From Planctomycetota bacterium (GTDB lineage: Bacteria > Planctomycetota > UBA1135 > UBA2386), in assembly GCA_016716265.1 (NCBI GenBank), contig JADJWQ010000004.1, positions 75,126 to 139,125 of the forward strand: DNA of 64,000 nucleotides. Reading direction: 5' to 3'. The position numbers and the translations under genes were made by a program. The notes under the pieces are model-generated. The model ran no database searches, was not told where the DNA came from, and saw only the letters and a list, made by a program, of their open reading frames with translations. This document shows positions 1 through 64,000 of this stretch, piece by piece. Positions within the stretch are counted from its first letter, which is position 1. Each line of letters starts with the position of its first letter.

Positions 1-206
1 ACAAGTGTGGAGGCTGTGAGGGCTCCGGGGGCCGCACGCAACAGACAATCCGCGCGGTCGGACGAGGGATGTCGGCGGGCGTCGCCGCCGGATCAGCACC
101 TGCGCTGATGGGCATGCTTGGTGGCGGGCAGGGCGCGATGTCGCTCGGTGGCGGTGCGCTCAGGATGCGCGACGGAGAGCGGTGCTGTTGCCAACCTCCA
201 CGGCCG

Positions 207-267
207 GGACCGGCGACTCCTGGACCGGCGACTCCTGGACCGGCGACTCCTGGACCGGCGATTCCGG
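207..267. repeat. 15-bp tandem repeat, ggaccggcgactcct, about 4 copies
   Basis: Read directly: three perfect units at 207-251 and a degenerate fourth at 252-267. It would encode PGPAT repeats in the 69..1205 frame. Confidence 0.9.
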
Positions 268-644
268 AGCTGCCGGGGCCGACGACTCCGGGCGGGCTGC
301 CGGCGCGCCTGGTCGGCGCGCGCGAGACCGCGATGGCTCGCACGAGCGCAGGCAACATGGCGTCATTGAGCGCGGTTGGCTCGACGGCCGGAAGCGTGGC
401 CGCGGGCGGGAAGCTGCCGGTGAGCAGTGTGGCGTCTGGTGGCCGTAGCGGCTATCCGTGGTGGCCGGGATGCCCGGAGAGTGGCGTTGTCAGGGCTGGG
501 CGTTGCGCTTGCCAGCTCAGAGACCGGGCGGCGCCGGGCTGTTGCTGCTGCATCAAGCGAGCGGAGGTGAGGCCGTGGCCCGAGCGGCATCTCCCAAAGG
601 ACGGATATTGGGAGAGATTCAGCTTCATCGCGTACTTCGAAGCA

Positions 645-1205
645 ATGCGCATAGACGAGCGAATCGGCGATCTGGGCCCCTGTCATCAGGAGTGGTGGGA
701 GGTCTCTGACGACCGGGTCGGTTTAACCAACAAGGATCTGTACGTTGGGCGAACCGCTCCCGCCGACGACTGGGCCGAAGTCGATCTCTCGCGACATATC
801 GACGGATCGGCGAATCTGGAGATGTACGATCTTGCCTGTGAGACCCACGATACCGGGTTACGCCTTCAGCTCATGGATATCCCAGGCACAAGCAACGCCC
901 TGGGAACGATAGCAGCGGATGAGGACCGGCTTGTAATATATATGCGGTTCCAAAGCAGCTGCCCTCACATGCAGTGTAAGGATGTATGTGTTTTGTTTGG
1001 GGTCAAATACCGCGCGTTTCACAGGCCCGAAGTAACTGTTTTCGGACCAGTGGACGGCGATCTGTGTAGTAGTGGCCGTCCTGCCGTGGTTAAGGGGCCA
1101 CAGGGCTCGATATTTACCGGGGACGTGCCGCGCGTGATCAGTGGGGTCCTACCAGCGGCGATGGTGCCTGCAACGTGGGGGGGCGGGCACTTACTGCGCG
1201 AGTGA
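645..1205 (+). CDS. hypothetical protein; start uncertain, frame is open from 69
   Basis: Long ORF in a visibly AT-richer stretch (about 590-1830), where spurious ORFs are less likely. ATG at 645. I recognise no family. Confidence 0.3.
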   Translation: MRIDERIGDLGPCHQEWWEVSDDRVGLTNKDLYVGRTAPADDWAEVDLSRHIDGSANLEMYDLACETHDTGLRLQLMDIPGTSNALGTIAADEDRLVIYMRFQSSCPHMQCKDVCVLFGVKYRAFHRPEVTVFGPVDGDLCSSGRPAVVKGPQGSIFTGDVPRVISGVLPAAMVPATWGGGHLLRE

Positions 1206-1356
1206 ACAGCCTCCACGGCGAGGTTCGAGTCATGGAGATTCAGCCATTTAGCCGCTGCAACGCGCATATCGATACTGGTTGACGCTCTCGGAGTCGCGAT
1301 TCGAACATGAACTTTGCGCCACGAAACCAGGGTTGGCCTAGAGGCACGCAAGATCA

Positions 1357-1824
1357 ATGAGTTCCGATATGTCCGGGATCCGCACAGCACCACACAACGA
1401 TGGCGACACGGTGGATCGGCGCATGGTAGATGGCCTCAAGTGCACGGCTCGCCGCGAAATAGTACTTGCTGCGAGCTTGCTGTGTGCAATAGGGGGATTG
1501 CCAATTCTACTGTACGTGTTCGCGTCGCCGATCGAGTCGGAAACGCCGGGTCCTGAATACCTTCTTCAGCGTCGGTTCGAAGCGATCGTAAATGGCAGGT
1601 TGTTTGCTAAGGAAATGCGCCTCCATCATGGCGATGCGTACCGCGCCGTTCTCCGGACGCTTGAGCGACCGGAGATCAGGCGAGCTGGGTTCCATCTGGA
1701 TGGGCTTGCTAACGAATGGGTCGCGCGGCGCGTTGACGGTGGGGCTGTGCTCGTGTCACGGGGAGCCGACGGCGTATTGGGTACGTCCGACGATTGGGCT
1801 TCACCTGTGATCGGTTCTCAATAG
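1357..1824 (+). CDS. hypothetical membrane-anchored protein
   Basis: ORF in the same AT-richer islet. One hydrophobic helix (IVLAASLLCAIGGLPILLYVF). The C-terminal 'GADGVLGTSDDW' is faintly pseudopilin-like, but this is not a family assignment. Confidence 0.35.
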   Translation: MSSDMSGIRTAPHNDGDTVDRRMVDGLKCTARREIVLAASLLCAIGGLPILLYVFASPIESETPGPEYLLQRRFEAIVNGRLFAKEMRLHHGDAYRAVLRTLERPEIRRAGFHLDGLANEWVARRVDGGAVLVSRGADGVLGTSDDWASPVIGSQ

Positions 1825-1987
1825 GCAACATCTCCGGCGCGTGGTGTCCGAGAACGCGGCCGAGGTCGTTTCGGGGCCGAACGCGGTCTCAAGGCCGTGT
1901 CGTTGCGATCGGGTTGTCGCGAGTTCTGCCGAGCAACGACCGGGACGGGCAGGACGGTCGCGCGACTTGCAGCGTGATCAGTTGCCC

Positions 1988-2160
1988 GCTATCCCTTCCC
2001 CGACGCGACCGTCATTGGGTTGCGCGCGGGCCTCGCGCGGGGCAGGGGCCTGTAGTGGTCCAGCAATCTTCCGGGCTGCGCCGGCGCGACGCATCCCGCT
2101 CTGAGAGCCTGGTTTAGCATCCTTTCCTTGGTCGGCTTCCCTCGGAGTTCCAAAGCCCCG
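1988..2160 (-). mobile_element. remnant of the 3' end of an rve-type IS (same family as 16293..17388)
   Basis: Shares the terminal motif TCCC-TTCCCCGACGCGACCGT with the copies at about 16293 and 18144. The minus frame encodes '...GRLLDHYR...', resembling the family's 'ERLGGLLRHY' transposase C-terminus. Confidence 0.35.
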
Positions 2161-2162
2161 CC

Positions 2163-3491
2163 ATGGCGAGACGTCACCCACTCGCTCTCCCCCGCGGCTG
2201 GACCAGGACCGTGCGGTCGAGCTTCCTGCACGCCGCCTCCGTGGCCTTCACCGCGCTGACCTTCGCCTGGCGCTCGGCGGCGAGGAGCCGTCGCGTCACG
2301 ATCCGAGTCCAGGCCGAGTTGGACCGCGCCGAGACCGAGATCGCCCTGCTCAGGGAGGAGTTGGACATCAAGGACGAGCGCCTCGGACGCATCCCGCCGC
2401 GGCGGCGCTCCCACTACGGCCCGATCCAGCGGATGCGGATCCTGGAACTGAAGGCCGCGCGCGGCTGGTCGTCGGCGCAGACCGCGAGGGTGTTCGGCGT
2501 CACCGAGGACACGATCGTGTCCTGGCTACGTCGCATCGACGAGGCGACCGATCGTCCCCTGGTGCGCCTGCCAGGGCCGGCAAACAGGTTCCCCGACTTC
2601 GTCGCCCATCTCGTCCAGCGCCTGAAGGTCCTGTGCCCGTCGCTGGGCAAGCTCCGCATCGCCCAGGTCCTGGCTCGGGCCGGCCTCCACCTCGGCACGA
2701 CGACCGTCGGGAGGATGCTGAGGTCGCCGTCCGCGGCCGACGACGTGGAGCAGGCACTCCTCATCGACGAGCAGTCCGCCGAGCCCCGCCGCGTCACCGC
2801 CAAGTACCCCGACCACGTCTGGCACGTCGACCTCACCGTCGTGCCGACGGCGGCCGGGTTCTGGGTGCCGTGGCTGCCGTTCTCCAGGCCCCAGCGCTGG
2901 CCGTTCTGCTGGTGGGTCGCGGTGGTCGTCGATCACCTCTCGCGACGCGTGTGCGGCTTCGCCGTGTTCACGAAGATGCCGACGTCGACGGATATCTGCC
3001 GCTTCCTCGACCGCGAGACGAGCCGACGCGGCAACCGGAAGCCGAGGCACATCGTCGCGGACAAGGGAAAGCAGTTCTTCTGCGCGACCTTCCGGAACTG
3101 GTGCGCGCGCCGTCGCATCCGGCCACGCTTCGGCGCGGTCGGCAGGCAGGGCAGCATCGCGGTGGTCGAGCGCTTCATCCGCTCGATGAAGTCGGAGTGC
3201 ACGCGACGGATCCGCGTGCCGTTCGATCTCCGGTCGATGCGCGACGAGATCGGGGCCTACGCCACGTGGTACAACGAGCACCGGCCGCATCAGGCGCTCG
3301 ATGGCCGAACACCATCCGAGGCCCACGGTGCCACGGCATCGCCCGCCCGAACTGTCGCCTTCGAGCCGCGACCGCGATGGCCGGTCTCAAACGATGACGA
3401 CGTCACGCGCGTCCGCGACCTCCGGCTGCACGTCACGCACTTCGACGGCCGCCGGCACCTGCCCATCGTCGAGCTCTCGCCGGCCGCCTGA
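2163..3491 (+). CDS. DDE transposase/integrase with rve core domain, apparently intact
   Basis: 442-aa ORF with an N-terminal coiled-coil/HTH region (GWSSAQTARVFGVTEDTIVSWL). The core reads HVWHVDLT ... IVADKGKQF ... VERFIRSMKSE ... YNEHRPHQALDGRTP. Confidence 0.85.
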   Translation: MARRHPLALPRGWTRTVRSSFLHAASVAFTALTFAWRSAARSRRVTIRVQAELDRAETEIALLREELDIKDERLGRIPPRRRSHYGPIQRMRILELKAARGWSSAQTARVFGVTEDTIVSWLRRIDEATDRPLVRLPGPANRFPDFVAHLVQRLKVLCPSLGKLRIAQVLARAGLHLGTTTVGRMLRSPSAADDVEQALLIDEQSAEPRRVTAKYPDHVWHVDLTVVPTAAGFWVPWLPFSRPQRWPFCWWVAVVVDHLSRRVCGFAVFTKMPTSTDICRFLDRETSRRGNRKPRHIVADKGKQFFCATFRNWCARRRIRPRFGAVGRQGSIAVVERFIRSMKSECTRRIRVPFDLRSMRDEIGAYATWYNEHRPHQALDGRTPSEAHGATASPARTVAFEPRPRWPVSNDDDVTRVRDLRLHVTHFDGRRHLPIVELSPAA

Positions 3492-3745
3492 ACGCTGAGC
3501 CGTTGTCCGTGGCCGAAGCTCGTAAGCGGCCAACCTGCGCGCGCTCCGACACACCGCCGCCCACGACCTCCGCCGGCGCCTCTCGATCGTGGTCGTTCGG
3601 TCCCGATCGAGTGCAACTGCGCGCCCCCGACGCAAGTCGCTCGGCTCGAAACGCGGTCGCGGAAACTCGTGGACCAGTACAGCCCCGCGGTGCCGGCCGG
3701 ATACGGGGCGGCCGGTTCCAGCCGACGATGTCTCGCGCAGCCGGC

Positions 3746-6010
3746 TCAGCGACCGTGCGTCGTCTCGAGGATGTTGGAGAACGCCACGCTGCCCCAGTAG
3801 CAGGTGGGAGGAGCGCTCGGCGTGAGGGTCCAGAACTGCGAGCGGAGCGTGGTGCCCAGCGCATTGGGGTCGCAGATCACGGCGATCGGAACGAACGTGC
3901 CGCCGTTGGCGATGGGGATGTCGACGGTGAACGTCGGCAGCAGGGCGCGGCAGGTGTTGCACGCGAGGATCGGAGCGCCGGGCGCCAGACTGACGTCGAT
4001 GGCGAGGACGCTGATGGTGCTGCCGCCGTTGTTGGCCCCGGTCAGCCGTAGGCCCCAGTCGGGGTTGCCGAGGGCCATCGGCCCGTTCGCGGTGAGCGTG
4101 CCGCCTTGGCCGCAGCCGCCACCGAGGTCGACGATCGGTCCACCGGGCCCGAAGGCCTCCCATCCCTGCGTGAAGGCGAAGGGGCCATCCCACATCGCGG
4201 CCATCGCGCGGTCGTCGTCGTTGCGACCACCCGTGTAGGTCGACGCGAACCCTCCGTTCGCACAGAAGGGCTTGAGTGTGTCGATCGGGCCACAGGCCTC
4301 GCCGCGAGCGTTCGTCAGTACGGCGACGACGTCCCCACGGCCGGGGAAGACCTCTCCCCAGCTCACGCCGAAGAACCGCCGAGACGGATTCGCGCCATTC
4401 TGCACGAACGTCACGGCCGGCGACTCCTCACGCTGGTTCGGAGTGTCTTCGAGTTCCGCCTGACGCGTGAACGCCCAGACCGCGCCGGGGCTCGACGGAA
4501 CGCGGAGGTCGATCGTCCAGATCCCGGTGCTACTCGAGTTGCCGGGCTCCTGGCGGCGGTACACGCACAGGAAGTTCTCACCATTGCCATCGACGACCGG
4601 CTCGCCGACGGGGAGAGTCGCACTCGAGTTCCCGGCGATGAGGGCAACCGAACTCAGGAACGTGCTGTCGAGGCTCAGGGCTCGGGCGGCGATGTACGAC
4701 GGCGCCTCCTCCCAGACGACGAAGAGACGTCGCGCGTCTCCGCCGCTGTTGCACGTCCGTGGCCGGCGGGCCGCGGTGAATCCAGTGAGCTGACGTGAGC
4801 GGACGATGGTCGGATCGCCATTGACGTCGATCGAGATCTCACGACTCTGGATCCCGTTGTACGGATCGGCGAACACGACCATGCACGCGTCGTCTGCCAA
4901 CGTGCGATCACCGCACACGTCCGGCTGAATGCCCTCGGTAAGCGGTCCCCTGGAGGGCACGAGGTTGCCGGCGTGCAGTAGAAACTGTCGGAGGCTGGAG
5001 CCGCTGGCCGCCGTGACGGCGCGGCCGATGATCTGCTTACCGTCGTTCGGGTCGTGCGAGTCGAATTCCATGACCGCGTAGAACATGTCGCGCAGGTTCA
5101 CGTTCGCGACCTTCGCGGCGTACATGTCCTCGACGCCGTTCTCGATGTTCACGCGAGTGCCGACCGTCGTCCCGTTCTGCCGGACGCGCTGGCCGTAGAC
5201 GTCCCGGTCCGAGGCGGAGACCGTGTGCTGCCAAACGACGAGGTACAGGTCCCAGGTGACGTCGTACGCCACGTCGGACAGGATGGCGCCGTTGCCATGG
5301 CGGCCGAGCGGCCCGATCAGGGGGTCGAGGACCAGGGGGTATCGAGCCGTGTCGACGAAGGCTGCAGGCAGCACGAGCTCGAGTTGGGAGCCGTCCCAGC
5401 GGAGTTCACCGGCGCACCGGCGCCCGCGGGCATCGATGCCGACGACTCGGCCGATCCCGACGAGCGGTTCGCCGTCTCGGTGCAGAGTCAGGCCGTCGTC
5501 GTAGTGACCCACCTCGGCAGTCAGCTCCGTGTCGAGTGACAATCGCACGACGAGATCGCCCTGTCCCGGAAGTCGCGTCGGGAAGACGAAGCTCTGCTCG
5601 ATGCCGTCCTCGATGACCTCGTAGGTCTCCACGACGTCCGTGTCGTGCACGTAGCGCACGGTGTTGCCGTCGAGCGTCGGTTGGACGCTGCGCGGATTCT
5701 TGGTCGGCGGAAGCACGCTGCGCTCGCCGTGCAGGATCTCTGCGAGCCTGAAACGCACGGGCAGCGAACGGGGCGCCAGCGGGCCGAGTGTCGGCACGAA
5801 CACCACTCCGTCCGGCGCGAACTGTGCCTTCCAGCGTGCCTGCGAGGCCCACAGCTCGCCGTCGGTCGAGTTCACGACGGCGGGACGCATGAAGTCCGTG
5901 ATGCTGCCCTCCGGTAGGTTCGGTTGCGGATCCTGTGCGCGGAGCACCCCGGCGACGAGGGTCACGGCCGCGAGGGCAGTGGTGGAAATAAGGGAATCGG
6001 TTCGCAGCAT
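3746..6010 (-). CDS. large secreted protein, paralog A, with Cys-containing C-terminal module
   Basis: ATG at 6010 gives MLRTDSLISTTALAAVTLVAGVLRAQDP, signal-peptide-like. About 50% aa identity to 7519..9801 over its full length. The C-terminus is ...TCYWGSVAFSNILETTHGR. Confidence 0.8.
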   Translation of the reverse strand: MLRTDSLISTTALAAVTLVAGVLRAQDPQPNLPEGSITDFMRPAVVNSTDGELWASQARWKAQFAPDGVVFVPTLGPLAPRSLPVRFRLAEILHGERSVLPPTKNPRSVQPTLDGNTVRYVHDTDVVETYEVIEDGIEQSFVFPTRLPGQGDLVVRLSLDTELTAEVGHYDDGLTLHRDGEPLVGIGRVVGIDARGRRCAGELRWDGSQLELVLPAAFVDTARYPLVLDPLIGPLGRHGNGAILSDVAYDVTWDLYLVVWQHTVSASDRDVYGQRVRQNGTTVGTRVNIENGVEDMYAAKVANVNLRDMFYAVMEFDSHDPNDGKQIIGRAVTAASGSSLRQFLLHAGNLVPSRGPLTEGIQPDVCGDRTLADDACMVVFADPYNGIQSREISIDVNGDPTIVRSRQLTGFTAARRPRTCNSGGDARRLFVVWEEAPSYIAARALSLDSTFLSSVALIAGNSSATLPVGEPVVDGNGENFLCVYRRQEPGNSSSTGIWTIDLRVPSSPGAVWAFTRQAELEDTPNQREESPAVTFVQNGANPSRRFFGVSWGEVFPGRGDVVAVLTNARGEACGPIDTLKPFCANGGFASTYTGGRNDDDRAMAAMWDGPFAFTQGWEAFGPGGPIVDLGGGCGQGGTLTANGPMALGNPDWGLRLTGANNGGSTISVLAIDVSLAPGAPILACNTCRALLPTFTVDIPIANGGTFVPIAVICDPNALGTTLRSQFWTLTPSAPPTCYWGSVAFSNILETTHGR

Positions 6011-6980
6011 GGGGAGAGCCGTGTTTGGAAGACGAATCGGTGCAGCAGCGGACGAGAGCGACCGCGATGCGCGGGAGTTGTTGTATCCGGCGCTGTGTCG
6101 AATGGACAAGCCCACGTGCGCTTTCGTTCAGTCGTTCCATCGGTTTGGTCTCGCGAGGGTAATGGCTCCGGGATCGAGCAGAGAGGTCTGCTCGCCCGGA
6201 TATCAGATGGACCCCGCACGGGCCATGCGTAGGGAATCGGTCGAGAAGAACGTGTGACGCAGGCACTCCTCCCGATTGGACACGGGATACAAGACCAGCG
6301 TCCTGGGAGGAGCGCCCCACGAGGCCTCGTTCTCGTGTGGGTATCAGTCGAGCACGCGGGAGTCGCGGTATCGATGCAGAGACTGGTCTATGCGACGGTG
6401 GCACCGGCGAGCTCGGGAGACGGCCGCCGCGCGGTGGACGACCGCGGAGACCGAGAAGACGATCGCCGAGCGAACGCGTACATAGAGGTGCTCCGAGCGC
6501 TCGAACTCGACGATTGCGGGACAGGACTCGGACGATGATGCGATCAACCGCGAGGTCGAGGTGCTCTACGGACCCACCCGCGACCCGATCGAGCCGCGCC
6601 ACAGGTCCGTGCGCGACCGAATCCGAGATCCGAGGCCCGGTCCGTCCGCGGTTGCGAGGGCTCGTTCCTCGGGCCCGTTCCGTTGCTCCCGCACGGACCG
6701 ACGGCATGGAATCGAATCGCGGTCGCGCGCGGGTGATGCGCATTCGGTGTCGAGTATCGGAGGCGACCGGGATATCCGGGTGGGCCGACTGATCCCCTCG
6801 AGACTCAGGCGCTGCGATCGGAATCCCGGTCGCCCCGCGCCCGGGCTCTGCCTGTCACCGCGCGGAGCGCCCCGAAGTAGGCAAGATCTCCCCGACCGGA
6901 CTCCCGGCGACTGCACCCGACCGCGCCCTCGCTCCGCCGCACGGCGCCCGGCCTCCCCGCGCAGGGCGCCGAAATCCCCT

Positions 6981-7598
6981 TTGTCCTTCCTACGGGCGGT
7001 CGCCACGTGTCTCTGGTTCGATGGCCGGGTCGAGGAGGCAGCCCTGTTCTACGTCCCGCTCGTCCCTGGCTCCGAGCTGGGTCCGGTGCTCCGGACGGAC
7101 GACGGTGCGGCCCTGGTCGTCGAACTCGGTCTCGGCGGGGCGCGCTACCAGCTCCTGAACGGCGGGCCGCGGTTCCGACTCGACGAGGCCGCGTCGATCG
7201 TCGTCCACACCGCGGACCAGGCCGAGACGGACCGGTATTGGCACGCGGTGAGGTGCGACGGCGGTGAGGAGAGCAGATGCGGCTCGTGCCGGGACCGGTT
7301 CGGCGTGTGGTGGAAGGTGGACGCCGACGCGACCATGCGATGTCAGGCCGCAAGTCCTCGGACGCTGTCCGGCGCCGTCGAGCGCAGCCGGTTCCTGCCG
7401 ACCGCGCTCCGCGGCACCGGGGTGCAGCAGAGTGACGTGGAGTCTGGTCGAGCGCTCGCCGTCGCGGGCATCGGATCATCTGGTCCGGATCGCGCGCGAT
7501 GGGTGAGCCGACCCCTGCTCAGCGGCCGTGAGTCGTCTCGAGGATGTTCGAGCAGGAGACCCGGCCCCAGTAGCAGGTTGGGGGGGTGCCGGGAGTGA
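6981..7598 (+). CDS. VOC-superfamily PhnB-like protein (3-demethylubiquinone-9 3-methyltransferase-type domain), C-terminus aberrant
   Basis: TTG at 6981, then 'ATCLWFDGRVEEAALFYV...YQLLNGGPRFRLDEAASIVVHTADQAETDRYWHAV..GGEESRCGSCRDRFGVWWKV', which matches the family core as I recall it. The last ~80 codons look unlike the family and overlap the convergent gene at 7519. Confidence 0.5.
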   Translation: MSFLRAVATCLWFDGRVEEAALFYVPLVPGSELGPVLRTDDGAALVVELGLGGARYQLLNGGPRFRLDEAASIVVHTADQAETDRYWHAVRCDGGEESRCGSCRDRFGVWWKVDADATMRCQAASPRTLSGAVERSRFLPTALRGTGVQQSDVESGRALAVAGIGSSGPDRARWVSRPLLSGRESSRGCSSRRPGPSSRLGGCRE

Positions 7599-9801
7599 GG
7601 GTCCAGAACTGCCAGCGCAGCGTCCTGCCCAGCCAGTTCGGGTCGCAGGTCACCGGGATCGGAACGAAGGCCTGGCCGTTGGCGAGCGGGACGTCGACGG
7701 TGAACGTCGGCAGCAGGGCGCGGCAGGCGTTGCACGGGAAGATCGGCGCACTGGGCGCCAGGCTGAGGTCCACAGCGAGGATGCTCATGGTGCTGGCGGC
7801 CCCGGTGAGCCGCAGCCCCCAGTCGCGGTTGCCCAGCGCCATCGGTCCCTCCGCGGTGAGCGTGCCACCCTGGCCGCAGCCGCCGCCGATGTTCACGATC
7901 GGACCACCGTTGCCGAACGCTTCGAAGCCCTGCGCCCAGACCCTGAATCCGTCATGGATCACGACCATTCCGCGATCATCGTTGTCCCTGCCGCCGGCAT
8001 AGGTGGACGTCACGTTGCTGAATGACGAGAAGGTCTTGACCAGGTCGCGCGGGCCGCAGACCTGCGGGCTGCCGGTGACCCGCCCGATGTAGCTGTCGGC
8101 ACGGGCAGGATTGTTGAAGACCCTGTTGTGGCCGATTGCGTAGTACTGAACAGATGGACTGGGTCCATCCTGTACGAGCGCGAGCGACGGGAACTCCACA
8201 TCCTGATTCGGATCAGCGTCGTACGGGGCAGCACCGTTGTCCAGCATCGAGGAGCTGGCTGACGACGGCACGGTGAATCCCCTGATCCAGATGTCGTCGT
8301 CGTTCGAGCTGTTCGGCCGTTGGTAGGCCAGCAGAAAGTCCGTGCCGTTGCCGTCGATGCTCGGCCGAGACGCAGCGCCGAAGGCGAAGTTCGCACTGCG
8401 GAGGGCGCTGTTCATGCTGATTGCGCGAAGGACGATGAGGGGCGAGGCCTCCCAGGCGACGACCGCAACACGTCCGGAGCCACCGCTGTTGGAGATTCGC
8501 GGGTTTCGTGCACTGACGTCGCTCGACAGCTGGGTGAGCCGGCTGGTGATCAGGTTGGAATCGAGGTTCGCCGCGATCGTGACTTCCTGGCTCACGACCC
8601 CTTTCTTCTCAGGAAGGGTCGGAAGGGGCTCAGGTTGAATATAGACCACGAGGCACTCGTCGTCGGCGGTCGTTCGCTCGCCGCAGACGTCAGGCTGGAA
8701 CCCCTCCTCGTCCATGCCGACGACGGGAGAATTGATTGCGTCCTGGATGTTCAGCTTGCTGCCCATGACCCCGTCCACGGCTCGCACGGCGCGGCCCCAG
8801 ACTTCTCGCGAAGGCCCACTTCCGGAGTAGTGGTTGTCGAACTCCCACACGACGTAGAATGCGTCCCGCACGTTCACGCTGGCGACTCGTGGTGCGTAGT
8901 CGTCGTTGCCGTTCGTGTCGATCAGGACGGGGTTGCCGACGGGGGTGCCGTCCGCGCGAATCCGTTGCCCGAGGACATCCCGGTCCAGCACGGCCGTGGT
9001 GCGTTCCCAGACGACCAGGTAGAGGTCGTTCGTGACGTCGTACGCCACGTCGGGGTACCAGACCGAACCGCTCGGACCGATCTGGGCCAACGAGCCGATC
9101 AGGGGGTCGAGGGTCAGCGGGTAGGAAGCGGAATCGACGAAGGCCGCCGGCAGGACCAGGTCGAGGTACGAGCCGTCGAATTCGAGCCACCCGCTCCGCT
9201 GGCGACCGCGGGCGTCGATCCCGACAACCGCTCCGATTCCGACGACGTCCCGAGCGCCGTCACGCAGCACCAGGCCGTCCGTGTAGGTGCCGGCCGGGGC
9301 GGCGAGATCGGACTCGAGCGCGACGCGCACGCGCAGGTCGCCGCTGCCCTCCGGACGCTCGGCGAAGACAACGCTGTGCTTCAAGCCCTCGTCGCGGACC
9401 TCGTAGAGCTCGCGGATCCCGTCGCCGTGGCGGTAGGAGACGGTCTTGTCGTCCAGCGTCGGGTCGGTGGCGGGACCCTTGCCCTCGCGTGCGAGCCCGT
9501 CACCGCTGCCTCGTCCGGCGTCGACGAACGAGAAGCGGACGGGAAGCGACACGGGTGCGTCTGCCCCGAGCACGGGGGTGAAGGTCACCCCTTCGGTCGT
9601 GAAGGACGCCTTCCAGTCGGCTTGGACGGCCCACAGCTCGCCGTCGACGCGCTGCACCGTGGCCGACTGCAGCCAGGCCTGCGCCTGCATGGTCGTCGCC
9701 TGGGGGGCGCCCTGGGAGGCGAAGTCCTGGGGAGACTGGGCGTCGAGAGCGTGCGGGAGCAGGAGTGCCGCCGCGAGTGGTAGGTAGATCGTGTTCATCA
9801 T
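7519..9801 (-). CDS. large secreted protein, paralog B
   Basis: MMNTIYLPLAAALLLPHALDAQSP signal peptide. Collinear with paralog A (shared blocks GELWA.QA.WKA, VVGIDARGR, LVLPAAFVD.A.YPL.LDPLIG, DVAYDVT.DLYLVVW). C-terminus ...TCYWGRVSCSNILETTHGR. Confidence 0.8.
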   Translation of the reverse strand: MMNTIYLPLAAALLLPHALDAQSPQDFASQGAPQATTMQAQAWLQSATVQRVDGELWAVQADWKASFTTEGVTFTPVLGADAPVSLPVRFSFVDAGRGSGDGLAREGKGPATDPTLDDKTVSYRHGDGIRELYEVRDEGLKHSVVFAERPEGSGDLRVRVALESDLAAPAGTYTDGLVLRDGARDVVGIGAVVGIDARGRQRSGWLEFDGSYLDLVLPAAFVDSASYPLTLDPLIGSLAQIGPSGSVWYPDVAYDVTNDLYLVVWERTTAVLDRDVLGQRIRADGTPVGNPVLIDTNGNDDYAPRVASVNVRDAFYVVWEFDNHYSGSGPSREVWGRAVRAVDGVMGSKLNIQDAINSPVVGMDEEGFQPDVCGERTTADDECLVVYIQPEPLPTLPEKKGVVSQEVTIAANLDSNLITSRLTQLSSDVSARNPRISNSGGSGRVAVVAWEASPLIVLRAISMNSALRSANFAFGAASRPSIDGNGTDFLLAYQRPNSSNDDDIWIRGFTVPSSASSSMLDNGAAPYDADPNQDVEFPSLALVQDGPSPSVQYYAIGHNRVFNNPARADSYIGRVTGSPQVCGPRDLVKTFSSFSNVTSTYAGGRDNDDRGMVVIHDGFRVWAQGFEAFGNGGPIVNIGGGCGQGGTLTAEGPMALGNRDWGLRLTGAASTMSILAVDLSLAPSAPIFPCNACRALLPTFTVDVPLANGQAFVPIPVTCDPNWLGRTLRWQFWTLTPGTPPTCYWGRVSCSNILETTHGR

Positions 9802-10119
9802 GGTCGAGTGTGGCGAGGCCGCGATGGGGACCCGCGTCCGGTCATGCCCCGAGAGCGACGGGGTCGCGGAGACCGCCGTCCAAGATCACGGCCGGTTCTT
9901 CGTGGTGTTCGAAGCTGGTGAAGGGCCGGCGTGCCGGCTCGAGACGGGGACGGGCGGCCGCTCCATCGAGCGGGACCGACCCGAGGGCCTCATGCCCCGT
10001 CTCGCTCCGAGGCGGCGCGTTTTTCCTCACGATCTCGGCGGCCAGTCGGCAAGAACTCCGCGAGCTCCTGCTCACGACCCCTGCGAGATCGCGGACCGCT
10101 GCTACCCTTCCCCCCCTGC

Positions 10120-12966
10120 ATGCCCCCGCCACGCGTCGACATCCTGCGCCTCAAGGAGCTGTTCGACGCCGCCGCTCCGCTGACGGCAGCGCAGCGCGAG
10201 CGCTACCTCGACGAGCACTGCCCGGGGGACACGCCGCTGCGCCGGAAGCTCGCGCGGATGCTGGCCGACTCCGGGTCGCCGTCGGCCTTCGCCGCGGCGG
10301 GCCCGGCATCGCGCTCCGCCAGCGCGCCGCCCCGCAGGATCGGCCGCTACGTGCTGCAGGCCGAGATCGGCGCGGGAGGCATGGGAGTGGTCCACCGCGC
10401 GCAGCAGCTCGCCCCGGTGTCGCGCGAGGTCGCGATCAAGTGGCTCCGCCCGGGGATGGGCAGCGAGCAGGTGCTGAGGCGCTTCGAACGCGAACGCGAA
10501 GCGCTCGCCGCGATGAACCACGAGAACGTCGTCCGGGTGTTCGACGCCGGGGTGACCGACGACGGACGGCCGTACTTCGTCATGGAGCTCGTCGACGGCG
10601 TGCCCCTGGATCGATACTGCGCCGAACACGAGGCGGGGCTGGTCGAGCGGATCCGGATCTTCCAGCAGGTCTGTGCCGGAGTGCAGCACGCCCACCAGAA
10701 GGGCGTGATCCACCGTGATCTCAAGCCCGCGAACGTGTTGGTCTGCCGCTCCGACGACGGACCGCGGGTCAGGATCATCGACTTCGGCCTCGCCCGAGGG
10801 CACGACCCCGAGCTGGGCGCGGACACGATGATCACGCGGCAGGGCATGCTTCTCGGAACGCCCGAGTACATGTCGCCGGAACAGGTCGCCGGCGATCCCG
10901 GTGCCGTGGATGCGCGCACGGACGTCTACTCGCTCGGCGTGATCCTGTACGAACTCCTCTGCGGCGAGCTACCGCTCTCGTCCGCTGACTTGCGCGACGC
11001 GGGACTGCTCGAGCTGGGGCGGCGGATCAGCGAACGGGAGCCCCGCCGGCCCAGCGCCCGCGTGTGGTCGCAGGTCGCTCGACGGTCGTCGGGCGAATCG
11101 CATCGGAACGGGAGTTCGCGGCAGACGTCGCCGGCCCGGCGCGCGCTCGCCCGCAGGCTGCGCGGCGACCTGGACTGGATCGCGCTCCGGGCCCTGGCGA
11201 AGGACCCCGAGGGGCGCTACGCCTCGGCCGCCGACCTGAGCGCCGACCTCGATCGCCACCTGGCCTGTGAGCCGATCGCGGCCGGGCGTCCCGGCCGGAC
11301 CCACGCCCTGCGCAAGTTCGTGCGTCGCAACCGGCTCGAAGTCGCCGTCGCGGTCACGGTCCTGTCCGCATTCGTCGCCGGTCTGCTCGGTGCGATCGAC
11401 GGCTTGGTCGAAACCGAGGCGGCGCGCAGGCGCGAGAGACTCGCGAGGGTTCGTGAGCAGCAGACGATGGACCCGCTGCGCGTCGCCGACCTGCTCGATC
11501 GGGCGCGCGCACCCTGGCCCTCCGAGCCGACGCTGGAGGCCAATCTGGTGGCGCTCGAGCTGTGGCTCGAGGAAGCCGACCTCCTGCTCGGCCGCGCCGG
11601 GATGCACGAGGCCGCGCTCGCAGGTGTCGCAGGGACCTGGGAGCTCGCTTCGCCGGCCCGCGAGTCCAGCTCCGTCGTCGACCCGGCGTCGGACCCTGGC
11701 GTCGACCATCCGGCGGTCGAGCACCCGGCTGCCGATGACCCGGGCTCCCGGCGCGACGCGAGCGGAGACCGAGGCGCGGCGCGCGCGTCCGGTGCGAAGC
11801 CCGACGCCGCTCCACCCGCCGATCCAGACGGGGGCCCGATCCACGCCGGGCTGCGACCAGGGTCCGAGTCGGCGCGTTTCGCGGCGCTGGCGGACATGCT
11901 CACGTCCCTGCCGGAACTTCGAGCTCGCAGAGACGAGATCGCCGGCCGGCGCGCCGTGCTCGAGCGTCACTGGCCCCTGTGGTCGGTGTTGCGCGACGGC
12001 CTGCGCGGCGTCGAGGGATTCGAGACGGCCGACCTGCGACCTGTCCCGCACCTGATTCCCCTCGGCATCGACTGCGATCGGAACCGCGAGCTCGGCCGCC
12101 AGGTCGAACCGCTCTGGCTGTTCGCGGTCGGAGGAACCGGCGAGATCCCGGAGTGGCTGAACGCCGAGACGGGCGCGCCGGCGCCCTACGGCACGCGCGG
12201 ACGGCTGCGCCTCGTCGAGGACTCCGCAGTGATCCTCGTGCTGCTGCCCGGCGGCGGCTTCTGGCGCGGCACCCAGTGCGACGATCCGACGCTGCCGAAC
12301 TACGACGACATCCCGCGCCCGCACGGCGAACCGCCCGATCGCAGCGGTCCCGTCCTCCACGTGCCCGTGAAGCCGTTCTTCCTGTCGAAGTACGAGCTTA
12401 CCCGGGCCCAGTACGCACGCTTCGTCGCGGCGACCGATCACCGGGCCTGTCCAACACACGGCGCCGCGGACGTCGGTCATCACGCAGCGCGCGGCATCGA
12501 CTGGCGTGACGCTGCGCTGTTCTGCGAATGGGCCGGGCTGGCCTTGCCCAGCGAGACGCGCTGGGAGTATGCGGCGCGGGCGGGCACGACCACGCCGTTC
12601 TGGTCGGGGCGAGACGAGAGCGCACTGGCGCGCGTCGGTTGGTATTGCGGGAATCGTGCGTCCTATCCGCAACCCGTCGGCACGAGCCCGACCGGGATCG
12701 GCGCGCCGAATCCCTGGGGTCTGCACGACGTGCACGGTGGTGTGCGCGAGTGGTGTCAGGACCTGTGTACGAGGCACTGGCGCGAGGGGCCGTGGGACGA
12801 CCGAGCGCGCACCCACGGCGAGAACACCCATCGGATCGCCCGCGGGGGTGGGTTCACGTTGGGCGTCGACGCCGCGCTGGCGGGGCACCGTGCCTACTTC
12901 CCACCCGGGTGTGACTTCCCCGACATGGGGTTCCGTCCGTCCTGCGAGCTGGGCCGAGCACCATGA
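10120..12966 (+). CDS. Ser/Thr protein kinase fused to a C-terminal FGE/SUMF1-like (formylglycine-generating enzyme family) domain
   Basis: ATG at 10120. Kinase motifs [15 protein letters not shown] and [10 protein letters not shown], then one TM segment. The C-terminal domain has [27 protein letters not shown] and GFRP. Confidence 0.9.
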
Positions 12967-15380
12967 TCGAGCGGCAGACGCTCCCGTCGATTGCCGGCTA
13001 CCGCGTTCTGCACAGCGTGGGGTCGGGCGGTTTCGGCACCGTGTATGCGGCCGAACGGCTCGAGCCGGTGCGTCAGCGCGTGGCGCTCAAGGTGCTTCGC
13101 CCGGGTATGGAACGCCCGGAGCTCCTGGCCCGCTTCGAGCGCGAGCGGCAGGCGCTGGCCATGATGAACCACCCGAGCATCGCCGCGATGCTCGACGCCG
13201 GCGTGGACGATCTCGGGCGGCCCTTCGTCGCGATGGAGTTCGTCGACGGCAAGCCGATCACGGAGTTCTGCGACGACCACGCGCTCACCACGCGCCGGCG
13301 GCTCGAGCTGTTCGTCTCGGTGTGTCGCGGCGTGCATCACGCGCATCAGAAGGGCGTCGTCCACCGTGACCTCAAGCCGGCCAACGTCCTCGTCCTCGAG
13401 GCCGATGGCGTCCCACGCCCGAAGATCATCGACTTCGGGATCGCCAGGGCGGTCGAGCCCGACCGCGCCGAGCACTCGTTGCTGACGCTGCCGGGGCGGA
13501 TCCTGGGGACGCCGGACTACATGAGTCCGGAGCAGGCCGATCCCGAGAACGTGGACGTCGATACGCGCTCCGACGTCTACTCGCTCGGCGTGCTGCTGTA
13601 CGAGCTGCTGACCGGAGCGTTGCCGTTCGCGGACGACGAGCTCACGCTCAGGCACCCGGCCGAGGTCCAGCGTATCCTGCGCGAGCGGGATCCTCGGCCG
13701 CCGAGCACGCAGAGCCGCGCGCAGAATCCGGCGGCTGCCGAAGCCCGGGCGAAGAACCGCGGCCTGTCGATCGAGCTGCTCGCGCAACGACTCCGCGGCG
13801 ACCTCGATGCGATCACGATGATGGCGCTCCGCAAGGAACGGGAGCGTCGCTATCCCTCGGCCAGCGCGCTGGCCGACGACGTGGATCGCCACCTGCGCGC
13901 CGAGTTGGTCCTCGCGCGGCCGGCGACCGCGCGGTACCGGTTCGGCCGATTCGTCCGCCGACACCGGGCAGCCGTCGCAGCGGCGTGCGTCGCCGTCACG
14001 GCTTTGATCGGCGCCTTCCTCGTGACGCTGTGGAGTCTCGGTCGCTCCGTCGAGGCGCGAGCGCGGGAGGTCGCCGCACACGCGCTGGAGCGTCGGGCGA
14101 CGGACCCGCTGAGGGTCGAGCAGCTGCTGCATCGGGCGAGGATCCCCTGGCCGCAGACCGTGGACGCCGCTCAGGAGAACGACCGCTGGCAGGCCTGGCT
14201 CGAAGAAGCCGAGGACGTGCTGAGTCGTGTCCCCGAGCTCGCGACCGCGACCTCATCACGCTCGGCCGACCACGTCGACCTGCGAACGCGGAACCTCGGG
14301 CAGATGCGGGCTCGCTTGCCCGAGCTCCGTCGCTGGCGCACGGAGGTCGCCGGGCGCCGTGCGGTTCTCGCGCGTCATGGCCCGCTTTGGGAGACCTGTC
14401 GTGAGAGCCTTCGAGCCTCCCCCGACTTCGCGGGTGTCGACGTCGCGCCGTTGCCGCGGTTGATTCCTCTGGGCATCGACCTCGATCGCGACAGGCGTCT
14501 CGGGCGCCAGGTTCAGCCGCTGTGGGTGTTCGCGGTCGGCGGCACAGGTGCGATCCCGCGCTGGGTCGACGATCGAGGGCGGGACGTCGACTACGGTGGG
14601 CCCGGTCGGGCGGTCATGGCCGTCGACACGGCCGTTCTGCTGGTCCTCCTCCCGGGCGGCTCGGCGTGGCAGGGTACTCAGACCAACGATCCGAACGCGT
14701 TGCATTACGAGGCCCTGCCGGAGGGCGTGTCGCTCGGCACGGAGGCACCGCTCCACCGGGTCACGTTGTCGCCCTTCTTCCTCGCCAAGTATGAGGTGAC
14801 CAACGAACAGTACCTGCGCTTCGTCGCGGCGACCGGGGCGGCGTTGCCCGACTACGTCGACCACGAGCGGATCGGCGGCGCGGGGAAGCCGGTCGTCGGC
14901 GTCGATCGGGACGAGGCGATGGCGTTCTGTCGTTGGCTCGGCCTGCGGCTGCCGAGCGAGTCGGAGTGGGAATATGCCTGCCGCGCCGGAACGACGACGA
15001 GATTCTGGTTCGGCGACGAACCCGAGGAGCTGATGCGGGCGGGGTGGATCGGACGCCGGTCGGAACAGGGCGGCTCTCCGATGCCGGTAATGCTGGGCGG
15101 TCGCGGGGTGTCCCGAGCGAATCCCTGGGGTCTCCACCACATGCATGGCAACGTGGAGGAGATCTGTCGTGACGACTTCCATGGGTCCTACGTCGGCGCG
15201 CCGGCCGACGGCAGTCCGCGCGTCGACGGTGAGGGGCTCGGACCCGTGCGCCGCGGCGGGTCGTGGCACGACGGCTGGGAGTTCTGCCGGTCGGCAACTC
15301 GCACGAGCAACCGGCCGCATGGGCCCTACGGTCGACGGTTCGACCGCCTCGGCTTCCGGGTCGCGCGGAACCCGTACTGA
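12963..15380 (+). CDS. Ser/Thr protein kinase fused to a C-terminal FGE/SUMF1-like domain (tandem paralog)
   Basis: Start overlaps the upstream stop (ATGA at 12963-12966). Motifs [16 protein letters not shown] and [10 protein letters not shown], then a TM segment, then [34 protein letters not shown] and LGFRVARNP. Confidence 0.9.
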
Positions 15381-15482
15381 CGCCCGGCGGCTTCGGCCTA
15401 CGATTGGCCGGCGTGGTCTCGGCACGCGCGGTGGAATCCCGTAACTCCAGACGCCTTCGGGCGCTCCACATCTGGAGGGAAC

Positions 15483-16064
15483 GTGACGCAACGCGACTCA
15501 TCGCAACGGATCTCTGAACTCATCGAGTCGGCGCAGGCGGGCGGCGAGCAGGCGGCAGAGGAGCTGTTCCCCCTCCTGTACGGAGAGCTTCGTGACCTCG
15601 CACGACAGATGATCGCCCGCGAACGACCGGGCCAGACCCTGCAGCCCACCGCGCTCGTCCACGAGGCCTACCTGCGGATCGTCGGCGGGCGCGACCGCGG
15701 CTGGGACGGCCGCCCCCACCTGTTCGCGGCGGTCGCCGAGGCCATGCGCCGGATCCTGATCAACCGTGCCCGGCGCAAGGGCCGGATCAAGCACGGCGGC
15801 GATCACGAGCGCGTCGAACTGGACCTGACCGACCTGCCCATCGAGGCGCCGAGCGAGGACATCCTGCAGGTCGAAGAGGCGCTCGCGTCACTCGAGGCGG
15901 CCTATCCCCAGGCGCGGGCGATCGTCAATCTGCGCTACTTCGCGGGGTTCACGAACCAGGAAACCGCGGATGCGCTGGGGATGTCCGATGCGACGGTTCG
16001 GCGCGAGTGGCGCTTCATCCACGCCTGGCTGCGAGACGCCCTGGGCCCCGTCGGGCCGGAGTGA
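15483..16064 (+). CDS. ECF-type RNA polymerase sigma factor (TIGR02999 / Sig-70_X6-like)
   Basis: GTG start. Motifs 'LIESAQAGGEQAAEELFPLLYGELRDLARQ', 'LQPTALVHEAYLRI' and region 4 'LRYFAGFTNQETADALGMSDATVRREWRFIHAWL' are typical of the kinase-associated ECF group. Confidence 0.9.
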   Translation: MTQRDSSQRISELIESAQAGGEQAAEELFPLLYGELRDLARQMIARERPGQTLQPTALVHEAYLRIVGGRDRGWDGRPHLFAAVAEAMRRILINRARRKGRIKHGGDHERVELDLTDLPIEAPSEDILQVEEALASLEAAYPQARAIVNLRYFAGFTNQETADALGMSDATVRREWRFIHAWLRDALGPVGPE

Positions 16065-16292
16065 ACCCCGACGTCGCCAGGCGACGCCGAGGCGCGGTCC
16101 GCCGGAGGCCGTCCGGAGTTCCCGCGCGGCTCAGTTCCCGACGGCGTCCTGTCCGGAAAGAGCGCCGACGTCATTCTGGTGTTCCGGCGACGCTCGCGAC
16201 CGCGTCTCCGCAATACGACTCGCGAGGGTCAGGCCGAGCAACGGCCGCTTCGGGCACACCGGTCGCGCGATGTACCGGTCGGTGACTGGCTT

Positions 16293-17388
16293 TCCTTCTC
16301 CCGACGCGACCGTGATCAGGCCGCGCGCTCGTCGTGGCGGAGCAGGCCACCGAGGCGTTCGCGCGCATCGACGTCCCCGGTTCCCGCGGCGGGTATCCCG
16401 GCGATGAGCTCGTTGCCGATGCCTTGGTGCGGACGCTCGGTGGTAGTGCGTGACGAACTCCCGAACGGCGCGATCGAGGTGGCCAGTGCCGAAGAGGATG
16501 AGCCGATCGAGGCACTCGCGCTTGATCGAGAGCGCGAAGCGCTCGGCGAACGCGTTCATGTTCGGCGCCTGGTAAGAGGTCGTCACCGGACACACGCCGG
16601 CGTCGGTCAGGATGCGCTTGAAGCGGCCGCTGAACTTCGTGTCGCGATCGAGGACCAGGAACCGCTTCGCGCGGAGGAATCCGTCGACGTGGTCGGTGAG
16701 GTTGCGCGCGACCTGCGCCATGAACGCGGAGTCAGGGTTCGTCGTGATGCCGGCGATCTCGACGGCTCGCGTCGCGTGGTCGATCACGAACAGCACGTAG
16801 AGGGTGACGAGCCCCCGAGCCGTCCACACCTCAGCCGTGAAGAAGTCGATGGCGGCGATGACGTCGGCGTGGGAGCGGAGGAAAGCGCGCCAGCTGGTCG
16901 GCCGATCAGGGCTCGGCTTGGTGCCGTGCTCCTTCAGCGTCTTGGCGACCGTCGACTTGGCGACGCAGTGTCCGAGCTTCTTCAGCTCGCCCTGGATGCG
17001 GCAGTAGCCCCAGGTCGAGTTCTCGGCGGCCATGCGGACGATCAGTGTCCGGATCTCCTTCATGATCCCGGGCCGACCGACGCGGCGAGACGGGTAGGTC
17101 CACTTCGCGGCAATCAGTCGGCGGTGCCAGCGCAGGATGGTGTCGGGCGTGGCGATGGTCGCGACGCGGGCGAGGAGTCGCCGGCTGCCGAGCTGTTCTC
17201 GGAGAACGCGGCGCTCCTCGATCAGGTACGCGACGGTCCGCGCCTGCTCGTGGTGGACCCAGCCGCCAACGGCGGTCAGGATGACACGGAGGGGCTGGAA
17301 TCGGAGCACGGCGCGCATGATCGCGGCGGTCGAGCGCAAGTTCGTAAGTCCACGGAGCGCAGCGCGTTCGATTCTCCGGACAGCACGG
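16293..17388 (-). mobile_element. rve-type IS, copy A (boundaries approximate)
   Basis: Ends inferred from where similarity to the other copies stops. The other copies are 25484..25929, 18144..18277 and 1988..2160. About 100 bp beyond 17388 repeats an internal segment (GGAGGGGCTGGA..GCACGG..GATCG), suggesting a further partial copy. Confidence 0.6.
16316..17318 (-). pseudogene. rve-domain transposase of copy A, frameshifted near the C-terminus
   Basis: ATG at 17318 (MRAVLRFQPL...). Core: [35 protein letters not shown] ... FLVLDRDTKF ... APNMNAFAERF. After 'THYH' (about 16437) the expected 'ERPHQGIGNELI...ERLGGLLRHDERAA*' lies in another frame and ends at 16316. Relative to copy C it also lacks a ~21-codon segment ([14 protein letters not shown]...). 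Confidence 0.75.
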
Positions 17389-17511
17389 GTGGAGGGGCTG
17401 GAGTCCGGGCACGGGGCGCCGATCGTACCGGTGAAGCGCAGGCCCTCACGTGAACCGCCCGCAGCGCGCTCGAGTCTTCGCGCCTCGTGCGCACACCCCG
17501 GCAATGCTGCG

Positions 17512-17784
17512 TCAGATCGCCCGTCGAGACGTGCCGGGAGCCGCCGTGCCGCGGAGCAGCCCTGCGACGCTCAGATCCTCGTCGACGTCCGGCCAGTGAA
17601 TGCCGTGACCGTCGCCCAGCAGCCGCCAGTTGAGGCGTTGTTCGTTCGTAGCGTGGAGTAGGCGGGGGAACCAAGCCAACGGAACGATCACGCGACGCCC
17701 ATCGGCTAGCTCGACTGAGAGTTCATCCTCGGTAACCACGACGTCTGTCGCGCGCGGGTCGACGCTAGGATCCGAAGTAGTCAT
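17512..17784 (-). CDS. DUF2442-family protein
   Basis: 'VELADGRRVIVPLAWFPRLLHATNEQRLNWRLLGDGHGIHWPDVDEDLSVAGLL' matches the DUF2442 pattern as I recall it. Confidence 0.75.
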   Translation of the reverse strand: MTTSDPSVDPRATDVVVTEDELSVELADGRRVIVPLAWFPRLLHATNEQRLNWRLLGDGHGIHWPDVDEDLSVAGLLRGTAAPGTSRRAI

Positions 17785-18001
17785 GCCATGCCCTCAGGAA
17801 CGTCGAGCGGTGCTCATGAACCTGGCGTTCCAGCCGACGAAGCTCTCGGGCGCCAAGACGACTGGACGCAGCCAAGGATACCGGTTCGAGCCAGAACTTG
17901 GCGAGTGCCCCCGCTTGCTCGATGTGGATGTGCGGCGGTTCAGACCCTTCGTTCGAGTAGAAGAAGAACCGCGCCGGCCCGATCCGAAGAACCGTTGGCA
18001 T
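17765..18001 (-). CDS. DUF4160-family protein
   Basis: ATG at 18001 gives 'MPTVLRIGPARFFFYSNEGSEPPHIHIEQAGALAKFWLEPV', a typical DUF4160 N-terminus. It overlaps the DUF2442 gene by 20 nt, consistent with a two-gene module. Confidence 0.75.
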   Translation of the reverse strand: MPTVLRIGPARFFFYSNEGSEPPHIHIEQAGALAKFWLEPVSLAASSRLGARELRRLERQVHEHRSTFLRAWHDYFGS

Positions 18002-18143
18002 CTCCGGCGCATCGTAGCTGGGTGCACCGACAGGCCAAGCCGGTGGGCGACCGCCGTCCCCGTTCGGCGATTCGGCCGGCGAGCCCGCGCCTTCCACCTC
18101 GCGCAACACCGGCGCCGCGAACTGCGGTTCGATCCGTGACCTA

Positions 18144-18277
18144 CATCCCCTCTCCTGACGCGACCGTGATCAGGCCCCGCGTTCGTAGTGGCGGAGCAGA
18201 CCGTCGAGGCGCTCGTGGGCGGCGGCTCTGCTGGTGCTGGCGCTCGGTGAACGGCGCGCGCGCGGGGTTCGGGGGCC
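18144..18277 (-). mobile_element. 3'-terminal fragment of the rve-type IS
   Basis: Has the terminal motif ATCCCCTCTCCTGACGCGACCGTGATCAGG and encodes only the transposase tail '...HERLDGLLRHYERGA*'. It is cut off abruptly at 18278 by the GAGTGTGCAA repeat element. Confidence 0.55.
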
Positions 18278-18347
18278 GAGTGTGCAACGGAGTGTGCAAT
18301 TGCCCAGGCCACAACCTGGCACGATCTGGCACAGCCTGGCACGACGG
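18278..18347 (+). repeat. repeat element terminus, copy L: GAGTGTGCAA doublet plus 10-bp phased GGCACG units
   Basis: GAGTGTGCAACGGAGTGTGCAATTG is followed by GGCACGATCT / GGCACAGCCT / GGCACGACGG at exact 10-bp spacing. About 85% identical to 20842..20908 in the same orientation, with unrelated left flanks. Confidence 0.7.
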
Positions 18348-18670
18348 TGCGCCGCCCGAACCGCCACAACCTCGGCCGCGTGGCACACATGGGCACTCCC
18401 TGACGCAGCCCGGCACGCTTCTGGCGCGGAGTCAGCAACTCGAAGGCGGGTTTCATTCCGATTCCGACAGGTCTTCACATATGGATCAACAGGTCTATAT
18501 GGAACCACAAGCTGGTAGCCGGCGGCGTGATGGTGGGTGCGTTCGTCGTGTGGGAGACTCCTCGAGCACTCTGGAGGTATTTTCAGGAGTAGTTAATTCG
18601 CGCCACGCGAGGCGGGTGTGTGCGTCGCGAACGCAACATGAATAGGGGGTAGGTTCGACTTCGGGCAGGA

Positions 18671-20065
18671 TCATGCGGCACGTCGATCGAGGTAGTCTTG
18701 CCACGCCACAGGCCACCGCTCGTCCTTGACGAGCACGCGCAGGTTGAGCACACGCTGACCGCCTTCGTCCGACCATCGCATGCCGCTGCGCTTGAGTCGG
18801 TGGGCGACGATGTTCTTCGCTGCGGACTCGACGTGACCACTCCCGATGGGGAGCCCCATCGCGATGAAAGCGCTGTATCGCATTCGTTCGCGGTTCCTCG
18901 CGAAGTGCTTGATCGCCCGGCGAACCACATCGCGTGCGTCGGAGCCAGCGGGCAGCAGCTTCACGTATCTCTTGAGCGCGCGCAGCAGGTTGTCGACGCC
19001 GTCGTCGTCGAGCAGAAGCCGCTCGCGACGATTCTCGAACCAGCGTGAGGCCTCGGGAGTGTCTGGTCCGAAGATCGCCTGCGCGGCGCCGGAGAGACTC
19101 TGGGCGGCGTGGTAGAAGTCGAGGATCAGCACCGCACCGACGAACTCCTCGCGCTTCTCTGCGGTAGTCCAGATCGAGTCCTTGCCGTCGCAGATGATCG
19201 CCACCTGGCCAGGCTGGCGCTCTTCACGGAGTGCGGCGACGCGCGCCGCTACCTGATCGATCAGCGTCTTCATGCCGGTTTCCGGCATCCGTGCGAAGTA
19301 GCGACTGTCCCGCAGTTGTGGTCTGGTCTCCCGTCGGTCGGCGGGTCGTAGGCAGAGATGCGCCCGATTCCAGCCTCCTTCCACTCCGTCTTGCCGTCTC
19401 CGCGAACGGGGACCATCACGCCGTCCCAGCTGATCACGAGGTTTGCGCTGTCGGCCAGAGGAGCATCGCGAGCGATGACCTCCTCGACCTCGTCTCCGCG
19501 CTTCTCGAAGAAGTCGCCGACGTCGCGGATCACCCGCTTGATCGCCGTCGACGACGGCGCAACAGGCAACGCCTTGGTCATCAGCTGCTCGACCTCGCAA
19601 GGCGTCAGAGCGCTGCACGAGAACGCGACCATCTCCTCGATCTCGGGCGTCATGAAGCGGTCTGTCATCCCGCAGCGCTCGTCGAGCGGCACGACTCCGC
19701 CGGACTCATCGTCCGCCGCGTAGTACCGCCGCGACACCGTCGCCAGGCCGAACGCCGTCAGCCACTGCTTCGGCGCGATCCCCTTTGAACCGATGCTGTC
19801 GCCCTCTGTGTTCGACGGACGCGTGCGCCACGTCCGTGGCCTCCAAGGTCGCGACCAGAGCGCTCAGCGCCACCGCCGAACTCGCCGCCCTCAGCCCGGT
19901 TGTCAGGTCCTGAAACGCGGACGGCTGCGGACCCGACCCCTCGAACGAACTGACCAAGCGGTCGAGTTGTCGTCGGAACTTGACCACTGCGTCGTCCAGG
20001 CGTTCACTGAGCTGGGCTGCGGAGAGCGGCGCGTTGCCGCACGCAAGTACCGTGTTTGTTGCCAC
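18671..20065 (-). pseudogene. ISKra4-like transposase, at least 2 frameshifts
   Basis: Three consecutive minus-strand ORF pieces: 19706..20065, 19270..19737 and 18671..19618. The C-terminal part is 'ILDFYHAAQ...FARNRERMRYSAFIAMGLPIGSGHVESAAKNIVAHRLKRSGMRWSDEGGQRVLNLRVLV', typical of the ISKra4 family as I recall it. Confidence 0.7.
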
Positions 20066-20130
20066 TTACCTGGTACGAACGACTCCGCAGCCCACTCCCA
20101 ACTTTCTGCCAGAACTGAAATCCACCCCCC

Positions 20131-20760
20131 ATGAATACGCAACCGGTAACGCGTGTTCTATTAGGCATCACTGGAGCCGCGACCATGGCATGGGGCGCCT
20201 GGACTGGATTAACATTGACCGCGAACGGCAATTTCTGCGCGGGGACCTTGATTCTGTTCGGTGCGCTCTCAATGCTATGGCTCGTGTTGTCGGCGAGGAC
20301 GGATGAGCATCGGCGCGCAACTCCAACAGAGCCGATTCGAGTGGAGACGTGGGACGACATGGAGAGTCGCTGGTTCGCGTACAGCGCCGAGGATGAGGTG
20401 TGGGAGGCGCACGTTTCCCGTGCCGGGCAAGACATGCATCTGACGTTCTCGGTTCCGGGTGATGTCGGCGGCGTGCCGCAGCGTGTCGTGGATGACGCCG
20501 CACGTCTCGTGGCTCTGACGCTCCGGGGTAGTCACGTGGACGATATGCTCGGAAGAGAGCAAGTAACGTGGCGTGGACCCGATCGAGATCGGATCACGCG
20601 GTTACAACCATGCGGTATGTGGTTTGTGCTCGGCGGCAATAGTGAGATAAATCACGTAGAACTGGAGCTGTACGATCCGGAGAGTGGACTGGACGAGAAC
20701 TGGCGATGCGATCTTCTGAATGATGGCCGGATCGCTTTGGGAGCACTCGTGCTCGAGTGA
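20131..20760 (+). CDS. hypothetical protein with two N-terminal TM helices
   Basis: 209-aa ORF in a locally AT-richer stretch between IS debris. Hydrophobic segments VLLGITGAATMAWGAW and GTLILFGALSMLWLVL. I recognise no family. Confidence 0.45.
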   Translation: MNTQPVTRVLLGITGAATMAWGAWTGLTLTANGNFCAGTLILFGALSMLWLVLSARTDEHRRATPTEPIRVETWDDMESRWFAYSAEDEVWEAHVSRAGQDMHLTFSVPGDVGGVPQRVVDDAARLVALTLRGSHVDDMLGREQVTWRGPDRDRITRLQPCGMWFVLGGNSEINHVELELYDPESGLDENWRCDLLNDGRIALGALVLE

Positions 20761-20841
20761 ATGCTGCGATGAACGAATTTCAGGTGCCCGAGTTCGGCCG
20801 AGAATCGCCGGTTTGCGGCCGATCTGCATTTCGCGGCGGGC

Positions 20842-20921
20842 GAGTGTGCAATGGAGTGTGCAATTGGGCTGGCCACACGGGGGCACGGTCCGGCACAGCC
20901 TGGCACGATCTGGCAGGGCGC
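20842..20921 (+). repeat. repeat element terminus, copy R: GAGTGTGCAA doublet plus 10-bp phased GGCACG array
   Basis: GAGTGTGCAATGGAGTGTGCAATTG is followed by GGCACGGTCC / GGCACAGCCT / GGCACGATCT / GGCAGGGCGC with exact 10-bp period (20882..20921). Confidence 0.7.
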
Positions 20922-20997
20922 GGTTCGCGAGGTAGGCCCTGCGATGTGCCGGGACGCGCTCCGAGCCGTGAGGGCGAGTGCTCGAGCGCGGGTCCGG

Positions 20998-21037
20998 GGC
21001 ACGACCTGGCACGGCGTGGCACGATCCGGCACGGGTC
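20998..21037 (+). repeat. second 10-bp phased GGCACG array (4 units)
   Basis: GGCACGACCT / GGCACGGCGT / GGCACGATCC / GGCACGGGTC. It is followed by GAGGTAGGCCCTGCGA, which also occurs at about 20930, indicating an internal ~125-bp duplication. Confidence 0.7.
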
Positions 21038-21254
21038 GGATGGCGAGGGAGGCGTGAGGTAGGCCCTGCGACGGTCCTGCACGATCCTGCAGAGCCAACT
21101 CGCGCGACATGGCGGACGGGGGCTCGGCGTCAGGCCGCACGAAGGCGCGCGGTGTGCCTTCGGCAAGCGTGCGGACCCGGCCGGAATCCACGCGGTCGCA
21201 GAGGCAGCCGCTCGCCCGGACCGCTCCCCCGCGGTCCGCAGGCGTTGGCGCCGA

Positions 21255-21409
21255 TCACTCCGAGGCCGCGGCGGCGCCGATCTTCTCGAGCGTCGCCGCG
21301 AAGCTCCAGGGCATCCAGTCAGCGGGCGCCTCGGCGACGCGCTGGTGGTGGCGCTGGAGGGCGACCAGGTAGTCGAACGGGTCCGCTCCGCACAGCTCCG
21401 CGGTGTGGA
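21255..21409 (-). pseudogene. IS66-family transposase, extreme C-terminal fragment (split by the IS21-like insertion)
   Basis: Encodes 'IHTAELCGADPFDYLVALQRHHQRVAEAPADWMPWSFAATLEKIG...*', an IS66-family C-terminal signature. It joins in frame to 24956..25291. Confidence 0.75.
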
Positions 21410-21683
21410 TGTCGACGGCGCCCGAGTCCCGCGCGATTTCGGCGTTCTGATCCGCGCGTGAGGTAGTTCTGGTTCCCCGACCAGGGCACCGCCCCTGGTT
21501 GTGGTTCCCGGCGATGGCGACGAGGACGCTCACCGCCGTTTTCCCGACGGGCGGCGGCGCGGTCGCTCGGTACAACTCGCCCGGCCACCGACCTCCGTAC
21601 AGACGGAAGCCCGGCTTCTCAGGTGTGGCAACCTGCCGGGCTTCCCAACGCACGGGGATCGGGCGTGAGCCGTCTCCTCATGG

Positions 21684-22187
21684 GTGGCGGGATCTTGCGC
21701 CCTGACCCTGTGCGCGTCCAGTCCCCGGTGGCTCGAGGACATCGAGTTGGGCAGCCTCCGGGTCTTCCTGTGCGCGCTCTGCGACGCACGGGTCGCGATC
21801 TGTCGCCGGTGCGACCGCGGCAACATCTACTGCGGTGACGGCTGCGCCGTGCAGAGACGCCGGGAGAGCCAGCGCCGGTCCGAGCACCGCTACCGGACGA
21901 GCGAGCTCGGACGCCGCAACAACGCGGCCCGGCAGCGGCGGCATCGCGAGCGCCGCCGTCGCGAGCGGGATTGCGTAACGCATCAGGGTCCACCTTCGCC
22001 GCCGGTCGCGGCACAAGGTCCGGCGAGGCAGGTCGCCTCGCCCGATGAACACCACCCCAAGCCCGTGGCGCCCGACGTGGCGCCGTCTACCGAGTCGATT
22101 CCCTGCAGCTTCTGCCGCGAGCTGCACAGCCCGTTCGTGCGCACGTCGTTCCTGCGACGCCGCAGCGCGCCGCGCCGATGGCCGTGA
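21684..22187 (+). CDS. Cys-rich, zinc-ribbon-like basic protein inside the IS21-like element
   Basis: 'LCALCDARVAICRRCDRGNIYCGDGCAVQRRRESQRR...' has CxxC/CxxC spacing and fills the unusually long ~790-bp region between the left IR and istA. Function unknown. Confidence 0.4.
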   Translation: MAGSCALTLCASSPRWLEDIELGSLRVFLCALCDARVAICRRCDRGNIYCGDGCAVQRRRESQRRSEHRYRTSELGRRNNAARQRRHRERRRRERDCVTHQGPPSPPVAAQGPARQVASPDEHHPKPVAPDVAPSTESIPCSFCRELHSPFVRTSFLRRRSAPRRWP

Positions 22188-22205
22188 CGCGACGAGGAGG
22201 GCCGG

Positions 22206-23729
22206 ATGATCCCGCGTGATCTCGAGGCCGAGATCCTCCGACTCCACCACGTCGAGAAGTGGAAGGTCGGCACGATCGCCGCGCAGCTCGGCGTGCATCA
22301 CGACGTCGTCCGCCGCGTCCTGCAGCAGGACGGCATGCCGCAGTCACGACCACAGCGGCCGAGTCGGATCGACCCGTACCTGCCCTTCATCCTGGACACC
22401 CTGCATCGCTACCCGCGCTTGCCGGCGAGCCGTCTTTACGTGATGTGCAGGGAGCGCGGCTACCGCGGCAACCCGGACCACTTCCGGCACATGATCGCGC
22501 GGCATCGTCCGGAGCGCCCCAAGGAGGCGTTTCTGCGCATGACGGCGCTGCCCGGCCAGCATCGGGCAGGTCGACTGGGGTCACTTCGGCAAGCTCCAGA
22601 TCGGGCGCGCCGTGCGCGCCCTGATGGCCTTCGTGATGGTGCTGGCCTACTCGCGCCGGATCTTCCTGCGCTTCTACCTCGACCAGCGCACCAGCAGTTT
22701 CCTGCGCGGCCACGTCGCGGCCTTCGATGCATGGAACGGCGTGCCGAGGACCCTGCTCTACGACAACCTCAAAAGCGCCGTCCTCGAGCGTCGTGGTGAT
22801 GCGATCCGCTTCAATCCGCTGCTGGTCGACTTCGCGCGCCACCACCGCTACGAGATCCGGCCGGTCGCGGTTGCGCGCGGCAACGAGAAGGGCCGCGTCG
22901 AACGCGCGATCCGCTACATCCGCACGTCCTTCTGGCCGGCGCGCTCGTGGCGCGATCTCGACGACCTCAACGACCAGGCCACCGACTGGTGCGACAGCCA
23001 CGCGATGGACCGTGCCTGGCCCGGCGACCGGACCCGGACCGTGGCCGATGTCTTCGCCGAGGAGCAGCCGCGTCTGCTCTCGCTACCGGAGGCTGCGTAC
23101 CCGACCGAAGAGCGCAACGAGGTGCGCGTCGGCAAGACCCCGCACGTCCGCTTCGACGGCAACGACTACTCGGTGCCGCACGAGCTCGCCCAGCGGTCCG
23201 TCGAGCTGCGGGCCTCGCTCGAGCAGGTGCGGATCCTGCACGAGGGCCAGTCGTCGCCACGCATCCGCGGTCGTTCGACCGCGGTCAGGTGATCGAGGAT
23301 CTCGCGCACGTGCACGGTCTGCGCAAGGCCAAGGGCGAGCTGCGTCGGCATCGTGCGCAGGACCGGCTGGCGCAGGCGGCACCGAGCAGCCAGCAGCTGT
23401 TCGTCCGGATCGCCGAGCAGGGCTTCAACCTCGGGCGGTCGACGCAGCTGATCGTGCAGCTGCTCGACCGACACGGCGCCGTCCGTCTCGAGCAGGCGAT
23501 CCGCGAAGCTCTCGCTGCCGGGCACCCACAGCCACCACGCCCTGCGCCACATCCTCGAGCGGATGCGCCACGACGAGGGCGACCACCCGCGGTGCCGGCG
23601 AAGTTGCCGGAGGATCCGCGCGTGCGCGACCTCGCGGTACGGCCACCGGAGCTCGGCAGCTACGACGCGCTGCTCGACGGACCGCAGGACCAGACCTCGA
23701 AGGAGGCCGACGATGTCACGACGGACTGA
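22206..23729 (+). pseudogene. istA: IS21-family transposase IstA with multiple frameshifts
   Basis: N-terminal HTH '[33 protein letters not shown]', then the core '[31 protein letters not shown]...[13 protein letters not shown]...[17 protein letters not shown]'. The sequence is spread over frames 0/1/0/1/0, with shifts near 22560, 23255, 23520 and 23590. Confidence 0.8.
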
Positions 23730-24490
23730 CGAGGCACTGAAGGAGCAGGCCCGGCGACTGGGCCTGTGGGGCCTGCTGGCGAACTGGGAGACGCTGGGGC
23801 GCGAGTCGTGGGTGTGCGACTACCTTGACACCGAGGACGACGTTTGGCAGCAGCGCAGCCTCGAAGCGGCGCGTCCGCAATGCGAAGCTCGGTCGCTTCA
23901 AGACGATGGCCGACTTCGACTGGCAGTGGCCCGAGAAGATCGACCGCGATCACGTCGACGACGTCCTGGGCCTCGGCTTCATGGACGAGAACGCCAACGT
24001 CGTCATCGCCGGACCCAACGGAGTCGGCAAGACGACGATCGCACAGAACCTCGGCTACCAGGCGCTGATGAAGGGCCACACCGTGCTGCGGGTGACCGCG
24101 AGCGAGATGCTCAACGACCTCGCCGCGCAGGAGTCGTCGGTCGCGCTCGCGCGGCGGCTCCGGCGCTACTGCAACCCGGCTCTGCTGATCGTCGACGAGA
24201 TCGGCTACCTGAGCTACGACAGCCGGTGCGGCGACCTGCTCTTCGAGGTCGTCAGCCGTCGCCACGAGCTTCGGTCGACGGTGCTGACGACCAACAAGGC
24301 CTTCTCGGAGTGGACCGAGGTCTTCTCGAACGCCTCGTGCGTGACCGCGCTGATCGACCGCCTGGTCCACCGCGCCGAGATCGTCAAGATCGAGGGACGG
24401 TCCTACCGGGAGAAGGAGGCCCACGAACGCAACGCGCGCAGGGCGGCAGAACGGGGACGGAAGTCGCGAGCCGCCAAGGCGCGGTCGTGA
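23713..24490 (+). pseudogene. istB: IS21-family ATP-binding helper IstB, frameshifted
   Basis: AGGAGG then ATG at 23713 (MSRRTDEALKEQARRLGLWGLL...). A frame change near 23865 leads into 'NAKLGRFKTMADFDWQWP...VIAGPNGVGKTTIA...LLIVDEIGYL...TTNKAFSEW' (Walker A and B motifs). Confidence 0.8.
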
Positions 24491-24930
24491 GCGGCACCCC
24501 GCGGCGGCCGCCACCCAAGCCCCCGCGACCGGAACTCGTGCGACGGCCGCATGGCGCCTTCGGATGGCTCGCGGCCGAACTGCTCCACGATCGTTGGCTC
24601 GCCGACCTCGGGCCACACGCGACTGCGATCCTCGTGCTGCTCGCGATCGCTGCCGATCGCCACGGCGCGTCCTTCTACGGTCGTGATCGCATGGCCGGCG
24701 TGCTCGGCATCACACGGCAGCACGTCGACGCTGCGCTCGCGCGTCTCCTCGACTTCGGCCTCGTCACCTTCCGGCCCTGGCGGGCCGGTGGTCAGGACGG
24801 CGTCTGGCAGCTCCTGCCGCTGCCGGTTCGCTCGGCTAACGCGCGGTCCGGCGCTAACAGGGAACTGTCGATCGCCGAGGTGCTACGCACCCTCGGCTTC
24901 CAGCCCCGGCAGGGCCACACCGCCGAATAG
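24487..24930 (+). CDS. putative winged-helix/HTH protein, fourth ORF of the IS21-like element
   Basis: GTG overlaps the istB stop (GTGA). 'ILVLLAIAADRHGASFYGRDRMAGVLGITRQHVDAALARLLDFGLVTF' looks HTH-like. Confidence 0.45.
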   Translation: MSGTPRRPPPKPPRPELVRRPHGAFGWLAAELLHDRWLADLGPHATAILVLLAIAADRHGASFYGRDRMAGVLGITRQHVDAALARLLDFGLVTFRPWRAGGQDGVWQLLPLPVRSANARSGANRELSIAEVLRTLGFQPRQGHTAE

Positions 24931-24955
24931 GCGCGGATCCCGACCGCCGCCTACA

Positions 24956-25291
24956 GTGGATCAGGCTCATGAACAGGTCGCCGACCCGAGCGCCGTTCGG
25001 GGTCTTGTAGAACATCGCGTTCTTGCGGTGGAGGATCGCCTTCTTCAGCGCACGCTCGCAGATGTTGTTGTCGAGTGGCGCTCCCGGCTCGCGCAGGAAC
25101 AGCGTCAGCCCGGCCCAGTGCTTTCGCATGTAGACGATCGACTCGCCGAGGCTGGAGTTCGGCTCGACCTTGCGGTCTTCGATCTGGTCCTCGAGCCAGC
25201 CTTCGAGCGCCGCCATGAGCGGCTGGCTGCGCTCCTGGTGCAGCGCGAGCCCGTCCTGTCCGGAAACTCGACTGGCTTGCTGCGGAACGAC
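24956..25291 (-). pseudogene. IS66-family transposase, internal/C-terminal fragment
   Basis: '[17 protein letters not shown]...[68 protein letters not shown]'. The frame is closed by TAA at 25292-25294, so the N-terminal ~2/3 of the gene is missing. Confidence 0.75.
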
Positions 25292-25483
25292 TTAGAGTCT
25301 TTCGGCCCACCGCACCAAAGGGGACTTGAGCGGCGACATCGGCACTTCAGTCGCAATTCGCCACGATGGCGGAATCTCAAACCGCCGGCTGCGCCGGTCG
25401 CCTGGGCACCACCCGAAACGGTCCGGCGCAACGCCGTAACTCGTGTAATGACAACGCGGACCAGTTTCGGACAGGACGGGCAA

Positions 25484-25929
25484 TAGCCCCAGGTCGAGTT
25501 CTCGGCGGCCACGCGGACGATCAGTGTCCGGATCTCCTTCATGATCCCGGGCCGACCGACGCGGCGAGACGGGTAGGTCCACTTCGCGGCGATCAGTCGG
25601 CGGTGCCAGTGGAGGATGGTGTCGGGCGTGACGATGGTCGCGACGCGGGCGAGGTTTCGCCGGCCCAGTGCGGCGCCCTTGGCCGCGAGACGGCGGCGCT
25701 GGTCATCGGTCAGGCGGAGTCGCCGGCTACCGAGCTGTTCTCGGAGAACGCGGTTCTCCGCGATCAGTTACGCGATGGCCCGCGCCTGCTCGCGGTGAAC
25801 CCAGCCGGCGGGGCGATCGGGATTAGGTGGAGGGGCTGGAACCGGAGCACGGCGCGAGCGATCGTGGCGGTCGAGCGCAAGTTCGTAAGTCCACGGAGCG
25901 CAGCGCGTTCGACCTTTCGGACAGCACGG
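25484..25929 (-). mobile_element. 5' fragment of the rve-type IS, copy C (truncated)
   Basis: About 90% or more nt identity by eye to 17010..17388 of copy A. Encodes '...[88 protein letters not shown]' and has an in-frame TAA earlier. Confidence 0.7.
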
Positions 25930-26109
25930 CTTCACCTTCGCGGAAACGAGGAACTGCCGGATTTGCCGGGTCGTTCCCGTCACGTATCGCGGCGCCGACT
26001 CGTTCGCCTCCAGCGTCGCCCTGTACTGCGGGAGTTCGGGCGTCTTGCTACCGGTTGTCCTTCGTGGTCGGCCGGCGTCGGCTGCGGGTTCGGGCGTTCC
26101 GCGCCAGGC

Positions 26110-27558
26110 CTACCGTTCGCTGCCGTACTCCCGTCGCAATCGCTCGAGGACCGCGGCAGCCAGCTCTGTTCTGTCGCGGTGGGCGAACGCCTCGGCGAAC
26201 GGGTCACCGGTGCGCTGCATGAGGGCGAGGAGCTCAGCTCGCAGCGCGTCGATCTCGGCCTGCCGCGAGGAGTCGGCGATGAGATTGGTCCGTTCGCAGC
26301 GGTCGTCCGTCAGGTCATAGAACTCCTCGGGCACCCGGTGGAGATAGAACTCGGTCCGCGCCTCGAGCTGCGGGTCGGTGGCGGCGGCGGCGAGCATGGC
26401 CTTCCACGACAGGCCGGCCATGTTCTCCGTGTAGTACTGCCGCTGGCCGTCGCTCCACGCGTTCCAAATGTAGGAACGGTCCTTGGTGCGGATGCAGCGC
26501 ATCGGCAGCCACCGGTTGCCGAAGGCGGCGTTGTAGAAGGTGAACACACGGTCCCAGCCGGCCATCGGCTTGCCCTGGATGGCGGGCAGGAACGAGCGGC
26601 CGTCGATGTCGGGGAGTGGCGGCAGGCCGGCTGCGTCCAGCAGCGTGGGGGCGAAGTCGAGCGTCGAGACGAGATGGTCGGAGTCCACGCGGCCGGGCTC
26701 GACCAGCCCGGGCCAGCGCACGATCAGCGCGCCCCGCGAACTGTTCTCGTAGTCGTTGGACTTGGCGAAGGGAAAGGACATGCCGTGGTCGCCGGCGTAG
26801 AAGACCACCAGCGTGTTCTCCGCGAAGCCCTCTTCCTCGAGGACCCCGAGCACGGCGCCCAGCGCGTCGTCGAGACGCCTCACGTTGGTGTAGTAGCCCG
26901 CCAGCTCCCTACGGATCTCTGGCAGATCCTCGAGGAAGCCCGGAACTCTGGTCACCTCTTCTGGCTGTATCCAGCGGCTGGGCGGCTCGCCTCCCGCCAG
27001 GTCGGCCGGTCCCTTGATGCCGATGAACGGGCGATGGGGGTCGTAGCAGTTGACGTTGTGGAAGAAGGGGCGACCCTGCTCGCGGGCCATTCGCACGAAC
27101 GTCCGGGTTGCCGCTGCGAGTTGGGACGGGTGCCGGCTGATGGTGTCGTCGGCGACGTCGACGCAGAAGCTCTCGGCCGGCTGGTGGTGCCGACCCTTGC
27201 CGAACATGGAGATCAGGTAGCCGGCGGCATGCAACTGCTGATTGAGCGTGCGCACTTCGGGCCGAATCGGGAAGAAGCCCATGGAGCCGCTGCGGTGGGG
27301 GTAGAGCCCGGTCTGCATGATCTGCCGCACGGGCTGGCAGACTGCGACCGTCGAGTAGGCGTATTCGAAGCGCACGCCCTCGGCCGCGAGACGATCGAAG
27401 TTGGGCGTCAGGTCCTCGATCGGGCCGCCGCACACGCCGGCCGAGTCGTGGTTCATGTCATCCGCTGTGAAGAACAGGATGTTGATGCGCTGTGCGGGAG
27501 CGTGGAACGCGGTCAGCGCCATGATCAGCGCCGCGAGAATCGGAGTGCGCGGTTTCAT
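26110..27558 (-). CDS. secreted sulfatase (Cys-type, formylglycine-dependent)
   Basis: ATG at 27558 gives MKPRTPILAALIMALTAFHAPAQ, a signal peptide. Motifs 'ILFFTADDMNHD', the CxPxR motif 'AVCQPVRQIMQTGLYPHRSG', and 'YAGDHGMSFP'. Confidence 0.9.
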   Translation of the reverse strand: MKPRTPILAALIMALTAFHAPAQRINILFFTADDMNHDSAGVCGGPIEDLTPNFDRLAAEGVRFEYAYSTVAVCQPVRQIMQTGLYPHRSGSMGFFPIRPEVRTLNQQLHAAGYLISMFGKGRHHQPAESFCVDVADDTISRHPSQLAAATRTFVRMAREQGRPFFHNVNCYDPHRPFIGIKGPADLAGGEPPSRWIQPEEVTRVPGFLEDLPEIRRELAGYYTNVRRLDDALGAVLGVLEEEGFAENTLVVFYAGDHGMSFPFAKSNDYENSSRGALIVRWPGLVEPGRVDSDHLVSTLDFAPTLLDAAGLPPLPDIDGRSFLPAIQGKPMAGWDRVFTFYNAAFGNRWLPMRCIRTKDRSYIWNAWSDGQRQYYTENMAGLSWKAMLAAAATDPQLEARTEFYLHRVPEEFYDLTDDRCERTNLIADSSRQAEIDALRAELLALMQRTGDPFAEAFAHRDRTELAAAVLERLRREYGSER

Positions 27559-27938
27559 CTCGGATCGGTCTCCTGCTGCCGAGGAGGGAACGCGGCTCGG
27601 CACGAGGTGTCCAGGGGGCGTTGGAGCCGTTCGCGTTGCGCTCCGGAGAGGGGCTCGAGGTTCATATGGTGCAGCGGACCGGGCACGCCGGAAGAAGATC
27701 GCTGCTGCAACGCTGTCCAAGGAGACCCGCGTCTCGGAAGCCCGGTCGTCGCGCCGGGGCCTTCCGGCACGTGCGGTAGACCGTCCTGTCCGAAAGGTGA
27801 GCCGACACGGTTCCGGCAGTCCACCTGACACGATCCGCCGGTGTCCGCGCGTGGACAACGTTCTTCTCGGAATAGCCCGGGCAGACCGATCCCGTTCAGC
27901 GACCCGGTTTCTCTCGAACTGCGGACCACGCCGGGCCG

Positions 27939-28970
27939 TCAGGCCACAGGTGCGTAGTGGCGCAGCAGGCCGCCGAGCCGCTCGGTCTCGCGGACGTCGC
28001 CCCCGCCGGCGTGGCCGTCTTCCGGTCGTCGCGGCATGAGCGCGTTGCCCACTCCTCGCGATGGCCGCTCGCGGTTGTGGTGCACTGCGTACTCCCGCAG
28101 CGCCCGGCGAAGCATGCCTCGTTCGAACAGCACTGGCCGGTCGAGACACTCTCTCTGCACCGAGCGCCCGGTGACCGCGTTCATATCTGCAGCCTGGTTG
28201 GAGGTCGCCACCGAACACATGCCGACGTCGGTCAGGATGCGCTCGAACTGGCGGCTGAACTTCGTGTCAGGATCGAAGATCAGAAGCCGCCCGGCGCGGA
28301 GGAAGCCGTCGCCATGGTCGGTCAGGTTGCGCGCAAACTGCGCCATGAAGGCGCCGTCAGTGTCGGTGGTGACGCCAGCGATCTCGGGGGCGCGCATCGC
28401 GAACGATCACGAAGAGCACGTAGTGCGTGAACAGCCAGCGCGCGGTCCGGACCTCGGCGGTGAGGAGGTCGGCGTCGGCGATGGCGTCGGCGTGCCACCG
28501 AGAGAGGGTACGCCAGGATGTCGACCGATCCGGTCACGACCTGTTCCCGCGCTCCTTCAGCGTCCTGGCGATCGTCGACCTGGCGACGCGGCGGCCGAGC
28601 TTGCTCACCGCGCCCTGGATGCGGCAATGGCACGGGCCGAGCCGTCGGCGGCCATGCGGACGATGAGCGCTCGAATCTCCTTCATGTTCCCTGGCCGGCC
28701 GACCACCGCGGCGACCAGGTCCACTTCGCCGCGATCGGCCGTCGGTGCCAGCGCAGGATGGTGTCGCGAGTGACGATCGTTGCCGCGCGAGAGTGGAATC
28801 GGCATCCCGGCGTGGAGCCCCTCGCTACGAAGCGTCGGCGCTGGCCGTCGGTCAGGTGTCGCCGCCGTATTGCGGGCTGTGCTGCGATGGCGCGGACCAC
28901 GTCGGCCAGTCAGGTACCGATCGGGGCGTGCGCACGGTAGGACCCAGCCGCTGCCCGTGGTCAGGAGGAG
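27939..28970 (-). pseudogene. rve-type IS, copy D, heavily decayed (many frameshifts)
   Basis: Pieces in several frames: '...TIVTRDTILRWHRRPIAAKW', 'RPGNMKEIRALIVRMAAD', 'FMAQFARNLTDHGDGFLRAGRLLIFDPDTKFS', 'HNRERPSRGVGNALM...ERLGGLLRHYAPVA*'. Confidence 0.6.
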
Positions 28971-29197
28971 GCGTAGGGGCTGCCGTCCAGGCACGCAGGT
29001 TGGGCAGTGCCGGCGGAGCAGCGGGCCTGTGAGTTCGCGAATCGCCGCGGGTTCGAACTTGCGGACAGCACCCCCACGGCGGGCCGCGAGGTCGCGCACT
29101 TCGGTATCATGGGCCGATCGCGGAGCGACGCCGCGGGCGAGATGCGGGCATTCGCGGCGATCCGACTTCGCGGCCGCTGAGCCGAGGTAGCCTCCCG

Positions 29198-29626
29198 ATG
29201 AACCGAAACCGATCGACAGCGGCGCGCTGTGCGCGCTTCCTGCTCGTGCTGCTGGTGTCCTCGCTCTGGCTCGTCGCCTGTACGGGGCCCGAGCCCGCCG
29301 ACGACGGCCCCGGCGCTCGTCGCCTGTCGACCGCGCTGGTCGATGCACGGATCGAGAAGGGCATGAGCTCCGGCGAGGTCCTCGAGGTTCTCGGTACGCC
29401 GAACATCCAGGCGACCGACGGCGAGGGGGGGCGCGTGTGGACCTGGGACAAGGTCTCGACCGATCGTGTCGACGAGCGCAGCTCGGTCTTCGGCACGCTG
29501 CTGGTGCTCGGCGCCAGCTCTTCGAGCCGCAGCAGCTCGACGACGCAGCGCACGCTGACGATCGTGATCAAGTTCGACGCCGACGACCGGGTCAAGGACG
29601 TTGCCTACCACGCGACGCAGTTCTGA
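29198..29626 (+). CDS. lipoprotein, possibly BamE/SmpA_OmlA-like fold
   Basis: Lipobox 'SLWLVAC'. 'IEKGMSSGEVLEVLGTPNIQ...WTW' resembles the BamE-type motif. Includes a Ser-rich stretch. Confidence 0.6.
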   Translation: MNRNRSTAARCARFLLVLLVSSLWLVACTGPEPADDGPGARRLSTALVDARIEKGMSSGEVLEVLGTPNIQATDGEGGRVWTWDKVSTDRVDERSSVFGTLLVLGASSSSRSSSTTQRTLTIVIKFDADDRVKDVAYHATQF

Positions 29627-30215
29627 GTGGCGACGGCGCCCGTTCGCGATTGCTGCCCTGCTGGCCGTGGCCGGGCTCACCGGCTGCGTCGTGCGCGCGA
29701 CGCCCGCCGAACATTTCACGCTGTCTCCCGAGGCGCCGAAGTGGCGTGCGGCGCAGACCCGGATCTTCGAGACCGCGGATATCGACGAGCTGCTGTCGGC
29801 GTCTGCTGCGGTATTGCAGGATCTCGGATTCCACGTCGTGGAGAGCGAGCGCGAGCTGGGGTTCCTGCGCGGCACCAAGGAGCGGAGCGCGCGGAGCTAC
29901 TCCGAGGGCATCCTGCGTGGCCTGATGCTCGCGGCGACGCTCGGCCGCGTCTGGGTGCCCGTCGACCTCCAACAGCGCATCGGCGCCACCGTGGTCGTCA
30001 TGCCGGTCGAGGGTCCGAGCGATCTGCCGGGCGTCTCACGGCTCGCGGTGCGCGTCAGCATCCACCGCGCGATCTGGCAGGGCGCGGGACAGACCGACCG
30101 GACGGCGATCCCGCCCGGCAGCCGGCGTCTCGTCATGGTCCGCGATCCGGAGATCTACCAGACCTTCTTCGCACGGCTCTCGAAGGCCGTGTTCCTCGAA
30201 GCCTACACGTTGTGA
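29601..30215 (+). CDS. lipoprotein, member 1 of a tandem paralog family
   Basis: TTG start, lipobox 'VAGLTGC'. Shared family blocks: 'R.FE..D......A....LQDLGF.V', a central V.V/VR block, and C-terminal 'RDPEIYQTFFARL'. Confidence 0.6.
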   Translation: MPTTRRSSEWRRRPFAIAALLAVAGLTGCVVRATPAEHFTLSPEAPKWRAAQTRIFETADIDELLSASAAVLQDLGFHVVESERELGFLRGTKERSARSYSEGILRGLMLAATLGRVWVPVDLQQRIGATVVVMPVEGPSDLPGVSRLAVRVSIHRAIWQGAGQTDRTAIPPGSRRLVMVRDPEIYQTFFARLSKAVFLEAYTL

Positions 30216-30226
30216 GCACGCCGGCC

Positions 30227-30664
30227 ATGCGAACTGCGTTCCGGGTCATCGCTCTCGCGTCTGCGCTGTTCGCCCTGTGCCCGGGCGCCTGCTCCGCGCC
30301 CGAGCCGAGCGAGGATCTGCTGACGCCGCAGGAGGAACAGACCCGCATGCGCGCCTACCAGAGCCGGAGCTTCGAGGTCGCGGATCGCACGACCGCGATG
30401 CGGGCGGTGCTCAGCGTGCTGCAGGACCTCGGCTTCATCATCGAGCGGGCGAACGAGCCGCTCGGTCTGGTCAGTGCCGCCCGCTTCGACGAACGCTCGT
30501 TCGGCAGCTTGGTGGCGATCACCGTCACCGTGCGGGCCGAGAGCGAGTCCCGGATGCTCGTCCGCGCGAACGCCATCTACGACCAGCGCCCGATCCGGGA
30601 CCCCGAGATCTACCAGCAGTTCTTCGCGGCGCTGCAGCGCTCCCTGTTCCTGACCGAGCACTGA
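30227..30664 (+). CDS. lipoprotein, member 2 of the paralog family
   Basis: ATG at 30227. Signal/lipobox 'ALFALCPGAC'. Family blocks 'SRSFEVADRTTAMRAVLSVLQDLGFIIE', 'VTVRAESESRMLVRAN' and 'RDPEIYQQFFAALQRSLF'. Confidence 0.65.
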   Translation: MRTAFRVIALASALFALCPGACSAPEPSEDLLTPQEEQTRMRAYQSRSFEVADRTTAMRAVLSVLQDLGFIIERANEPLGLVSAARFDERSFGSLVAITVTVRAESESRMLVRANAIYDQRPIRDPEIYQQFFAALQRSLFLTEH

Positions 30665-30665
30665 G

Positions 30666-31241
30666 ATGCATTGCCGGCTGCCGCACGCGCTGCTCCTCTG
30701 CGCCGTCCTGCTCGCGGGCTGCTGGACGCCGTTCGAAGCCCGCCACGAGGGCTCCTGGAATCCGGACGACCAGGTCTGGCGGGCGGACCTCAGCCAGGTG
30801 CGGGTGCGCGCCGCGCAGTCGCGGGTGTTCGAGACCTCCGACCGCGTCGCGGTGCTGGCGGCCACGATCGGGACGCTGCAGGACCTCGACTTCGTCATCG
30901 ACGTCGCGGACGAGCACCTCGGCGTCGTGTCCGCGCACAAGCACCTGCCACTCGAGGGCGGCGAGGTCGTCAGCGATCCGACCTACTCGCTGCACGACCC
31001 GGACGGCTTGCTGGTGTTCGAGAACGTGTGGCGCACGTGGGGCCCGTTCGACCACCGCTGCGACATCCTGCGTGCGACGGTCACCGTCCGCCCGCGCGGG
31101 AGGTCGGAGGTCGTGGTCCGCATCAGCGCGCAGCACTACCTGCGCGCGGTCGAGGACGCCGAGCCCTACCAGGGTTTCTTCGCCGCGCTGCAGAGGTCTC
31201 TCTCGATCGACGCGCTGCAAGTCCAGCCCGATCAGAACTGA
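30666..31241 (+). CDS. lipoprotein, member 3 of the paralog family
   Basis: Lipobox 'VLLAGC'. Family blocks 'SRVFETSDRVAVLAATIGTLQDLDFVID', 'VTVRPRGRSEVVVRIS' and 'EDAEPYQGFFAALQRSLS'. Confidence 0.65.
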   Translation: MHCRLPHALLLCAVLLAGCWTPFEARHEGSWNPDDQVWRADLSQVRVRAAQSRVFETSDRVAVLAATIGTLQDLDFVIDVADEHLGVVSAHKHLPLEGGEVVSDPTYSLHDPDGLLVFENVWRTWGPFDHRCDILRATVTVRPRGRSEVVVRISAQHYLRAVEDAEPYQGFFAALQRSLSIDALQVQPDQN

Positions 31242-31644
31242 AACGGTGGCGGCGAGCCAGGCAACCTGGTGTCGAGACACCCCGTGAACGGAGCCCTGGG
31301 CCTGCGCCTACTCCTTCGGCCGTGCTCGCCGATTCGAACCAACGTGGGATGGCGCCGCCGACAGCTGACACGAGCTGGCCGGTCGCGCGGACCGCTGTGC
31401 GGTCGGCGGCAGTTCCTGCGCCTCGGCGCGACGAGACACCGGCTCCGAGGTTGCAATGACGGCGCGCTCCGTCGAGTCGCGTGAGCGACGATGTTGCCGC
31501 CGCGGTGGTTCGGCTTGCCGTCGATGAGTCCGTTGCGGAGGCCCCGGTACCGACTTCCGCGTGGTGAGTTTCCGCAGGTTCGAGCCCGCGAACAGGACGC
31601 CGTCTCGTACGCCCGGTGACCACGGTCGGGCTTCGCTCGACGGG

Positions 31645-32427
31645 TCAGCGACGCTGTGCGATGAAGTCGATGCCGAGCGTGCCGAACAGGGCGGCGCTGC
31701 TGTGCTGCCGCGCACCCGCGAAGACGTCGCCACGCCACGTGACGCGGAAGCCCTCGAATCCGGCGGCCACGACCGTGACCTCGAGCTCTGCCTCTTGCAG
31801 AGCCCCGGCGATTCAACCCGTCCAGAGGTCGATGCGGTGCAACGCCTGCCGCGGGACCTCACGCCGCACGATGATGTCGGCGAGCTGGAGCCGCCCGCCC
31901 GGACGAAGAACGCGCCGCATCTCGGCGAGCGCGCGAGCCTTGTCCGGCAACAGGTTGAAAACGCCGTTGCTGATCACCACGTCGGCCCAGCCGTCGGGGA
32001 CCGGCAACTCCTCGGCCAGGCCCTCGTGCACCTCGAGATTCGCGAATGGCGCCTCGGCGGCGCTGACCCGCGCCTTCTCGACCATGGCCGGTGTCATGTC
32101 GACGCCGATCACCCTGCCTGTCGCGCCGACCATCTTCGCGGCGATCCACGCGTCGGCGCCCGCGCCGCAGCCGATGTCGACGACGTGCTCACCGGCCCGC
32201 AGCGGACCGGCGCGGAACGGGTTGCCCGTGCCGGCGAACGACTCGACCGTGCGCTCTGGCACGTCGCCGAGCCAGTCCTCGTCGTAGCCGAGCAGAGCGA
32301 ACAGCAGCCTCCCGGTGTGGAAATGGAAGCCACGGCCGGGCTCGCGCGCGACCGCGTCGTAGTCGGCCCGGATGGCGTGCCGCAGCTCGGCTCCGTCGAT
32401 CCACGTGTCCGCTCGTTCGGTGTCCAT
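31645..32427 (-). CDS. ArsM-like SAM-dependent methyltransferase with in-frame UGA (candidate Sec at codon 205, nt 31813-31815)
   Basis: ATG at 32427. SAM motif 'VVDIGCGAGADA', then 'VVISNGVFNLLPDKARALAEMRRVLRPGGRL', then 'DLWTG-TGA-IAGALQEAELEVTVVAAGFEGFRVTW...FGTLGIDFIAQRR*'. The TGA aligns with the Cys of the ArsM 'LW.GC(L/I)AGAL' motif. The downstream 56 codons remain open and family-like. Confidence 0.7.
31783..31805 (-). promoter_or_regulatory. SECIS-like stem-loop 3' of the UGA in the ArsM-like gene
   Basis: Minus strand reads GGGCUCUGC-AAGAG-GCAGAGCUC: a 9-bp stem with one G-U pair and a 5-nt loop. The stem starts 8 nt after the UGA and the loop lies at +17..+21. Confidence 0.5.
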
Positions 32428-32574
32428 GCCCTGAAGGCGCACGATGCGGTCCGCGGGGGACGCGAATTCAGCGCGTCTGCGCGCACCCGACAATCGTGGC
32501 CGGGTGTCGAAGCAGACTGCGCCTGTGGCGGCGCGGCTCCGCTCGGGAGCCGCATCATACGAGAGGTACGAACG

Positions 32575-33504
32575 ATGACCACCTACTCCTTCGCTGGCTG
32601 CCTGCAGAACTCCCAGCGCATCAACTGGCGCCTCGACGAGGTGCTGGGTGATCGCGATTTCGATCCCCGCAAGCGCTGGCTGCCGCAGGCCCTGTCCGGT
32701 GCCGACGCGGTCCGGTGCCTCGACGATGACGAGAAGCGCAAGCTCACGCACGTCGAGATGGCCGCCTACGCGCACCTCTTCGGATACGTCGAGGAGTTCA
32801 TCGCGCCCAAGATCGCGGAGCTGGCATGCGACCACCGGGAGAGCGACCGCACCGCCTTCCACGCGCTGACGAGCTTCGCTGCCGAGGAGGTCAAGCACAT
32901 GACCCTGTTCCGTCTCCTGCGTGACCGCATCGACGCGAAGATGGGCTTCGGTCTACAGCTCGTCGGCGATGCGGAAGGCACTGCCACCTACGTGCTCGGC
33001 AAGAGCCCCGGCGCCGTGCTCCTGCTCACCGCGTGTATCGAGTGGTTCACGCAGCGCCACTACCGCGAGTGCTTCGTCGAGGATGCGACGCTCGACCCCT
33101 TCGTCCGCCACGTCTTCAAGATGCACTGGCTGGAGGAGTCGCAGCACGCCAGGATGGACCACCTCGAGACGCTGCGCGTGTTCACTGCCAGCGACGATGC
33201 CGAGCGCGACCGCGCGGTCGACGACCTGATCGATCTCGTCGCCGCGGTCGACGGTCTGCTGCAGATGCAGGCGGGCTTCGACGTCGACAACCTGTCCCGC
33301 TACCTCGGTCGCGAGTTCGACCAGCGCGCACGCGAGGAGATCCTGGCCAGCGTGCTGCGCGCCAAGCGTCACACGTTCCTGGCGTCCGGCGTAACGCACC
33401 CGCGTTTCCAGGAGCTGTTCCTCGAGGTCACCACTCCGGCCCAGCAGGAGCGGGTCGGCGCCGCTCTCGGCGCGCTGCTCGCGGGTGACGCCGCGACCGT
33501 CTGA
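32575..33504 (+). CDS. ferritin-like diiron oxygenase (AurF / p-aminobenzoate N-oxygenase-like family)
   Basis: ATG at 32575 (MTTYSFAGCLQNSQRINW...). Two E..H diiron motifs, 'FAAEEVKHMTLF' and 'HWLEESQHARMDH', with family-like spacing. The 647-aa ORF in the track is a spurious 5' extension. Confidence 0.8.
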   Translation: MTTYSFAGCLQNSQRINWRLDEVLGDRDFDPRKRWLPQALSGADAVRCLDDDEKRKLTHVEMAAYAHLFGYVEEFIAPKIAELACDHRESDRTAFHALTSFAAEEVKHMTLFRLLRDRIDAKMGFGLQLVGDAEGTATYVLGKSPGAVLLLTACIEWFTQRHYRECFVEDATLDPFVRHVFKMHWLEESQHARMDHLETLRVFTASDDAERDRAVDDLIDLVAAVDGLLQMQAGFDVDNLSRYLGREFDQRAREEILASVLRAKRHTFLASGVTHPRFQELFLEVTTPAQQERVGAALGALLAGDAATV

Positions 33505-33576
33505 GCGCGCGGCATGGCGGCTGGCCGCCACGGCGTCATTCCGACAGTCCGTTCCCGCCTATCACGAATACCTCCG

Positions 33577-34668
33577 ATGACCTTCCGCCCGATCCTGCTC
33601 GCGCTGGCCCTGACCGCCGCCGTTACGCCGGCGCAAGGCGAGGCCGACCGCGATCCGCGCTCGGCCCGCGCCGAGTTCGAGCACTTGCTGCTCGAGCACG
33701 TGCGCGAGCAGCGCGAGGTGGCGCGGGCCGCGCCCGAGCTCGACCGGCTCGCGACCCTCGACCGCGCTGCGGCCCGTCTCGCGCCACGGTTCCTGGCGTT
33801 CGCCGAGGCCTGCCCGGACGCAGCGGTGCAGCTCGAGGCGCTGCTGTGGCTCGCGCAGAACGCGCCGACCGGCTCCGCGGACGGCGCGCGCGCGGCCACG
33901 CTCGTCGGCGAGCGGTTCGCGTCGGCACCGGCCGCGCTGCGCGTGCTGCCCTCCCTCGGCCGCTTCTGCCCACCCCTGACGGAGGACGAGGCGTCGGGGA
34001 TCGCCGAGCGTCTGTGCGTCGAGCAGGTCGGTGATGAAGCCAGGTCCCGCTGCCATTTCTACGCCGGTGACCTGCTCCTCCAGCGACGCCCGGGCCAATC
34101 AGCCCCCGAGGCTGCCCGCCAGCACCTCGAGCGGAGTCTCGCATTGACGCAGGAGCCTCGCCGCCGAGCGGCCGCGGCGCGATCGCTCCACGCCGCCACG
34201 GTGATCGACGTCGGTGCGCGTGTTCCGGCCGTCCACGGCGTGGACTTCGACGGCGCGGCGTTCGATCTCTCGCAGCGGCGTGGCAAGGTCGTCCTGCTCT
34301 CGTTCTGGGCCGACTGGTGAGGCGCGTGCAAGGCACACGCCCCCGCCGAGCGGTCGCTCGCGGAACGACTCGACAACCGCCCGTTCGAATTCGTCGCGAT
34401 CAGCGTCGACCAGGATCTCGCGGTCGCACGCCGCACCGCTGCGGCGTTGGGCCTGCCCGGCACGCAGCTGTGGGCGGGTCCGAAGGGCACGGCGGGCCCG
34501 TTGCCCGAGGCGCTGATGGTGCCGAGCTGGCCGTTCTTCCTGCTCGTCGATGCCGAGGGCGTCGTGCGCTGGCGCAGCCACCGGTTCGACGGCCTGCCCG
34601 AGACAGCGCAGCGCTGGGTCGAGGCCGCGGAGCGCGCCGCCGCCGGGGCACCGGCGATCGGCAGGTGA
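33577..34668 (+). CDS. secreted TlpA/ResA-like thioredoxin-fold protein with in-frame UGA in the CxxC motif (candidate Sec at codon 248, nt 34318-34320)
   Basis: ATG at 33577 gives MTFRPILLALALTAAVTPAQG, a signal peptide. '...GKVVLLSFWADW-TGA-GACKAHAPAE...FEFVAISVDQD...LMVPSWPFFLLVDAEGVVRW' matches the canonical FWA.WC..C redox motif and Trx-fold continuation in the same frame. The track splits it into 33514..34320 and 34447..34668. Confidence 0.7.
34343..34363 (+). promoter_or_regulatory. SECIS-like stem-loop 3' of the UGA in the TlpA-like gene
   Basis: CCG(C)CGAGC-GGUC-GCUCGCGG: an 8-bp stem with one bulged C and an apical GGUC tetraloop at +32..+35 from the UGA. As I recall, the E. coli fdhF SECIS also has a GGUC apical loop. 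Confidence 0.5.
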
Positions 34669-34753
34669 GCTGCCGCGCGGGCGGGGCGGCATCGGCCTCG
34701 CGCTCGCCGGCCGCGTGGCGGCCCGCCAGCGCCAGCGGTCCGATGGCCGCTGC

Positions 34754-36292
34754 TCAGCTCACCTCGCGCATCAGCTTGCGCACGAAGGGCGAGATGAGGA
34801 TGAGGGCGACGCCGCAGTAGATCGCGTAGTAGGTGAGCTGCAGGTAGCCGTCGGTGTAGGCGGTCAGCTTCTCGAGGGACGTCGCGGTGTCGCTCGGTTC
34901 GGACATTCCGGCGCCGAGCAGGCCGGCGACGTATTGGCCGTAGGCGCTCGCGAGGAACCACAGGCCCATGATGATGCCGAACAGGCGCTTGGGCGCGAGC
35001 TTCGTCATTGCCGAGAGGCCGATCGGGGAGAGGCAGAGCTCGCCGATGGTGATGACGAGATAGGCCAGTGTGAACAGCGACAGCGACGACTCGCCCTTGG
35101 CGGAGGCCGCGAAGATCAGGCTGTGGAAGATGTAGAACGCACCGGCGAGGAACAGGAAGCCGAGGCCGAACTTGACGACGGTGTTCGGCTCACGCTTCTT
35201 CATCGACAGGAACAGCAGGCCGATGAGCGGGCTCAGCAGGATGACGAACAGCGAGTTGGAGCTGTTGTTGACCTCGTTCGGGTCGATCGTCATGCCCAGC
35301 GTCTGGACCGGCGTGATGTGATTGCGCGCGACGAGCGCGAGCGAGCCGCCGCTCTGCTCGAAGAAGGCCCAGAAGAAGATCGAGAAGAAGATGAACACGA
35401 GGGCCGCCGACAGCTTCTGCACCTCCTCACGGGTGCAGCGCGTAATCTCCCAGACGAAGTAGATCAGCGCGAGCGGGCCGACCGTGTACATGAACATGTC
35501 GGTGTACGCGCTGTTGCTGACGAGCAGCAGGACCAGCGGGATCGCGACGAGCGAGCCGACGTAGACGTACTGGATCCGCCGTGTGGCTGCCGTGCGTTGC
35601 GCCGGCGTCTGCCCGGGCTCGTGGAGCGGCGAGTAGCCGAGCGGCCCCAGCGAGCTCGCGGTCAGCGAGAACACCGTGACGCCGCAGATCATCGCGATGC
35701 CGGCGCTGATGAACGCCCACTCCCAGCCGTACGTGTCACCGAGCCTGAAGCACAGCAGACCGCCGAGCAACGCGCCGACGTTGATGCCCGAGTAGAACAG
35801 CGAGAAGCCGGCGTCCCGACGGTGATCCTCGTCGTGATAGAGCAGCCCGACGACACCCGAGATGTTCGGTTTGAAGAAGCCCGTGCCGACGATCGAGATG
35901 CTGGTGCCGATGTAGAACAGCTCGTTCGGCGACCACGCGATCGTGAAGCTGCCGATCATCATCAGGAGCCCGCCCCAGACGATCGAACGGCGGAAGCCGA
36001 GGATCTTGTCGGCGAAGAAACCGCCGACGAACGTCATCGTGTAGACGAAGGCCTGGATGGCGCCGTAGCGCAGGTTCGCCTCGTCCTCCTTCATGAAGAG
36101 CTGCTCCGTCATGAAGACGGTCAGCACTCCACGCATGCCGTAGAAGCAGAAGCGCTCCCACATCTCGGCGAGGAACAGCCACCAGAGCTGCCGGGGATAC
36201 CGGCCACGGAAGCTGCGGATCGCGAGGAGGCGCGGATCGATCGCGGCGCCCGCGGGTTCGATCGCTGAGGGCTCGTGGTCGGGCGACGACAT
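34754..36292 (-). CDS. POT/PTR2-family peptide:proton symporter (MFS)
   Basis: 'LFLAEMWERFCFYGMRGVLTVFM' (the ExxERFxYYG-type motif), 'GGFFADKILG', and about 14 TM segments. Confidence 0.9.
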   Translation of the reverse strand: MSSPDHEPSAIEPAGAAIDPRLLAIRSFRGRYPRQLWWLFLAEMWERFCFYGMRGVLTVFMTEQLFMKEDEANLRYGAIQAFVYTMTFVGGFFADKILGFRRSIVWGGLLMMIGSFTIAWSPNELFYIGTSISIVGTGFFKPNISGVVGLLYHDEDHRRDAGFSLFYSGINVGALLGGLLCFRLGDTYGWEWAFISAGIAMICGVTVFSLTASSLGPLGYSPLHEPGQTPAQRTAATRRIQYVYVGSLVAIPLVLLLVSNSAYTDMFMYTVGPLALIYFVWEITRCTREEVQKLSAALVFIFFSIFFWAFFEQSGGSLALVARNHITPVQTLGMTIDPNEVNNSSNSLFVILLSPLIGLLFLSMKKREPNTVVKFGLGFLFLAGAFYIFHSLIFAASAKGESSLSLFTLAYLVITIGELCLSPIGLSAMTKLAPKRLFGIIMGLWFLASAYGQYVAGLLGAGMSEPSDTATSLEKLTAYTDGYLQLTYYAIYCGVALILISPFVRKLMREVS

Positions 36293-36362
36293 GGTCGGTG
36301 TCGGGGTCGGTTCGGTGTCGGGGTGCTGGGCCAGAGACTAGCGCTGAGGGCTGGTCGTCGGC

Positions 36363-38078
36363 TCACTGAAGGTCGGGCGCGTCCGCGATCTGTCGTCGCG
36401 AACGGAGGCGACGCTGGACGGCGAGCTGAGGCTCGATGCCGCGCAGCCGGCGGAGCAGCAGGACGACGATCACCGGCAGGACGCCGAGGACGAGGTAGAA
36501 GGCCACCGGGAGGGATCGCAGCGCCGCGTGCGTCGCGCCCGCGAGGATCACGACGAACGACATGGCGAGGAACAGGCCGATGCTGCCCTCCATGGGGTTC
36601 TTCACGGCCTGCTCGGTGAATGGCAACCGGCGCCCGAGCTTCAGCATCGCGACGACCGACGTGCCGACGACCACGCAGGTGGCGAAGGCGAGGTCGAGGG
36701 CGATCTCCGGTCCGGCGATCGCCAGCAGCAGCCCGGACATCAGCAGGACCGCCGGTGCCGTGAAGGTGACGAGCAGCGCCGTCAGGCCGCCGGTCAGGAA
36801 TTCGCCGGGCCGGCGCAGCGGCGCGGTGCGCAGGATCCAGCTCGCCTCGTGGTTGTCGCTGTAGCGGGCCATCGTGACGACGAGCGGCGAGTAGGTGGCG
36901 AGGAAGTAGAGCGAGATCGCGAGCATGCGCTCGTTGCGCACCGCACCGCGCTGCAGCGACATCGCGATGCCCAGCACCACCGACACGGCGACCAACGGGT
37001 AGGTGCGCAGCCGGAACGTCCGCTCGCGACGGGACAACGCGGCGACGAAGTCGTAGCCCGCGCGTGCCGCGGTCGAGCGCAGCAGCGCATCGCGGAAGAC
37101 GCGACGCCTGGGGCGCGGCGCCGGCGCGCTGCGGGCGCCGGTCGCCATCGCGGCGAGGCGCGCGACGAAGCCGCCCCCGAGCCACGCGACCAGCGCGGTG
37201 AGCAGCGCGAGCGGAACGACGACGCCGAGGACGCCGAGGACGACCACCAGGCGGCTGTGGTCGCCCTGCCACCAGGCGAGGAGTCCCGCACCGTGGAAGG
37301 GCGGCAGCAGCGCGAGCCACCAGCCACGGTGCCGGACCAGCGACTCGACCTCCGCGGAGCTGACGAGTCTGGGCAGCACCTGGAAGCCGCCCATCACCAG
37401 GACCATCGCCGCGACCTGCAGGTACAGGATCAGGTCGCGGAAGCGCTCCATGTCGAACAGCCGCATCGCGCCGAGGAACAGGCCGAACGACAGTGCGACG
37501 GCGGTGCCGGCGAGCAGCAGCGTCGCGAGACACCAGATCGGGACGAACGCCACGCCGTGGACGATCGTCCCGGCGATCAACGGCAGCACCGACGAGCCGA
37601 GCAGCGTGACGGCGAGGAGCGTGGTGGCGTGCGTGATGCGCGTGGCGAGCAGCGTGCGGTCGCCGACCGGCAACGGCGCGATCACGGTCACGTCCGCGGT
37701 GTCGACGAGCATCGGCAGGTAGTCCGACACGAGGACCATCGTCAGCATCGCCATCAGCACGAGCTGCGCGATGCCCATGCCCCACAGCGGGTCGCGGATG
37801 AACCCGACGGCCATCGCACCGATTCCGCCCATCAGGACCTGCATGACGAAGCCCAGCACCGCGCCGGTCTGCAGTCCGCTCTGTCGCCCCTCGTCCTGTG
37901 CGCGCCGTGCCCGCCGCACGCCGAGCGTGAACTCGGTCTGCAGCAGCGCGCGCAGCGCGTCGGTGTCGACGCCCGCTGCCCGCAGCGGCACGCGCAGCCG
38001 GCCGACCACCGCGCACGCGAAGCGGCCGAACGGTCCGGTGTCCTTGAACGGGCGCGGTCCGCTCCGGAGACGGGTCAT
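36363..38078 (-). CDS. polytopic membrane protein, putative ABC-exporter permease partner
   Basis: 571 aa with many TM helices. Its start overlaps the stop of the upstream ABC ATPase gene by 4 nt. Confidence 0.7.
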   Translation of the reverse strand: MTRLRSGPRPFKDTGPFGRFACAVVGRLRVPLRAAGVDTDALRALLQTEFTLGVRRARRAQDEGRQSGLQTGAVLGFVMQVLMGGIGAMAVGFIRDPLWGMGIAQLVLMAMLTMVLVSDYLPMLVDTADVTVIAPLPVGDRTLLATRITHATTLLAVTLLGSSVLPLIAGTIVHGVAFVPIWCLATLLLAGTAVALSFGLFLGAMRLFDMERFRDLILYLQVAAMVLVMGGFQVLPRLVSSAEVESLVRHRGWWLALLPPFHGAGLLAWWQGDHSRLVVVLGVLGVVVPLALLTALVAWLGGGFVARLAAMATGARSAPAPRPRRRVFRDALLRSTAARAGYDFVAALSRRERTFRLRTYPLVAVSVVLGIAMSLQRGAVRNERMLAISLYFLATYSPLVVTMARYSDNHEASWILRTAPLRRPGEFLTGGLTALLVTFTAPAVLLMSGLLLAIAGPEIALDLAFATCVVVGTSVVAMLKLGRRLPFTEQAVKNPMEGSIGLFLAMSFVVILAGATHAALRSLPVAFYLVLGVLPVIVVLLLRRLRGIEPQLAVQRRLRSRRQIADAPDLQ

Positions 38079-38866
38079 GCCGAGTGCCCCAGCGCGGCCA
38101 CCACGGCGCGCGCGCGCTGGCTCGCGCCCCCGTCGCTGGTCAGCTCGAGGAAGATCCGCTCGAGCGTCCCGCCGCCCTGGCTGCGCGCGCGGAGCTCGGC
38201 CAGCGTGCCGTTCGCCGCGATCCGCCCGTCGGCCAGGATCACCAGCCGGTCACAGACGCGCTCGACGACGTCGAGCATGTGCGAGCAGTAGAAGATCGTG
38301 CGGCCGTCGTCGGCCAGCGCACGGATCAGCTCCTTGATGAGCACCGCCGAGTGCGCGTCGAGCCCGGACAGCGGCTCGTCGAGGAACAGCACCTCGGGAT
38401 CGTGCAGCAGCGCGCCGACGATCATCACCTTCTGACGCATGCCCTTCGACAGCGCCCCGAGGCGCGATGCGATCCGGCTGCCGAGGTCGAACGCGTCCAG
38501 CATCGGCTTCGCGCGGGCGAGGATCGCCTCGTCGCGCAGGCCGTGCAGCCGACCGACCAGCAAAAGGTGCTCCTGCACGGTCAGCGCCTCGTACAGGACC
38601 GCGTTCTCGGCGACGTAGCCGATGCGTCGCTTGACCTCGAGCGGGTGCTCGCGGACGTCGAAGCCGGCGACCTCGGCCCGGCCTTCGAAGCCGGCGAGCA
38701 TCCCGACCAGGATGCGCACCGTCGTGCTCTTGCCGGCGCCGTTCGGCCCCAGGTAGCCGAGCACCTCGCCGGGCGCGACGCGCAGGTCGATCCCGTCCAG
38801 CACCCGCCGGTCGCCGAACGACTTGGACAATCCGTCGAGCAACACCGCGTCGGTCATGCGCGACAC
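38075..38866 (-). CDS. ABC transporter ATP-binding protein
   Basis: Walker A 'GPNGAGKST', signature 'LSKGMRQK', Walker B 'VLFLDEP', H-loop 'CSHML'. Confidence 0.9.
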   Translation of the reverse strand: MSRMTDAVLLDGLSKSFGDRRVLDGIDLRVAPGEVLGYLGPNGAGKSTTVRILVGMLAGFEGRAEVAGFDVREHPLEVKRRIGYVAENAVLYEALTVQEHLLLVGRLHGLRDEAILARAKPMLDAFDLGSRIASRLGALSKGMRQKVMIVGALLHDPEVLFLDEPLSGLDAHSAVLIKELIRALADDGRTIFYCSHMLDVVERVCDRLVILADGRIAANGTLAELRARSQGGGTLERIFLELTSDGGASQRARAVVAALGHSA

Positions 38867-39379
38867 GGTAGCGGGCGTCCGGATGGTCCCGAAGTGCGCG
38901 GTGGACGCGCGCGCTCAGCCGGTGTCGGCGCGGCGCGGCGTGGCCGCGATCGCCAGCGCGTCCCGACCCGCCGAATGCGGGAAGACCAGACACGGGGAAT
39001 CCCCCGGCTCGCGTGCTTCGTGGTTCCACGCGCCCCGGGCGGCGCCGAGGGTCCACGCGGCGAGCTCGCTGAGCCTCGACGAGCGCTCGAGCGCCGTATC
39101 GACGCGCTGGAACAGACGATAGCTCGCGCGGATGCGTTCGCGGGTGCGCTGCTGCGCAGCGGCGCACAGGTCGATCGCGGTCCGGTCCTTTCGCTTGCCC
39201 GTCACGGCGACAGGATCGGCAGGAGCCCCAGGTGACTTGCGCGTTCGGCGCTGATTCGCTCGAGTCGGCGTCTCCACTGCGAACCACGCACGGAACCGGC
39301 CGATGCCGTGGCGCTCTCGCGCCCGTCGGGATTCTCGACAGTGCGACGTCAGGGCGCGACGACCTCACTCGACCGCGGG

Positions 39380-39922
39380 TCAACCCTCATCGTCGGGGGC
39401 GATCAACGCTGCGAAGCGCGGGTCGTCGCGGAGGGGGTCGAGGTCGCGCTCGTCGAGCGCGTGCTCGCGGAACTCCGGCTCGAGGCCACACGCGAGGGTG
39501 ACCTCGTCCAGCGCGCGCTCGACATCGCCGAGCAACGCCAGATAGCAGCCGAGGTTGTAGTGACCGATCGCGGAGCGCGGCAGCTCGACGAGGAGACGCA
39601 GCATCGTGCCGGCTGCGCCGCGCAGGTCGCCGAGGCGCTTCTGGCACCATGCGCGCTGGACGGCGAGCCATTCGGGGTCGTGCGGGTACCGGGCGATCTC
39701 GTCGAGCCGCAGCAGGGCGTCCGCGTAGCGACCGAGCTCCACCATCGCGCGCGCCTCGAGCATCTGCGCCACCGGGCGTGCGGCCGGGATCCGGAGCAGC
39801 GGGGCGAGCTTCTCCAGCGCGCGCGTGGTCGCGCCGAGTTCGAGCCAGCCCTCCACCTCGACGGCGAGCCGGTGCACCGCCGCCGGCAGGTCGAAGCTCG
39901 GCGGCGTCGGGTCAGTAGCCAT
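39380..39922 (-). CDS. TPR-like repeat protein
   Basis: Helical repeat pattern ('ARAMVELGRYADALLRLDEI', 'AWCQKRLGDLRGAAGTMLRLLEL', 'YNLGCYLALLGDVERALDEV'). Its start overlaps the upstream hydrolase stop. Confidence 0.55.
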   Translation of the reverse strand: MATDPTPPSFDLPAAVHRLAVEVEGWLELGATTRALEKLAPLLRIPAARPVAQMLEARAMVELGRYADALLRLDEIARYPHDPEWLAVQRAWCQKRLGDLRGAAGTMLRLLVELPRSAIGHYNLGCYLALLGDVERALDEVTLACGLEPEFREHALDERDLDPLRDDPRFAALIAPDDEG

Positions 39923-40643
39923 GGAAGTCCGCGGCGATCGCCAGCAGGGCGTCGATCTGGACGTTCAGCCGGTGGTCGCCGCCCGGGATCGGTCGGAGCT
40001 CGGCGATCTGGCCGGCGGCGCGCAGCGCGGCGACGAGCTCCTCGCTGCCGCGCAGCGGCACCACGTCGTCGCGATCGCCGTGGAAGACCAGCGTGGGGCA
40101 GCGGATCGCCGCGGCGAGCGCCGTCTCGTCGTGCTCGGCGAGGTCGTCGAGCACCGCGCTCTCGAACACGACGGCGCCGTCGGCCCGGTCGAGCGTCGCC
40201 CGGCCGCTCGCGGCGTCGCGCCGGGCGAGCAGGCGGCCGAGAAAGCCGAGCGCGGGCGCGATCAGCGTCAGCGAGACCACCGCGCGCGGGTGGCGGGCGG
40301 CGACCCAGCTCGCGACCAGTCCGCCGAGCGACGAGCCGACCAGATGCGCGGGGCCCGAGCGCTCGAGCACTGCCGCCGCGTCGGCGACGAGGTGGCTGAG
40401 CGGCACCGCGCCCAGCGTGCCCGACGAGCCGCCGTGGCCGCGGAAGTCGAACCGCCACGCGCCGCGCCCGCGCCGGCGTGCCAGCTCGAACAGCGCGCGG
40501 CTCTTCTCGCCGGCGCGGATCGACGCGAGGCCGTGCAGGAACACCAGCGGCGGATCGGCACCCGGCAGTCGGTCGACGACCAGGTGCGCGCCCGGCGCAG
40601 GCTCGATCGTCAGCGTGTGCAGGTCAGTGTCGGCGTCCGCCAT
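39912..40643 (-). CDS. alpha/beta-fold hydrolase
   Basis: ATG at 40643. 'PPLVFLHGLAS', nucleophile elbow 'LVGSSLGGLVA', and C-terminal 'GGDHRL'. Confidence 0.8.
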   Translation of the reverse strand: MADADTDLHTLTIEPAPGAHLVVDRLPGADPPLVFLHGLASIRAGEKSRALFELARRRGRGAWRFDFRGHGGSSGTLGAVPLSHLVADAAAVLERSGPAHLVGSSLGGLVASWVAARHPRAVVSLTLIAPALGFLGRLLARRDAASGRATLDRADGAVVFESAVLDDLAEHDETALAAAIRCPTLVFHGDRDDVVPLRGSEELVAALRAAGQIAELRPIPGGDHRLNVQIDALLAIAADFHGY

Positions 40644-40734
40644 CGTTCGGATCGGGCAGGCCGCGCGCCCGGGCCCCCTGAGGCGGCAGTCTGCGGGCGC
40701 CGGGCGATCCTGTCGAGGACGCTGTGTGGAGGCG

Positions 40735-42495
40735 TCAATCGACCGTGACCAGCGTGCGGCCGGTCTGACCCGGCGTGCCCGGACCGGACGTGACGAGCGG
40801 CGTGATCCGGACCACGACCTCGCGCGACGGCGGGCCACCGCGCAGATCCCTCCGCGCGTCCCAGCGGAACTCCTGCGCCGTGCCGGGCGCCGGACCGCCG
40901 ACCAGCAGCAGGGGATTGCGGCTGCCGGGTGCGGGCGTCGCCGGCGCGAACGTCCCGGTGTCGACCGCGACCTCGACCAGCACCACGGCCAGGTCCGACT
41001 CCGCGTCCGTCAGCTGGAAGCGCACCGCGACGACACCGTCGCCGACCGGCTCGGGCGGCGCGACCGAGCCGACGATCGGGCGGGTGTTCTCGTTCGGTGG
41101 GCCCAGCCACACGAGCGCCTGCTCGACGACGCCGGTTCGATCGGCGAAGGCCGGCAGCGCCAGGTGGTCGTAGAGCGGACCGGAGAACACCTGCCACGCG
41201 AGCACGCCGTTCAGCCCGACACCGCTGTCGACCGCGACGAAGCCGTCGCTCGATGCGCTGCCGACGTCACCGGCGATCGCGAAGTACTCGATGGACGGGC
41301 CGGCCCAATCGACATTGAGCGACGCGACGAACCCGGCAGGTCCGACGTCGAGGTCGAGCAACCCCTGCACGAGCGGCCGGTCCGTGGCGGTGGCGATCGC
41401 CGCGACGGCGCCGAACGGCGAGCTCTCGAGATCCGCACCCTGGTTGGGTGTCGCGACCAGCACGACGCGGTCGACGTGGTCGGTCAGCGGTGGATCCCCC
41501 GGCGCGTAGCCAGGGCGGTCCGCATCGGTGTGCGCGCGCTCGAGGGCGTAGCGGGCGAGCAGGCCGCCGGCGCCGTGGGCGACGATCCGGCACCCGAAGC
41601 CTGGCCCCGCGCCGTCGCGCAGCAGGTCGTAGAGGCGGTTCGCGTTCTCGCGGATCGAGCGTCCGCTCGGGTACTCGAACACGACGACGTTCGCGAACAG
41701 CGCATTGAAACCCGCGCCCGGCAACGCGGTCGCGAGGCTCGCCGAGGTTCCGAGCGACACGGCGGAGCCGAGCGAGCCATGGATGACCAGCAGGTTGTCT
41801 TCCGCGCCGGATTGCCAGAACGACGCCAGGCTGCCCTGGCCGACCTGCACGTCGAGCTCGCCATTGGGTGTCGGCACCAGCAGTCCATTGTCGTACGCCG
41901 CGTGCTGCAGCTCGGCGGGGTCGACCAGCCGAGGTTCCTGGTGGATCAGCACGCGGAGCTGCGGGTGCATCGCGAAGCAGGTGCCGAGCTCGTCCAGCGT
42001 GCCGCTGACGGTGCGGTGCTCGATGTCGCGCTCGGGGTCGGGGAGCAGCAGCGCGTCGCGGGACGGGTCGTCGCGGAACGACCACAGTCCGATCGTCTCG
42101 GCAGCCCACACGGCGCCGACCGTCCGCTCGTACACCTCCGCGTAGTCGATGGTGACGGTGGCTGGCACCGCGAAGCGCAGCCCGACCGGCTCGAAACGGA
42201 ACGTCTGCACGGCACTCGGGAAGCGCGGATCGCCGTAGCGGGCCAGCACGCGGATCTCGACCGGCTCGGCGAGCGCGCCCGCCGGGATCCGGAGCCGCAG
42301 ACCGGGATGGAGCGAGCCGCTGTCCGCGGCCGGTTCGATCACGCCGCCGTCGGGGCCGACCGTGCCGACCGCGACCTCGAACTGCGCGCTGCCGGCGGTC
42401 ACCCCGGAGCGCCGCCGCACGTCGAAGCAGGCCGCGAGCGCGGCCAGCGCGAGGACGAGGGTGACGGAGAGCCGGGCAGAGCGGTGCGGGATCAT
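40735..42495 (-). CDS. lipoprotein with lipase/PGAP1-like alpha/beta domain lacking the nucleophile serine
   Basis: ATG at 42495. Lipobox 'LAALAAC'. 'CRIVAHGAGGLLARYALE' aligns to the G-H-S-M-G-G lipase elbow but has Gly where Ser is expected. Confidence 0.7.
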   Translation of the reverse strand: MIPHRSARLSVTLVLALAALAACFDVRRRSGVTAGSAQFEVAVGTVGPDGGVIEPAADSGSLHPGLRLRIPAGALAEPVEIRVLARYGDPRFPSAVQTFRFEPVGLRFAVPATVTIDYAEVYERTVGAVWAAETIGLWSFRDDPSRDALLLPDPERDIEHRTVSGTLDELGTCFAMHPQLRVLIHQEPRLVDPAELQHAAYDNGLLVPTPNGELDVQVGQGSLASFWQSGAEDNLLVIHGSLGSAVSLGTSASLATALPGAGFNALFANVVVFEYPSGRSIRENANRLYDLLRDGAGPGFGCRIVAHGAGGLLARYALERAHTDADRPGYAPGDPPLTDHVDRVVLVATPNQGADLESSPFGAVAAIATATDRPLVQGLLDLDVGPAGFVASLNVDWAGPSIEYFAIAGDVGSASSDGFVAVDSGVGLNGVLAWQVFSGPLYDHLALPAFADRTGVVEQALVWLGPPNENTRPIVGSVAPPEPVGDGVVAVRFQLTDAESDLAVVLVEVAVDTGTFAPATPAPGSRNPLLLVGGPAPGTAQEFRWDARRDLRGGPPSREVVVRITPLVTSGPGTPGQTGRTLVTVD

Positions 42496-42639
42496 CGCGA
42501 GCGGGACGAGGGCGCCGGTGGGGCGCCTAGTCTGTCTCGGCTCGGTGCCCACCGGGTCGGGAGTCGTTCCCGATCTTCCCGCAGCGTTCGCACGCGGCTG
42601 CGACCCGCGCGGGCCGCGGCGGTGAGTCGAACGAGTGAA

Positions 42640-44823
42640 TCAGACGATCCGCTCGACGTGGTCGACGCGGATCGTGCGCTCGCCCTCGGGGACGACGATC
42701 GAGCTCTCCTCGCCCGGGCGCGTGCCGAGCAGCGCGTGAGCCAGCGGCGCGCGGTAGTTGACGATGTCTTCCTCGATACAGTCCCAGGGGCCGAGGATCC
42801 GCAGCGCGCCGGTCTCGCCGGTGTCGACGTAGGTGAAGCGCACCCGCGTGCCGGGCGCGACCATGCCCTCCGGGATCTTCTGATCCTCGAGCAGCCGCGC
42901 GCGCTTCAGCTCGCGCGACATCTCCTCGGCGCGGCCGGTCAGGTTGCGTTGCTCCTCCATCGCGGCCTCCCACTCGGCGTTCTCCGACAGGTCGCCGTAC
43001 GACGCCGCCGCGTGGATCGCCTTCGCGTTGAGCGGGATCTTCTCGTCGACCAGCACCCGGTGCGCCTCCTTGTGGCGCGCGAAGCCGGCGGTCGTCACGT
43101 AGATCACGCCGTCGTTCTCCCAGAACGGGCGCTCGGGCTTCTTGGTCAGGTCCGGGAAGCGGTCGGCGACCACGCGGAGGATCGCGTCCGTGACCTCCTG
43201 CGGGAACTCCTGGCCGCCGCGCTCGGCGATGCCGAGGAACGCGGCGACATCGGCGCGGGCGCCCGACTCGAGTGCGCGGCCGAGCAGCGACCGCCTGCCG
43301 ACCAGCAGGCTCGTGACGCGCGAGCGGATGCGATTCAGGGCGGGCTCGCCCTTGCGCTCCTTCGCGATGATGCGCGCGAGGTGCATCACGACGCGGGCGA
43401 CACCGACCAGGTCGGGTGCATCCTCACGCCCGTCGAACACGCCGTCGGCGTAGAGCTTCGCGAGCAGGTAGGTGACGGTCGGGTGCTTGCGGGGGAACGG
43501 CGCGACCTGCGCCCAGGTCGGCGCCAGGCGATCCGCGACCTTCGCCTCCTGCAGGCGCTCGACGACGAGCTCGGCCTCTTCGGCCGGCACGCTGGTGATC
43601 TTCGCGAGGCACTGCTCCTCCCAGCCTGCGCCGAGGGCGTCGGGCAGCAGCTGGATCGCATGAGCACGGCTCTCGGCCGTGGCGAGCTGCGCGATCCGCT
43701 CCGGGTGGAACTCGCCGGTGTGGTCGACGACCAGCCGGCGCAGCTCCTCGGCGGCCGACACGCTGGTCGAGCGGCCGTGCTCCTCGAGGAACACGATGCC
43801 GTCGAGCAGGTGGGCGGGCGTGTCGCTGCTCGCCGCGACCGCGGCATCGATCCGCGCCTGCGCGAGGTCGAGGAACGTCGCCTCACCGTGCTCGTGCAGC
43901 CCGCGCGCCAGATACTCGCGCGTCACCGCGATCACCTCGGGGATGTCGTGGCAATGGCCGAGGCGCTTCTCCGCTTCCTCGGCGAGCGACAGCGGCTGCT
44001 TGCGAAGCTCGAAGAGCGGTCGCTGCTTGGTGCCGGTGACCTCCAGCCAGGGGTCGTGCGAGGCGGCGGTCTTGGCCCGCTTCCACCACGCGTTCCAGCT
44101 CTTCTGCGGCACGACCGACGGGCACACCTCGCCCTTGAGCTGCGTGCTCGAGATCGAGCCGCGGAACACGCTCGCCGCCATGCGGATCAGCCGCGACGGG
44201 TCGTCCTGCGCGATGCGATCGAGCCCTGCAGGATCGAGCAGCCGCATCGCGCGGATGTCGTCGGGCGCCAGCGGGCGCAGCGTGTCGACGGCCTTCGCGA
44301 GCGGGAACTCGCGCTCGGCGCCATCGGCGAACTCGACGCGGAGCGTGCGCCCGTGCGGGTCGAGCTCGCGGACGATTCCCTCGCCCCAGCCGGCGCGGTG
44401 GTTGACCACGTTGCCGGGCGTCATCCGGCGCGCGCGCTCGAACAGTGCGAAGGCGTCGGCGGTGGGCTTCTCCGCCGCGAGCCCGCTCAGCTCGCTCACC
44501 ACCTCGAACCAGGGCTCACTGCCGCAGCGCTTGCGGACGATCTGCATCGTGTTGCGCACGAAGCTCTCGTTGTGCGCATCCTTGCGGATCAGCGTGATTG
44601 CCAGCTGCAGCGCGTCGTCGAGGCGATCGCGCTTCTCCAGCGTGTCGACCATCCGGGTGCCGAGGTCGAGCGCCGTGCCGTGCTGGTTGCGGTCGCAGAG
44701 CTCGGTGAGCGTCTGGCAGTAGACCGCCACGTCGCCGGGGCTCTCGACGGCGCGGTCCCAGGCGTCTTGGAGACCGTCGAGATCGCGGCTGCGGACCAGC
44801 GTGAGGTAGTCGTGCTCTGTCAA
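42640..44823 (-). CDS. long GreA/GreB-family transcription elongation factor homolog with large N-terminal extension
   Basis: C-terminal 'AASYGDLSENAEWEAAMEEQRNL...' plus an FKBP-like Gre C-domain 'GTRVRFTYVDTGE...LRILG...NYRAPLAHALLG'. The N-terminal region includes a CarD/TRCF-like segment, 'GNVVNHRAGWGEGIVREL'. Confidence 0.85.
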   Translation of the reverse strand: MTEHDYLTLVRSRDLDGLQDAWDRAVESPGDVAVYCQTLTELCDRNQHGTALDLGTRMVDTLEKRDRLDDALQLAITLIRKDAHNESFVRNTMQIVRKRCGSEPWFEVVSELSGLAAEKPTADAFALFERARRMTPGNVVNHRAGWGEGIVRELDPHGRTLRVEFADGAEREFPLAKAVDTLRPLAPDDIRAMRLLDPAGLDRIAQDDPSRLIRMAASVFRGSISSTQLKGEVCPSVVPQKSWNAWWKRAKTAASHDPWLEVTGTKQRPLFELRKQPLSLAEEAEKRLGHCHDIPEVIAVTREYLARGLHEHGEATFLDLAQARIDAAVAASSDTPAHLLDGIVFLEEHGRSTSVSAAEELRRLVVDHTGEFHPERIAQLATAESRAHAIQLLPDALGAGWEEQCLAKITSVPAEEAELVVERLQEAKVADRLAPTWAQVAPFPRKHPTVTYLLAKLYADGVFDGREDAPDLVGVARVVMHLARIIAKERKGEPALNRIRSRVTSLLVGRRSLLGRALESGARADVAAFLGIAERGGQEFPQEVTDAILRVVADRFPDLTKKPERPFWENDGVIYVTTAGFARHKEAHRVLVDEKIPLNAKAIHAAASYGDLSENAEWEAAMEEQRNLTGRAEEMSRELKRARLLEDQKIPEGMVAPGTRVRFTYVDTGETGALRILGPWDCIEEDIVNYRAPLAHALLGTRPGEESSIVVPEGERTIRVDHVERIV

Positions 44824-44950
44824 GACCGTTGCGGTGCGCTCCAGGCAGGAAACTCGGGTCGCGCAACTTACCGCCCTGGTGGAGCGGGTGCAAAGGCCCG
44901 GACGATCTCACGCGCGGCGCCGGCGCACCGGCGCGCCACCGCGGCCCGGA

Positions 44951-45556
44951 TCAGTCCGCGAGCCGACCGACCATCGTGTGCATGTTCCGCAGCGCGGAGC
45001 TCTCGTCGTACGCGTCGAACGGCAGCTCCTCGAGCAACTCCTCGACCGTCGCGACGAGACACACGTAGAACTCGACGCCGTACTGACGCCGGAACGCGCG
45101 GATCTTGGCGAGCTGCGGATCGCCCACCGCGTCGCAGGTCTCGATCACGACCGACTTTCCTTCGCGACCGCGGCCGCGCACGACCATCGTCGGCGCGTAG
45201 GCGGCGAGGCTGCCGTCGTCGAGCGTGATCTCGAAGTGGCGCGGGCGGTGGCTGTGGGTGACGCCGAGCTGCGTCAGGTGGTCGCAGACGTCGCGCTCGA
45301 GAGCGGTGAGCAACGGCCGGCCGCCGCAGTGGCCGAACACCTGCGGGCGCGTGCTCCGGGCCGGAGATGCCTGCACACCCTGCCGGGACGCGGGGACACC
45401 CGTTCGCGATCCGGAGCGCGTGCGGCGGGTGCCGCTGCCGTCCGCGGTCGCTGCGCCGGAACTCGCCGCGCCGCCCCGCGAGCGGGTACGGCCCTTGTCG
45501 GAGCTGCGGGAGACGGGTGCCTTCTTGGGGGACTTGGTGGGCATGTTGCCTGCCAT
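44951..45556 (-). CDS. hypothetical protein: basic disordered N-terminus plus compact C-terminal domain
   Basis: ATG at 45556 or 45544. The K/R/S/G-rich N-terminal ~95 aa is followed by 'ALERDVCDHLTQLGVTHSHRP..FEITLDDGSLAAYAPTMVVRG..GKSVVIETCD', vaguely PD-(D/E)xK-like. Lies directly upstream of the Gre-like gene on the same strand. Confidence 0.45.
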   Translation of the reverse strand: MAGNMPTKSPKKAPVSRSSDKGRTRSRGGAASSGAATADGSGTRRTRSGSRTGVPASRQGVQASPARSTRPQVFGHCGGRPLLTALERDVCDHLTQLGVTHSHRPRHFEITLDDGSLAAYAPTMVVRGRGREGKSVVIETCDAVGDPQLAKIRAFRRQYGVEFYVCLVATVEELLEELPFDAYDESSALRNMHTMVGRLAD

Positions 45557-45797
45557 GGGGTCGTCGGGAGGGGTGCGGCGCGGCTCGCGCCGGCGCCCCC
45601 GAGGGGTCCGTCGCCGGCCCGGCGGCTCCCGGAGAGGTTGCGAGACCGCTGCGGAGTCCTGCCCGGGGGGCGTGCGATCCGGGAAACTTATCGAACCGGG
45701 GGCGACCCGGGAACCCCGTCGGAATCCCTGAGCGCCCTCGCAGATGGTCACGCGACGGCGGACCTCGCAGCGGGGTCCCCGCCGTCGCTGCGCTGCA

Positions 45798-47615
45798 TCA
45801 CTGCAGCGTGATCGTCATCCCGTTGCTGGTCGCCAGGCTGCCCGGTGCCGGCGGGACGAACGTCACCCACTGCAGCTGGACCTGCACACCGACGAGCTGC
45901 GGGTCGTTGGCGAGCGTCAGCGGTAGACGCGCGACGCCGTTCGCGCCGGCGACGATCGCCGACGACGCGACCGACGGCAGTGCGATCAGCAGGTTACAGC
46001 CGGCCGGGGCGACCGTCGGCGGTAGCGGCGTGCTGGTCTGGCCGACGCCGAAAATGGCGTAGCTGAACGAGCCGGGCGGGACGCGCTCGACGGCGAGCGC
46101 GAAGCTGCCACCGACGACCGGACGGCCGCCATAGGCGCCGCACACCGGTGCGAGCTTCGTGATCGGGTGGCTGCAGCCCTGGCCGTACGGCACGTAGCCG
46201 GTGGGGAACGGTCCGGGCATGAAGCCGTCGTCGAACGCCGTCCAGTCCTTGATGAACGGACCGAAGGTCGTGTTCCAGACGTGGCCGCCGGCGCGCGCCC
46301 AGGTCCACGTCTCGCGCGCCTCGCCGGTCTCGACGACGCCGTTGCTGTTCAGGTCCTCCATCGCGAACACGTGCTTGTTCGCAGGTGCGGTGGCACCCCA
46401 GCAGACGTGGAGGCCACCGTCGACGGCCTTCATGGAGAACACGCGGTCGTTGAGGTCGGAGACCGGCGAGCCGCCGATCGTGTAGCTGAGCGGCTGCACG
46501 CCCGCGACGGGCTGGCCGGAGAAGTTCGCGAACAGCGAGATCTCACCGTTGTCGATGCGGTAGTCGCCGTCCGCGTCGGCCCACTTGTAGAACAGGCCGT
46601 GGATGGCGACCCCACCCGGATTGGTGAAGATGAAGCCCGAGTTGTAGCCAGCGCCGAAGAAGTACTCGCGCGGGCCGAAGCCGCTCGGCTTCGCCGCCGC
46701 GAAGAACTCGACGAGCCCGACCGGCTTGGTCCCGGCGGTGCTGCTGGCCACACCGTCCCACTGCGGAAATGCGCCGTTGACGTCGAAGTCCGGGTAGGTC
46801 GGGACGTCGTTGATCTGCGACGGGTTGAAGAACACCGACGCGGTGGCGACGCCATTGTTGTCGGTGAACGCGTACCAGGCGAACTGGTCGGGGGAGTTGG
46901 CGGTGGTGACGGTCGTCGAGCCGCGGCTGTAGGCGATCACCGTGCCGTTGTCGAGCGTGTGGACCTGCTCCCACAGGTGGCTGACGAGCGCAGTGGTCCC
47001 GGTGCCGGCGCGGTTCGGCACCGACAGATTGGAGCCGGCCCCGACGAACACCGTCTGCTCGCCGGCGTCCATCGCGTCGCCGTCACCGTTGAGGTCGACG
47101 AGGCGGTGGATGCCGCGGCCGAACGGGGACGCGCTGTCGTCCTGCGCGACGTAGACGATCGTCTGCGGATTGGCGGCCGACTGGTTGCGCCAGGCGGTGA
47201 TGCCGTCCGGCGAGAACCCGCTCTGGAAGTCGAAGAACAGCGTCACCTCGCTCGGGTCGAGGACGCCGTTGTTGTTCGTGTCCACGCCGCGGGTGATGTG
47301 GCCCTCGGACGAATCCGCGATGTAGAACGCGTAGCTCGCGCCCTCGCGCACCCACTTCATGTCCGAGATGTACGAGACGGCGCCCGCAGTCACGTACGAC
47401 GTGCGCAGGAACGCGAAGGTCTCCTCGGTCCCCTCGCTGAGCATGCCGTCGCCGTTGAGATCGCGCTGCCGCGAGATCGGATACGAGTTGCCGGTGGGAC
47501 CGGATGGGCCACCACTGTCGGCGAAGCCACACAGGATCATGTAGTCCTGGCTGGCGAGATCCGGACCGAGCAGAGCGCCGCCGAGCGCGGCGCAGACGAG
47601 GATGGAGTGCTTCAT
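45798..47615 (-). CDS. secreted protein with repeated DxDxDG-type (calcium-binding-like) motifs and a Cys-containing C-terminal module
   Basis: ATG at 47615 gives MKHSILVCAALGGALLG, a signal peptide. Motifs DLNGDGMLSEG, DTNNNGVLDPSE, DLNGDGDAMDAGE, DADGDYRIDNGE and DLNSNGVVETGE. The C-terminal ~125 aa follow the pattern 'GQGC...GG.F.L.V...P.S....FG......P....AGCNLL...P......G.A.LPL..ND..L.G...Q.QW'. Confidence 0.75.
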   Translation of the reverse strand: MKHSILVCAALGGALLGPDLASQDYMILCGFADSGGPSGPTGNSYPISRQRDLNGDGMLSEGTEETFAFLRTSYVTAGAVSYISDMKWVREGASYAFYIADSSEGHITRGVDTNNNGVLDPSEVTLFFDFQSGFSPDGITAWRNQSAANPQTIVYVAQDDSASPFGRGIHRLVDLNGDGDAMDAGEQTVFVGAGSNLSVPNRAGTGTTALVSHLWEQVHTLDNGTVIAYSRGSTTVTTANSPDQFAWYAFTDNNGVATASVFFNPSQINDVPTYPDFDVNGAFPQWDGVASSTAGTKPVGLVEFFAAAKPSGFGPREYFFGAGYNSGFIFTNPGGVAIHGLFYKWADADGDYRIDNGEISLFANFSGQPVAGVQPLSYTIGGSPVSDLNDRVFSMKAVDGGLHVCWGATAPANKHVFAMEDLNSNGVVETGEARETWTWARAGGHVWNTTFGPFIKDWTAFDDGFMPGPFPTGYVPYGQGCSHPITKLAPVCGAYGGRPVVGGSFALAVERVPPGSFSYAIFGVGQTSTPLPPTVAPAGCNLLIALPSVASSAIVAGANGVARLPLTLANDPQLVGVQVQLQWVTFVPPAPGSLATSNGMTITLQ

Positions 47616-47851
47616 CGATAGCGGAGGGATGGGCTGCGCGGGGAGCGCCCGCGGATCGGACGCCCATGGTCGCGCGACGGGAACGCGACAGGGTAGCTCC
47701 GCGCCGGATTTCTCACAGCCCGACGCGCGCTCCCCCGGCATGATTGCGAGCATCCGCAACTGTCCTCCGCTGCGCCGTCCCATCTTGCGTCCCGCGGCGG
47801 GACCCGGAGCCTCGACAGCTCGCGCGGATCGCTGGATCATCGTGGCCCGCG

Positions 47852-49990
47852 ATGACTTCGAATCGGCACACCCGCGGCCGGCCGATCGGCCTCCTCGCGC
47901 TGCTGGCGCTCGCCGCGTGCGGCGGCGGCGGCGCGCCGATCGACCAGCGCATCGGCGAGGGCCGCATCGTCGCTCAGGTCGGCCCCGGTGGCCGCGTGCT
48001 GCGCGGTGACGGCGGCACCGAGCTCGAGGGCTTCGTGCTCGACATCCCGCCTGGCGCGCTCGACCGGCTGGTCGAGGTTCGCGTCGAGCCGGGCCGCGAC
48101 ATCGACGTGCCGGCCACGACCGCGCAGACGCCGGCCTTCGCGTTGTCGCTCAGGCCCGATCCCGGCGTGCTGCGCGTTCCGGCGCGGCTGCAGGTGTCGT
48201 TCGATCTGCCGGTGTTCCGCAGCCCGGAGGACCTCGTCGTCGTGTCGCGGCTGCCCGTGGATCGGCCGAGCGCGATCAGCTCGGTGGCGAGCGCCGATCG
48301 CTGGACGGTCGCCGCGGATGCCGGCGACTACGATCGCCAGTCGCGCTCGTTCGCCGCCGACGTCGGCTCGCTCAGCGATCTGCAGGTCCGCATCCTCGAT
48401 CGACCGCGGCTCGCGACCGACTCGATCCGTCTCGTCCAGCTCGGCTACGAGAGCTTGTCGCGGCTGACCGACGCGTCGCTCATCGAGGCCGATCTGCTGT
48501 TCGCGGAGGCCCAGCAGGCCGATCCGTTCGCGCCCGCGGCGAACCTGTTCCGGGCGGTGTCGCGGGTGATGGTCGCGCTGAACGATCGCCGCGACGACAG
48601 CGCGGAGCTCGACAGCGTCGGTGAGATCCTGCAGCGCGCCGGCTTCGACGTGCAGAGCCGGTCGCTCGCGGCGCGGCTGCGGAGCGGCGTGTGGCCGTCG
48701 CAGGTCGAGGTGCCGGCCGACGCGCCCGACGACGTCGAGATCCTCGCGTTCCTGCGCACCCGGCTGATCCCTGCGCTCGAGCTGGCGCTCGCCGACCTCG
48801 ACCGCGTGCCGACCACCGCGCAGCTGATCCTGGTGCTGCCGCCGCTCGTCACGGCGCTGCCCGGCGACCGCGAGCTCGACGCCGCGGACGTGCTGTTCCT
48901 GCGCACGTTGCTCGCCGCGGCGATCGCGACGATCGAGCTCGCCAGCGACCTCGACCTCGGCGTCGACGGCTTCGAGCTGACCCGCCGGGGCGCGCCGCGA
49001 ACGTCGCTGCAGGCGCGGCTCGACGTCGAGCCGGACTTCGGTCGGCTGCGCTCCGCGCCGGACGCCCGCACGCTCGAAGCGGTGCGCGCGGCGCTGTTCG
49101 CGTGGATCGAGACCTTCGAGTCGGTCGCGGCCGAGGACGACCCGCAGGGCAACGACCTGCTCGTGCTGCCGAGCTCGTTCGACGCCGAGCGCTTCGACCT
49201 GTGGCGCGCGAACCTGCAGGGTCTCGAGACCGCGCTCGGCGACGGCACCGCGGTGCGCTTCGTTCCCGAGTCCGACGCCGGCAGCCTGCTCGTGCACCCG
49301 CGACCTGCGCTCGAGAACGGGCGCGTCGATCCGCGTGCGCTGCTGCCGGCGCTGTTCCGGTTCGTGCCGCTGGCCGGGACGCTGCCCGACCCGACCGCGG
49401 GTGGGCTGTTCCCCGAGCTCGATCAGGCGCGCGCGACGCAGCTGCTCGGCCTGTTCGACCGCCACACGCCGCCGCGTGCGACGATCGTCGCCGACGGGCT
49501 GCTCGACGACTGGCCGGCGAGCGCCGAGGCGCTGCTGCCGGCCGACCCGGTCGGCGACGCCGGTGGGGACGGCGCGCTGCGCGCCGTCGACGTCGAGCGC
49601 GTGTTCTTCGCCGAGTCCGACGACGAGCTCGCGTTCCGGATCGACGTCGCCGACGGCCCGATCGCGTACCGCTCGTCGCAGGCGTCGATCTACCTGATCC
49701 GGATCCGCGAGGTCGGCGATTCGGGCTTCGAGCATCGCATCGACATCGAGCTGGTCCCGCGCCTCGAGGATGTCGAGGTGCGCGTCGGCCGCGACGGCAC
49801 CGCGCGCACCGTGCGCGCCAGCGCGGCGGTCGGCGGAGGCGCGGTGGAGGTCGTGCTCGACCGCTTCCAGCTCCTCGACCCCGACGAGCCGGTGCTCGAC
49901 CGCTCGGTCCACGTGCGTGCCGAGGCGATCGGCCTGCTCGGCCCGCAGCGCGCGAGCGACGCATCGCGGAGCTTCCTGGTCCGCTTCTGA
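47852..49990 (+). CDS. large lipoprotein, function unknown
   Basis: ATG at 47852. Lipobox 'LLALAACGGGG'. 712 aa with no family I recognise. Confidence 0.65.
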   Translation: MTSNRHTRGRPIGLLALLALAACGGGGAPIDQRIGEGRIVAQVGPGGRVLRGDGGTELEGFVLDIPPGALDRLVEVRVEPGRDIDVPATTAQTPAFALSLRPDPGVLRVPARLQVSFDLPVFRSPEDLVVVSRLPVDRPSAISSVASADRWTVAADAGDYDRQSRSFAADVGSLSDLQVRILDRPRLATDSIRLVQLGYESLSRLTDASLIEADLLFAEAQQADPFAPAANLFRAVSRVMVALNDRRDDSAELDSVGEILQRAGFDVQSRSLAARLRSGVWPSQVEVPADAPDDVEILAFLRTRLIPALELALADLDRVPTTAQLILVLPPLVTALPGDRELDAADVLFLRTLLAAAIATIELASDLDLGVDGFELTRRGAPRTSLQARLDVEPDFGRLRSAPDARTLEAVRAALFAWIETFESVAAEDDPQGNDLLVLPSSFDAERFDLWRANLQGLETALGDGTAVRFVPESDAGSLLVHPRPALENGRVDPRALLPALFRFVPLAGTLPDPTAGGLFPELDQARATQLLGLFDRHTPPRATIVADGLLDDWPASAEALLPADPVGDAGGDGALRAVDVERVFFAESDDELAFRIDVADGPIAYRSSQASIYLIRIREVGDSGFEHRIDIELVPRLEDVEVRVGRDGTARTVRASAAVGGGAVEVVLDRFQLLDPDEPVLDRSVHVRAEAIGLLGPQRASDASRSFLVRF

Positions 49991-50017
49991 CTTCGTTCGA
50001 GGTCCTGCGCCGACGCC

Positions 50018-50554
50018 GTGGCCGCGCTCCGCGATACCTGCTGGTGCCTCGCGTTCGCCGCGCTCGCGGTGACCCCGTGGTGGCTGCGGCCTGCCGACCC
50101 GGCTCTGCATGCGCGGCCCGAGGTCGCCGCGCGGCCGGCGCCGGTGTTGCGCGAGCTGACCGACCTGCGGGTGCCGGCGCGCGACGGCCTGCCCGCGTGG
50201 CGCGCGGCCACCGCGCAGCCCCGGCCGTGGGAGGGTCTCGGTGGCTTCGCGCTCGGCGGGACCCTCGACGCGCTCGAGCTGCGCGACGTGACCGTATCGC
50301 TCGGGACCGACGGCGTGGTGCTCGCTGCGGAGCGCGGCGTCGCGACCCGCGTCGCGCTCGAGCTCGCCGGCGTGCGCGGCCGCGGTCCCGCGGGCGAGCG
50401 CCTGCGTGCCGGCGACTGCGTGCTGCGTGGCGGAATCGCGAGCTTCACCGGCGCGGTCGCCTGGCTCGCGCCGGGCGATGGGGTGCCGGTCGACGTGCAG
50501 CTCGATCAGACGCTCCCGCTCGCGGAGCTCGCGGCGCGGCTGGCCAAGCCATGA
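50018..50554 (+). CDS. hypothetical exported or membrane-anchored protein
   Basis: GTG start, hydrophobic N-terminus (CWCLAFAALAVTPWW). Its stop overlaps the next start (ATGA at 50551-50554). Confidence 0.45.
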   Translation: MAALRDTCWCLAFAALAVTPWWLRPADPALHARPEVAARPAPVLRELTDLRVPARDGLPAWRAATAQPRPWEGLGGFALGGTLDALELRDVTVSLGTDGVVLAAERGVATRVALELAGVRGRGPAGERLRAGDCVLRGGIASFTGAVAWLAPGDGVPVDVQLDQTLPLAELAARLAKP

Positions 50555-51744
50555 GCGGGCGCTGGCTGCGCGACCGGCTCGCACCGGCGCTCGCGGGGCT
50601 CGCGGCCGCGGCGGCGCTGCTCGCGCTCGCCGGTGGCGGGGATCCACTCGCGGCGCTGCGCGCGCTCGACCACGGCGACCTGCTGCTCGGCGATGCGCGG
50701 CTGTTCTTCCTGCCCCAGGGCCGCGCGGTGCTCGCGAGCGCACCGGGCGCGCACCTGCACGTCGCGCAGAGCTACCTGACGCCCGGCGCCGCGCTGGCGT
50801 TCGCGCCGCTCGCGGCGCTGCCGGACGGCGGGATCGCCGTCCTGTGGGTGGCGGTCGGGCTCGCGGTGGTCGCGCTCGCGTCGCTGGCCGCCCGCTTCGC
50901 CGGTTGCCGGGAGCCGCGGTCGCGCGCGGCGATCGCGTTCGCCGTCGGCTGCTCGGCGCCGGTGCTGCACGGCCTCAAGTGGGCGCCGACCAGCACCTGG
51001 GCGCTGCTGGCGCTCGCCGGCGCGGCGCTCGCGCTCGAGGGCGGTCGCGCGCGGCGGGCGGCGCTGCTGGTCGGGGTCGCGATCGTCGCGAAGCCCTGGG
51101 CGGTGCTCGCGATACCGGCGCTGCCCGGGTCCCGCGCCCGGTTGACCGCGCTCGCGACGGCCGCGGCGCTCGGCCTCGCGCTGCCCGCGCTCGTGCTCGG
51201 CCCGACGGCGACCTGGAGCTACTGCGCCGACCTCGTCGCCGACGTCGGAGCGCGGCGCGCGAACTTCGCCGTCGATCCCAACTCGCAGGCGCTCGGCCAC
51301 GTGCTGGCGCGCTACCTGCGCGTGCCCGCCGCGGACCGGCTGGCGTGGTCCGGTGCCCTCGCGCTGCCGGCCGCGCTGCTCGCGATCGGCTGGCTCGCGG
51401 TCCTCGCGCGCCGGCCAGTCGCGCGCCCGCGGGCGGCGACCCTGTGGCCACTGCTCGCGATACCCGCGCTCGTGCCGACCGCCTGGCCGCACGACCTGCA
51501 GGTCGTCGCGCTGCTGCTGCCGGCGGCGTTCGTCGCGCGGCGTGGCCGGGCGGCCCGGAGCGCGCTCGCGGTGGCGTGGGCGGCACAGTCGGTGGGCGCC
51601 GTCTGGCTGGGTGGCCCGCGCTGGTTCGGTGCGCTCGGCCTGCCGCTGGCCGCGGTGGCGATCGTGGCGGCGGTGCGCGTCGCGGCCGCGCGCCGCGATC
51701 ATCCCGCCGCCGGCTCGGCGACGTGCACGAGCGCGTCGCCCTGA
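50551..51744 (+). CDS. polytopic membrane protein, tentatively GT-C / DUF2029 (GT87)-like glycosyltransferase
   Basis: ATG at 50551. About 10 or more TM helices with an Ala/Leu-rich composition and an overall architecture like the DUF2029 family. The assignment is tentative. Confidence 0.6.
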   Translation: MSGRWLRDRLAPALAGLAAAAALLALAGGGDPLAALRALDHGDLLLGDARLFFLPQGRAVLASAPGAHLHVAQSYLTPGAALAFAPLAALPDGGIAVLWVAVGLAVVALASLAARFAGCREPRSRAAIAFAVGCSAPVLHGLKWAPTSTWALLALAGAALALEGGRARRAALLVGVAIVAKPWAVLAIPALPGSRARLTALATAAALGLALPALVLGPTATWSYCADLVADVGARRANFAVDPNSQALGHVLARYLRVPAADRLAWSGALALPAALLAIGWLAVLARRPVARPRAATLWPLLAIPALVPTAWPHDLQVVALLLPAAFVARRGRAARSALAVAWAAQSVGAVWLGGPRWFGALGLPLAAVAIVAAVRVAAARRDHPAAGSATCTSASP

Positions 51745-52670
51745 TGCACGGTCGGGTCGAGCGACAGGCCGATCACGCGGCCGGTCGGGACCGTCACGCG
51801 GATCGGCACCGCGTCGCGCCCGAGCGCGTCCGCGACCTCGCCGATCACCTGGCCGCGCTCGACCCGCGCGCCGAGCGCACACGACAGTCGGGCCAGCCCA
51901 CCGCGCGGCGAGCGCACCCACGCGCTGTGCCGCGCGAACGTCGTCGCGCGCGGGCTGCGGCCGCCGCCGCGCCGCAGCATGCCGAGGTGCGCGAGCACCT
52001 GCAGGCAGCCGCGCACGCCGGCGCGGATCGCGGCCGCGTCGAAGCGCTGCGCCTCGCCGCCCTCGTAGACGAGCACGCGCGTGCCGTGCCGTGCGGCCGC
52101 CGCGCGCAGCGAGCCGTCGGGCTGCCGACCGTGCAGCGTGACCGGCGCGCCGAACGCCTGCGCGCAGGCCCGCGTCGTCGGGTCGTCGAGATCGGCGCGC
52201 ACGTGTGGGAGGTTCGTGCGGTTCCGCGTCCCGGTGTGCAGGTCGATGCCGACGACGCAGCGGGACACGACGTGTTCGACGAACCGCCGCGCGAGCCGCG
52301 AGGCGAGCGCACCGTGCGCCGAGCCCGGGAACGAGCGATTGAGATCGCGGCCGTCGGGCAGGTAGCGCGACCGCTGCAGGAAGCCGAACACGTTGAGGAG
52401 CGGTGCGGCGAGCAGCGTGCCGGCGAGCCGCTCCGGCGTCACCGCGGCGAGCACGCGGCGGACGATGTCGACTCCGTTGAGCTCGTCGCCGTGCACGCAG
52501 GCGCTGACGAACACCGCCGGCCCGGCCCGGCGGCCATGCACGACGCGCAGTGGGATCGTCAATGGCGTGCCGCTCGGCAGCCGGGCGGCCGCGAGCTCGA
52601 CGTCGGCGGTGCTGCCCGGTGCGACGACCGCGTCGGCGATCTCGAACGGCTGGCGGGTGCGCTCAGCCAC
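51699..52670 (-). CDS. succinylglutamate desuccinylase/aspartoacylase (AstE/AspA) family zinc hydrolase
   Basis: '[14 protein letters not shown]' and 'VGIDLHTG' motifs. Its start overlaps the rimK stop. Confidence 0.85.
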
Positions 52671-53568
52671 GGATCCGGTCGCGCGGGTTGCCGGGTCGCG
52701 CGTTCTTCTCGATGAACTCGATGATCTTGCCGGCGACGTCGACGCCCGAGGCGGCCTCGATGCCCTCGAGCCCCGGCGACGAGTTCACCTCGATGACGAC
52801 CGGCCCGTGGTTGCTGCGCAGCATGTCGACGCCGGCCACGCCGAGGCCCAGCGCCTTCGCCGAGCGCACCGCGGTGCTGCGCTCCTCGGGCGTCAGCTTG
52901 ACCGCCTCGGCGGTGCCGCCGCGGTGCAGGTTGGCGCGGAACTCGCCGGGTGCGCTGCGCCGGCGCATCGCGGCGACGACCTTGTCGCCGACGACCAGCG
53001 CCCGCAGGTCCGCGCCGTCCGCTTCGCGGATGAACTCCTGCACGAGGATGTTCGCGTCGAGCCCGCGGAACGCCTCGATCACCGACTCGGCGGCCTTGCG
53101 GTTCTCGCACAGCACGACGCCGATCCCTTGCGTGCCCTCGAGCAGCTTGACCACGAGCGGGGCGCCGCCGACCAGGCCGATCAGCCCGTCGATGTCCTTG
53201 GTCGAATGCGCGAAGCCGGTGACCGGCAGGCCGATGCCCTTCGACGCGAGGATCTGCAGCGAGCGCAGCTTGTCGCGCGAGCGCGAGATCGCCAGCGAGC
53301 TGTTCAACGGGTAGGTCTCGGCGCTCTCGAACTGCCGCACGACGGCGGTCCCGTAGAACGTGTAGCTCGCGCCGATCCGGGGGATGACCGCGTCGAAGCC
53401 GAGCAGCGGCTTGCCGCCGTAGATCACCGCCGGGCGGTGGCTCGCGACGCTGATGTAGCAGCGCAGGTAGTCGATCACGGGCGCCTCGTGGCCGCGCTGC
53501 ACCGCGGCCTCCTTGAGGCGGCGGGTCGAGTACAGGGAGCTCTTGCGGGACAGGATGCCGATCTTCAT
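52663..53568 (-). CDS. rimK: RimK-type ATP-grasp ligase (ribosomal protein S6 glutamate ligase family)
   Basis: ATG at 53568. '[22 protein letters not shown]', '[17 protein letters not shown]', 'NILVQEFI', '[14 protein letters not shown]'. Confidence 0.92.
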
Positions 53569-54083
53569 GGCTGGGGCCGGCCGGAGCTTCGGGTGCGGGT
53601 GCGGCGCCCGGCGAGGAACGACGCGGCGGGGTCGACGAGGAACCGGCCGCGCAGGTCGGCGCGGCCGAGCAGCATGCGGAACCCCATCGCGTCGCGGCGC
53701 GACAGGGTCATCTCGGTGGTCCAGGTGAGGCCGTGCAAGGCGATGTCCATCAGCACGACGAGGCGGAGCTCGCGCAGGCCGTTCGAGCTGGTGATCCAGC
53801 GCTGGCCGACGACCTCGGCCTCGACCGCCACGGCGCCGGCCGCGCTGCGCTGGCGGGGATGGATCTCGAAGCTCGCGAACCGCCGCCCGTGTCGCTCGGC
53901 CACCGCCACGTCGAACGCGTGGAGCGCCGACGAGCGCGCGCCGGTGTCGATCTTCGCCTTGATCGCCGGCACGTCGAGGCCCGGCAGCGCGACCCACTCG
54001 CGCCAGCCGACGAGCGGCAGGTTCGCGCGGGACCGGCCGGTGGCGGCTGGCGGATCGCCGGGCTGTCTCGCGTCGGTCCTCAT
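53565..54083 (-). CDS. retropepsin-like aspartic protease (ATP-dependent zinc protease / DUF785 family) associated with RimK
   Basis: '[32 protein letters not shown]' (contains the DTG motif). Overlaps the rimK start by 4 nt. Confidence 0.85.
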
Positions 54084-54167
54084 CCGATGGTTGATCGCGG
54101 GCCGATCCTAGGCTCTTCTCCAGGACACTGCCCTCGTGCTTCGCCGATTCGGAAGGGGCTGCCGTCC

Positions 54168-54476
54168 ATGAACATGCTCGATTCCCGCGCAGTCCGCCTC
54201 GCACTCGCGGGCGCACTGGCGCTGCTCGCCACCGCCTGCTCGTCGACCCGCGAGCTGATGATCAAGTCCGATCCGCCGCAGGCCGCCGCGATCTATGTCA
54301 ACGGAGAGAGCGTCGGCTCGACGCCCCGCAAGGTCGTCGTCTCGTTCGATCCCTACACGCGCGTGTGGATCCAGGTCGTGAACCACGAGACGTTCCGGCT
54401 CTGGGAGAACACCTACGACAAGGACACGTGGCCCGAGGAGGACGAGGTCGTCGTCAGCCTCGGTGGTGCCCGGTGA
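54168..54476 (+). CDS. PEGA-domain-like lipoprotein
   Basis: ATG at 54168. Lipobox 'LLATAC'. '[22 protein letters not shown]' matches the PEGA-type motif. Confidence 0.6.
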
Positions 54477-54499
54477 GCTGCTCTGAGGAGGTCCACGCG

Positions 54500-54865
54500 A
54501 TGAACACGCAAACGATCGTCCGCCGCTCGGCGCTCGCCGCCCTGCTCGCCGTCTGCGCCGCCGGCTTCACGTCATGCGGCTCGGTGCCGACCCGCGAGTT
54601 CCGCTTCGAGGTCCGCGACCTGAAGAACGCTCCCGTCGAGGCCTGGATCGACATCGAAGAGTCGCGCTTCGCGCGCGGTGGGCGCGTGCGCATCGAGACC
54701 GACGAGACCGGCCAGGCCGTGCTCCCGCTGGTGTTCCCGGGCGAGGAGACCGAGGAGGTCGGCATCCGGATCGAGCCGAAGAACCTCGACTACTACGTGC
54801 CCGCCCGCCGTGCGCTGCGGCTGACCGACCCGCCGCGCCAGCTCGTGTTCCTCTACGACAAGTGA
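54500..54865 (+). CDS. small lipoprotein, function unknown
   Basis: GAGGAGG lies 8 nt upstream of the ATG at 54500. Lipobox 'AGFTSC'. Confidence 0.55.
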   Translation: MNTQTIVRRSALAALLAVCAAGFTSCGSVPTREFRFEVRDLKNAPVEAWIDIEESRFARGGRVRIETDETGQAVLPLVFPGEETEEVGIRIEPKNLDYYVPARRALRLTDPPRQLVFLYDK

Positions 54866-54867
54866 CG

Positions 54868-58671
<3,804 letters not shown>

Positions 58672-58774
58672 CGGCTCAGCTCGTTCGGGGTCGGGACGTG
58701 CAGCCGCACATCCTGCCGGTTCCCCGCGCGCAGCGGAATCCGCCTTCGCGATTCCCAGCGCCGTCGCGCGCGAC

Positions 58775-60355
58775 TCACGCCGTGGCCGGCTCGGCCTTCT
58801 TGCGGGCCTTGCCGCGGAACCGATTGCGCAGCGCGACGCCGAGCTTGCGCCGCACGTCGACCAGGTAGGTCTCGAGCTTGCGGGTCTCCTTGCCGCGCAG
58901 CGCGTTCCACGCGATCCGGAACGGCCGCAGCGGGTGGAACAGGAAGCTCGTGAGGTAGAAGTTCAACAGCAGCTTGTACTTCCACCGCGTGAGCTGGCCG
59001 GCGCTCAGGTGGTCGCAGTAGTTGTTCTCGGGCAGCAGGCGTTGCTCGTTCGCGAAGATCGGCGTCAGCAGGAAGCGATCCTCGAGGCTCACGCGGCCCC
59101 GCTCGGTCAGCTCCCGGTAGAGCTGCGTGTTCGGGATGGGGAAGAAGAACCCGACCGCGATGTCGTCGATACCGAGCCGGCCGAGCTTGCGGCACATGCG
59201 GGCGGTCTCGCGCAGGTCGTCCGCGGTGTCGTGCGGGAACGCGATGACGATGAAGATCGTGACGTTGAGCTTGTTGCGTACCGAGGCCTTGACCGCGTCC
59301 ATCAGGCTCTCGGTCTTCATGCGCTTCTGGATCAGCTTGCGCGTGCGCTCGCTGCCGCTCTCCGGCGCCAATGCGAGGGAGCGCCCGCCGGTCTCGTAGA
59401 GCAGCCGCGCGACCTCGTCGTCGATGACCTCGCAGCGCGTCCCCGACGGGAATTGCCACGTGACGTTCAGCTGACGCTGCTTCAGCTCGTTGCAGAAGTC
59501 GATGATCCAGTCGCGCTTGAGGATCGCCGTCAGGTCCTGGAACGGGAAGTTGGTCGCCCCGAAGCGCTCCTTGTAGTGCTGCATCTCGTCGACGACGTCC
59601 TTCGGGCTGCGCGCGTACCAGCGCGTCGTCCACATGTTGGGCGACGCACAATAGGTGCATTGGTACGGGCAGCCGCGGGTCGCGAGGATCGGCACCGTCT
59701 GGCCCTGGTCGAGGCCATTGATGAAGCCCTGCTGGTTGTAGACGTCGATGTCGAACAGGTCCCAGGCGGGCCACGCGATCTCGTCGACGTCCTTCTTGCG
59801 GGCGCGCGGCTCGCGGCTCTCGGTCGGGCGGCCGCCGGCGTCGCGATACCAGATGCCCTTGACCTGCGACCAGTCGACCCGGTCGACGCCGATCCGGATG
59901 CCCGAGAACACCTCGACCGCGGCCTCCTCGCCTTCGCCGCGCACCACGAAGTCGATCGGCGCCTGCTGCATCGACAGCTCGGGCAGACCCGAGAAGTGCT
60001 CGCCGCCGCAGACGAGCGGTTTGTCGGGGAAGCGGGCCTTCAGCTTCTGGCAGATCTCGCGGACCAGCGGCCAGGAGAAGGTCCACATGTTGGTCAGGCC
60101 GAACGCCGCGGCGTCGGGGTCGAGCCGCGCGACGATCTCGTCCGGCGTCAGACCGAGTGCGTAGAGCGACTTCTTCTGCTCGCTGCGCGTGACCTGCTCG
60201 GGCGCTTCCGCGACCGCGTCGACGACCGACACCTCGAACCCGGCCTTGCGCAGCGCAGCGGCGATGTAGGCGAGCCCCAGCGGGAGGCTCGGCCTGAGCG
60301 CCGTCATCGCGTGGACGTTCAGGTAGAGCGGCGGGTGGATCAGCTGGACCTTCAT
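58775..60355 (-). CDS. B12-binding-domain radical SAM protein
   Basis: ATG at 60355 (MKVQLIHPPL...LGLAYIAAALRKAGFEV, a B12-binding-like N-domain). Radical SAM cluster motif 'ATRGCPYQCTYCASP'. 526 aa with a basic C-terminal tail. Confidence 0.9.
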   Translation of the reverse strand: MKVQLIHPPLYLNVHAMTALRPSLPLGLAYIAAALRKAGFEVSVVDAVAEAPEQVTRSEQKKSLYALGLTPDEIVARLDPDAAAFGLTNMWTFSWPLVREICQKLKARFPDKPLVCGGEHFSGLPELSMQQAPIDFVVRGEGEEAAVEVFSGIRIGVDRVDWSQVKGIWYRDAGGRPTESREPRARKKDVDEIAWPAWDLFDIDVYNQQGFINGLDQGQTVPILATRGCPYQCTYCASPNMWTTRWYARSPKDVVDEMQHYKERFGATNFPFQDLTAILKRDWIIDFCNELKQRQLNVTWQFPSGTRCEVIDDEVARLLYETGGRSLALAPESGSERTRKLIQKRMKTESLMDAVKASVRNKLNVTIFIVIAFPHDTADDLRETARMCRKLGRLGIDDIAVGFFFPIPNTQLYRELTERGRVSLEDRFLLTPIFANEQRLLPENNYCDHLSAGQLTRWKYKLLLNFYLTSFLFHPLRPFRIAWNALRGKETRKLETYLVDVRRKLGVALRNRFRGKARKKAEPATA

Positions 60356-60609
60356 GGTGCGGGCGGCGAGGTGAGCGGCGGCGGTCCGTCCGGTCGGTCG
60401 GAGCCGCGCGAGTCTACCGGCTGGATCGGCCGGACGGGGGCCCGGATGGTAGGCCGGCGGGGGTTCGCCACCAGGGGCCGCGTCCGACCGCATCGGGGCG
60501 CCGCGCCACGGGATCGGTCGCACCGAAGACTCGGCGTGGACACCCCGGCGCGGGATCGGAAGCTCGCCGTGGACACGCGCGCGACGGCGCGCCACGCTCC
60601 GCGGACGTC

Positions 60610-63600
60610 ATGCACGTCGAACTCCGGACCGCCGCTGCCGCCGAGGCCGAGCGCACCGCGCTCGTCGAGCTGCTCGGCCCGCGCCTCCCGCTGCGGCCCG
60701 CGGCCGCGGTGCCCGAGCCGGGCGCCGTCCTGTGGTGGCACGGCGCACTCGACGCCGGTGGGACCGAACTCGGCGCGCTGCGCGCCCATCTCGAGGCCGG
60801 CGGGCGGGCGCTGTGCACCGGGGACTGCGCCGCGGTGCCGCACGCGCTCGGACTCGAGCCCGACCCACCGACCCCCGCGGGCGCCGACACCGCGGTCGCA
60901 CGGGGCCTGCAGCCGCTGCCCGGCCACCCCCTGTTCCACCGTTTCGCCGGTGGGCTCGATCTCGTGCCGGGCCGCGCGGGTGCGGCGGGCGAGCTGCCGA
61001 TCGCGTCCGGCTGGCCGGTCGCCGGCCGGGTCCTGGCGGTCGAGCGGGCCGGCGGTAGGTGCCTCGCGGCGCGCGCCGCGCTCGTCGAGTACCGGGTGGG
61101 GTCGGCCGGCCGGCTGCTCGCCTGCGATCTGCCGGTGCGCTTCGCGGATGCGGACGATGCGCTCGCCGAGCCGCGCGCGCGGTTCTTCGGCGACCTGTTC
61201 GACTACCTCGCCAGCGACTCGGCTGGCGAGCGCGGACCCGCGCCCTGGCCGCGTCCGGACCGTCCGCTCGGGGCGCGGATGTTCGCGGTCGCGGGCGAGG
61301 AGGCGCCGATGGCGGGCGCCGCCGCCCCCGAGCCCGCGCCGGACGACCCACTCTGGCGCGACGTTCCCGCCGCACGGTCGCACTTCGCGCCGCTCGTCGC
61401 GCCCGACGGCCAGACGCTCGCGGCGACCGCGGACGGCCGGGTCGAGGTCGTCTGGTGTCGCAGCTTCCAGGCCCTGCGCGACCTCGAGGTCGAGCTCGCG
61501 GCCGACGATGCGCCGCTGCGCCCGCTCGCGGAGCTGGTCGCCACCTGCCGGGTCCACCCCGACGCGCTCACGTGGGTGCTGCCGGCGGGTGGGGCGGTCG
61601 GGCTGCGCGCCGCCGACGACGGCGAGGGCTTCTGCCTGCACGTGCGCGCGGGCGCCGCGCAACGGCTGCGCGTCGGGGTGCGCGGTGTCGCGGAGCTGCG
61701 CCCCGCGGCGCCGTATCCAGGCGCGCTGTGCGGGCCGATCGAGGTCGCGACCGGTCGCCACGGCGCCGTGCTGGTCGCGCGGACCGCCGAGCTCGGCGTG
61801 TCGGCGATCGTCGCCGCCGACCTGCGCCCGCAGCGCGCGTCGCTGTGCGAGCTGCCCGGCCGCGCGCCCGGTGCGGCGGTCGGGGTCGGCTTCCGCCGCG
61901 AGTTCCGCGTCGCGGCGGGCGACGAGCTGACCGTCTCGTTCGGTGGCCACGGCGGCTTCGGCGCGGCTCCCGACGGCGCGGAGCGGATCGAAGCCGCCGC
62001 CGATGGCGCGGTGACCGTGCAGGTCGGCGAGCCGGGACTCGACGCGCTGGTCGCGCTCGTGCGCGCGCGACGGGCCACGTTCGCCCGCGCGGCGAGGGTC
62101 GCGGGCGGGCGGCTCGCGAGCCTGGATCCCGCCACCGCCGACCCGCGCTTCGCGACGCGCGACGCGTTGACCGGCGACCTGCTGCTCCTCGGCTGGGGCG
62201 AGCGTCGCAGCGTGCTCACCGACCTGCGGCTGTGCGCCGCGCACCAGGATCCCGACGGCCGGATCCCGGTCGAGATCTCGCCGAGCGGACCGTGCCGGCA
62301 CGGCGCGAGCGACGTCACGGCGCTGTTCGTGACGGTGCTGGGCGCCTGGCACGCGTGGACCGAGGACCGCGCCGGACTCGCGGCGCTGTGGCCCGCGGCG
62401 CGCGCCGCGCTCGGCTGCCTCGAGCGCTTCGACCGCGACGGCGACGGGCTGTGCGAGCGCGGCGACGGCGACGAGTGGCCGGCGCTGCCGGGCGCCCGCG
62501 TCGACGTGCGGAGCGCCGCGCTGCAGTGGCGCGCGTTCGCGGCCGGAGCGGCCCTCGCGGCGCAGCTCGGCGACGACGTCCACCACGCCCGCTGGCAGGC
62601 GCGCGCGGGCCGGCTGCGACAGGTGTTGCGCGAGACGTTCTGGATGCCGGGCGATTCCGGCTACGCCACCGCGCTGCTCGCGGACGGCGCGCTCGACGAG
62701 CGCGCGTCCGCGCTCAGCGCCGTGGCGTGGGCGCTCGGCCTCGGCGAGCACGGCAGCGAGACGGCCGCGCTGCGGCGGTTCGCGACCGCGCCGTGGCAGG
62801 CCGACTGGGGCTCGCGCCTGTGGCCCGGCGACGCGGACGACGGCGGCGCGGTGCCCGCGTTCGCGACGGTGTTCACCACGCTCGCCGACTTCGCGCACGG
62901 TCGTCCGGACGCGGGCTGGGCCCGCTGGCTCGGCTGGGCGCGCGCGATCGAGGCCGGTCGCGGGGCGGTGCCGGGCGTGCTCGCCGAAGCGCTGCGCGGC
63001 ACGGCGCCCACGCCGGAGCCGGGTGTGCCGCGCGACGCGTTCGTCGCGCACGCGGCGTTCGCCAGCGTGCTGACCCACGGTCTGTGCGGCTGGCGCGCGC
63101 TGCCCGACGAGCCGCGCATCGTGTTCGAGCCGGCGCTGCCCGGCGGCGTCGACCGGGTGGCGTGCGAGGAGCTGACGATCGGTCCGCGCCGGCTGTCCGC
63201 CGCGGTCTGGCGCGGGGCGGACGGCGCCGACCTGCATTGCGAGCTGCGGCTCGAAGGGCCGCCCGTCGAGCTCGAGATCGGTCCGTTCGTGCCGGCGCCC
63301 GCGCGCCTCGGCGGGGTGCAGCTCGACGGTGCGCCGCTCGCGGCCGTGCACGTCGACGAGCAGGGCGACGGCGTGCGCGTGCGGGCGCGCGCCACGCTCG
63401 CCGCGGGCGTGCACCGCCTCGACGTCGAGGCGCGCCCCGACCTGCTGGTCGCCACCCCGCCCGCCGGCTGCCGGCTGCTCGCGCGGCGCTGCCCCGAGCC
63501 CGACCTCGTGCAGCTCGACGTCGAGCTGGCGGAGCCGGCCGAGCTGTCGGTGCGGCTGCCGGGCCGGCGGGTCGCAGCGGTCGAGGGCGCCGAGCTCCGC

Positions 63601-63702
63601 GCTGCGGACGGCGGCGAACCGGCGCGACTGGCGGTCGATCCTGGGCCGGGGGTCGGTCCGCGGCGCGCCCGGGTGGCGCTGCGCTTCGAGCCGGTCGCGT
63701 GA
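60610..63702 (+). CDS. large protein with C-terminal six-hairpin (alpha/alpha)6 glycosidase-like domain, glycogen-debranching GDE_C-like (tentative)
   Basis: 1030-aa ORF. The segment 'ASDVTALFVTVLGAWHAWTEDRAGLAALWPAARAALGCLERFDRDGDGL...RSAALQWRAFAAGAALAAQLGD' resembles the GDE_C / amylo-alpha-1,6-glucosidase family by recollection. The N-terminal third is unassigned. Confidence 0.6.
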   Translation: MHVELRTAAAAEAERTALVELLGPRLPLRPAAAVPEPGAVLWWHGALDAGGTELGALRAHLEAGGRALCTGDCAAVPHALGLEPDPPTPAGADTAVARGLQPLPGHPLFHRFAGGLDLVPGRAGAAGELPIASGWPVAGRVLAVERAGGRCLAARAALVEYRVGSAGRLLACDLPVRFADADDALAEPRARFFGDLFDYLASDSAGERGPAPWPRPDRPLGARMFAVAGEEAPMAGAAAPEPAPDDPLWRDVPAARSHFAPLVAPDGQTLAATADGRVEVVWCRSFQALRDLEVELAADDAPLRPLAELVATCRVHPDALTWVLPAGGAVGLRAADDGEGFCLHVRAGAAQRLRVGVRGVAELRPAAPYPGALCGPIEVATGRHGAVLVARTAELGVSAIVAADLRPQRASLCELPGRAPGAAVGVGFRREFRVAAGDELTVSFGGHGGFGAAPDGAERIEAAADGAVTVQVGEPGLDALVALVRARRATFARAARVAGGRLASLDPATADPRFATRDALTGDLLLLGWGERRSVLTDLRLCAAHQDPDGRIPVEISPSGPCRHGASDVTALFVTVLGAWHAWTEDRAGLAALWPAARAALGCLERFDRDGDGLCERGDGDEWPALPGARVDVRSAALQWRAFAAGAALAAQLGDDVHHARWQARAGRLRQVLRETFWMPGDSGYATALLADGALDERASALSAVAWALGLGEHGSETAALRRFATAPWQADWGSRLWPGDADDGGAVPAFATVFTTLADFAHGRPDAGWARWLGWARAIEAGRGAVPGVLAEALRGTAPTPEPGVPRDAFVAHAAFASVLTHGLCGWRALPDEPRIVFEPALPGGVDRVACEELTIGPRRLSAAVWRGADGADLHCELRLEGPPVELEIGPFVPAPARLGGVQLDGAPLAAVHVDEQGDGVRVRARATLAAGVHRLDVEARPDLLVATPPAGCRLLARRCPEPDLVQLDVELAEPAELSVRLPGRRVAAVEGAELRAADGGEPARLAVDPGPGVGPRRARVALRFEPVA

Positions 63703-64000
63703 CGGGCTCGACGCGCGAACCTGGGGCGATGCCTGATGGCGCGCCGCGCCGCAGTCGGCAGCATCTGGCCGACTCCCGCGCGCCCCCTGCGGGAATCGCG
63801 AGCCGGTCGCGGTGCCTGGCCGACCGGGGCGATCGACCCGAACGGAGCGCAGCGTGGGACATGACCGCCGAGACCAGCCTGTCGGACCGGACCCTGCCGG
63901 AGCCCGCGACGCGGTTGCCCGCAGCGGTCTCCACGACGTCGCGAACGTGTTGACTGCCGCCCTCGGGGAGCTCGACGTCGAGCAGCTCGAGCCCGCGGCG

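Follow-up and report, generated by a model that had tools for sequence, protein, structure and literature searches.

The window (the whole stretch of 64,000 nucleotides analyzed here) carries on its minus strand a gene for an ArsM-like methyltransferase that is almost certainly a real selenoprotein gene, in which an in-frame UGA encodes selenocysteine (Sec). The locus is very likely to be a single gene whose product is a 260-residue, SAM-dependent methyltransferase with the ArsM fold and whose codon 205, the UGA, is translated as Sec (Table 1). A sequence-only reading had proposed a candidate selenoprotein here because the UGA coincides with the conserved cysteine of an LWxG-Cys-IAGA motif, and the proposal is now strongly supported by the corresponding column in homologs, by related DNA, by an RNA hairpin, and by the peptide encoded downstream. 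Since selenocysteine-containing (UxxG) arsenite methyltransferases are already in the catalogues, the novelty is low: the Sec-containing ArsM-like family has been catalogued since 2007, and the window gene is a well-supported new member rather than a discovery.

Table 1. Features assigned at and beside the methyltransferase locus
Feature	Positions in window	Strand	Basis
ArsM-like methyltransferase, read-through coding sequence	31645..32427	minus	translation, GC signature before and after the UGA, homologs, ArsM structures
UGA in frame at residue 205, proposed to encode selenocysteine	31813..31815	minus	Cys/TGA column in relatives; alignment with CmArsM Cys224
True terminal stop codon, TGA	31645..31647	minus	homologs end within a few residues; coding signature lost beyond
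SECIS-like hairpin, 9 bp (core of 7 bp, 31785..31803; loop AAGAG, 31792..31796)	31783..31805	minus	folding energy, covariation, RNAalifold
Second conserved hairpin, GUCAC-GGUC-GUGGC, 5 bp, ~34 nt past the UGA	31766..31779	minus	covariation, RNAalifold
AurF-like di-iron protein, 309 aa, divergently transcribed neighbor	32572..33504	plus	Pfam PF11583, E 2e-12
Second selenoprotein-type gene, secreted TlpA/ResA-like thioredoxin-fold protein	33577..34668	plus	translation, Redoxin/AhpC-TSA domain, relative L091

The open reading frame that precedes the UGA (32427..31816) starts with an ATG at 32427 and ends in RIDLWTG. Beyond the UGA the same frame reads IAGALQEAELEVTVVAAGFEGFRVTWRGDVFAGARQHSSAALFGTLGIDFIAQRR, and the full coding sequence thus consists of 204 codons, the UGA, 55 further codons, and a terminal TGA, with the residues LWTG-U-IAGALQEAELEVTVVAAGFEGFR spanning the predicted Sec205. 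This layout agrees in coordinates and translation with the sequence-only reading, whose AGTGNP and SNGVFNL motifs are likewise found in the product. Openness of the 55 codons carries little weight by itself, because such a stretch is not rare at a genome GC content of 70%. The codon-position GC content (0.75/0.51/0.85), however, is unchanged across the downstream part and collapses in the window past the second stop. Searched alone, the downstream peptide gave an E value of 3e-13 to a Cys-form homolog, and it is 67% identical to Cys forms; the resemblance to family C termini on which the sequence-only reading had made its case depend is therefore present. In a confident structure model of a Cys homolog that is 64% identical to the window protein (the homolog used for both the model and the fold search), the tail that follows the cysteine forms a helix and the last two long β-strands of the core. 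Thus, a 204-residue product would miss part of the core sheet. The public protein collection nonetheless holds the gene solely as a 204-residue product (P0001), the truncation that had been foreseen for automated gene callers.

Evidence that the UGA encodes an amino acid came from relatives. Homologs covering 94–100% of the product identify it as an ArsM-like class I SAM-dependent methyltransferase. Among 120 protein homologs, 112 have cysteine at the UGA column; the C-terminal 55 residues align throughout, and the C termini fall within a few residues of the window's terminal TGA. None of the homologs stops naturally after LWTG, a possibility that had been raised against the selenoprotein proposal; they run on through the tail. 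In related DNA the column is TGA in 80 of 86 occurrences and TGC in the other six, with many bacterial phyla represented. These 86 occurrences were taken from loci collected by a search without bias toward TGA, and the relatives, which were drawn from a scan of species-representative genomes, are at most 69% identical to the window protein. Five independent metagenomic or MAG orthologs likewise have one TGA each, at this column. A tryptophan stands there in four database proteins (P0034, P0038, P0039, and P0052), and in all three whose DNA could be read the codon is a TGA that had been read as Trp.

The sequence-only reading had also noted a strong hairpin 8 nt past the UGA, and this too was borne out. 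The hairpin, GGGCUCUGC-AAGAG-GCAGAGCUC, starts at the eighth base past the UGA and has a folding energy of −14.8 kcal/mol. Across 79 distinct sequences, 99.8% of the cells of its core helix are paired. Two core pairs have undergone compensatory substitution (G-C to U-A, A-U, C-G, and G-U), and the conserved pairing was reproduced in 0 of 500 shuffles; RNAalifold predicted the hairpin independently. Of 81 UGA forms, 80 keep the whole helix, as against one of seven Cys forms. Synonymous sites in the stem are frozen (an Ala codon is GCU in 81/81 and a Glu codon GAG in 80/81), whereas the Glu codon of the loop and Ala codons outside the stem vary freely. The hairpin is thus conserved beyond what the protein needs and is lost in most Cys forms. 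By analogy with the established bacterial mechanism, the hairpin would be a SECIS element: it would bring SelB-GTP-Sec-tRNA(Sec) to a ribosome paused at the UGA, so that Sec would be inserted instead of translation being terminated.

How well does the hairpin fit the published description of bacterial SECIS (bSECIS) elements? The criteria comprise a loop of 3–9 nt, a stem of 4–16 bp, a distance of 16–37 nt from UGA to loop, and a minimum free energy of −7.5 kcal/mol or lower (PMC13188914), together with a G in loop position 1 or 2. The window hairpin fits in geometry and energy (a stem of 9 bp and a 5-nt loop that lies 16 nt from the UGA, at −14.8 kcal/mol) but not in the loop rule, from which AAGAG departs. 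Three of the four published criteria therefore hold in the window and all four in 79 of 81 relatives; the two exceptions to the loop rule, which 79 of the 81 family members obey, are the window and one other locus (L019). Some predicted bSECIS elements do depart from the model (PMC13188914). The family loop is UGGAA/G, from which the window deviates through a rare CAA codon. As in the consensus bSECIS model, the hairpin lies within the coding region directly past the UGA. The family loop U-G-G-A-A fits the consensus N1-G-[G/U]-N-N2 exactly; the window loop differs, yet it retains the near-invariant G22 and A23. Because the window loop breaks the published G rule, Sec insertion at its UGA could be inefficient.

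The ArsM-like family also differs from the consensus model, which has no second hairpin, in having a second, covarying one. This hairpin is 85% paired across the family, and all five of its pairs are formed in the window. Every one of the five pairs shows double changes, and a pair between two third codon positions, both synonymous, accounts for 30. The second hairpin may contribute to recoding as an accessory component. The alignment would also allow an outer helix that encloses both hairpins, but it shows no covariation, and we do not claim it. A search of the window against Rfam gave no match.

The gene has known counterparts. 'Arsenite methyltransferase, UxxG, 1 Sec' is an entry among the prokaryotic selenoprotein families in Table 1 of a 2026 review (PMC13188914), which gives Fomenko et al. 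2007 (Science 315:387) as the first report, and a Sec-containing arsenite S-adenosylmethyltransferase family (PRK11873/NF008823) also appears in the GOS selenoproteome (PMC2398784). Judged by the published description of the UxxG family (representative WP_011987699.1), the window protein shares with the UxxG family an ArsM-type domain, a single Sec in U-x-x-G (U-I-A-G in the window), the placement of that Sec at the substrate-binding or catalytic Cys position, abundant Cys homologs, and a hairpin directly past the UGA. It differs in scoring below the cut-off for NF008823 and in having neither the other ArsM cysteines nor the C-terminal domain. The review also cites Haft and Tolstoy 2025 for selenoproteins in which an ArsM-type methyltransferase is fused to another domain: NF041537 (ArsM/AhpD), NF041536 (ArsM/DUF2284), and NF047649 (methyltransferase/UXPK-star). 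These models gave the best NCBIfam matches to residues 11–229 (235, 203, and 212 bits, respectively), far below their cut-offs of 510, 575, and 460. The window protein has in common with these fusions the methyltransferase domain with its UxxG Sec and matches the N-terminal domain alone (profile positions 9–227); it lacks an AhpD, DUF2284, or UXPK-star part and a second Sec, and the sequence past the terminal TGA is non-coding. A second Sec of the UXPK-star type beyond that TGA was considered and excluded, there being no coding signal or motif.

What the enzyme methylates is a separate question. The closest alternative to our reading accepts the Sec but holds that the protein is a true arsenite methyltransferase that works as ArsM does, with Sec replacing Cys224; we regard this as rather unlikely. 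In its favor, ArsM structures were the best match both in a PDB sequence search (5evj, E 4e-29) and in a Foldseek search with the modeled Cys homolog (4fr0, TM score 0.73, rmsd 2.1 Å, 33% identity); the fold is that of CmArsM, CrArsM, and human AS3MT (PDB 4fr0, 5evj, and 8xt7), and the UGA aligns with the As(III)-binding Cys224 of CmArsM. Moreover, the literature places UxxG Sec forms under 'arsenite methyltransferase', JGI gives many of the homologs that label, and the commonest neighbor in relatives carries an ArsR-family HTH domain.

Against it, the alignment to solved ArsM structures, which upheld the ArsM motifs named in the sequence-only reading, retains only one of the four ArsM cysteines. 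Cys72 of CmArsM is replaced by threonine and Cys174 by glycine, both invariant in 120 of 120 homologs; the clade has invariant AGTGNP and SNGV motifs, Cys44 has no equivalent, and residues 1–86 of the window protein contain no cysteine. A survey of ArsM proteins admitted only those with three or more of the four conserved cysteines (CmArsM 44, 72, 174, and 224; PMC5552862), of which the window protein has the 224 equivalent alone, as Sec. Its score with the NCBIfam ArsM model NF008823 was 202.8 bits against a cut-off of 263. Structurally characterized ArsM proteins are in addition ~100 residues longer and have a C-terminal domain that the window protein lacks.

Genomic context also separates the clade, which was not seen in ars operons, from ArsM. 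Scanned against Pfam, the 146 nearest flanking ORFs of ~78 loci included no ars genes. Instead, the neighbors in relatives included genes for rhodanese, ArsR-type HTH-rhodanese, TusA, DsrE, OsmC, and metallo-β-lactamase proteins, and some relatives are adjacent or fused to rhodanese, TusA, DsrE, or metallo-β-lactamase genes. Such a sulfur-transfer context was present at ~21 of the ~78 loci and is absent from the window itself. Given that one of four ArsM cysteines is kept and that the context features sulfur genes and never ars genes, arsenite is probably not the substrate of the clade.

Under our preferred reading, Sec205 would, from homology, take the place of the substrate-binding Cys224 beside the methyl group of SAM, where, as a soft ligand or nucleophile, it would hold the methyl acceptor. 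On a more speculative level, because the other ArsM cysteines are absent and rhodanese, TusA, DsrE, and metallo-β-lactamase genes form the context, arsenite chelated as in ArsM might be a less likely acceptor than a species of sulfur, selenium, or tellurium or some other soft substrate that a sulfur-carrier protein delivers. The sequence-only reading had likewise envisaged a single-Sec enzyme with a chemistry or substrate probably other than that of arsenite methylation; this is plausible and has partial support from the missing cysteines and the non-ars context. We suggest, tentatively and with somewhat less than even confidence, that the clade of ~260-residue proteins with a single Sec or Cys could be a distinct, very widespread family that methylates S, Se, or Te species, or persulfide or perselenide bound to a carrier, with rhodanese-, TusA-, or DsrE-type partners as suppliers. 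In that case Sec would be the active-site residue favored in phyla of soil and sediment such as Gemmatimonadota, Chloroflexota, and Acidobacteriota, and the family would have an unusual two-hairpin recoding element.

The methyltransferase gene is not the only one in the window that appears to use UGA for Sec. The TlpA/ResA-like gene, 1.9 kb away, has an in-frame UGA (34318..34320) in the motif W-U-G-A-C, followed by hairpins at 34321..34341 and 34343..34363, and the Redoxin/AhpC-TSA domain of its product extends across the UGA. In a relative (L091) the TGA, both hairpins, and the UxxC motif are all retained, and a Cys homolog (P0124) reads WCLPC; the match to the model for ResA-like WAxxUGC selenoproteins was weak. 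In the whole 64 kb, only two in-frame TGAs are clean and flanked on either side by coding signal, both at catalytic Cys positions. On the strength of this second UGA gene, the source genome very probably decodes Sec. The decoding genes themselves would lie elsewhere: none of selA, selB, selC (tRNA-Sec), and selD was found in the window, nor did ARAGORN find any tRNA gene there. ARAGORN likewise found no tRNA-Sec in 60 related loci, and tblastn with E. coli queries (from NC_000913.3) found no match to SelA, SelB, or SelD in the window plus 1.1 Mb of related loci.

This lack of Sec machinery in the 64-kb window is one of the observations that would favor another reading, in which the gene is a pseudogene or the methyltransferase is naturally cut short at 204 residues; the TGA would then be a real stop created by nonsense mutation or by a sequencing error in a TGC codon, and the downstream frame would be decaying. 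Gene callers and RefSeq do end such genes at the TGA, and the window loop has left the family consensus through its rare codon. We nevertheless judge truncation to be very improbable. Independent nonsense mutations or errors are incompatible with 80 related occurrences, spread over many phyla, in which the TGA falls at one and the same column; moreover, the 55 downstream codons keep their GC signature and their identity to Cys forms and encode two core β-strands, and synonymous sites of the hairpin are under selection. That UGA is a sense codon for Trp or Gly (codes 4 or 25) is scarcely credible despite the public calls of Trp in the four orthologs mentioned above, since TGA also terminates the methyltransferase gene and its neighbors, both in-frame TGAs of the window stand at catalytic Cys positions, the conserved Trp in LW is encoded by TGG, the homolog column is Cys rather than Trp or Gly, and a GC content of 70% is unlike that of known UGA-reassigned lineages.

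These results call for the methyltransferase gene to be annotated as one 260-residue selenoprotein instead of a 204-residue fragment, and for the same correction at the TlpA/ResA-like gene; together, the two UGA genes indicate that the organism uses selenocysteine. The closest relatives come from ~80 species-level genomes of many phyla, almost all with UGA. At least one is named in RefSeq as a truncated 'methyltransferase domain-containing protein', and some metagenome pipelines translate the UGA as Trp. Thus, although publications on selenoproteins include the family, its stand-alone clade is systematically mis-annotated. To call the clade 'arsenite methyltransferase' is probably to claim more than is known. 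With three of four ArsM cysteines missing and sulfur-transfer genes nearby, estimates from environmental surveys of arsenic methylation may be inflated if its members are counted as arsM.

Finally, we note some features of the surroundings. All-against-all clustering of flanking ORFs was set aside, the clusters being mostly shadow or antisense ORFs of GC-rich genomes and several of them Arg/Pro/Gly-rich artifacts. Within the window, a plus-strand ORF (31528..33504) proved to be more than an antisense shadow: when GC content was plotted by codon phase, its 3′ part emerged as a real gene, the AurF-like one, of which the TGA at 33502..33504 is the ordinary stop. The other neighbors are small putative lipoproteins that belong to no Pfam family. 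The AurF-like neighbor recurs: a protein 74% identical to it is encoded at the same divergent position beside the closest Sec ortholog (L001).

The sequence-only reading had placed on the minus strand an ArsM-like methyltransferase gene interrupted by a TGA with an open frame beyond, and translation confirmed it: past the UGA, 55 sense codons follow in frame (IAGALQEAEL...GIDFIAQRR) before a second TGA at 31647..31645. At the 70% GC of the window, 55 codons without a stop are not remarkable, and we therefore sought better evidence in codon-position GC, in tail homology and in the database product. GC at the three codon positions was 0.75/0.49/0.90 upstream of the UGA and 0.75/0.51/0.85 downstream, and dropped to 0.65/0.75/0.67 beyond the second stop. 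The 55-residue tail alone matched a Cys-containing homolog with an E value of 3e-13 (67% identity across 36 residues). As anticipated for automated callers, the public protein collection holds the methyltransferase only as a product truncated at 204 residues (P0001). The region has a single match to a sigma-70-like promoter (TGGTCA-16-TATGAT; 32554-32581, minus strand), which lies about 125 nt 5' of the methyltransferase start and inside the divergently transcribed AurF-like gene, at its 5' end.

Features of the methyltransferase locus and of the second UGA-containing gene (A1, alignment of 75 nt from the UGA)
Feature	Position	Strand	Remarks
Methyltransferase ORF	ATG 32427 to TGA 31815..31813	minus	ends ...RIDLWTG
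Helix 1 hairpin, GGGCUCUGC-AAGAG-GCAGAGCUC	first base is the eighth after the UGA	minus	MFE -14.8 kcal/mol
Helix 1 core	A1 columns 13-19 with 25-31; window 31803..31785	minus	covariation and RNAalifold
Helix 2	A1 columns 37-41 with 46-50; window 31779..31766	minus	~34 nt past the UGA; GCN-ACG-GUC-GUN-GC
AurF-like di-iron protein (PF11583)	32572-33504	+	divergent from methyltransferase
Second selenoprotein-type gene	33577-34668; UGA 34318-34320	+	signal peptide; TlpA/ResA-like thioredoxin fold
Hairpins of second gene	34321-34341; 34343-34363	+	34343-34363 has a GGUC loop starting 31 nt past the UGA

Pfam assigned class I SAM-methyltransferase domains to the protein, and the top NCBIfam models were the ArsM-type selenoprotein models NF041537, NF047649 and NF041536 together with the arsenite methyltransferase subfamily NF008823, each scoring under its cut-off. 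The best sequence matches among solved structures were the arsenite methyltransferases CrArsM (E 4e-29) and CmArsM (E 1e-24). In alignments with both, the UGA falls at the Cys of GEC-L(A/G)GAL, the As(III)-binding Cys224 of CmArsM, and the motifs FWGCGNP (Cys72) and SNCVINL (Cys174) stand opposite FAGTGNP and SNGVFNL. The ArsM motifs given in the sequence-only reading were thus right, and the further proposals that the UGA sits exactly at a conserved ArsM Cys and that two other cysteines are lost held among homologs: in the best 120 of 8000 protein-search hits the UGA column is Cys in 112, and the other two positions are Thr and Gly in all 120. These homologs span 94-100% of the read-through protein, extending through the entire tail.

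Two of the 120 entries, the window's own product and P0041, end at LWTG, and four (P0034, P0038, P0039 and P0052) have Trp at the UGA column. The DNA of P0041 and of the three "Trp" entries other than P0052 (loci L002, L003 and L004) contains in each case a single in-frame TGA, exactly at the UGA column, and the homologous tail beyond it is intact. The Trp residues are thus artefacts of gene calling; the metagenome contigs were evidently called with a code in which UGA is Trp, a practice that hides selenoproteins as seeming Cys-to-Trp variants. In a confident structure model of a Cys homolog 64% identical to the window protein (P0008; pLDDT 90.9, pTM 0.90), the Cys is followed by a helix and then by the two last long β-strands of the sheet, so that translation stopping at the UGA would leave the core fold incomplete. 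Foldseek paired this model with CmArsM (TM 0.73, rmsd 2.1 Å); the ArsM C-terminal domain is absent from the family of the window protein.

A DNA-level search with one genome per species recovered 80 loci at 60-69% identity from Chloroflexota, Gemmatimonadota, Acidobacteriota, Nitrospinota, KSB1, Rubrobacteraceae, Eisenbacteria and beta- and deltaproteobacteria. Counted over every locus fetched, the UGA column holds TGA in 80 occurrences and TGC in six, and the search was not biased towards TGA, since one of its patterns was a Cys-containing peptide and none contained a stop. Such a preponderance of TGA over many phyla cannot have arisen by independent nonsense mutations or by sequencing errors. 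In the species-representative genomes sampled, the selenocysteine (Sec) form is more frequent than the Cys form among the closest relatives. In two loci the Sec form is present twice, as separate copies 4-10 kb apart (L012, TGA at 10598 and 14563; L040, TGA at 1666 and 11666).

The strong hairpin reported to begin 8 nt after the UGA is present as described. In A1, an RNA alignment of 81 UGA forms, 99.8% of the cells of this helix (helix 1) are paired across 79 distinct sequences, in which pair 18/26 is G-C in 74, U-A in three, A-U in one and C-G in one; pair 19/25 shows one G-U double change. The observed helix values were matched by none of 500 shuffles, sliding the partner by 1-3 columns lowered pairing from 94% to 23-60%, and RNAalifold recovered helix 1 unaided. 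Codon usage follows the stem: its Ala codon is GCU in 81 of 81 forms, with all four synonyms in use for Ala off the stem, and its Glu codon is GAG in 80 of 81, as against GAA in 48 and GAG in 28 for the loop Glu. In several compensatory variants the pair survives a change of amino acid, from Ala to Glu, Gly or Val. All pairs of the helix are kept in 80 of 81 UGA forms, compared with one of seven Cys-codon forms. The TGC form of L005/L006 retains the complete hairpin (7/7 and 5/5 pairs), which would be consistent with a recent switch from Sec to Cys.

The family consensus loop, U-G-G-A-A, agrees with the pattern N1-G-[G/U]-N-N2 of the published model of the bacterial Sec insertion sequence (SECIS; PMC13188914); it starts 16 nt past the UGA, and stem and energy lie within the limits of that model. 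[quoted passage not shown] There the loop (31792-31796, minus strand) is AAGAG, against a consensus of UGGAA/G, a consequence of CAA as the Gln codon, which is rarely chosen at 70% GC; the near-invariant G22 and A23 are kept and G21 is lost, a possible sign of less efficient recoding. Helix 2, unlike helix 1, has no counterpart in the standard bacterial SECIS model. It is 85% paired in A1, and each of its five pairs shows double changes; the pair formed by two synonymous third positions accounts for 30. An outer helix around both hairpins was compatible with the alignment but showed no covariation, and we do not claim it.

The 64-kb window contains no tRNA gene and no match to E. coli SelA, SelB or SelD. 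When the whole window was scanned for TGAs lying in frame with coding signal before and after, only two clean cases emerged, the methyltransferase and a plus-strand gene 1.9 kb away. The latter reads ...GKVVLLSFWADW-TGA-GACKAH..., that is, W-U-G-A-C (FWADW-U-GAC) at the CxxC position of the thioredoxin fold; a Redoxin/AhpC-TSA domain extends across the TGA, and the gene product weakly matches TlpA as well as the known selenoprotein model for ResA-like WAxxUGC proteins. A relative with 65% identity (L091) retains the TGA, the UxxC motif and both downstream hairpins, and the hairpin other than that with the GGUC loop has a U-A pair where the window has a C-A mismatch. A Cys homolog (P0124) reads WCLPC, and the database holds the gene only as separate fragments (P0123; in relatives, P0121 and P0122). 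Two unrelated genes, each with a TGA precisely at a catalytic Cys and a conserved hairpin, are strong indirect evidence that the organism has the Sec trait. We consider the methyltransferase very probably a selenoprotein, the main reservations being the atypical AAGAG loop and the absence of Sec machinery genes from the 64 kb.

Apart from Sec205 the protein has one Cys, in the GxGxG motif and not conserved, and no other core Cys is conserved among the 81 Sec forms. A C-terminal tail of about 20 residues with one conserved Cys (...EEEWxAALAALSCEVP...), which may act as a resolving or relay Cys, occurs in 38 of the 81 (for example L002, L008, L021 and L073) and is absent from the window protein. 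In canonical ArsM (CmArsM), As(III) is bound between Cys174 and Cys224, and Cys72 and Cys44 are needed for the first methylation. A published survey (PMC5552862) counted as ArsM only proteins with three or more of these four Cys, and the clade of the window protein has one. We therefore think that the clade would be ArsM-like in using a soft active-site chalcogen ligand to present the acceptor to SAM, and do not class it among the arsenite methyltransferases, a doubtful label for it. A sulfur, selenium or tellurium species handed over by a carrier protein seems a more likely, though hypothetical, acceptor.

Cys forms are often fused to TusA and adjoin TusA, DsrE, ArsR-HTH-rhodanese, metallo-β-lactamase and MFS genes; one Sec form (L071, about 2000-3990) is fused to rhodanese and metallo-β-lactamase domains. 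The top families among 146 ORFs flanking Sec forms were rhodanese (21, of which 15 are ArsR-type HTH-rhodanese), OsmC (six) and metallo-β-lactamase (five), with no ars genes among the 146. The AurF-like protein has a counterpart of 74% identity in the closest ortholog locus (L001), where synteny and the divergent arrangement are kept. On the 3' side of the methyltransferase lie small putative lipoproteins without a Pfam family.

The motif U-I-A-G agrees with the catalogued UxxG, and the gene is thus a further member of the known Sec "arsenite methyltransferase" family, which a specialist would recognise at once. The GOS selenoproteome (PMC2398784) lists eight Sec sequences and 245 Cys homologs, and the family also appears in a 2022 review. 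A 2026 review (PMC13188914), which cites Fomenko et al. 2007 for the family, counts it in Table 1 as "experimentally verified" and gives NF008823 as its domain, UxxG as its motif and one as its number of Sec; the same source gives fusion forms sharing the UxxG Sec as described in 2025. The stand-alone clade escapes annotation rules: in L028 (NZ_QKAP01000093.1, a Malonomonas rubra MAG) the RefSeq ortholog, WP_303722039.1, is a 208-residue "methyltransferase domain-containing protein" ending at the UGA, and its full-length form is absent from the protein collection. That escape, the Sec-form majority among the closest relatives and the doubtful arsenite label seem to us slightly under-appreciated.

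Elsewhere in the window, inspection by eye found transposase/integrase-like ORFs (integrase-core-like, IS21 IstA/IstB-like and fragments) at 2118-3491, 16131-17570, 22543-24490 and 27939-28406, and gene density is low over ~17.5-29 kb, suggesting a region rich in mobile elements. Two tandem large proteins at 9922-16064 (plus strand) look Ser/Thr kinase-like with a C-terminal sulfatase-modifying-factor-like domain and are followed by an ECF sigma factor of subfamily TIGR02999 (196 bits); a similar kinase adjoins the redoxin gene in L091. Composition is extreme at 50001-52000 and 60001-64000, where GC is 0.78-0.80 and AT skew reaches -0.29.

Follow-up and report, generated by a model that had tools for sequence, protein, structure and literature searches.

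A reading frame that continues through TGA

The window, by which we mean the whole 64-kb stretch of DNA analysed, contains an ORF at 33514..34320 that closes with '...RGKVVLLSFWADW' at a TGA codon (34318-34320). As the initial annotation had read from the sequence, the same frame runs on after this codon as 'GACKAHAPAERSLAERLDNRPFEFVAISVDQD...MVPSWPFFLLVDAEGVVRWRS...' up to a second TGA at 34666-34668. Read through the first TGA, the frame gives a coding sequence of 363 codons at 33577..34668 on the forward strand, encoding a TlpA-like protein in which the TGA, directly following FWADW, is codon 248 and would specify selenocysteine (Sec248). An alternative ATG lies upstream at 33514 on the same strand and would lengthen the product by 21 residues. 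We favour the start at 33577, since a relative, locus L140, begins with MTFRSLLLAL where the window gene reads MTFRPILLAL. The ORF track splits the gene into two ORFs, as had been pointed out, and automatic annotation breaks it at the same place; left uncorrected, it would be recorded as a hypothetical protein of 247 or 268 residues and an orphan fragment. Once the Sec codon is recognised, the redox enzyme is whole again.

A coding signature is present on either side of the TGA. The GC content at the three codon positions (GC1/GC2/GC3) is 0.80/0.56/0.86 upstream and 0.76/0.59/0.90 downstream, in each half the coding pattern typical of the source genome, which has approximately 70% GC. Most genes of the window terminate at TGA, which is thus a normal stop elsewhere, and any recoding would be site-specific. 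When we scanned the window systematically for same-frame ORF pairs split by TGA, credible cases were found only here and at the ArsM-like gene described below. Further pairs at 33502, 49988, 22185 and 38915 were rejected as ordinary adjacent genes or non-coding continuations.

The protein opens with a predicted signal peptide, MTFRPILLALALTAAVTPAQG (33577..33639, forward strand), read directly from the sequence, in which a positively charged n-region leads into a hydrophobic core, with small residues ahead of the likely cleavage site. The equivalent N-termini of relatives are also signal-peptide-like. This is followed by an all-helical domain of approximately residues 27-208 (33655..34200, forward strand), which AlphaFold2 models as ten helices, with pLDDT values of 80-94 at residues 30-120 and lower values beyond. 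No Pfam family matched this domain; it aligns with the N-terminal domains of Sec forms (L098, L114 and L140) and of Cys forms (P0002-P0007).

Residues 212-355 (34210..34641, forward strand) make up a TlpA/ResA/DsbE-like thioredoxin-fold domain that spans the TGA. That one such domain extends across the codon had been proposed initially, and is borne out by both Pfam and structure prediction. The Pfam matches across the TGA were Redoxin at 48.2 bits (cut-off 26.6), AhpC-TSA at 44 (26), Thioredoxin_8 at 39.6 (27) and Thioredoxin at 35.7 (23.5). The AlphaFold2 model has a pLDDT of about 95 over residues 210-355, and Foldseek returned DsbE (3gl3), ResA (1su9) and CcmG (2b1k) as the nearest solved folds, together with 1lu4, with TM scores per target of 0.8-0.88 and E values down to 4e-9.

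Within the model the proposed Sec248 (34318..34320, forward strand), with which the U-G-A-C redox motif begins, and Cys251 (TGC, 34327..34329, forward strand), the resolving residue of the UxxC, sit between strand 238-244 and helix 250-264. Cys251 is nearly invariant in the homolog alignment. Downstream of the TGA the cis-proline of the thioredoxin fold, Pro319 in WPFF (CCG, 34531..34533, forward strand), occupies an invariant column, and D325 and G328 are also conserved in homologs. Alignment of the 363-residue read-through product to its homologs gave the expected Cys/Sec match at codon 248: all 12 Cys homologs have the N-terminal Cys of CxxC where the window gene has its TGA.

The hairpin downstream of the TGA

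A hairpin of the SECIS type, CCGC(C)GAGC-GGUC-GCUCGCGG, lies at 34343..34363 on the forward strand with its loop at 34352-34355, and also encodes P-A-E-R-S-L-A. It was found at +23..+43 after the UGA, where the initial annotation had placed it. The stem has eight pairs and one bulged C, the folding energy is -11.5 kcal/mol and the loop begins 31 nt after the UGA. The published bSECIS model specifies an apical loop of 3-9 nt with a G in the first two loop positions, an upper stem of 4-16 bp, a distance of 16-37 nt from the UGA and an MFE of -7.5 kcal/mol or lower (PMC13188914). The GGUC loop, 8-bp stem, spacing and energy of the window hairpin all lie within these constraints. A check against a SECIS model had been proposed initially.

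Against shuffled sequences the folding energy was not significant (z = -1.0). Such a test is uninformative in DNA of 70% GC, and we therefore turned to the frequency of the motif and to comparison with relatives. Hairpins with a GGUC tetraloop and five or more pairs occur only 17 times in 128 kb (both strands), giving a chance of about 3e-3 of finding one at any given site. The 12-mer GAGCGGTCGCTC (GAG CGG TCG CTC) occurs once in the window, at the TlpA-like site.

The same apical tetraloop is found in the SECIS of E. coli fdhF, the loop sequence of which we read directly from E. coli K-12. Both loops sit on a G-C-rich stem, and both hairpins lie just downstream of the UGA within the ORF. The two elements differ in spacing, the distance from the UGA to the loop start being 18 nt in fdhF and 31 nt in the window gene, and they have unrelated stem sequences. 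The fdhF element also carries a bulged U, for which the window hairpin has no equivalent.

Comparison with metagenomic relatives points to selection on this element. Eight independent relatives (L054, L065, L077, L096, L098, L114, L138 and L140) have TGA at the same codon, and all eight carry CACGAGC-GGUC-GCUCGUG at exactly 31 nt, the core GAGCGGUCGCUC being identical across them. All of them spell H-E-R-S-L with the same codons (CAC GAG CGG TCG CTC), without synonymous variation, whereas conserved residues elsewhere use two or three codons; this difference suggests selection at the RNA level. Among 143 loci the 12-mer was present only in these eight and in L001. Like the window gene, the TGA relatives have the FWAxW-U-GxC motif and continue as (H)ERSL(V)...PF..GV. 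In at least three (L098, L114 and L140) the architecture of predicted signal peptide, helical N-terminal domain and TlpA domain is also the same. Their overall identity to the window gene is just 24-28%, and the window is much GC-richer than their loci. Where the relatives read H-ERSL-V the window gene reads A-ERSL-A. These replacements of His and Val by Ala mean that the outer stem pairs differ in the window, with pairing kept through the bulged C.

Of the relatives whose DNA was compared, the nearest in the thioredoxin domain, at 41% identity, is L001, from an Isosphaeraceae MAG. It has TGC in place of TGA and an unchanged hairpin sequence, showing that a SECIS-like hairpin can persist without Sec. 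The metagenome scan contained at least 120 loci with a UxxC motif. No close ortholog of the read-through product was found among 5.8 billion proteins: the full-length query returned the window's own truncated ORF and relatives of at most 38% identity, and a query with the N-terminal domain alone added no further relatives. A scan of GTDB genomes yielded no ortholog, and a tblastn comparison of the proteins encoded around the gene with the full set of loci retrieved revealed no conserved synteny with the relatives.

Neighbouring genes and known families

An ArsM-like SAM methyltransferase gene, assigned from NCBIfam hits, is located 1.1 kb from the TlpA-like gene, on the reverse strand at 31645..32427, and contains the second in-frame TGA (31813-31815) in a U-I-A-G motif. 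In NCBIfam it is matched best by three families of ArsM selenoproteins and by the arsenite methyltransferase NF008823. The UxxG motif is that of the catalogued Sec arsenite methyltransferase, and a Cys counterpart of the site is seen as 'GECLAGA' in L009. Two hairpins follow this UGA, GGUCAC-GGUC-GUGGCC at 38 nt (31765..31780, reverse strand) and GGCUCUGC-AAGAG-GCAGAGCU at 16 nt, and either may be a candidate SECIS. A second Sec-type TGA in so close a neighbour lends indirect support to Sec decoding by the source organism.

On the same strand as the TlpA-like gene and 72 nt upstream of it lies a gene for an AurF-like di-iron oxygenase (32575..33504, forward strand; Pfam AurF, 47 bits), for which a start and a ribosome-binding site were located. 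The intergenic stretch contains no terminator-like site, and the two genes are possibly co-transcribed. Pfam scans of about 37 ORFs detected no selA, selB or selD within the 64-kb window. ARAGORN found no tRNA, including tRNA-Sec (selC), in the same stretch, and Rfam at gathering thresholds gave no match there.

UxxC thioredoxin-fold selenoproteins are indeed a catalogued class, as the initial annotation had stated, and the catalogue includes TlpA-like and redoxin families (PMC13188914). The class described in 2006 (PMC1794560) has the same fold, with Sec opening the redox motif. As here, its members have homologs with Cys, and a SECIS follows the Sec codon closely inside the coding sequence. 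Compared with this class the window gene has an extra all-helical N-terminal domain of about 200 residues, and its SECIS is a specific element embedded in ERSL codons. The likeness to the reference clusters (MGB1650493.1 and HEU0032618.1) is drawn from the catalogue. The ResA-like WAxxUGC selenoprotein family NF041054 is similar in length (354 residues compared to 363) and also places Sec after WAxx. Its motif is U-G-C, seen for example as 'WASW*GC' in L004, in contrast to the U-G-A-C of WADW-U-GAC in the window gene, which at 44.5 bits falls short of the family's cut-off of 300 and is not a member.

TlpA from Bradyrhizobium, ResA from Bacillus subtilis and CcmG/DsbE from E. coli are extracytoplasmic thiol-disulfide reductases. 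The window protein has in common with them a thioredoxin fold with the TlpA-type insertion, a WxxW-CxxC-type motif, the cis-proline and an exported location, which in the window protein is predicted. They share 20-26% sequence identity with it, carry Cys in the motif and lack the helical N-terminal domain. Their substrates are known and belong to the maturation of cytochrome c and copper centres. The window gene scored 50.4 against an NCBIfam equivalog/subfamily cut-off of 230 for TlpA (NF047696), 40.6 against 170 for ResA (NF002854) and 29.3 against 123 for DsbE/CcmG (TIGR00385), so far below the cut-offs that neither orthology nor a substrate is established. The window gene is not an ortholog of TlpA, ResA or DsbE/CcmG; by analogy it would work like them.

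Interpretation, alternatives and wider meaning

We interpret 33577-34668 as a single gene whose product is an exported thiol-disulfide oxidoreductase with a mass of approximately 38 kDa, in which Sec replaces the N-terminal nucleophilic Cys in U-G-A-C, and put the probability of this reading at close to 90%. The frame is continuous, the Sec position aligns with Cys in homologs, the fold spans the codon, and the SECIS is conserved in the relatives that have TGA. The interpretation as a Sec-containing TlpA-like gene is strongly supported, and Sec insertion in the source organism itself is what we infer from these sequence features. The UGA at 34318-34320 would be read by a Sec-tRNA(Sec) delivered by SelB, which the mRNA hairpin at 34343-34363 would recruit from within the coding sequence while doubling as the A-E-R-S-L-A codons. 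After its predicted export, the selenolate of Sec248 would attack disulfides of the substrates and Cys251 would then resolve the mixed selenenylsulfide. Re-reduction would fall to a membrane electron transporter of the DsbD/CcdA type, as for TlpA, ResA and CcmG.

It could also be that this is a pseudogene, a Cys-form gene with a fossil SECIS-like hairpin that either suffered a TGC to TGA nonsense mutation or outlived the Sec machinery, in which case translation ends after FWADW and the thioredoxin domain is not made. Only one base change separates the two codons, L001 with TGC and the same hairpin demonstrates that such intermediates exist, and the missing sel genes in the 64-kb window and the lack of a close ortholog among the 5.8 billion proteins fit this explanation too. 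However, the mutation would have had to arise at exactly the catalytic Cys codon, and the 115 codons beyond it retain the frame, the coding GC pattern and every fold landmark. Eight relatives have TGA at the very same codon with the same hairpin, and the neighbouring ArsM-like TGA likewise falls on a known Sec site, a coincidence seldom to be expected of two independent nonsense mutations. Taken together, we consider a pseudogene improbable.

A second alternative is an error in sequencing or assembly, under which the true codon would be TGC or TGT and the product an ordinary Cys-type TlpA-like protein. The window is part of an assembled contig and related MAGs do carry errors, such as a frameshift in L001. 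Such an error would nevertheless need to strike this exact base and produce the codon that the eight relatives use, and a second, independent one would be required at the ArsM-like Sec site; frameshifts are seen in neither gene. We therefore regard this explanation as very improbable. Finally, the two entries in the ORF track might reflect two separate products, the N-terminal domain alone and a C-terminal part, or UGA might encode Trp or Gly throughout the genome. A split at this point would separate strand beta1 of the thioredoxin fold from its active-site helix. Past the TGA the frame offers a single start, TTG at 34447, from which a 73-residue fragment lacking the active site would be made. 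We rejected general reassignment of UGA because most window genes end at TGA, and this pair of readings, already contradicted, has hardly any probability left.

Under the selenoprotein interpretation, the TlpA-like UxxC gene is a common and already described kind of selenoprotein, and leaves the current understanding of selenoproteins unchanged. It is conceivable, although we think it rather unlikely, that the window gene forms with L098, L114, L140 and others a distinct selenoprotein family for which there is no curated model, characterised by export, a helical N-terminal domain, a TlpA domain with U-G-x-C, an fdhF-type GGUC SECIS in (H)ERSL(V) codons and recent Sec/Cys switching, the last suggested by the Cys form L001 with its intact hairpin. 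As a SECIS, the element GAGCGGUCGCUC at +31 is both compact and conserved, which makes it a possible search key for the subfamily. In doubling as ERSL codons it provides a natural case of an RNA signal constraining a coding sequence, and it has been kept in a Cys-form relative.

Such a family, if it exists, might in addition be linked in function to SAM-dependent methyltransferases. In L026, L111 and L074 a methyltransferase follows the Sec-TlpA domain as a C-terminal fusion, and these fusions, together with the adjoining ArsM-like and AurF-like genes, hint at a selenium-dependent redox step in the methylation or detoxification of a metalloid (As or Se). The source organism, an uncultured high-GC bacterium, probably decodes Sec, and no fewer than two of its selenoprotein genes would lie inside a stretch of 3 kb.

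Reading frame and thioredoxin fold

As the initial annotation had claimed, the forward-strand ORF 33514..34320 runs to the protein end ...RGKVVLLSFWADW and stops at TGA 34318-34320, beyond which the same frame stays open for 115 further codons (GACKAHAPAERSLAERLDNRPFEFVAISVDQD...MVPSWPFFLLVDAEGVVRWRS...) to a TGA stop at 34666-34668. Reading through from the ATG at 33577 gives 363 residues, with the first TGA as codon 248. The G+C content of the window is ~70%, and GC1/GC2/GC3 was 0.80/0.56/0.86 upstream of the TGA and 0.76/0.59/0.90 downstream; both halves of the frame carry the coding signature typical of genomes of ~70% G+C. Because TGA is the usual stop for most genes in the window, the genetic code is standard and the proposed recoding of TGA site-specific. 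Apart from this TlpA-like gene and an ArsM-like neighbour, a systematic search of the window for TGA-split genes yielded no credible case.

Domain searches were run on the read-through product with Cys in place of the stop. The Pfam models Redoxin, AhpC-TSA, Thioredoxin_8 and Thioredoxin each scored above their curated cut-offs with matches crossing the TGA, while the top NCBIfam ranks (TlpA, the ResA-like WAxxUGC selenoprotein family, ResA and DsbE) all fell far under theirs. Aligning the product with its 12 best database homologs placed the TGA in the column of the first Cys of WCxxC, in agreement with its proposed place at the N-terminal Cys of CxxC, and showed that C251, the cis-proline P319, D325 and G328 are conserved 3' of it. 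In the AlphaFold2 model (pLDDT ~95 for residues 210-355) the TGA position sits between a strand (238-244) and a helix (250-264), the canonical active-site place. Foldseek matches in the PDB included DsbE (3gl3), ResA (1su9 and others), CcmG (2b1k) and a secreted oxidoreductase of M. tuberculosis (1lu4), with TM scores per target of 0.8-0.88. The N-terminal 200 residues are modelled as ten helices, and the N-terminus, MTFRPILLALALTAAVTPAQG, reads by inspection as a putative signal peptide. No Pfam model matches the helical N-domain. The database homolog search found no close ortholog, the best relative having 38% identity with partial coverage, and no relatives when the N-domain was used alone as the query.

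The SECIS-type hairpin and TGA-carrying relatives

Folding and a hairpin scan located the GGUC-loop hairpin of the initial annotation, CCGC(C)GAGC-GGUC-GCUCGCGG, at 34343-34363 on the forward strand. It has a GGUC loop, 8 bp with one bulge, a spacing of 31 nt and an energy of -11.5 kcal/mol, and satisfies every bSECIS constraint given in a 2026 review (PMC13188914): a loop of 3-9 nt with G in its first two positions, a 4-16 bp stem, a distance of 16-37 nt to the UGA, and an MFE <= -7.5 kcal/mol. The E. coli fdhF SECIS (K-12 sequence) has the identical tetraloop. Against shuffles the folding energy was not significant in this GC-rich DNA (z = -1.0). In the 128 kb of both strands of the window, GGUC-tetraloop hairpins of 5 or more pairs number just 17.

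A metagenome scan with the pattern TTY TGG GCN NNN TGG TGA GGN NNN TGY returned at least 120 loci with the FWAxW-U-GxC codons, and in nearly all of the matches listed the thioredoxin fold resumes after the TGA. Judging from these sequences, the motif is common in nature. Among the matches listed, at least eight (L054, L065, L077, L096, L098, L114, L138 and L140) fall into the subfamily of our gene, with '(H)ERSL(V)..PF..GV' after the redox motif; signal peptide, helical N-domain and TlpA(Sec) are all present in L098, L114 and L140, and L140 starts MTFRSLLLAL where our gene has MTFRPILLAL. In all eight the hairpin reads CACGAGC-GGUC-GCUCGUG and its loop lies exactly 31 nt past the UGA; H, E, R, S and L are each encoded by a single codon throughout (CAC GAG CGG TCG CTC). 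Arg, Ser and Leu have six codons each. This invariance, against the 2-3 codons in use for conserved residues outside the hairpin in the same relatives, is a signature of RNA-level constraint. The TlpA-like gene shares GAG CGG TCG CTC, a 12-mer that occurs once in the window and, among the 143 loci compared, only in the eight relatives and L001. We consider these comparative data the strongest evidence for a Sec codon.

The matches listed also include short thioredoxins ('FWAEWUGGC'), acidobacteria-like long forms ('FWASWUGxCREELPRLQKL') and others, and among them the GGUC-loop hairpin was seen only in the HERSLV subgroup, that of the eight relatives, and in the 'WFWAPWUG.CN.EA' subgroup (loop at +26). 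L026 (2823-4821), L111 and L074 encode a Sec TlpA-like domain, likewise with a helical N-domain, that continues C-terminally into a class I SAM methyltransferase domain, an arrangement that recalls the neighbouring TlpA(Sec) and ArsM-like(Sec) genes of the window; the TlpA-like(Sec)-methyltransferase fusion also occurs in L037, L073 and L123.

Alternative readings and gene neighbourhood

We put the probability that the TlpA-like gene is a genuine selenoprotein gene at roughly 0.88. The data demonstrate that the frame is a single gene, that its TlpA-type thioredoxin fold has a Sec/Cys pair at the nucleophilic position, and that the SECIS is conserved; homolog alignment, bSECIS fit and TGA-carrying relatives together support the initial proposal of UGA as Sec in a TlpA/ResA-like protein. 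A pseudogene, with the TGA at 34318-34320 a nonsense mutation, keeps a small probability owing to L001 (9760-10430 of the Isosphaeraceae MAG contig CAWJGW010000031.1), the nearest thioredoxin-domain relative among the loci compared by DNA (41% identity). This locus has TGC (Cys) at the Sec codon, yet retains the identical 18-nt SECIS core GAGCGGTCGCTCGCGGAA, so a SECIS-like hairpin can outlast Sec. The locus has the look of a recent change from Sec to Cys that left a fossil SECIS behind, and its frame appears to shift between N-domain and TlpA domain. With TGA placed precisely at a known Sec position in both of two genes inside a 3-kb span, independent nonsense mutations and independent sequencing errors alike are very hard to sustain as explanations.

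The second of these genes encodes an ArsM-like SAM methyltransferase (31645-32427, reverse strand) whose reading frame contains a TGA (31813-31815) within 'LWTG-U-IAGAL'; a Cys counterpart reads 'GECLAGA'. In NCBIfam it matches best to three ArsM selenoprotein families and to arsenite methyltransferase, whose Sec motif is catalogued as UxxG in PMC13188914. Two candidate SECIS hairpins follow its UGA (AAGAG loop at +16, GGUC loop at +38), and we regard it as a candidate second selenoprotein gene. Between the two lies an AurF-like di-iron oxygenase gene (32575-33504, forward strand), divergent from the ArsM-like gene and with its end 72 nt short of the TlpA-like gene. The trio was absent from every relative locus compared, and no selA, selB, selD or tRNA-Sec lies within the 64-kb window.

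Elsewhere in the window, 3746-6127 (-) and 7519-9885 (-) are paralogous ORFs of ~790 residues (50% identical over 731) with no Pfam match. Two tandem genes (9922-12966 and 12915-15380, both +) encode fusions of a Ser/Thr protein kinase with an FGE-sulfatase domain, and a PF07638-type ECF sigma factor gene comes next (15381-16064, +). A mobile-element cluster (2118-3491 and ~22500-25300) contains rve integrases, a Mu-type transposase C-terminus, an IS21 IstB ATPase and an IS66 transposase fragment, and the GC3 signal is weaker at 17.5-28 kb. In the 755-codon frame 42640-44907 (-) the N- and C-terminal domains of GreA/GreB are confined to the extreme C-terminus (residues 602-752); either this is GreA with a long N-terminal extension or the upstream part is non-coding.

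Relation to known selenoproteins

UxxC thioredoxin-fold selenoproteins are, as initially stated, a known class. PMC13188914 catalogues a 'Redoxin family protein' (PF08534, UxxC), a 'Thiol:disulfide interchange protein' (UxxC) and a UGC-containing TlpA family, and the interchange-protein family is likewise catalogued by Zhang et al. 2006. NCBIfam cut-offs place our gene outside the orthologs of TlpA, ResA and DsbE, and it is not a member of NF041054 (ResA-like WAxxUGC), where the motif is UGC and it scores 44.5 of the 300 bits required. An example of that family is a thioredoxin-fold gene with 'WASW*GC' in L004 (~10001-10186 of the Actinomycetes MAG contig CAWEIZ010000002.1). The TlpA-like gene is best described as a divergent member of the already catalogued UxxC TlpA-like selenoproteins.

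From established SelB-dependent recoding and the chemistry of TlpA, ResA and CcmG, we infer that SelB and Sec-tRNA(Sec) would bind the GGUC hairpin and the UGA would be decoded. The Sec248 selenolate of the exported protein would then attack substrate disulfides, the selenenylsulfide would be resolved by Cys251, and electrons would come from a DsbD/CcdA-type transporter. The helical N-domain, conserved in the family, may give substrate specificity. A selenoprotein of this type is unsurprising to a specialist; the modest novelty lies in a subfamily, with a helical N-domain and an ERSL-embedded SECIS, for which there appears to be no curated model. The gene is useful for annotation and is a clean example of a SECIS doubling as coding sequence.
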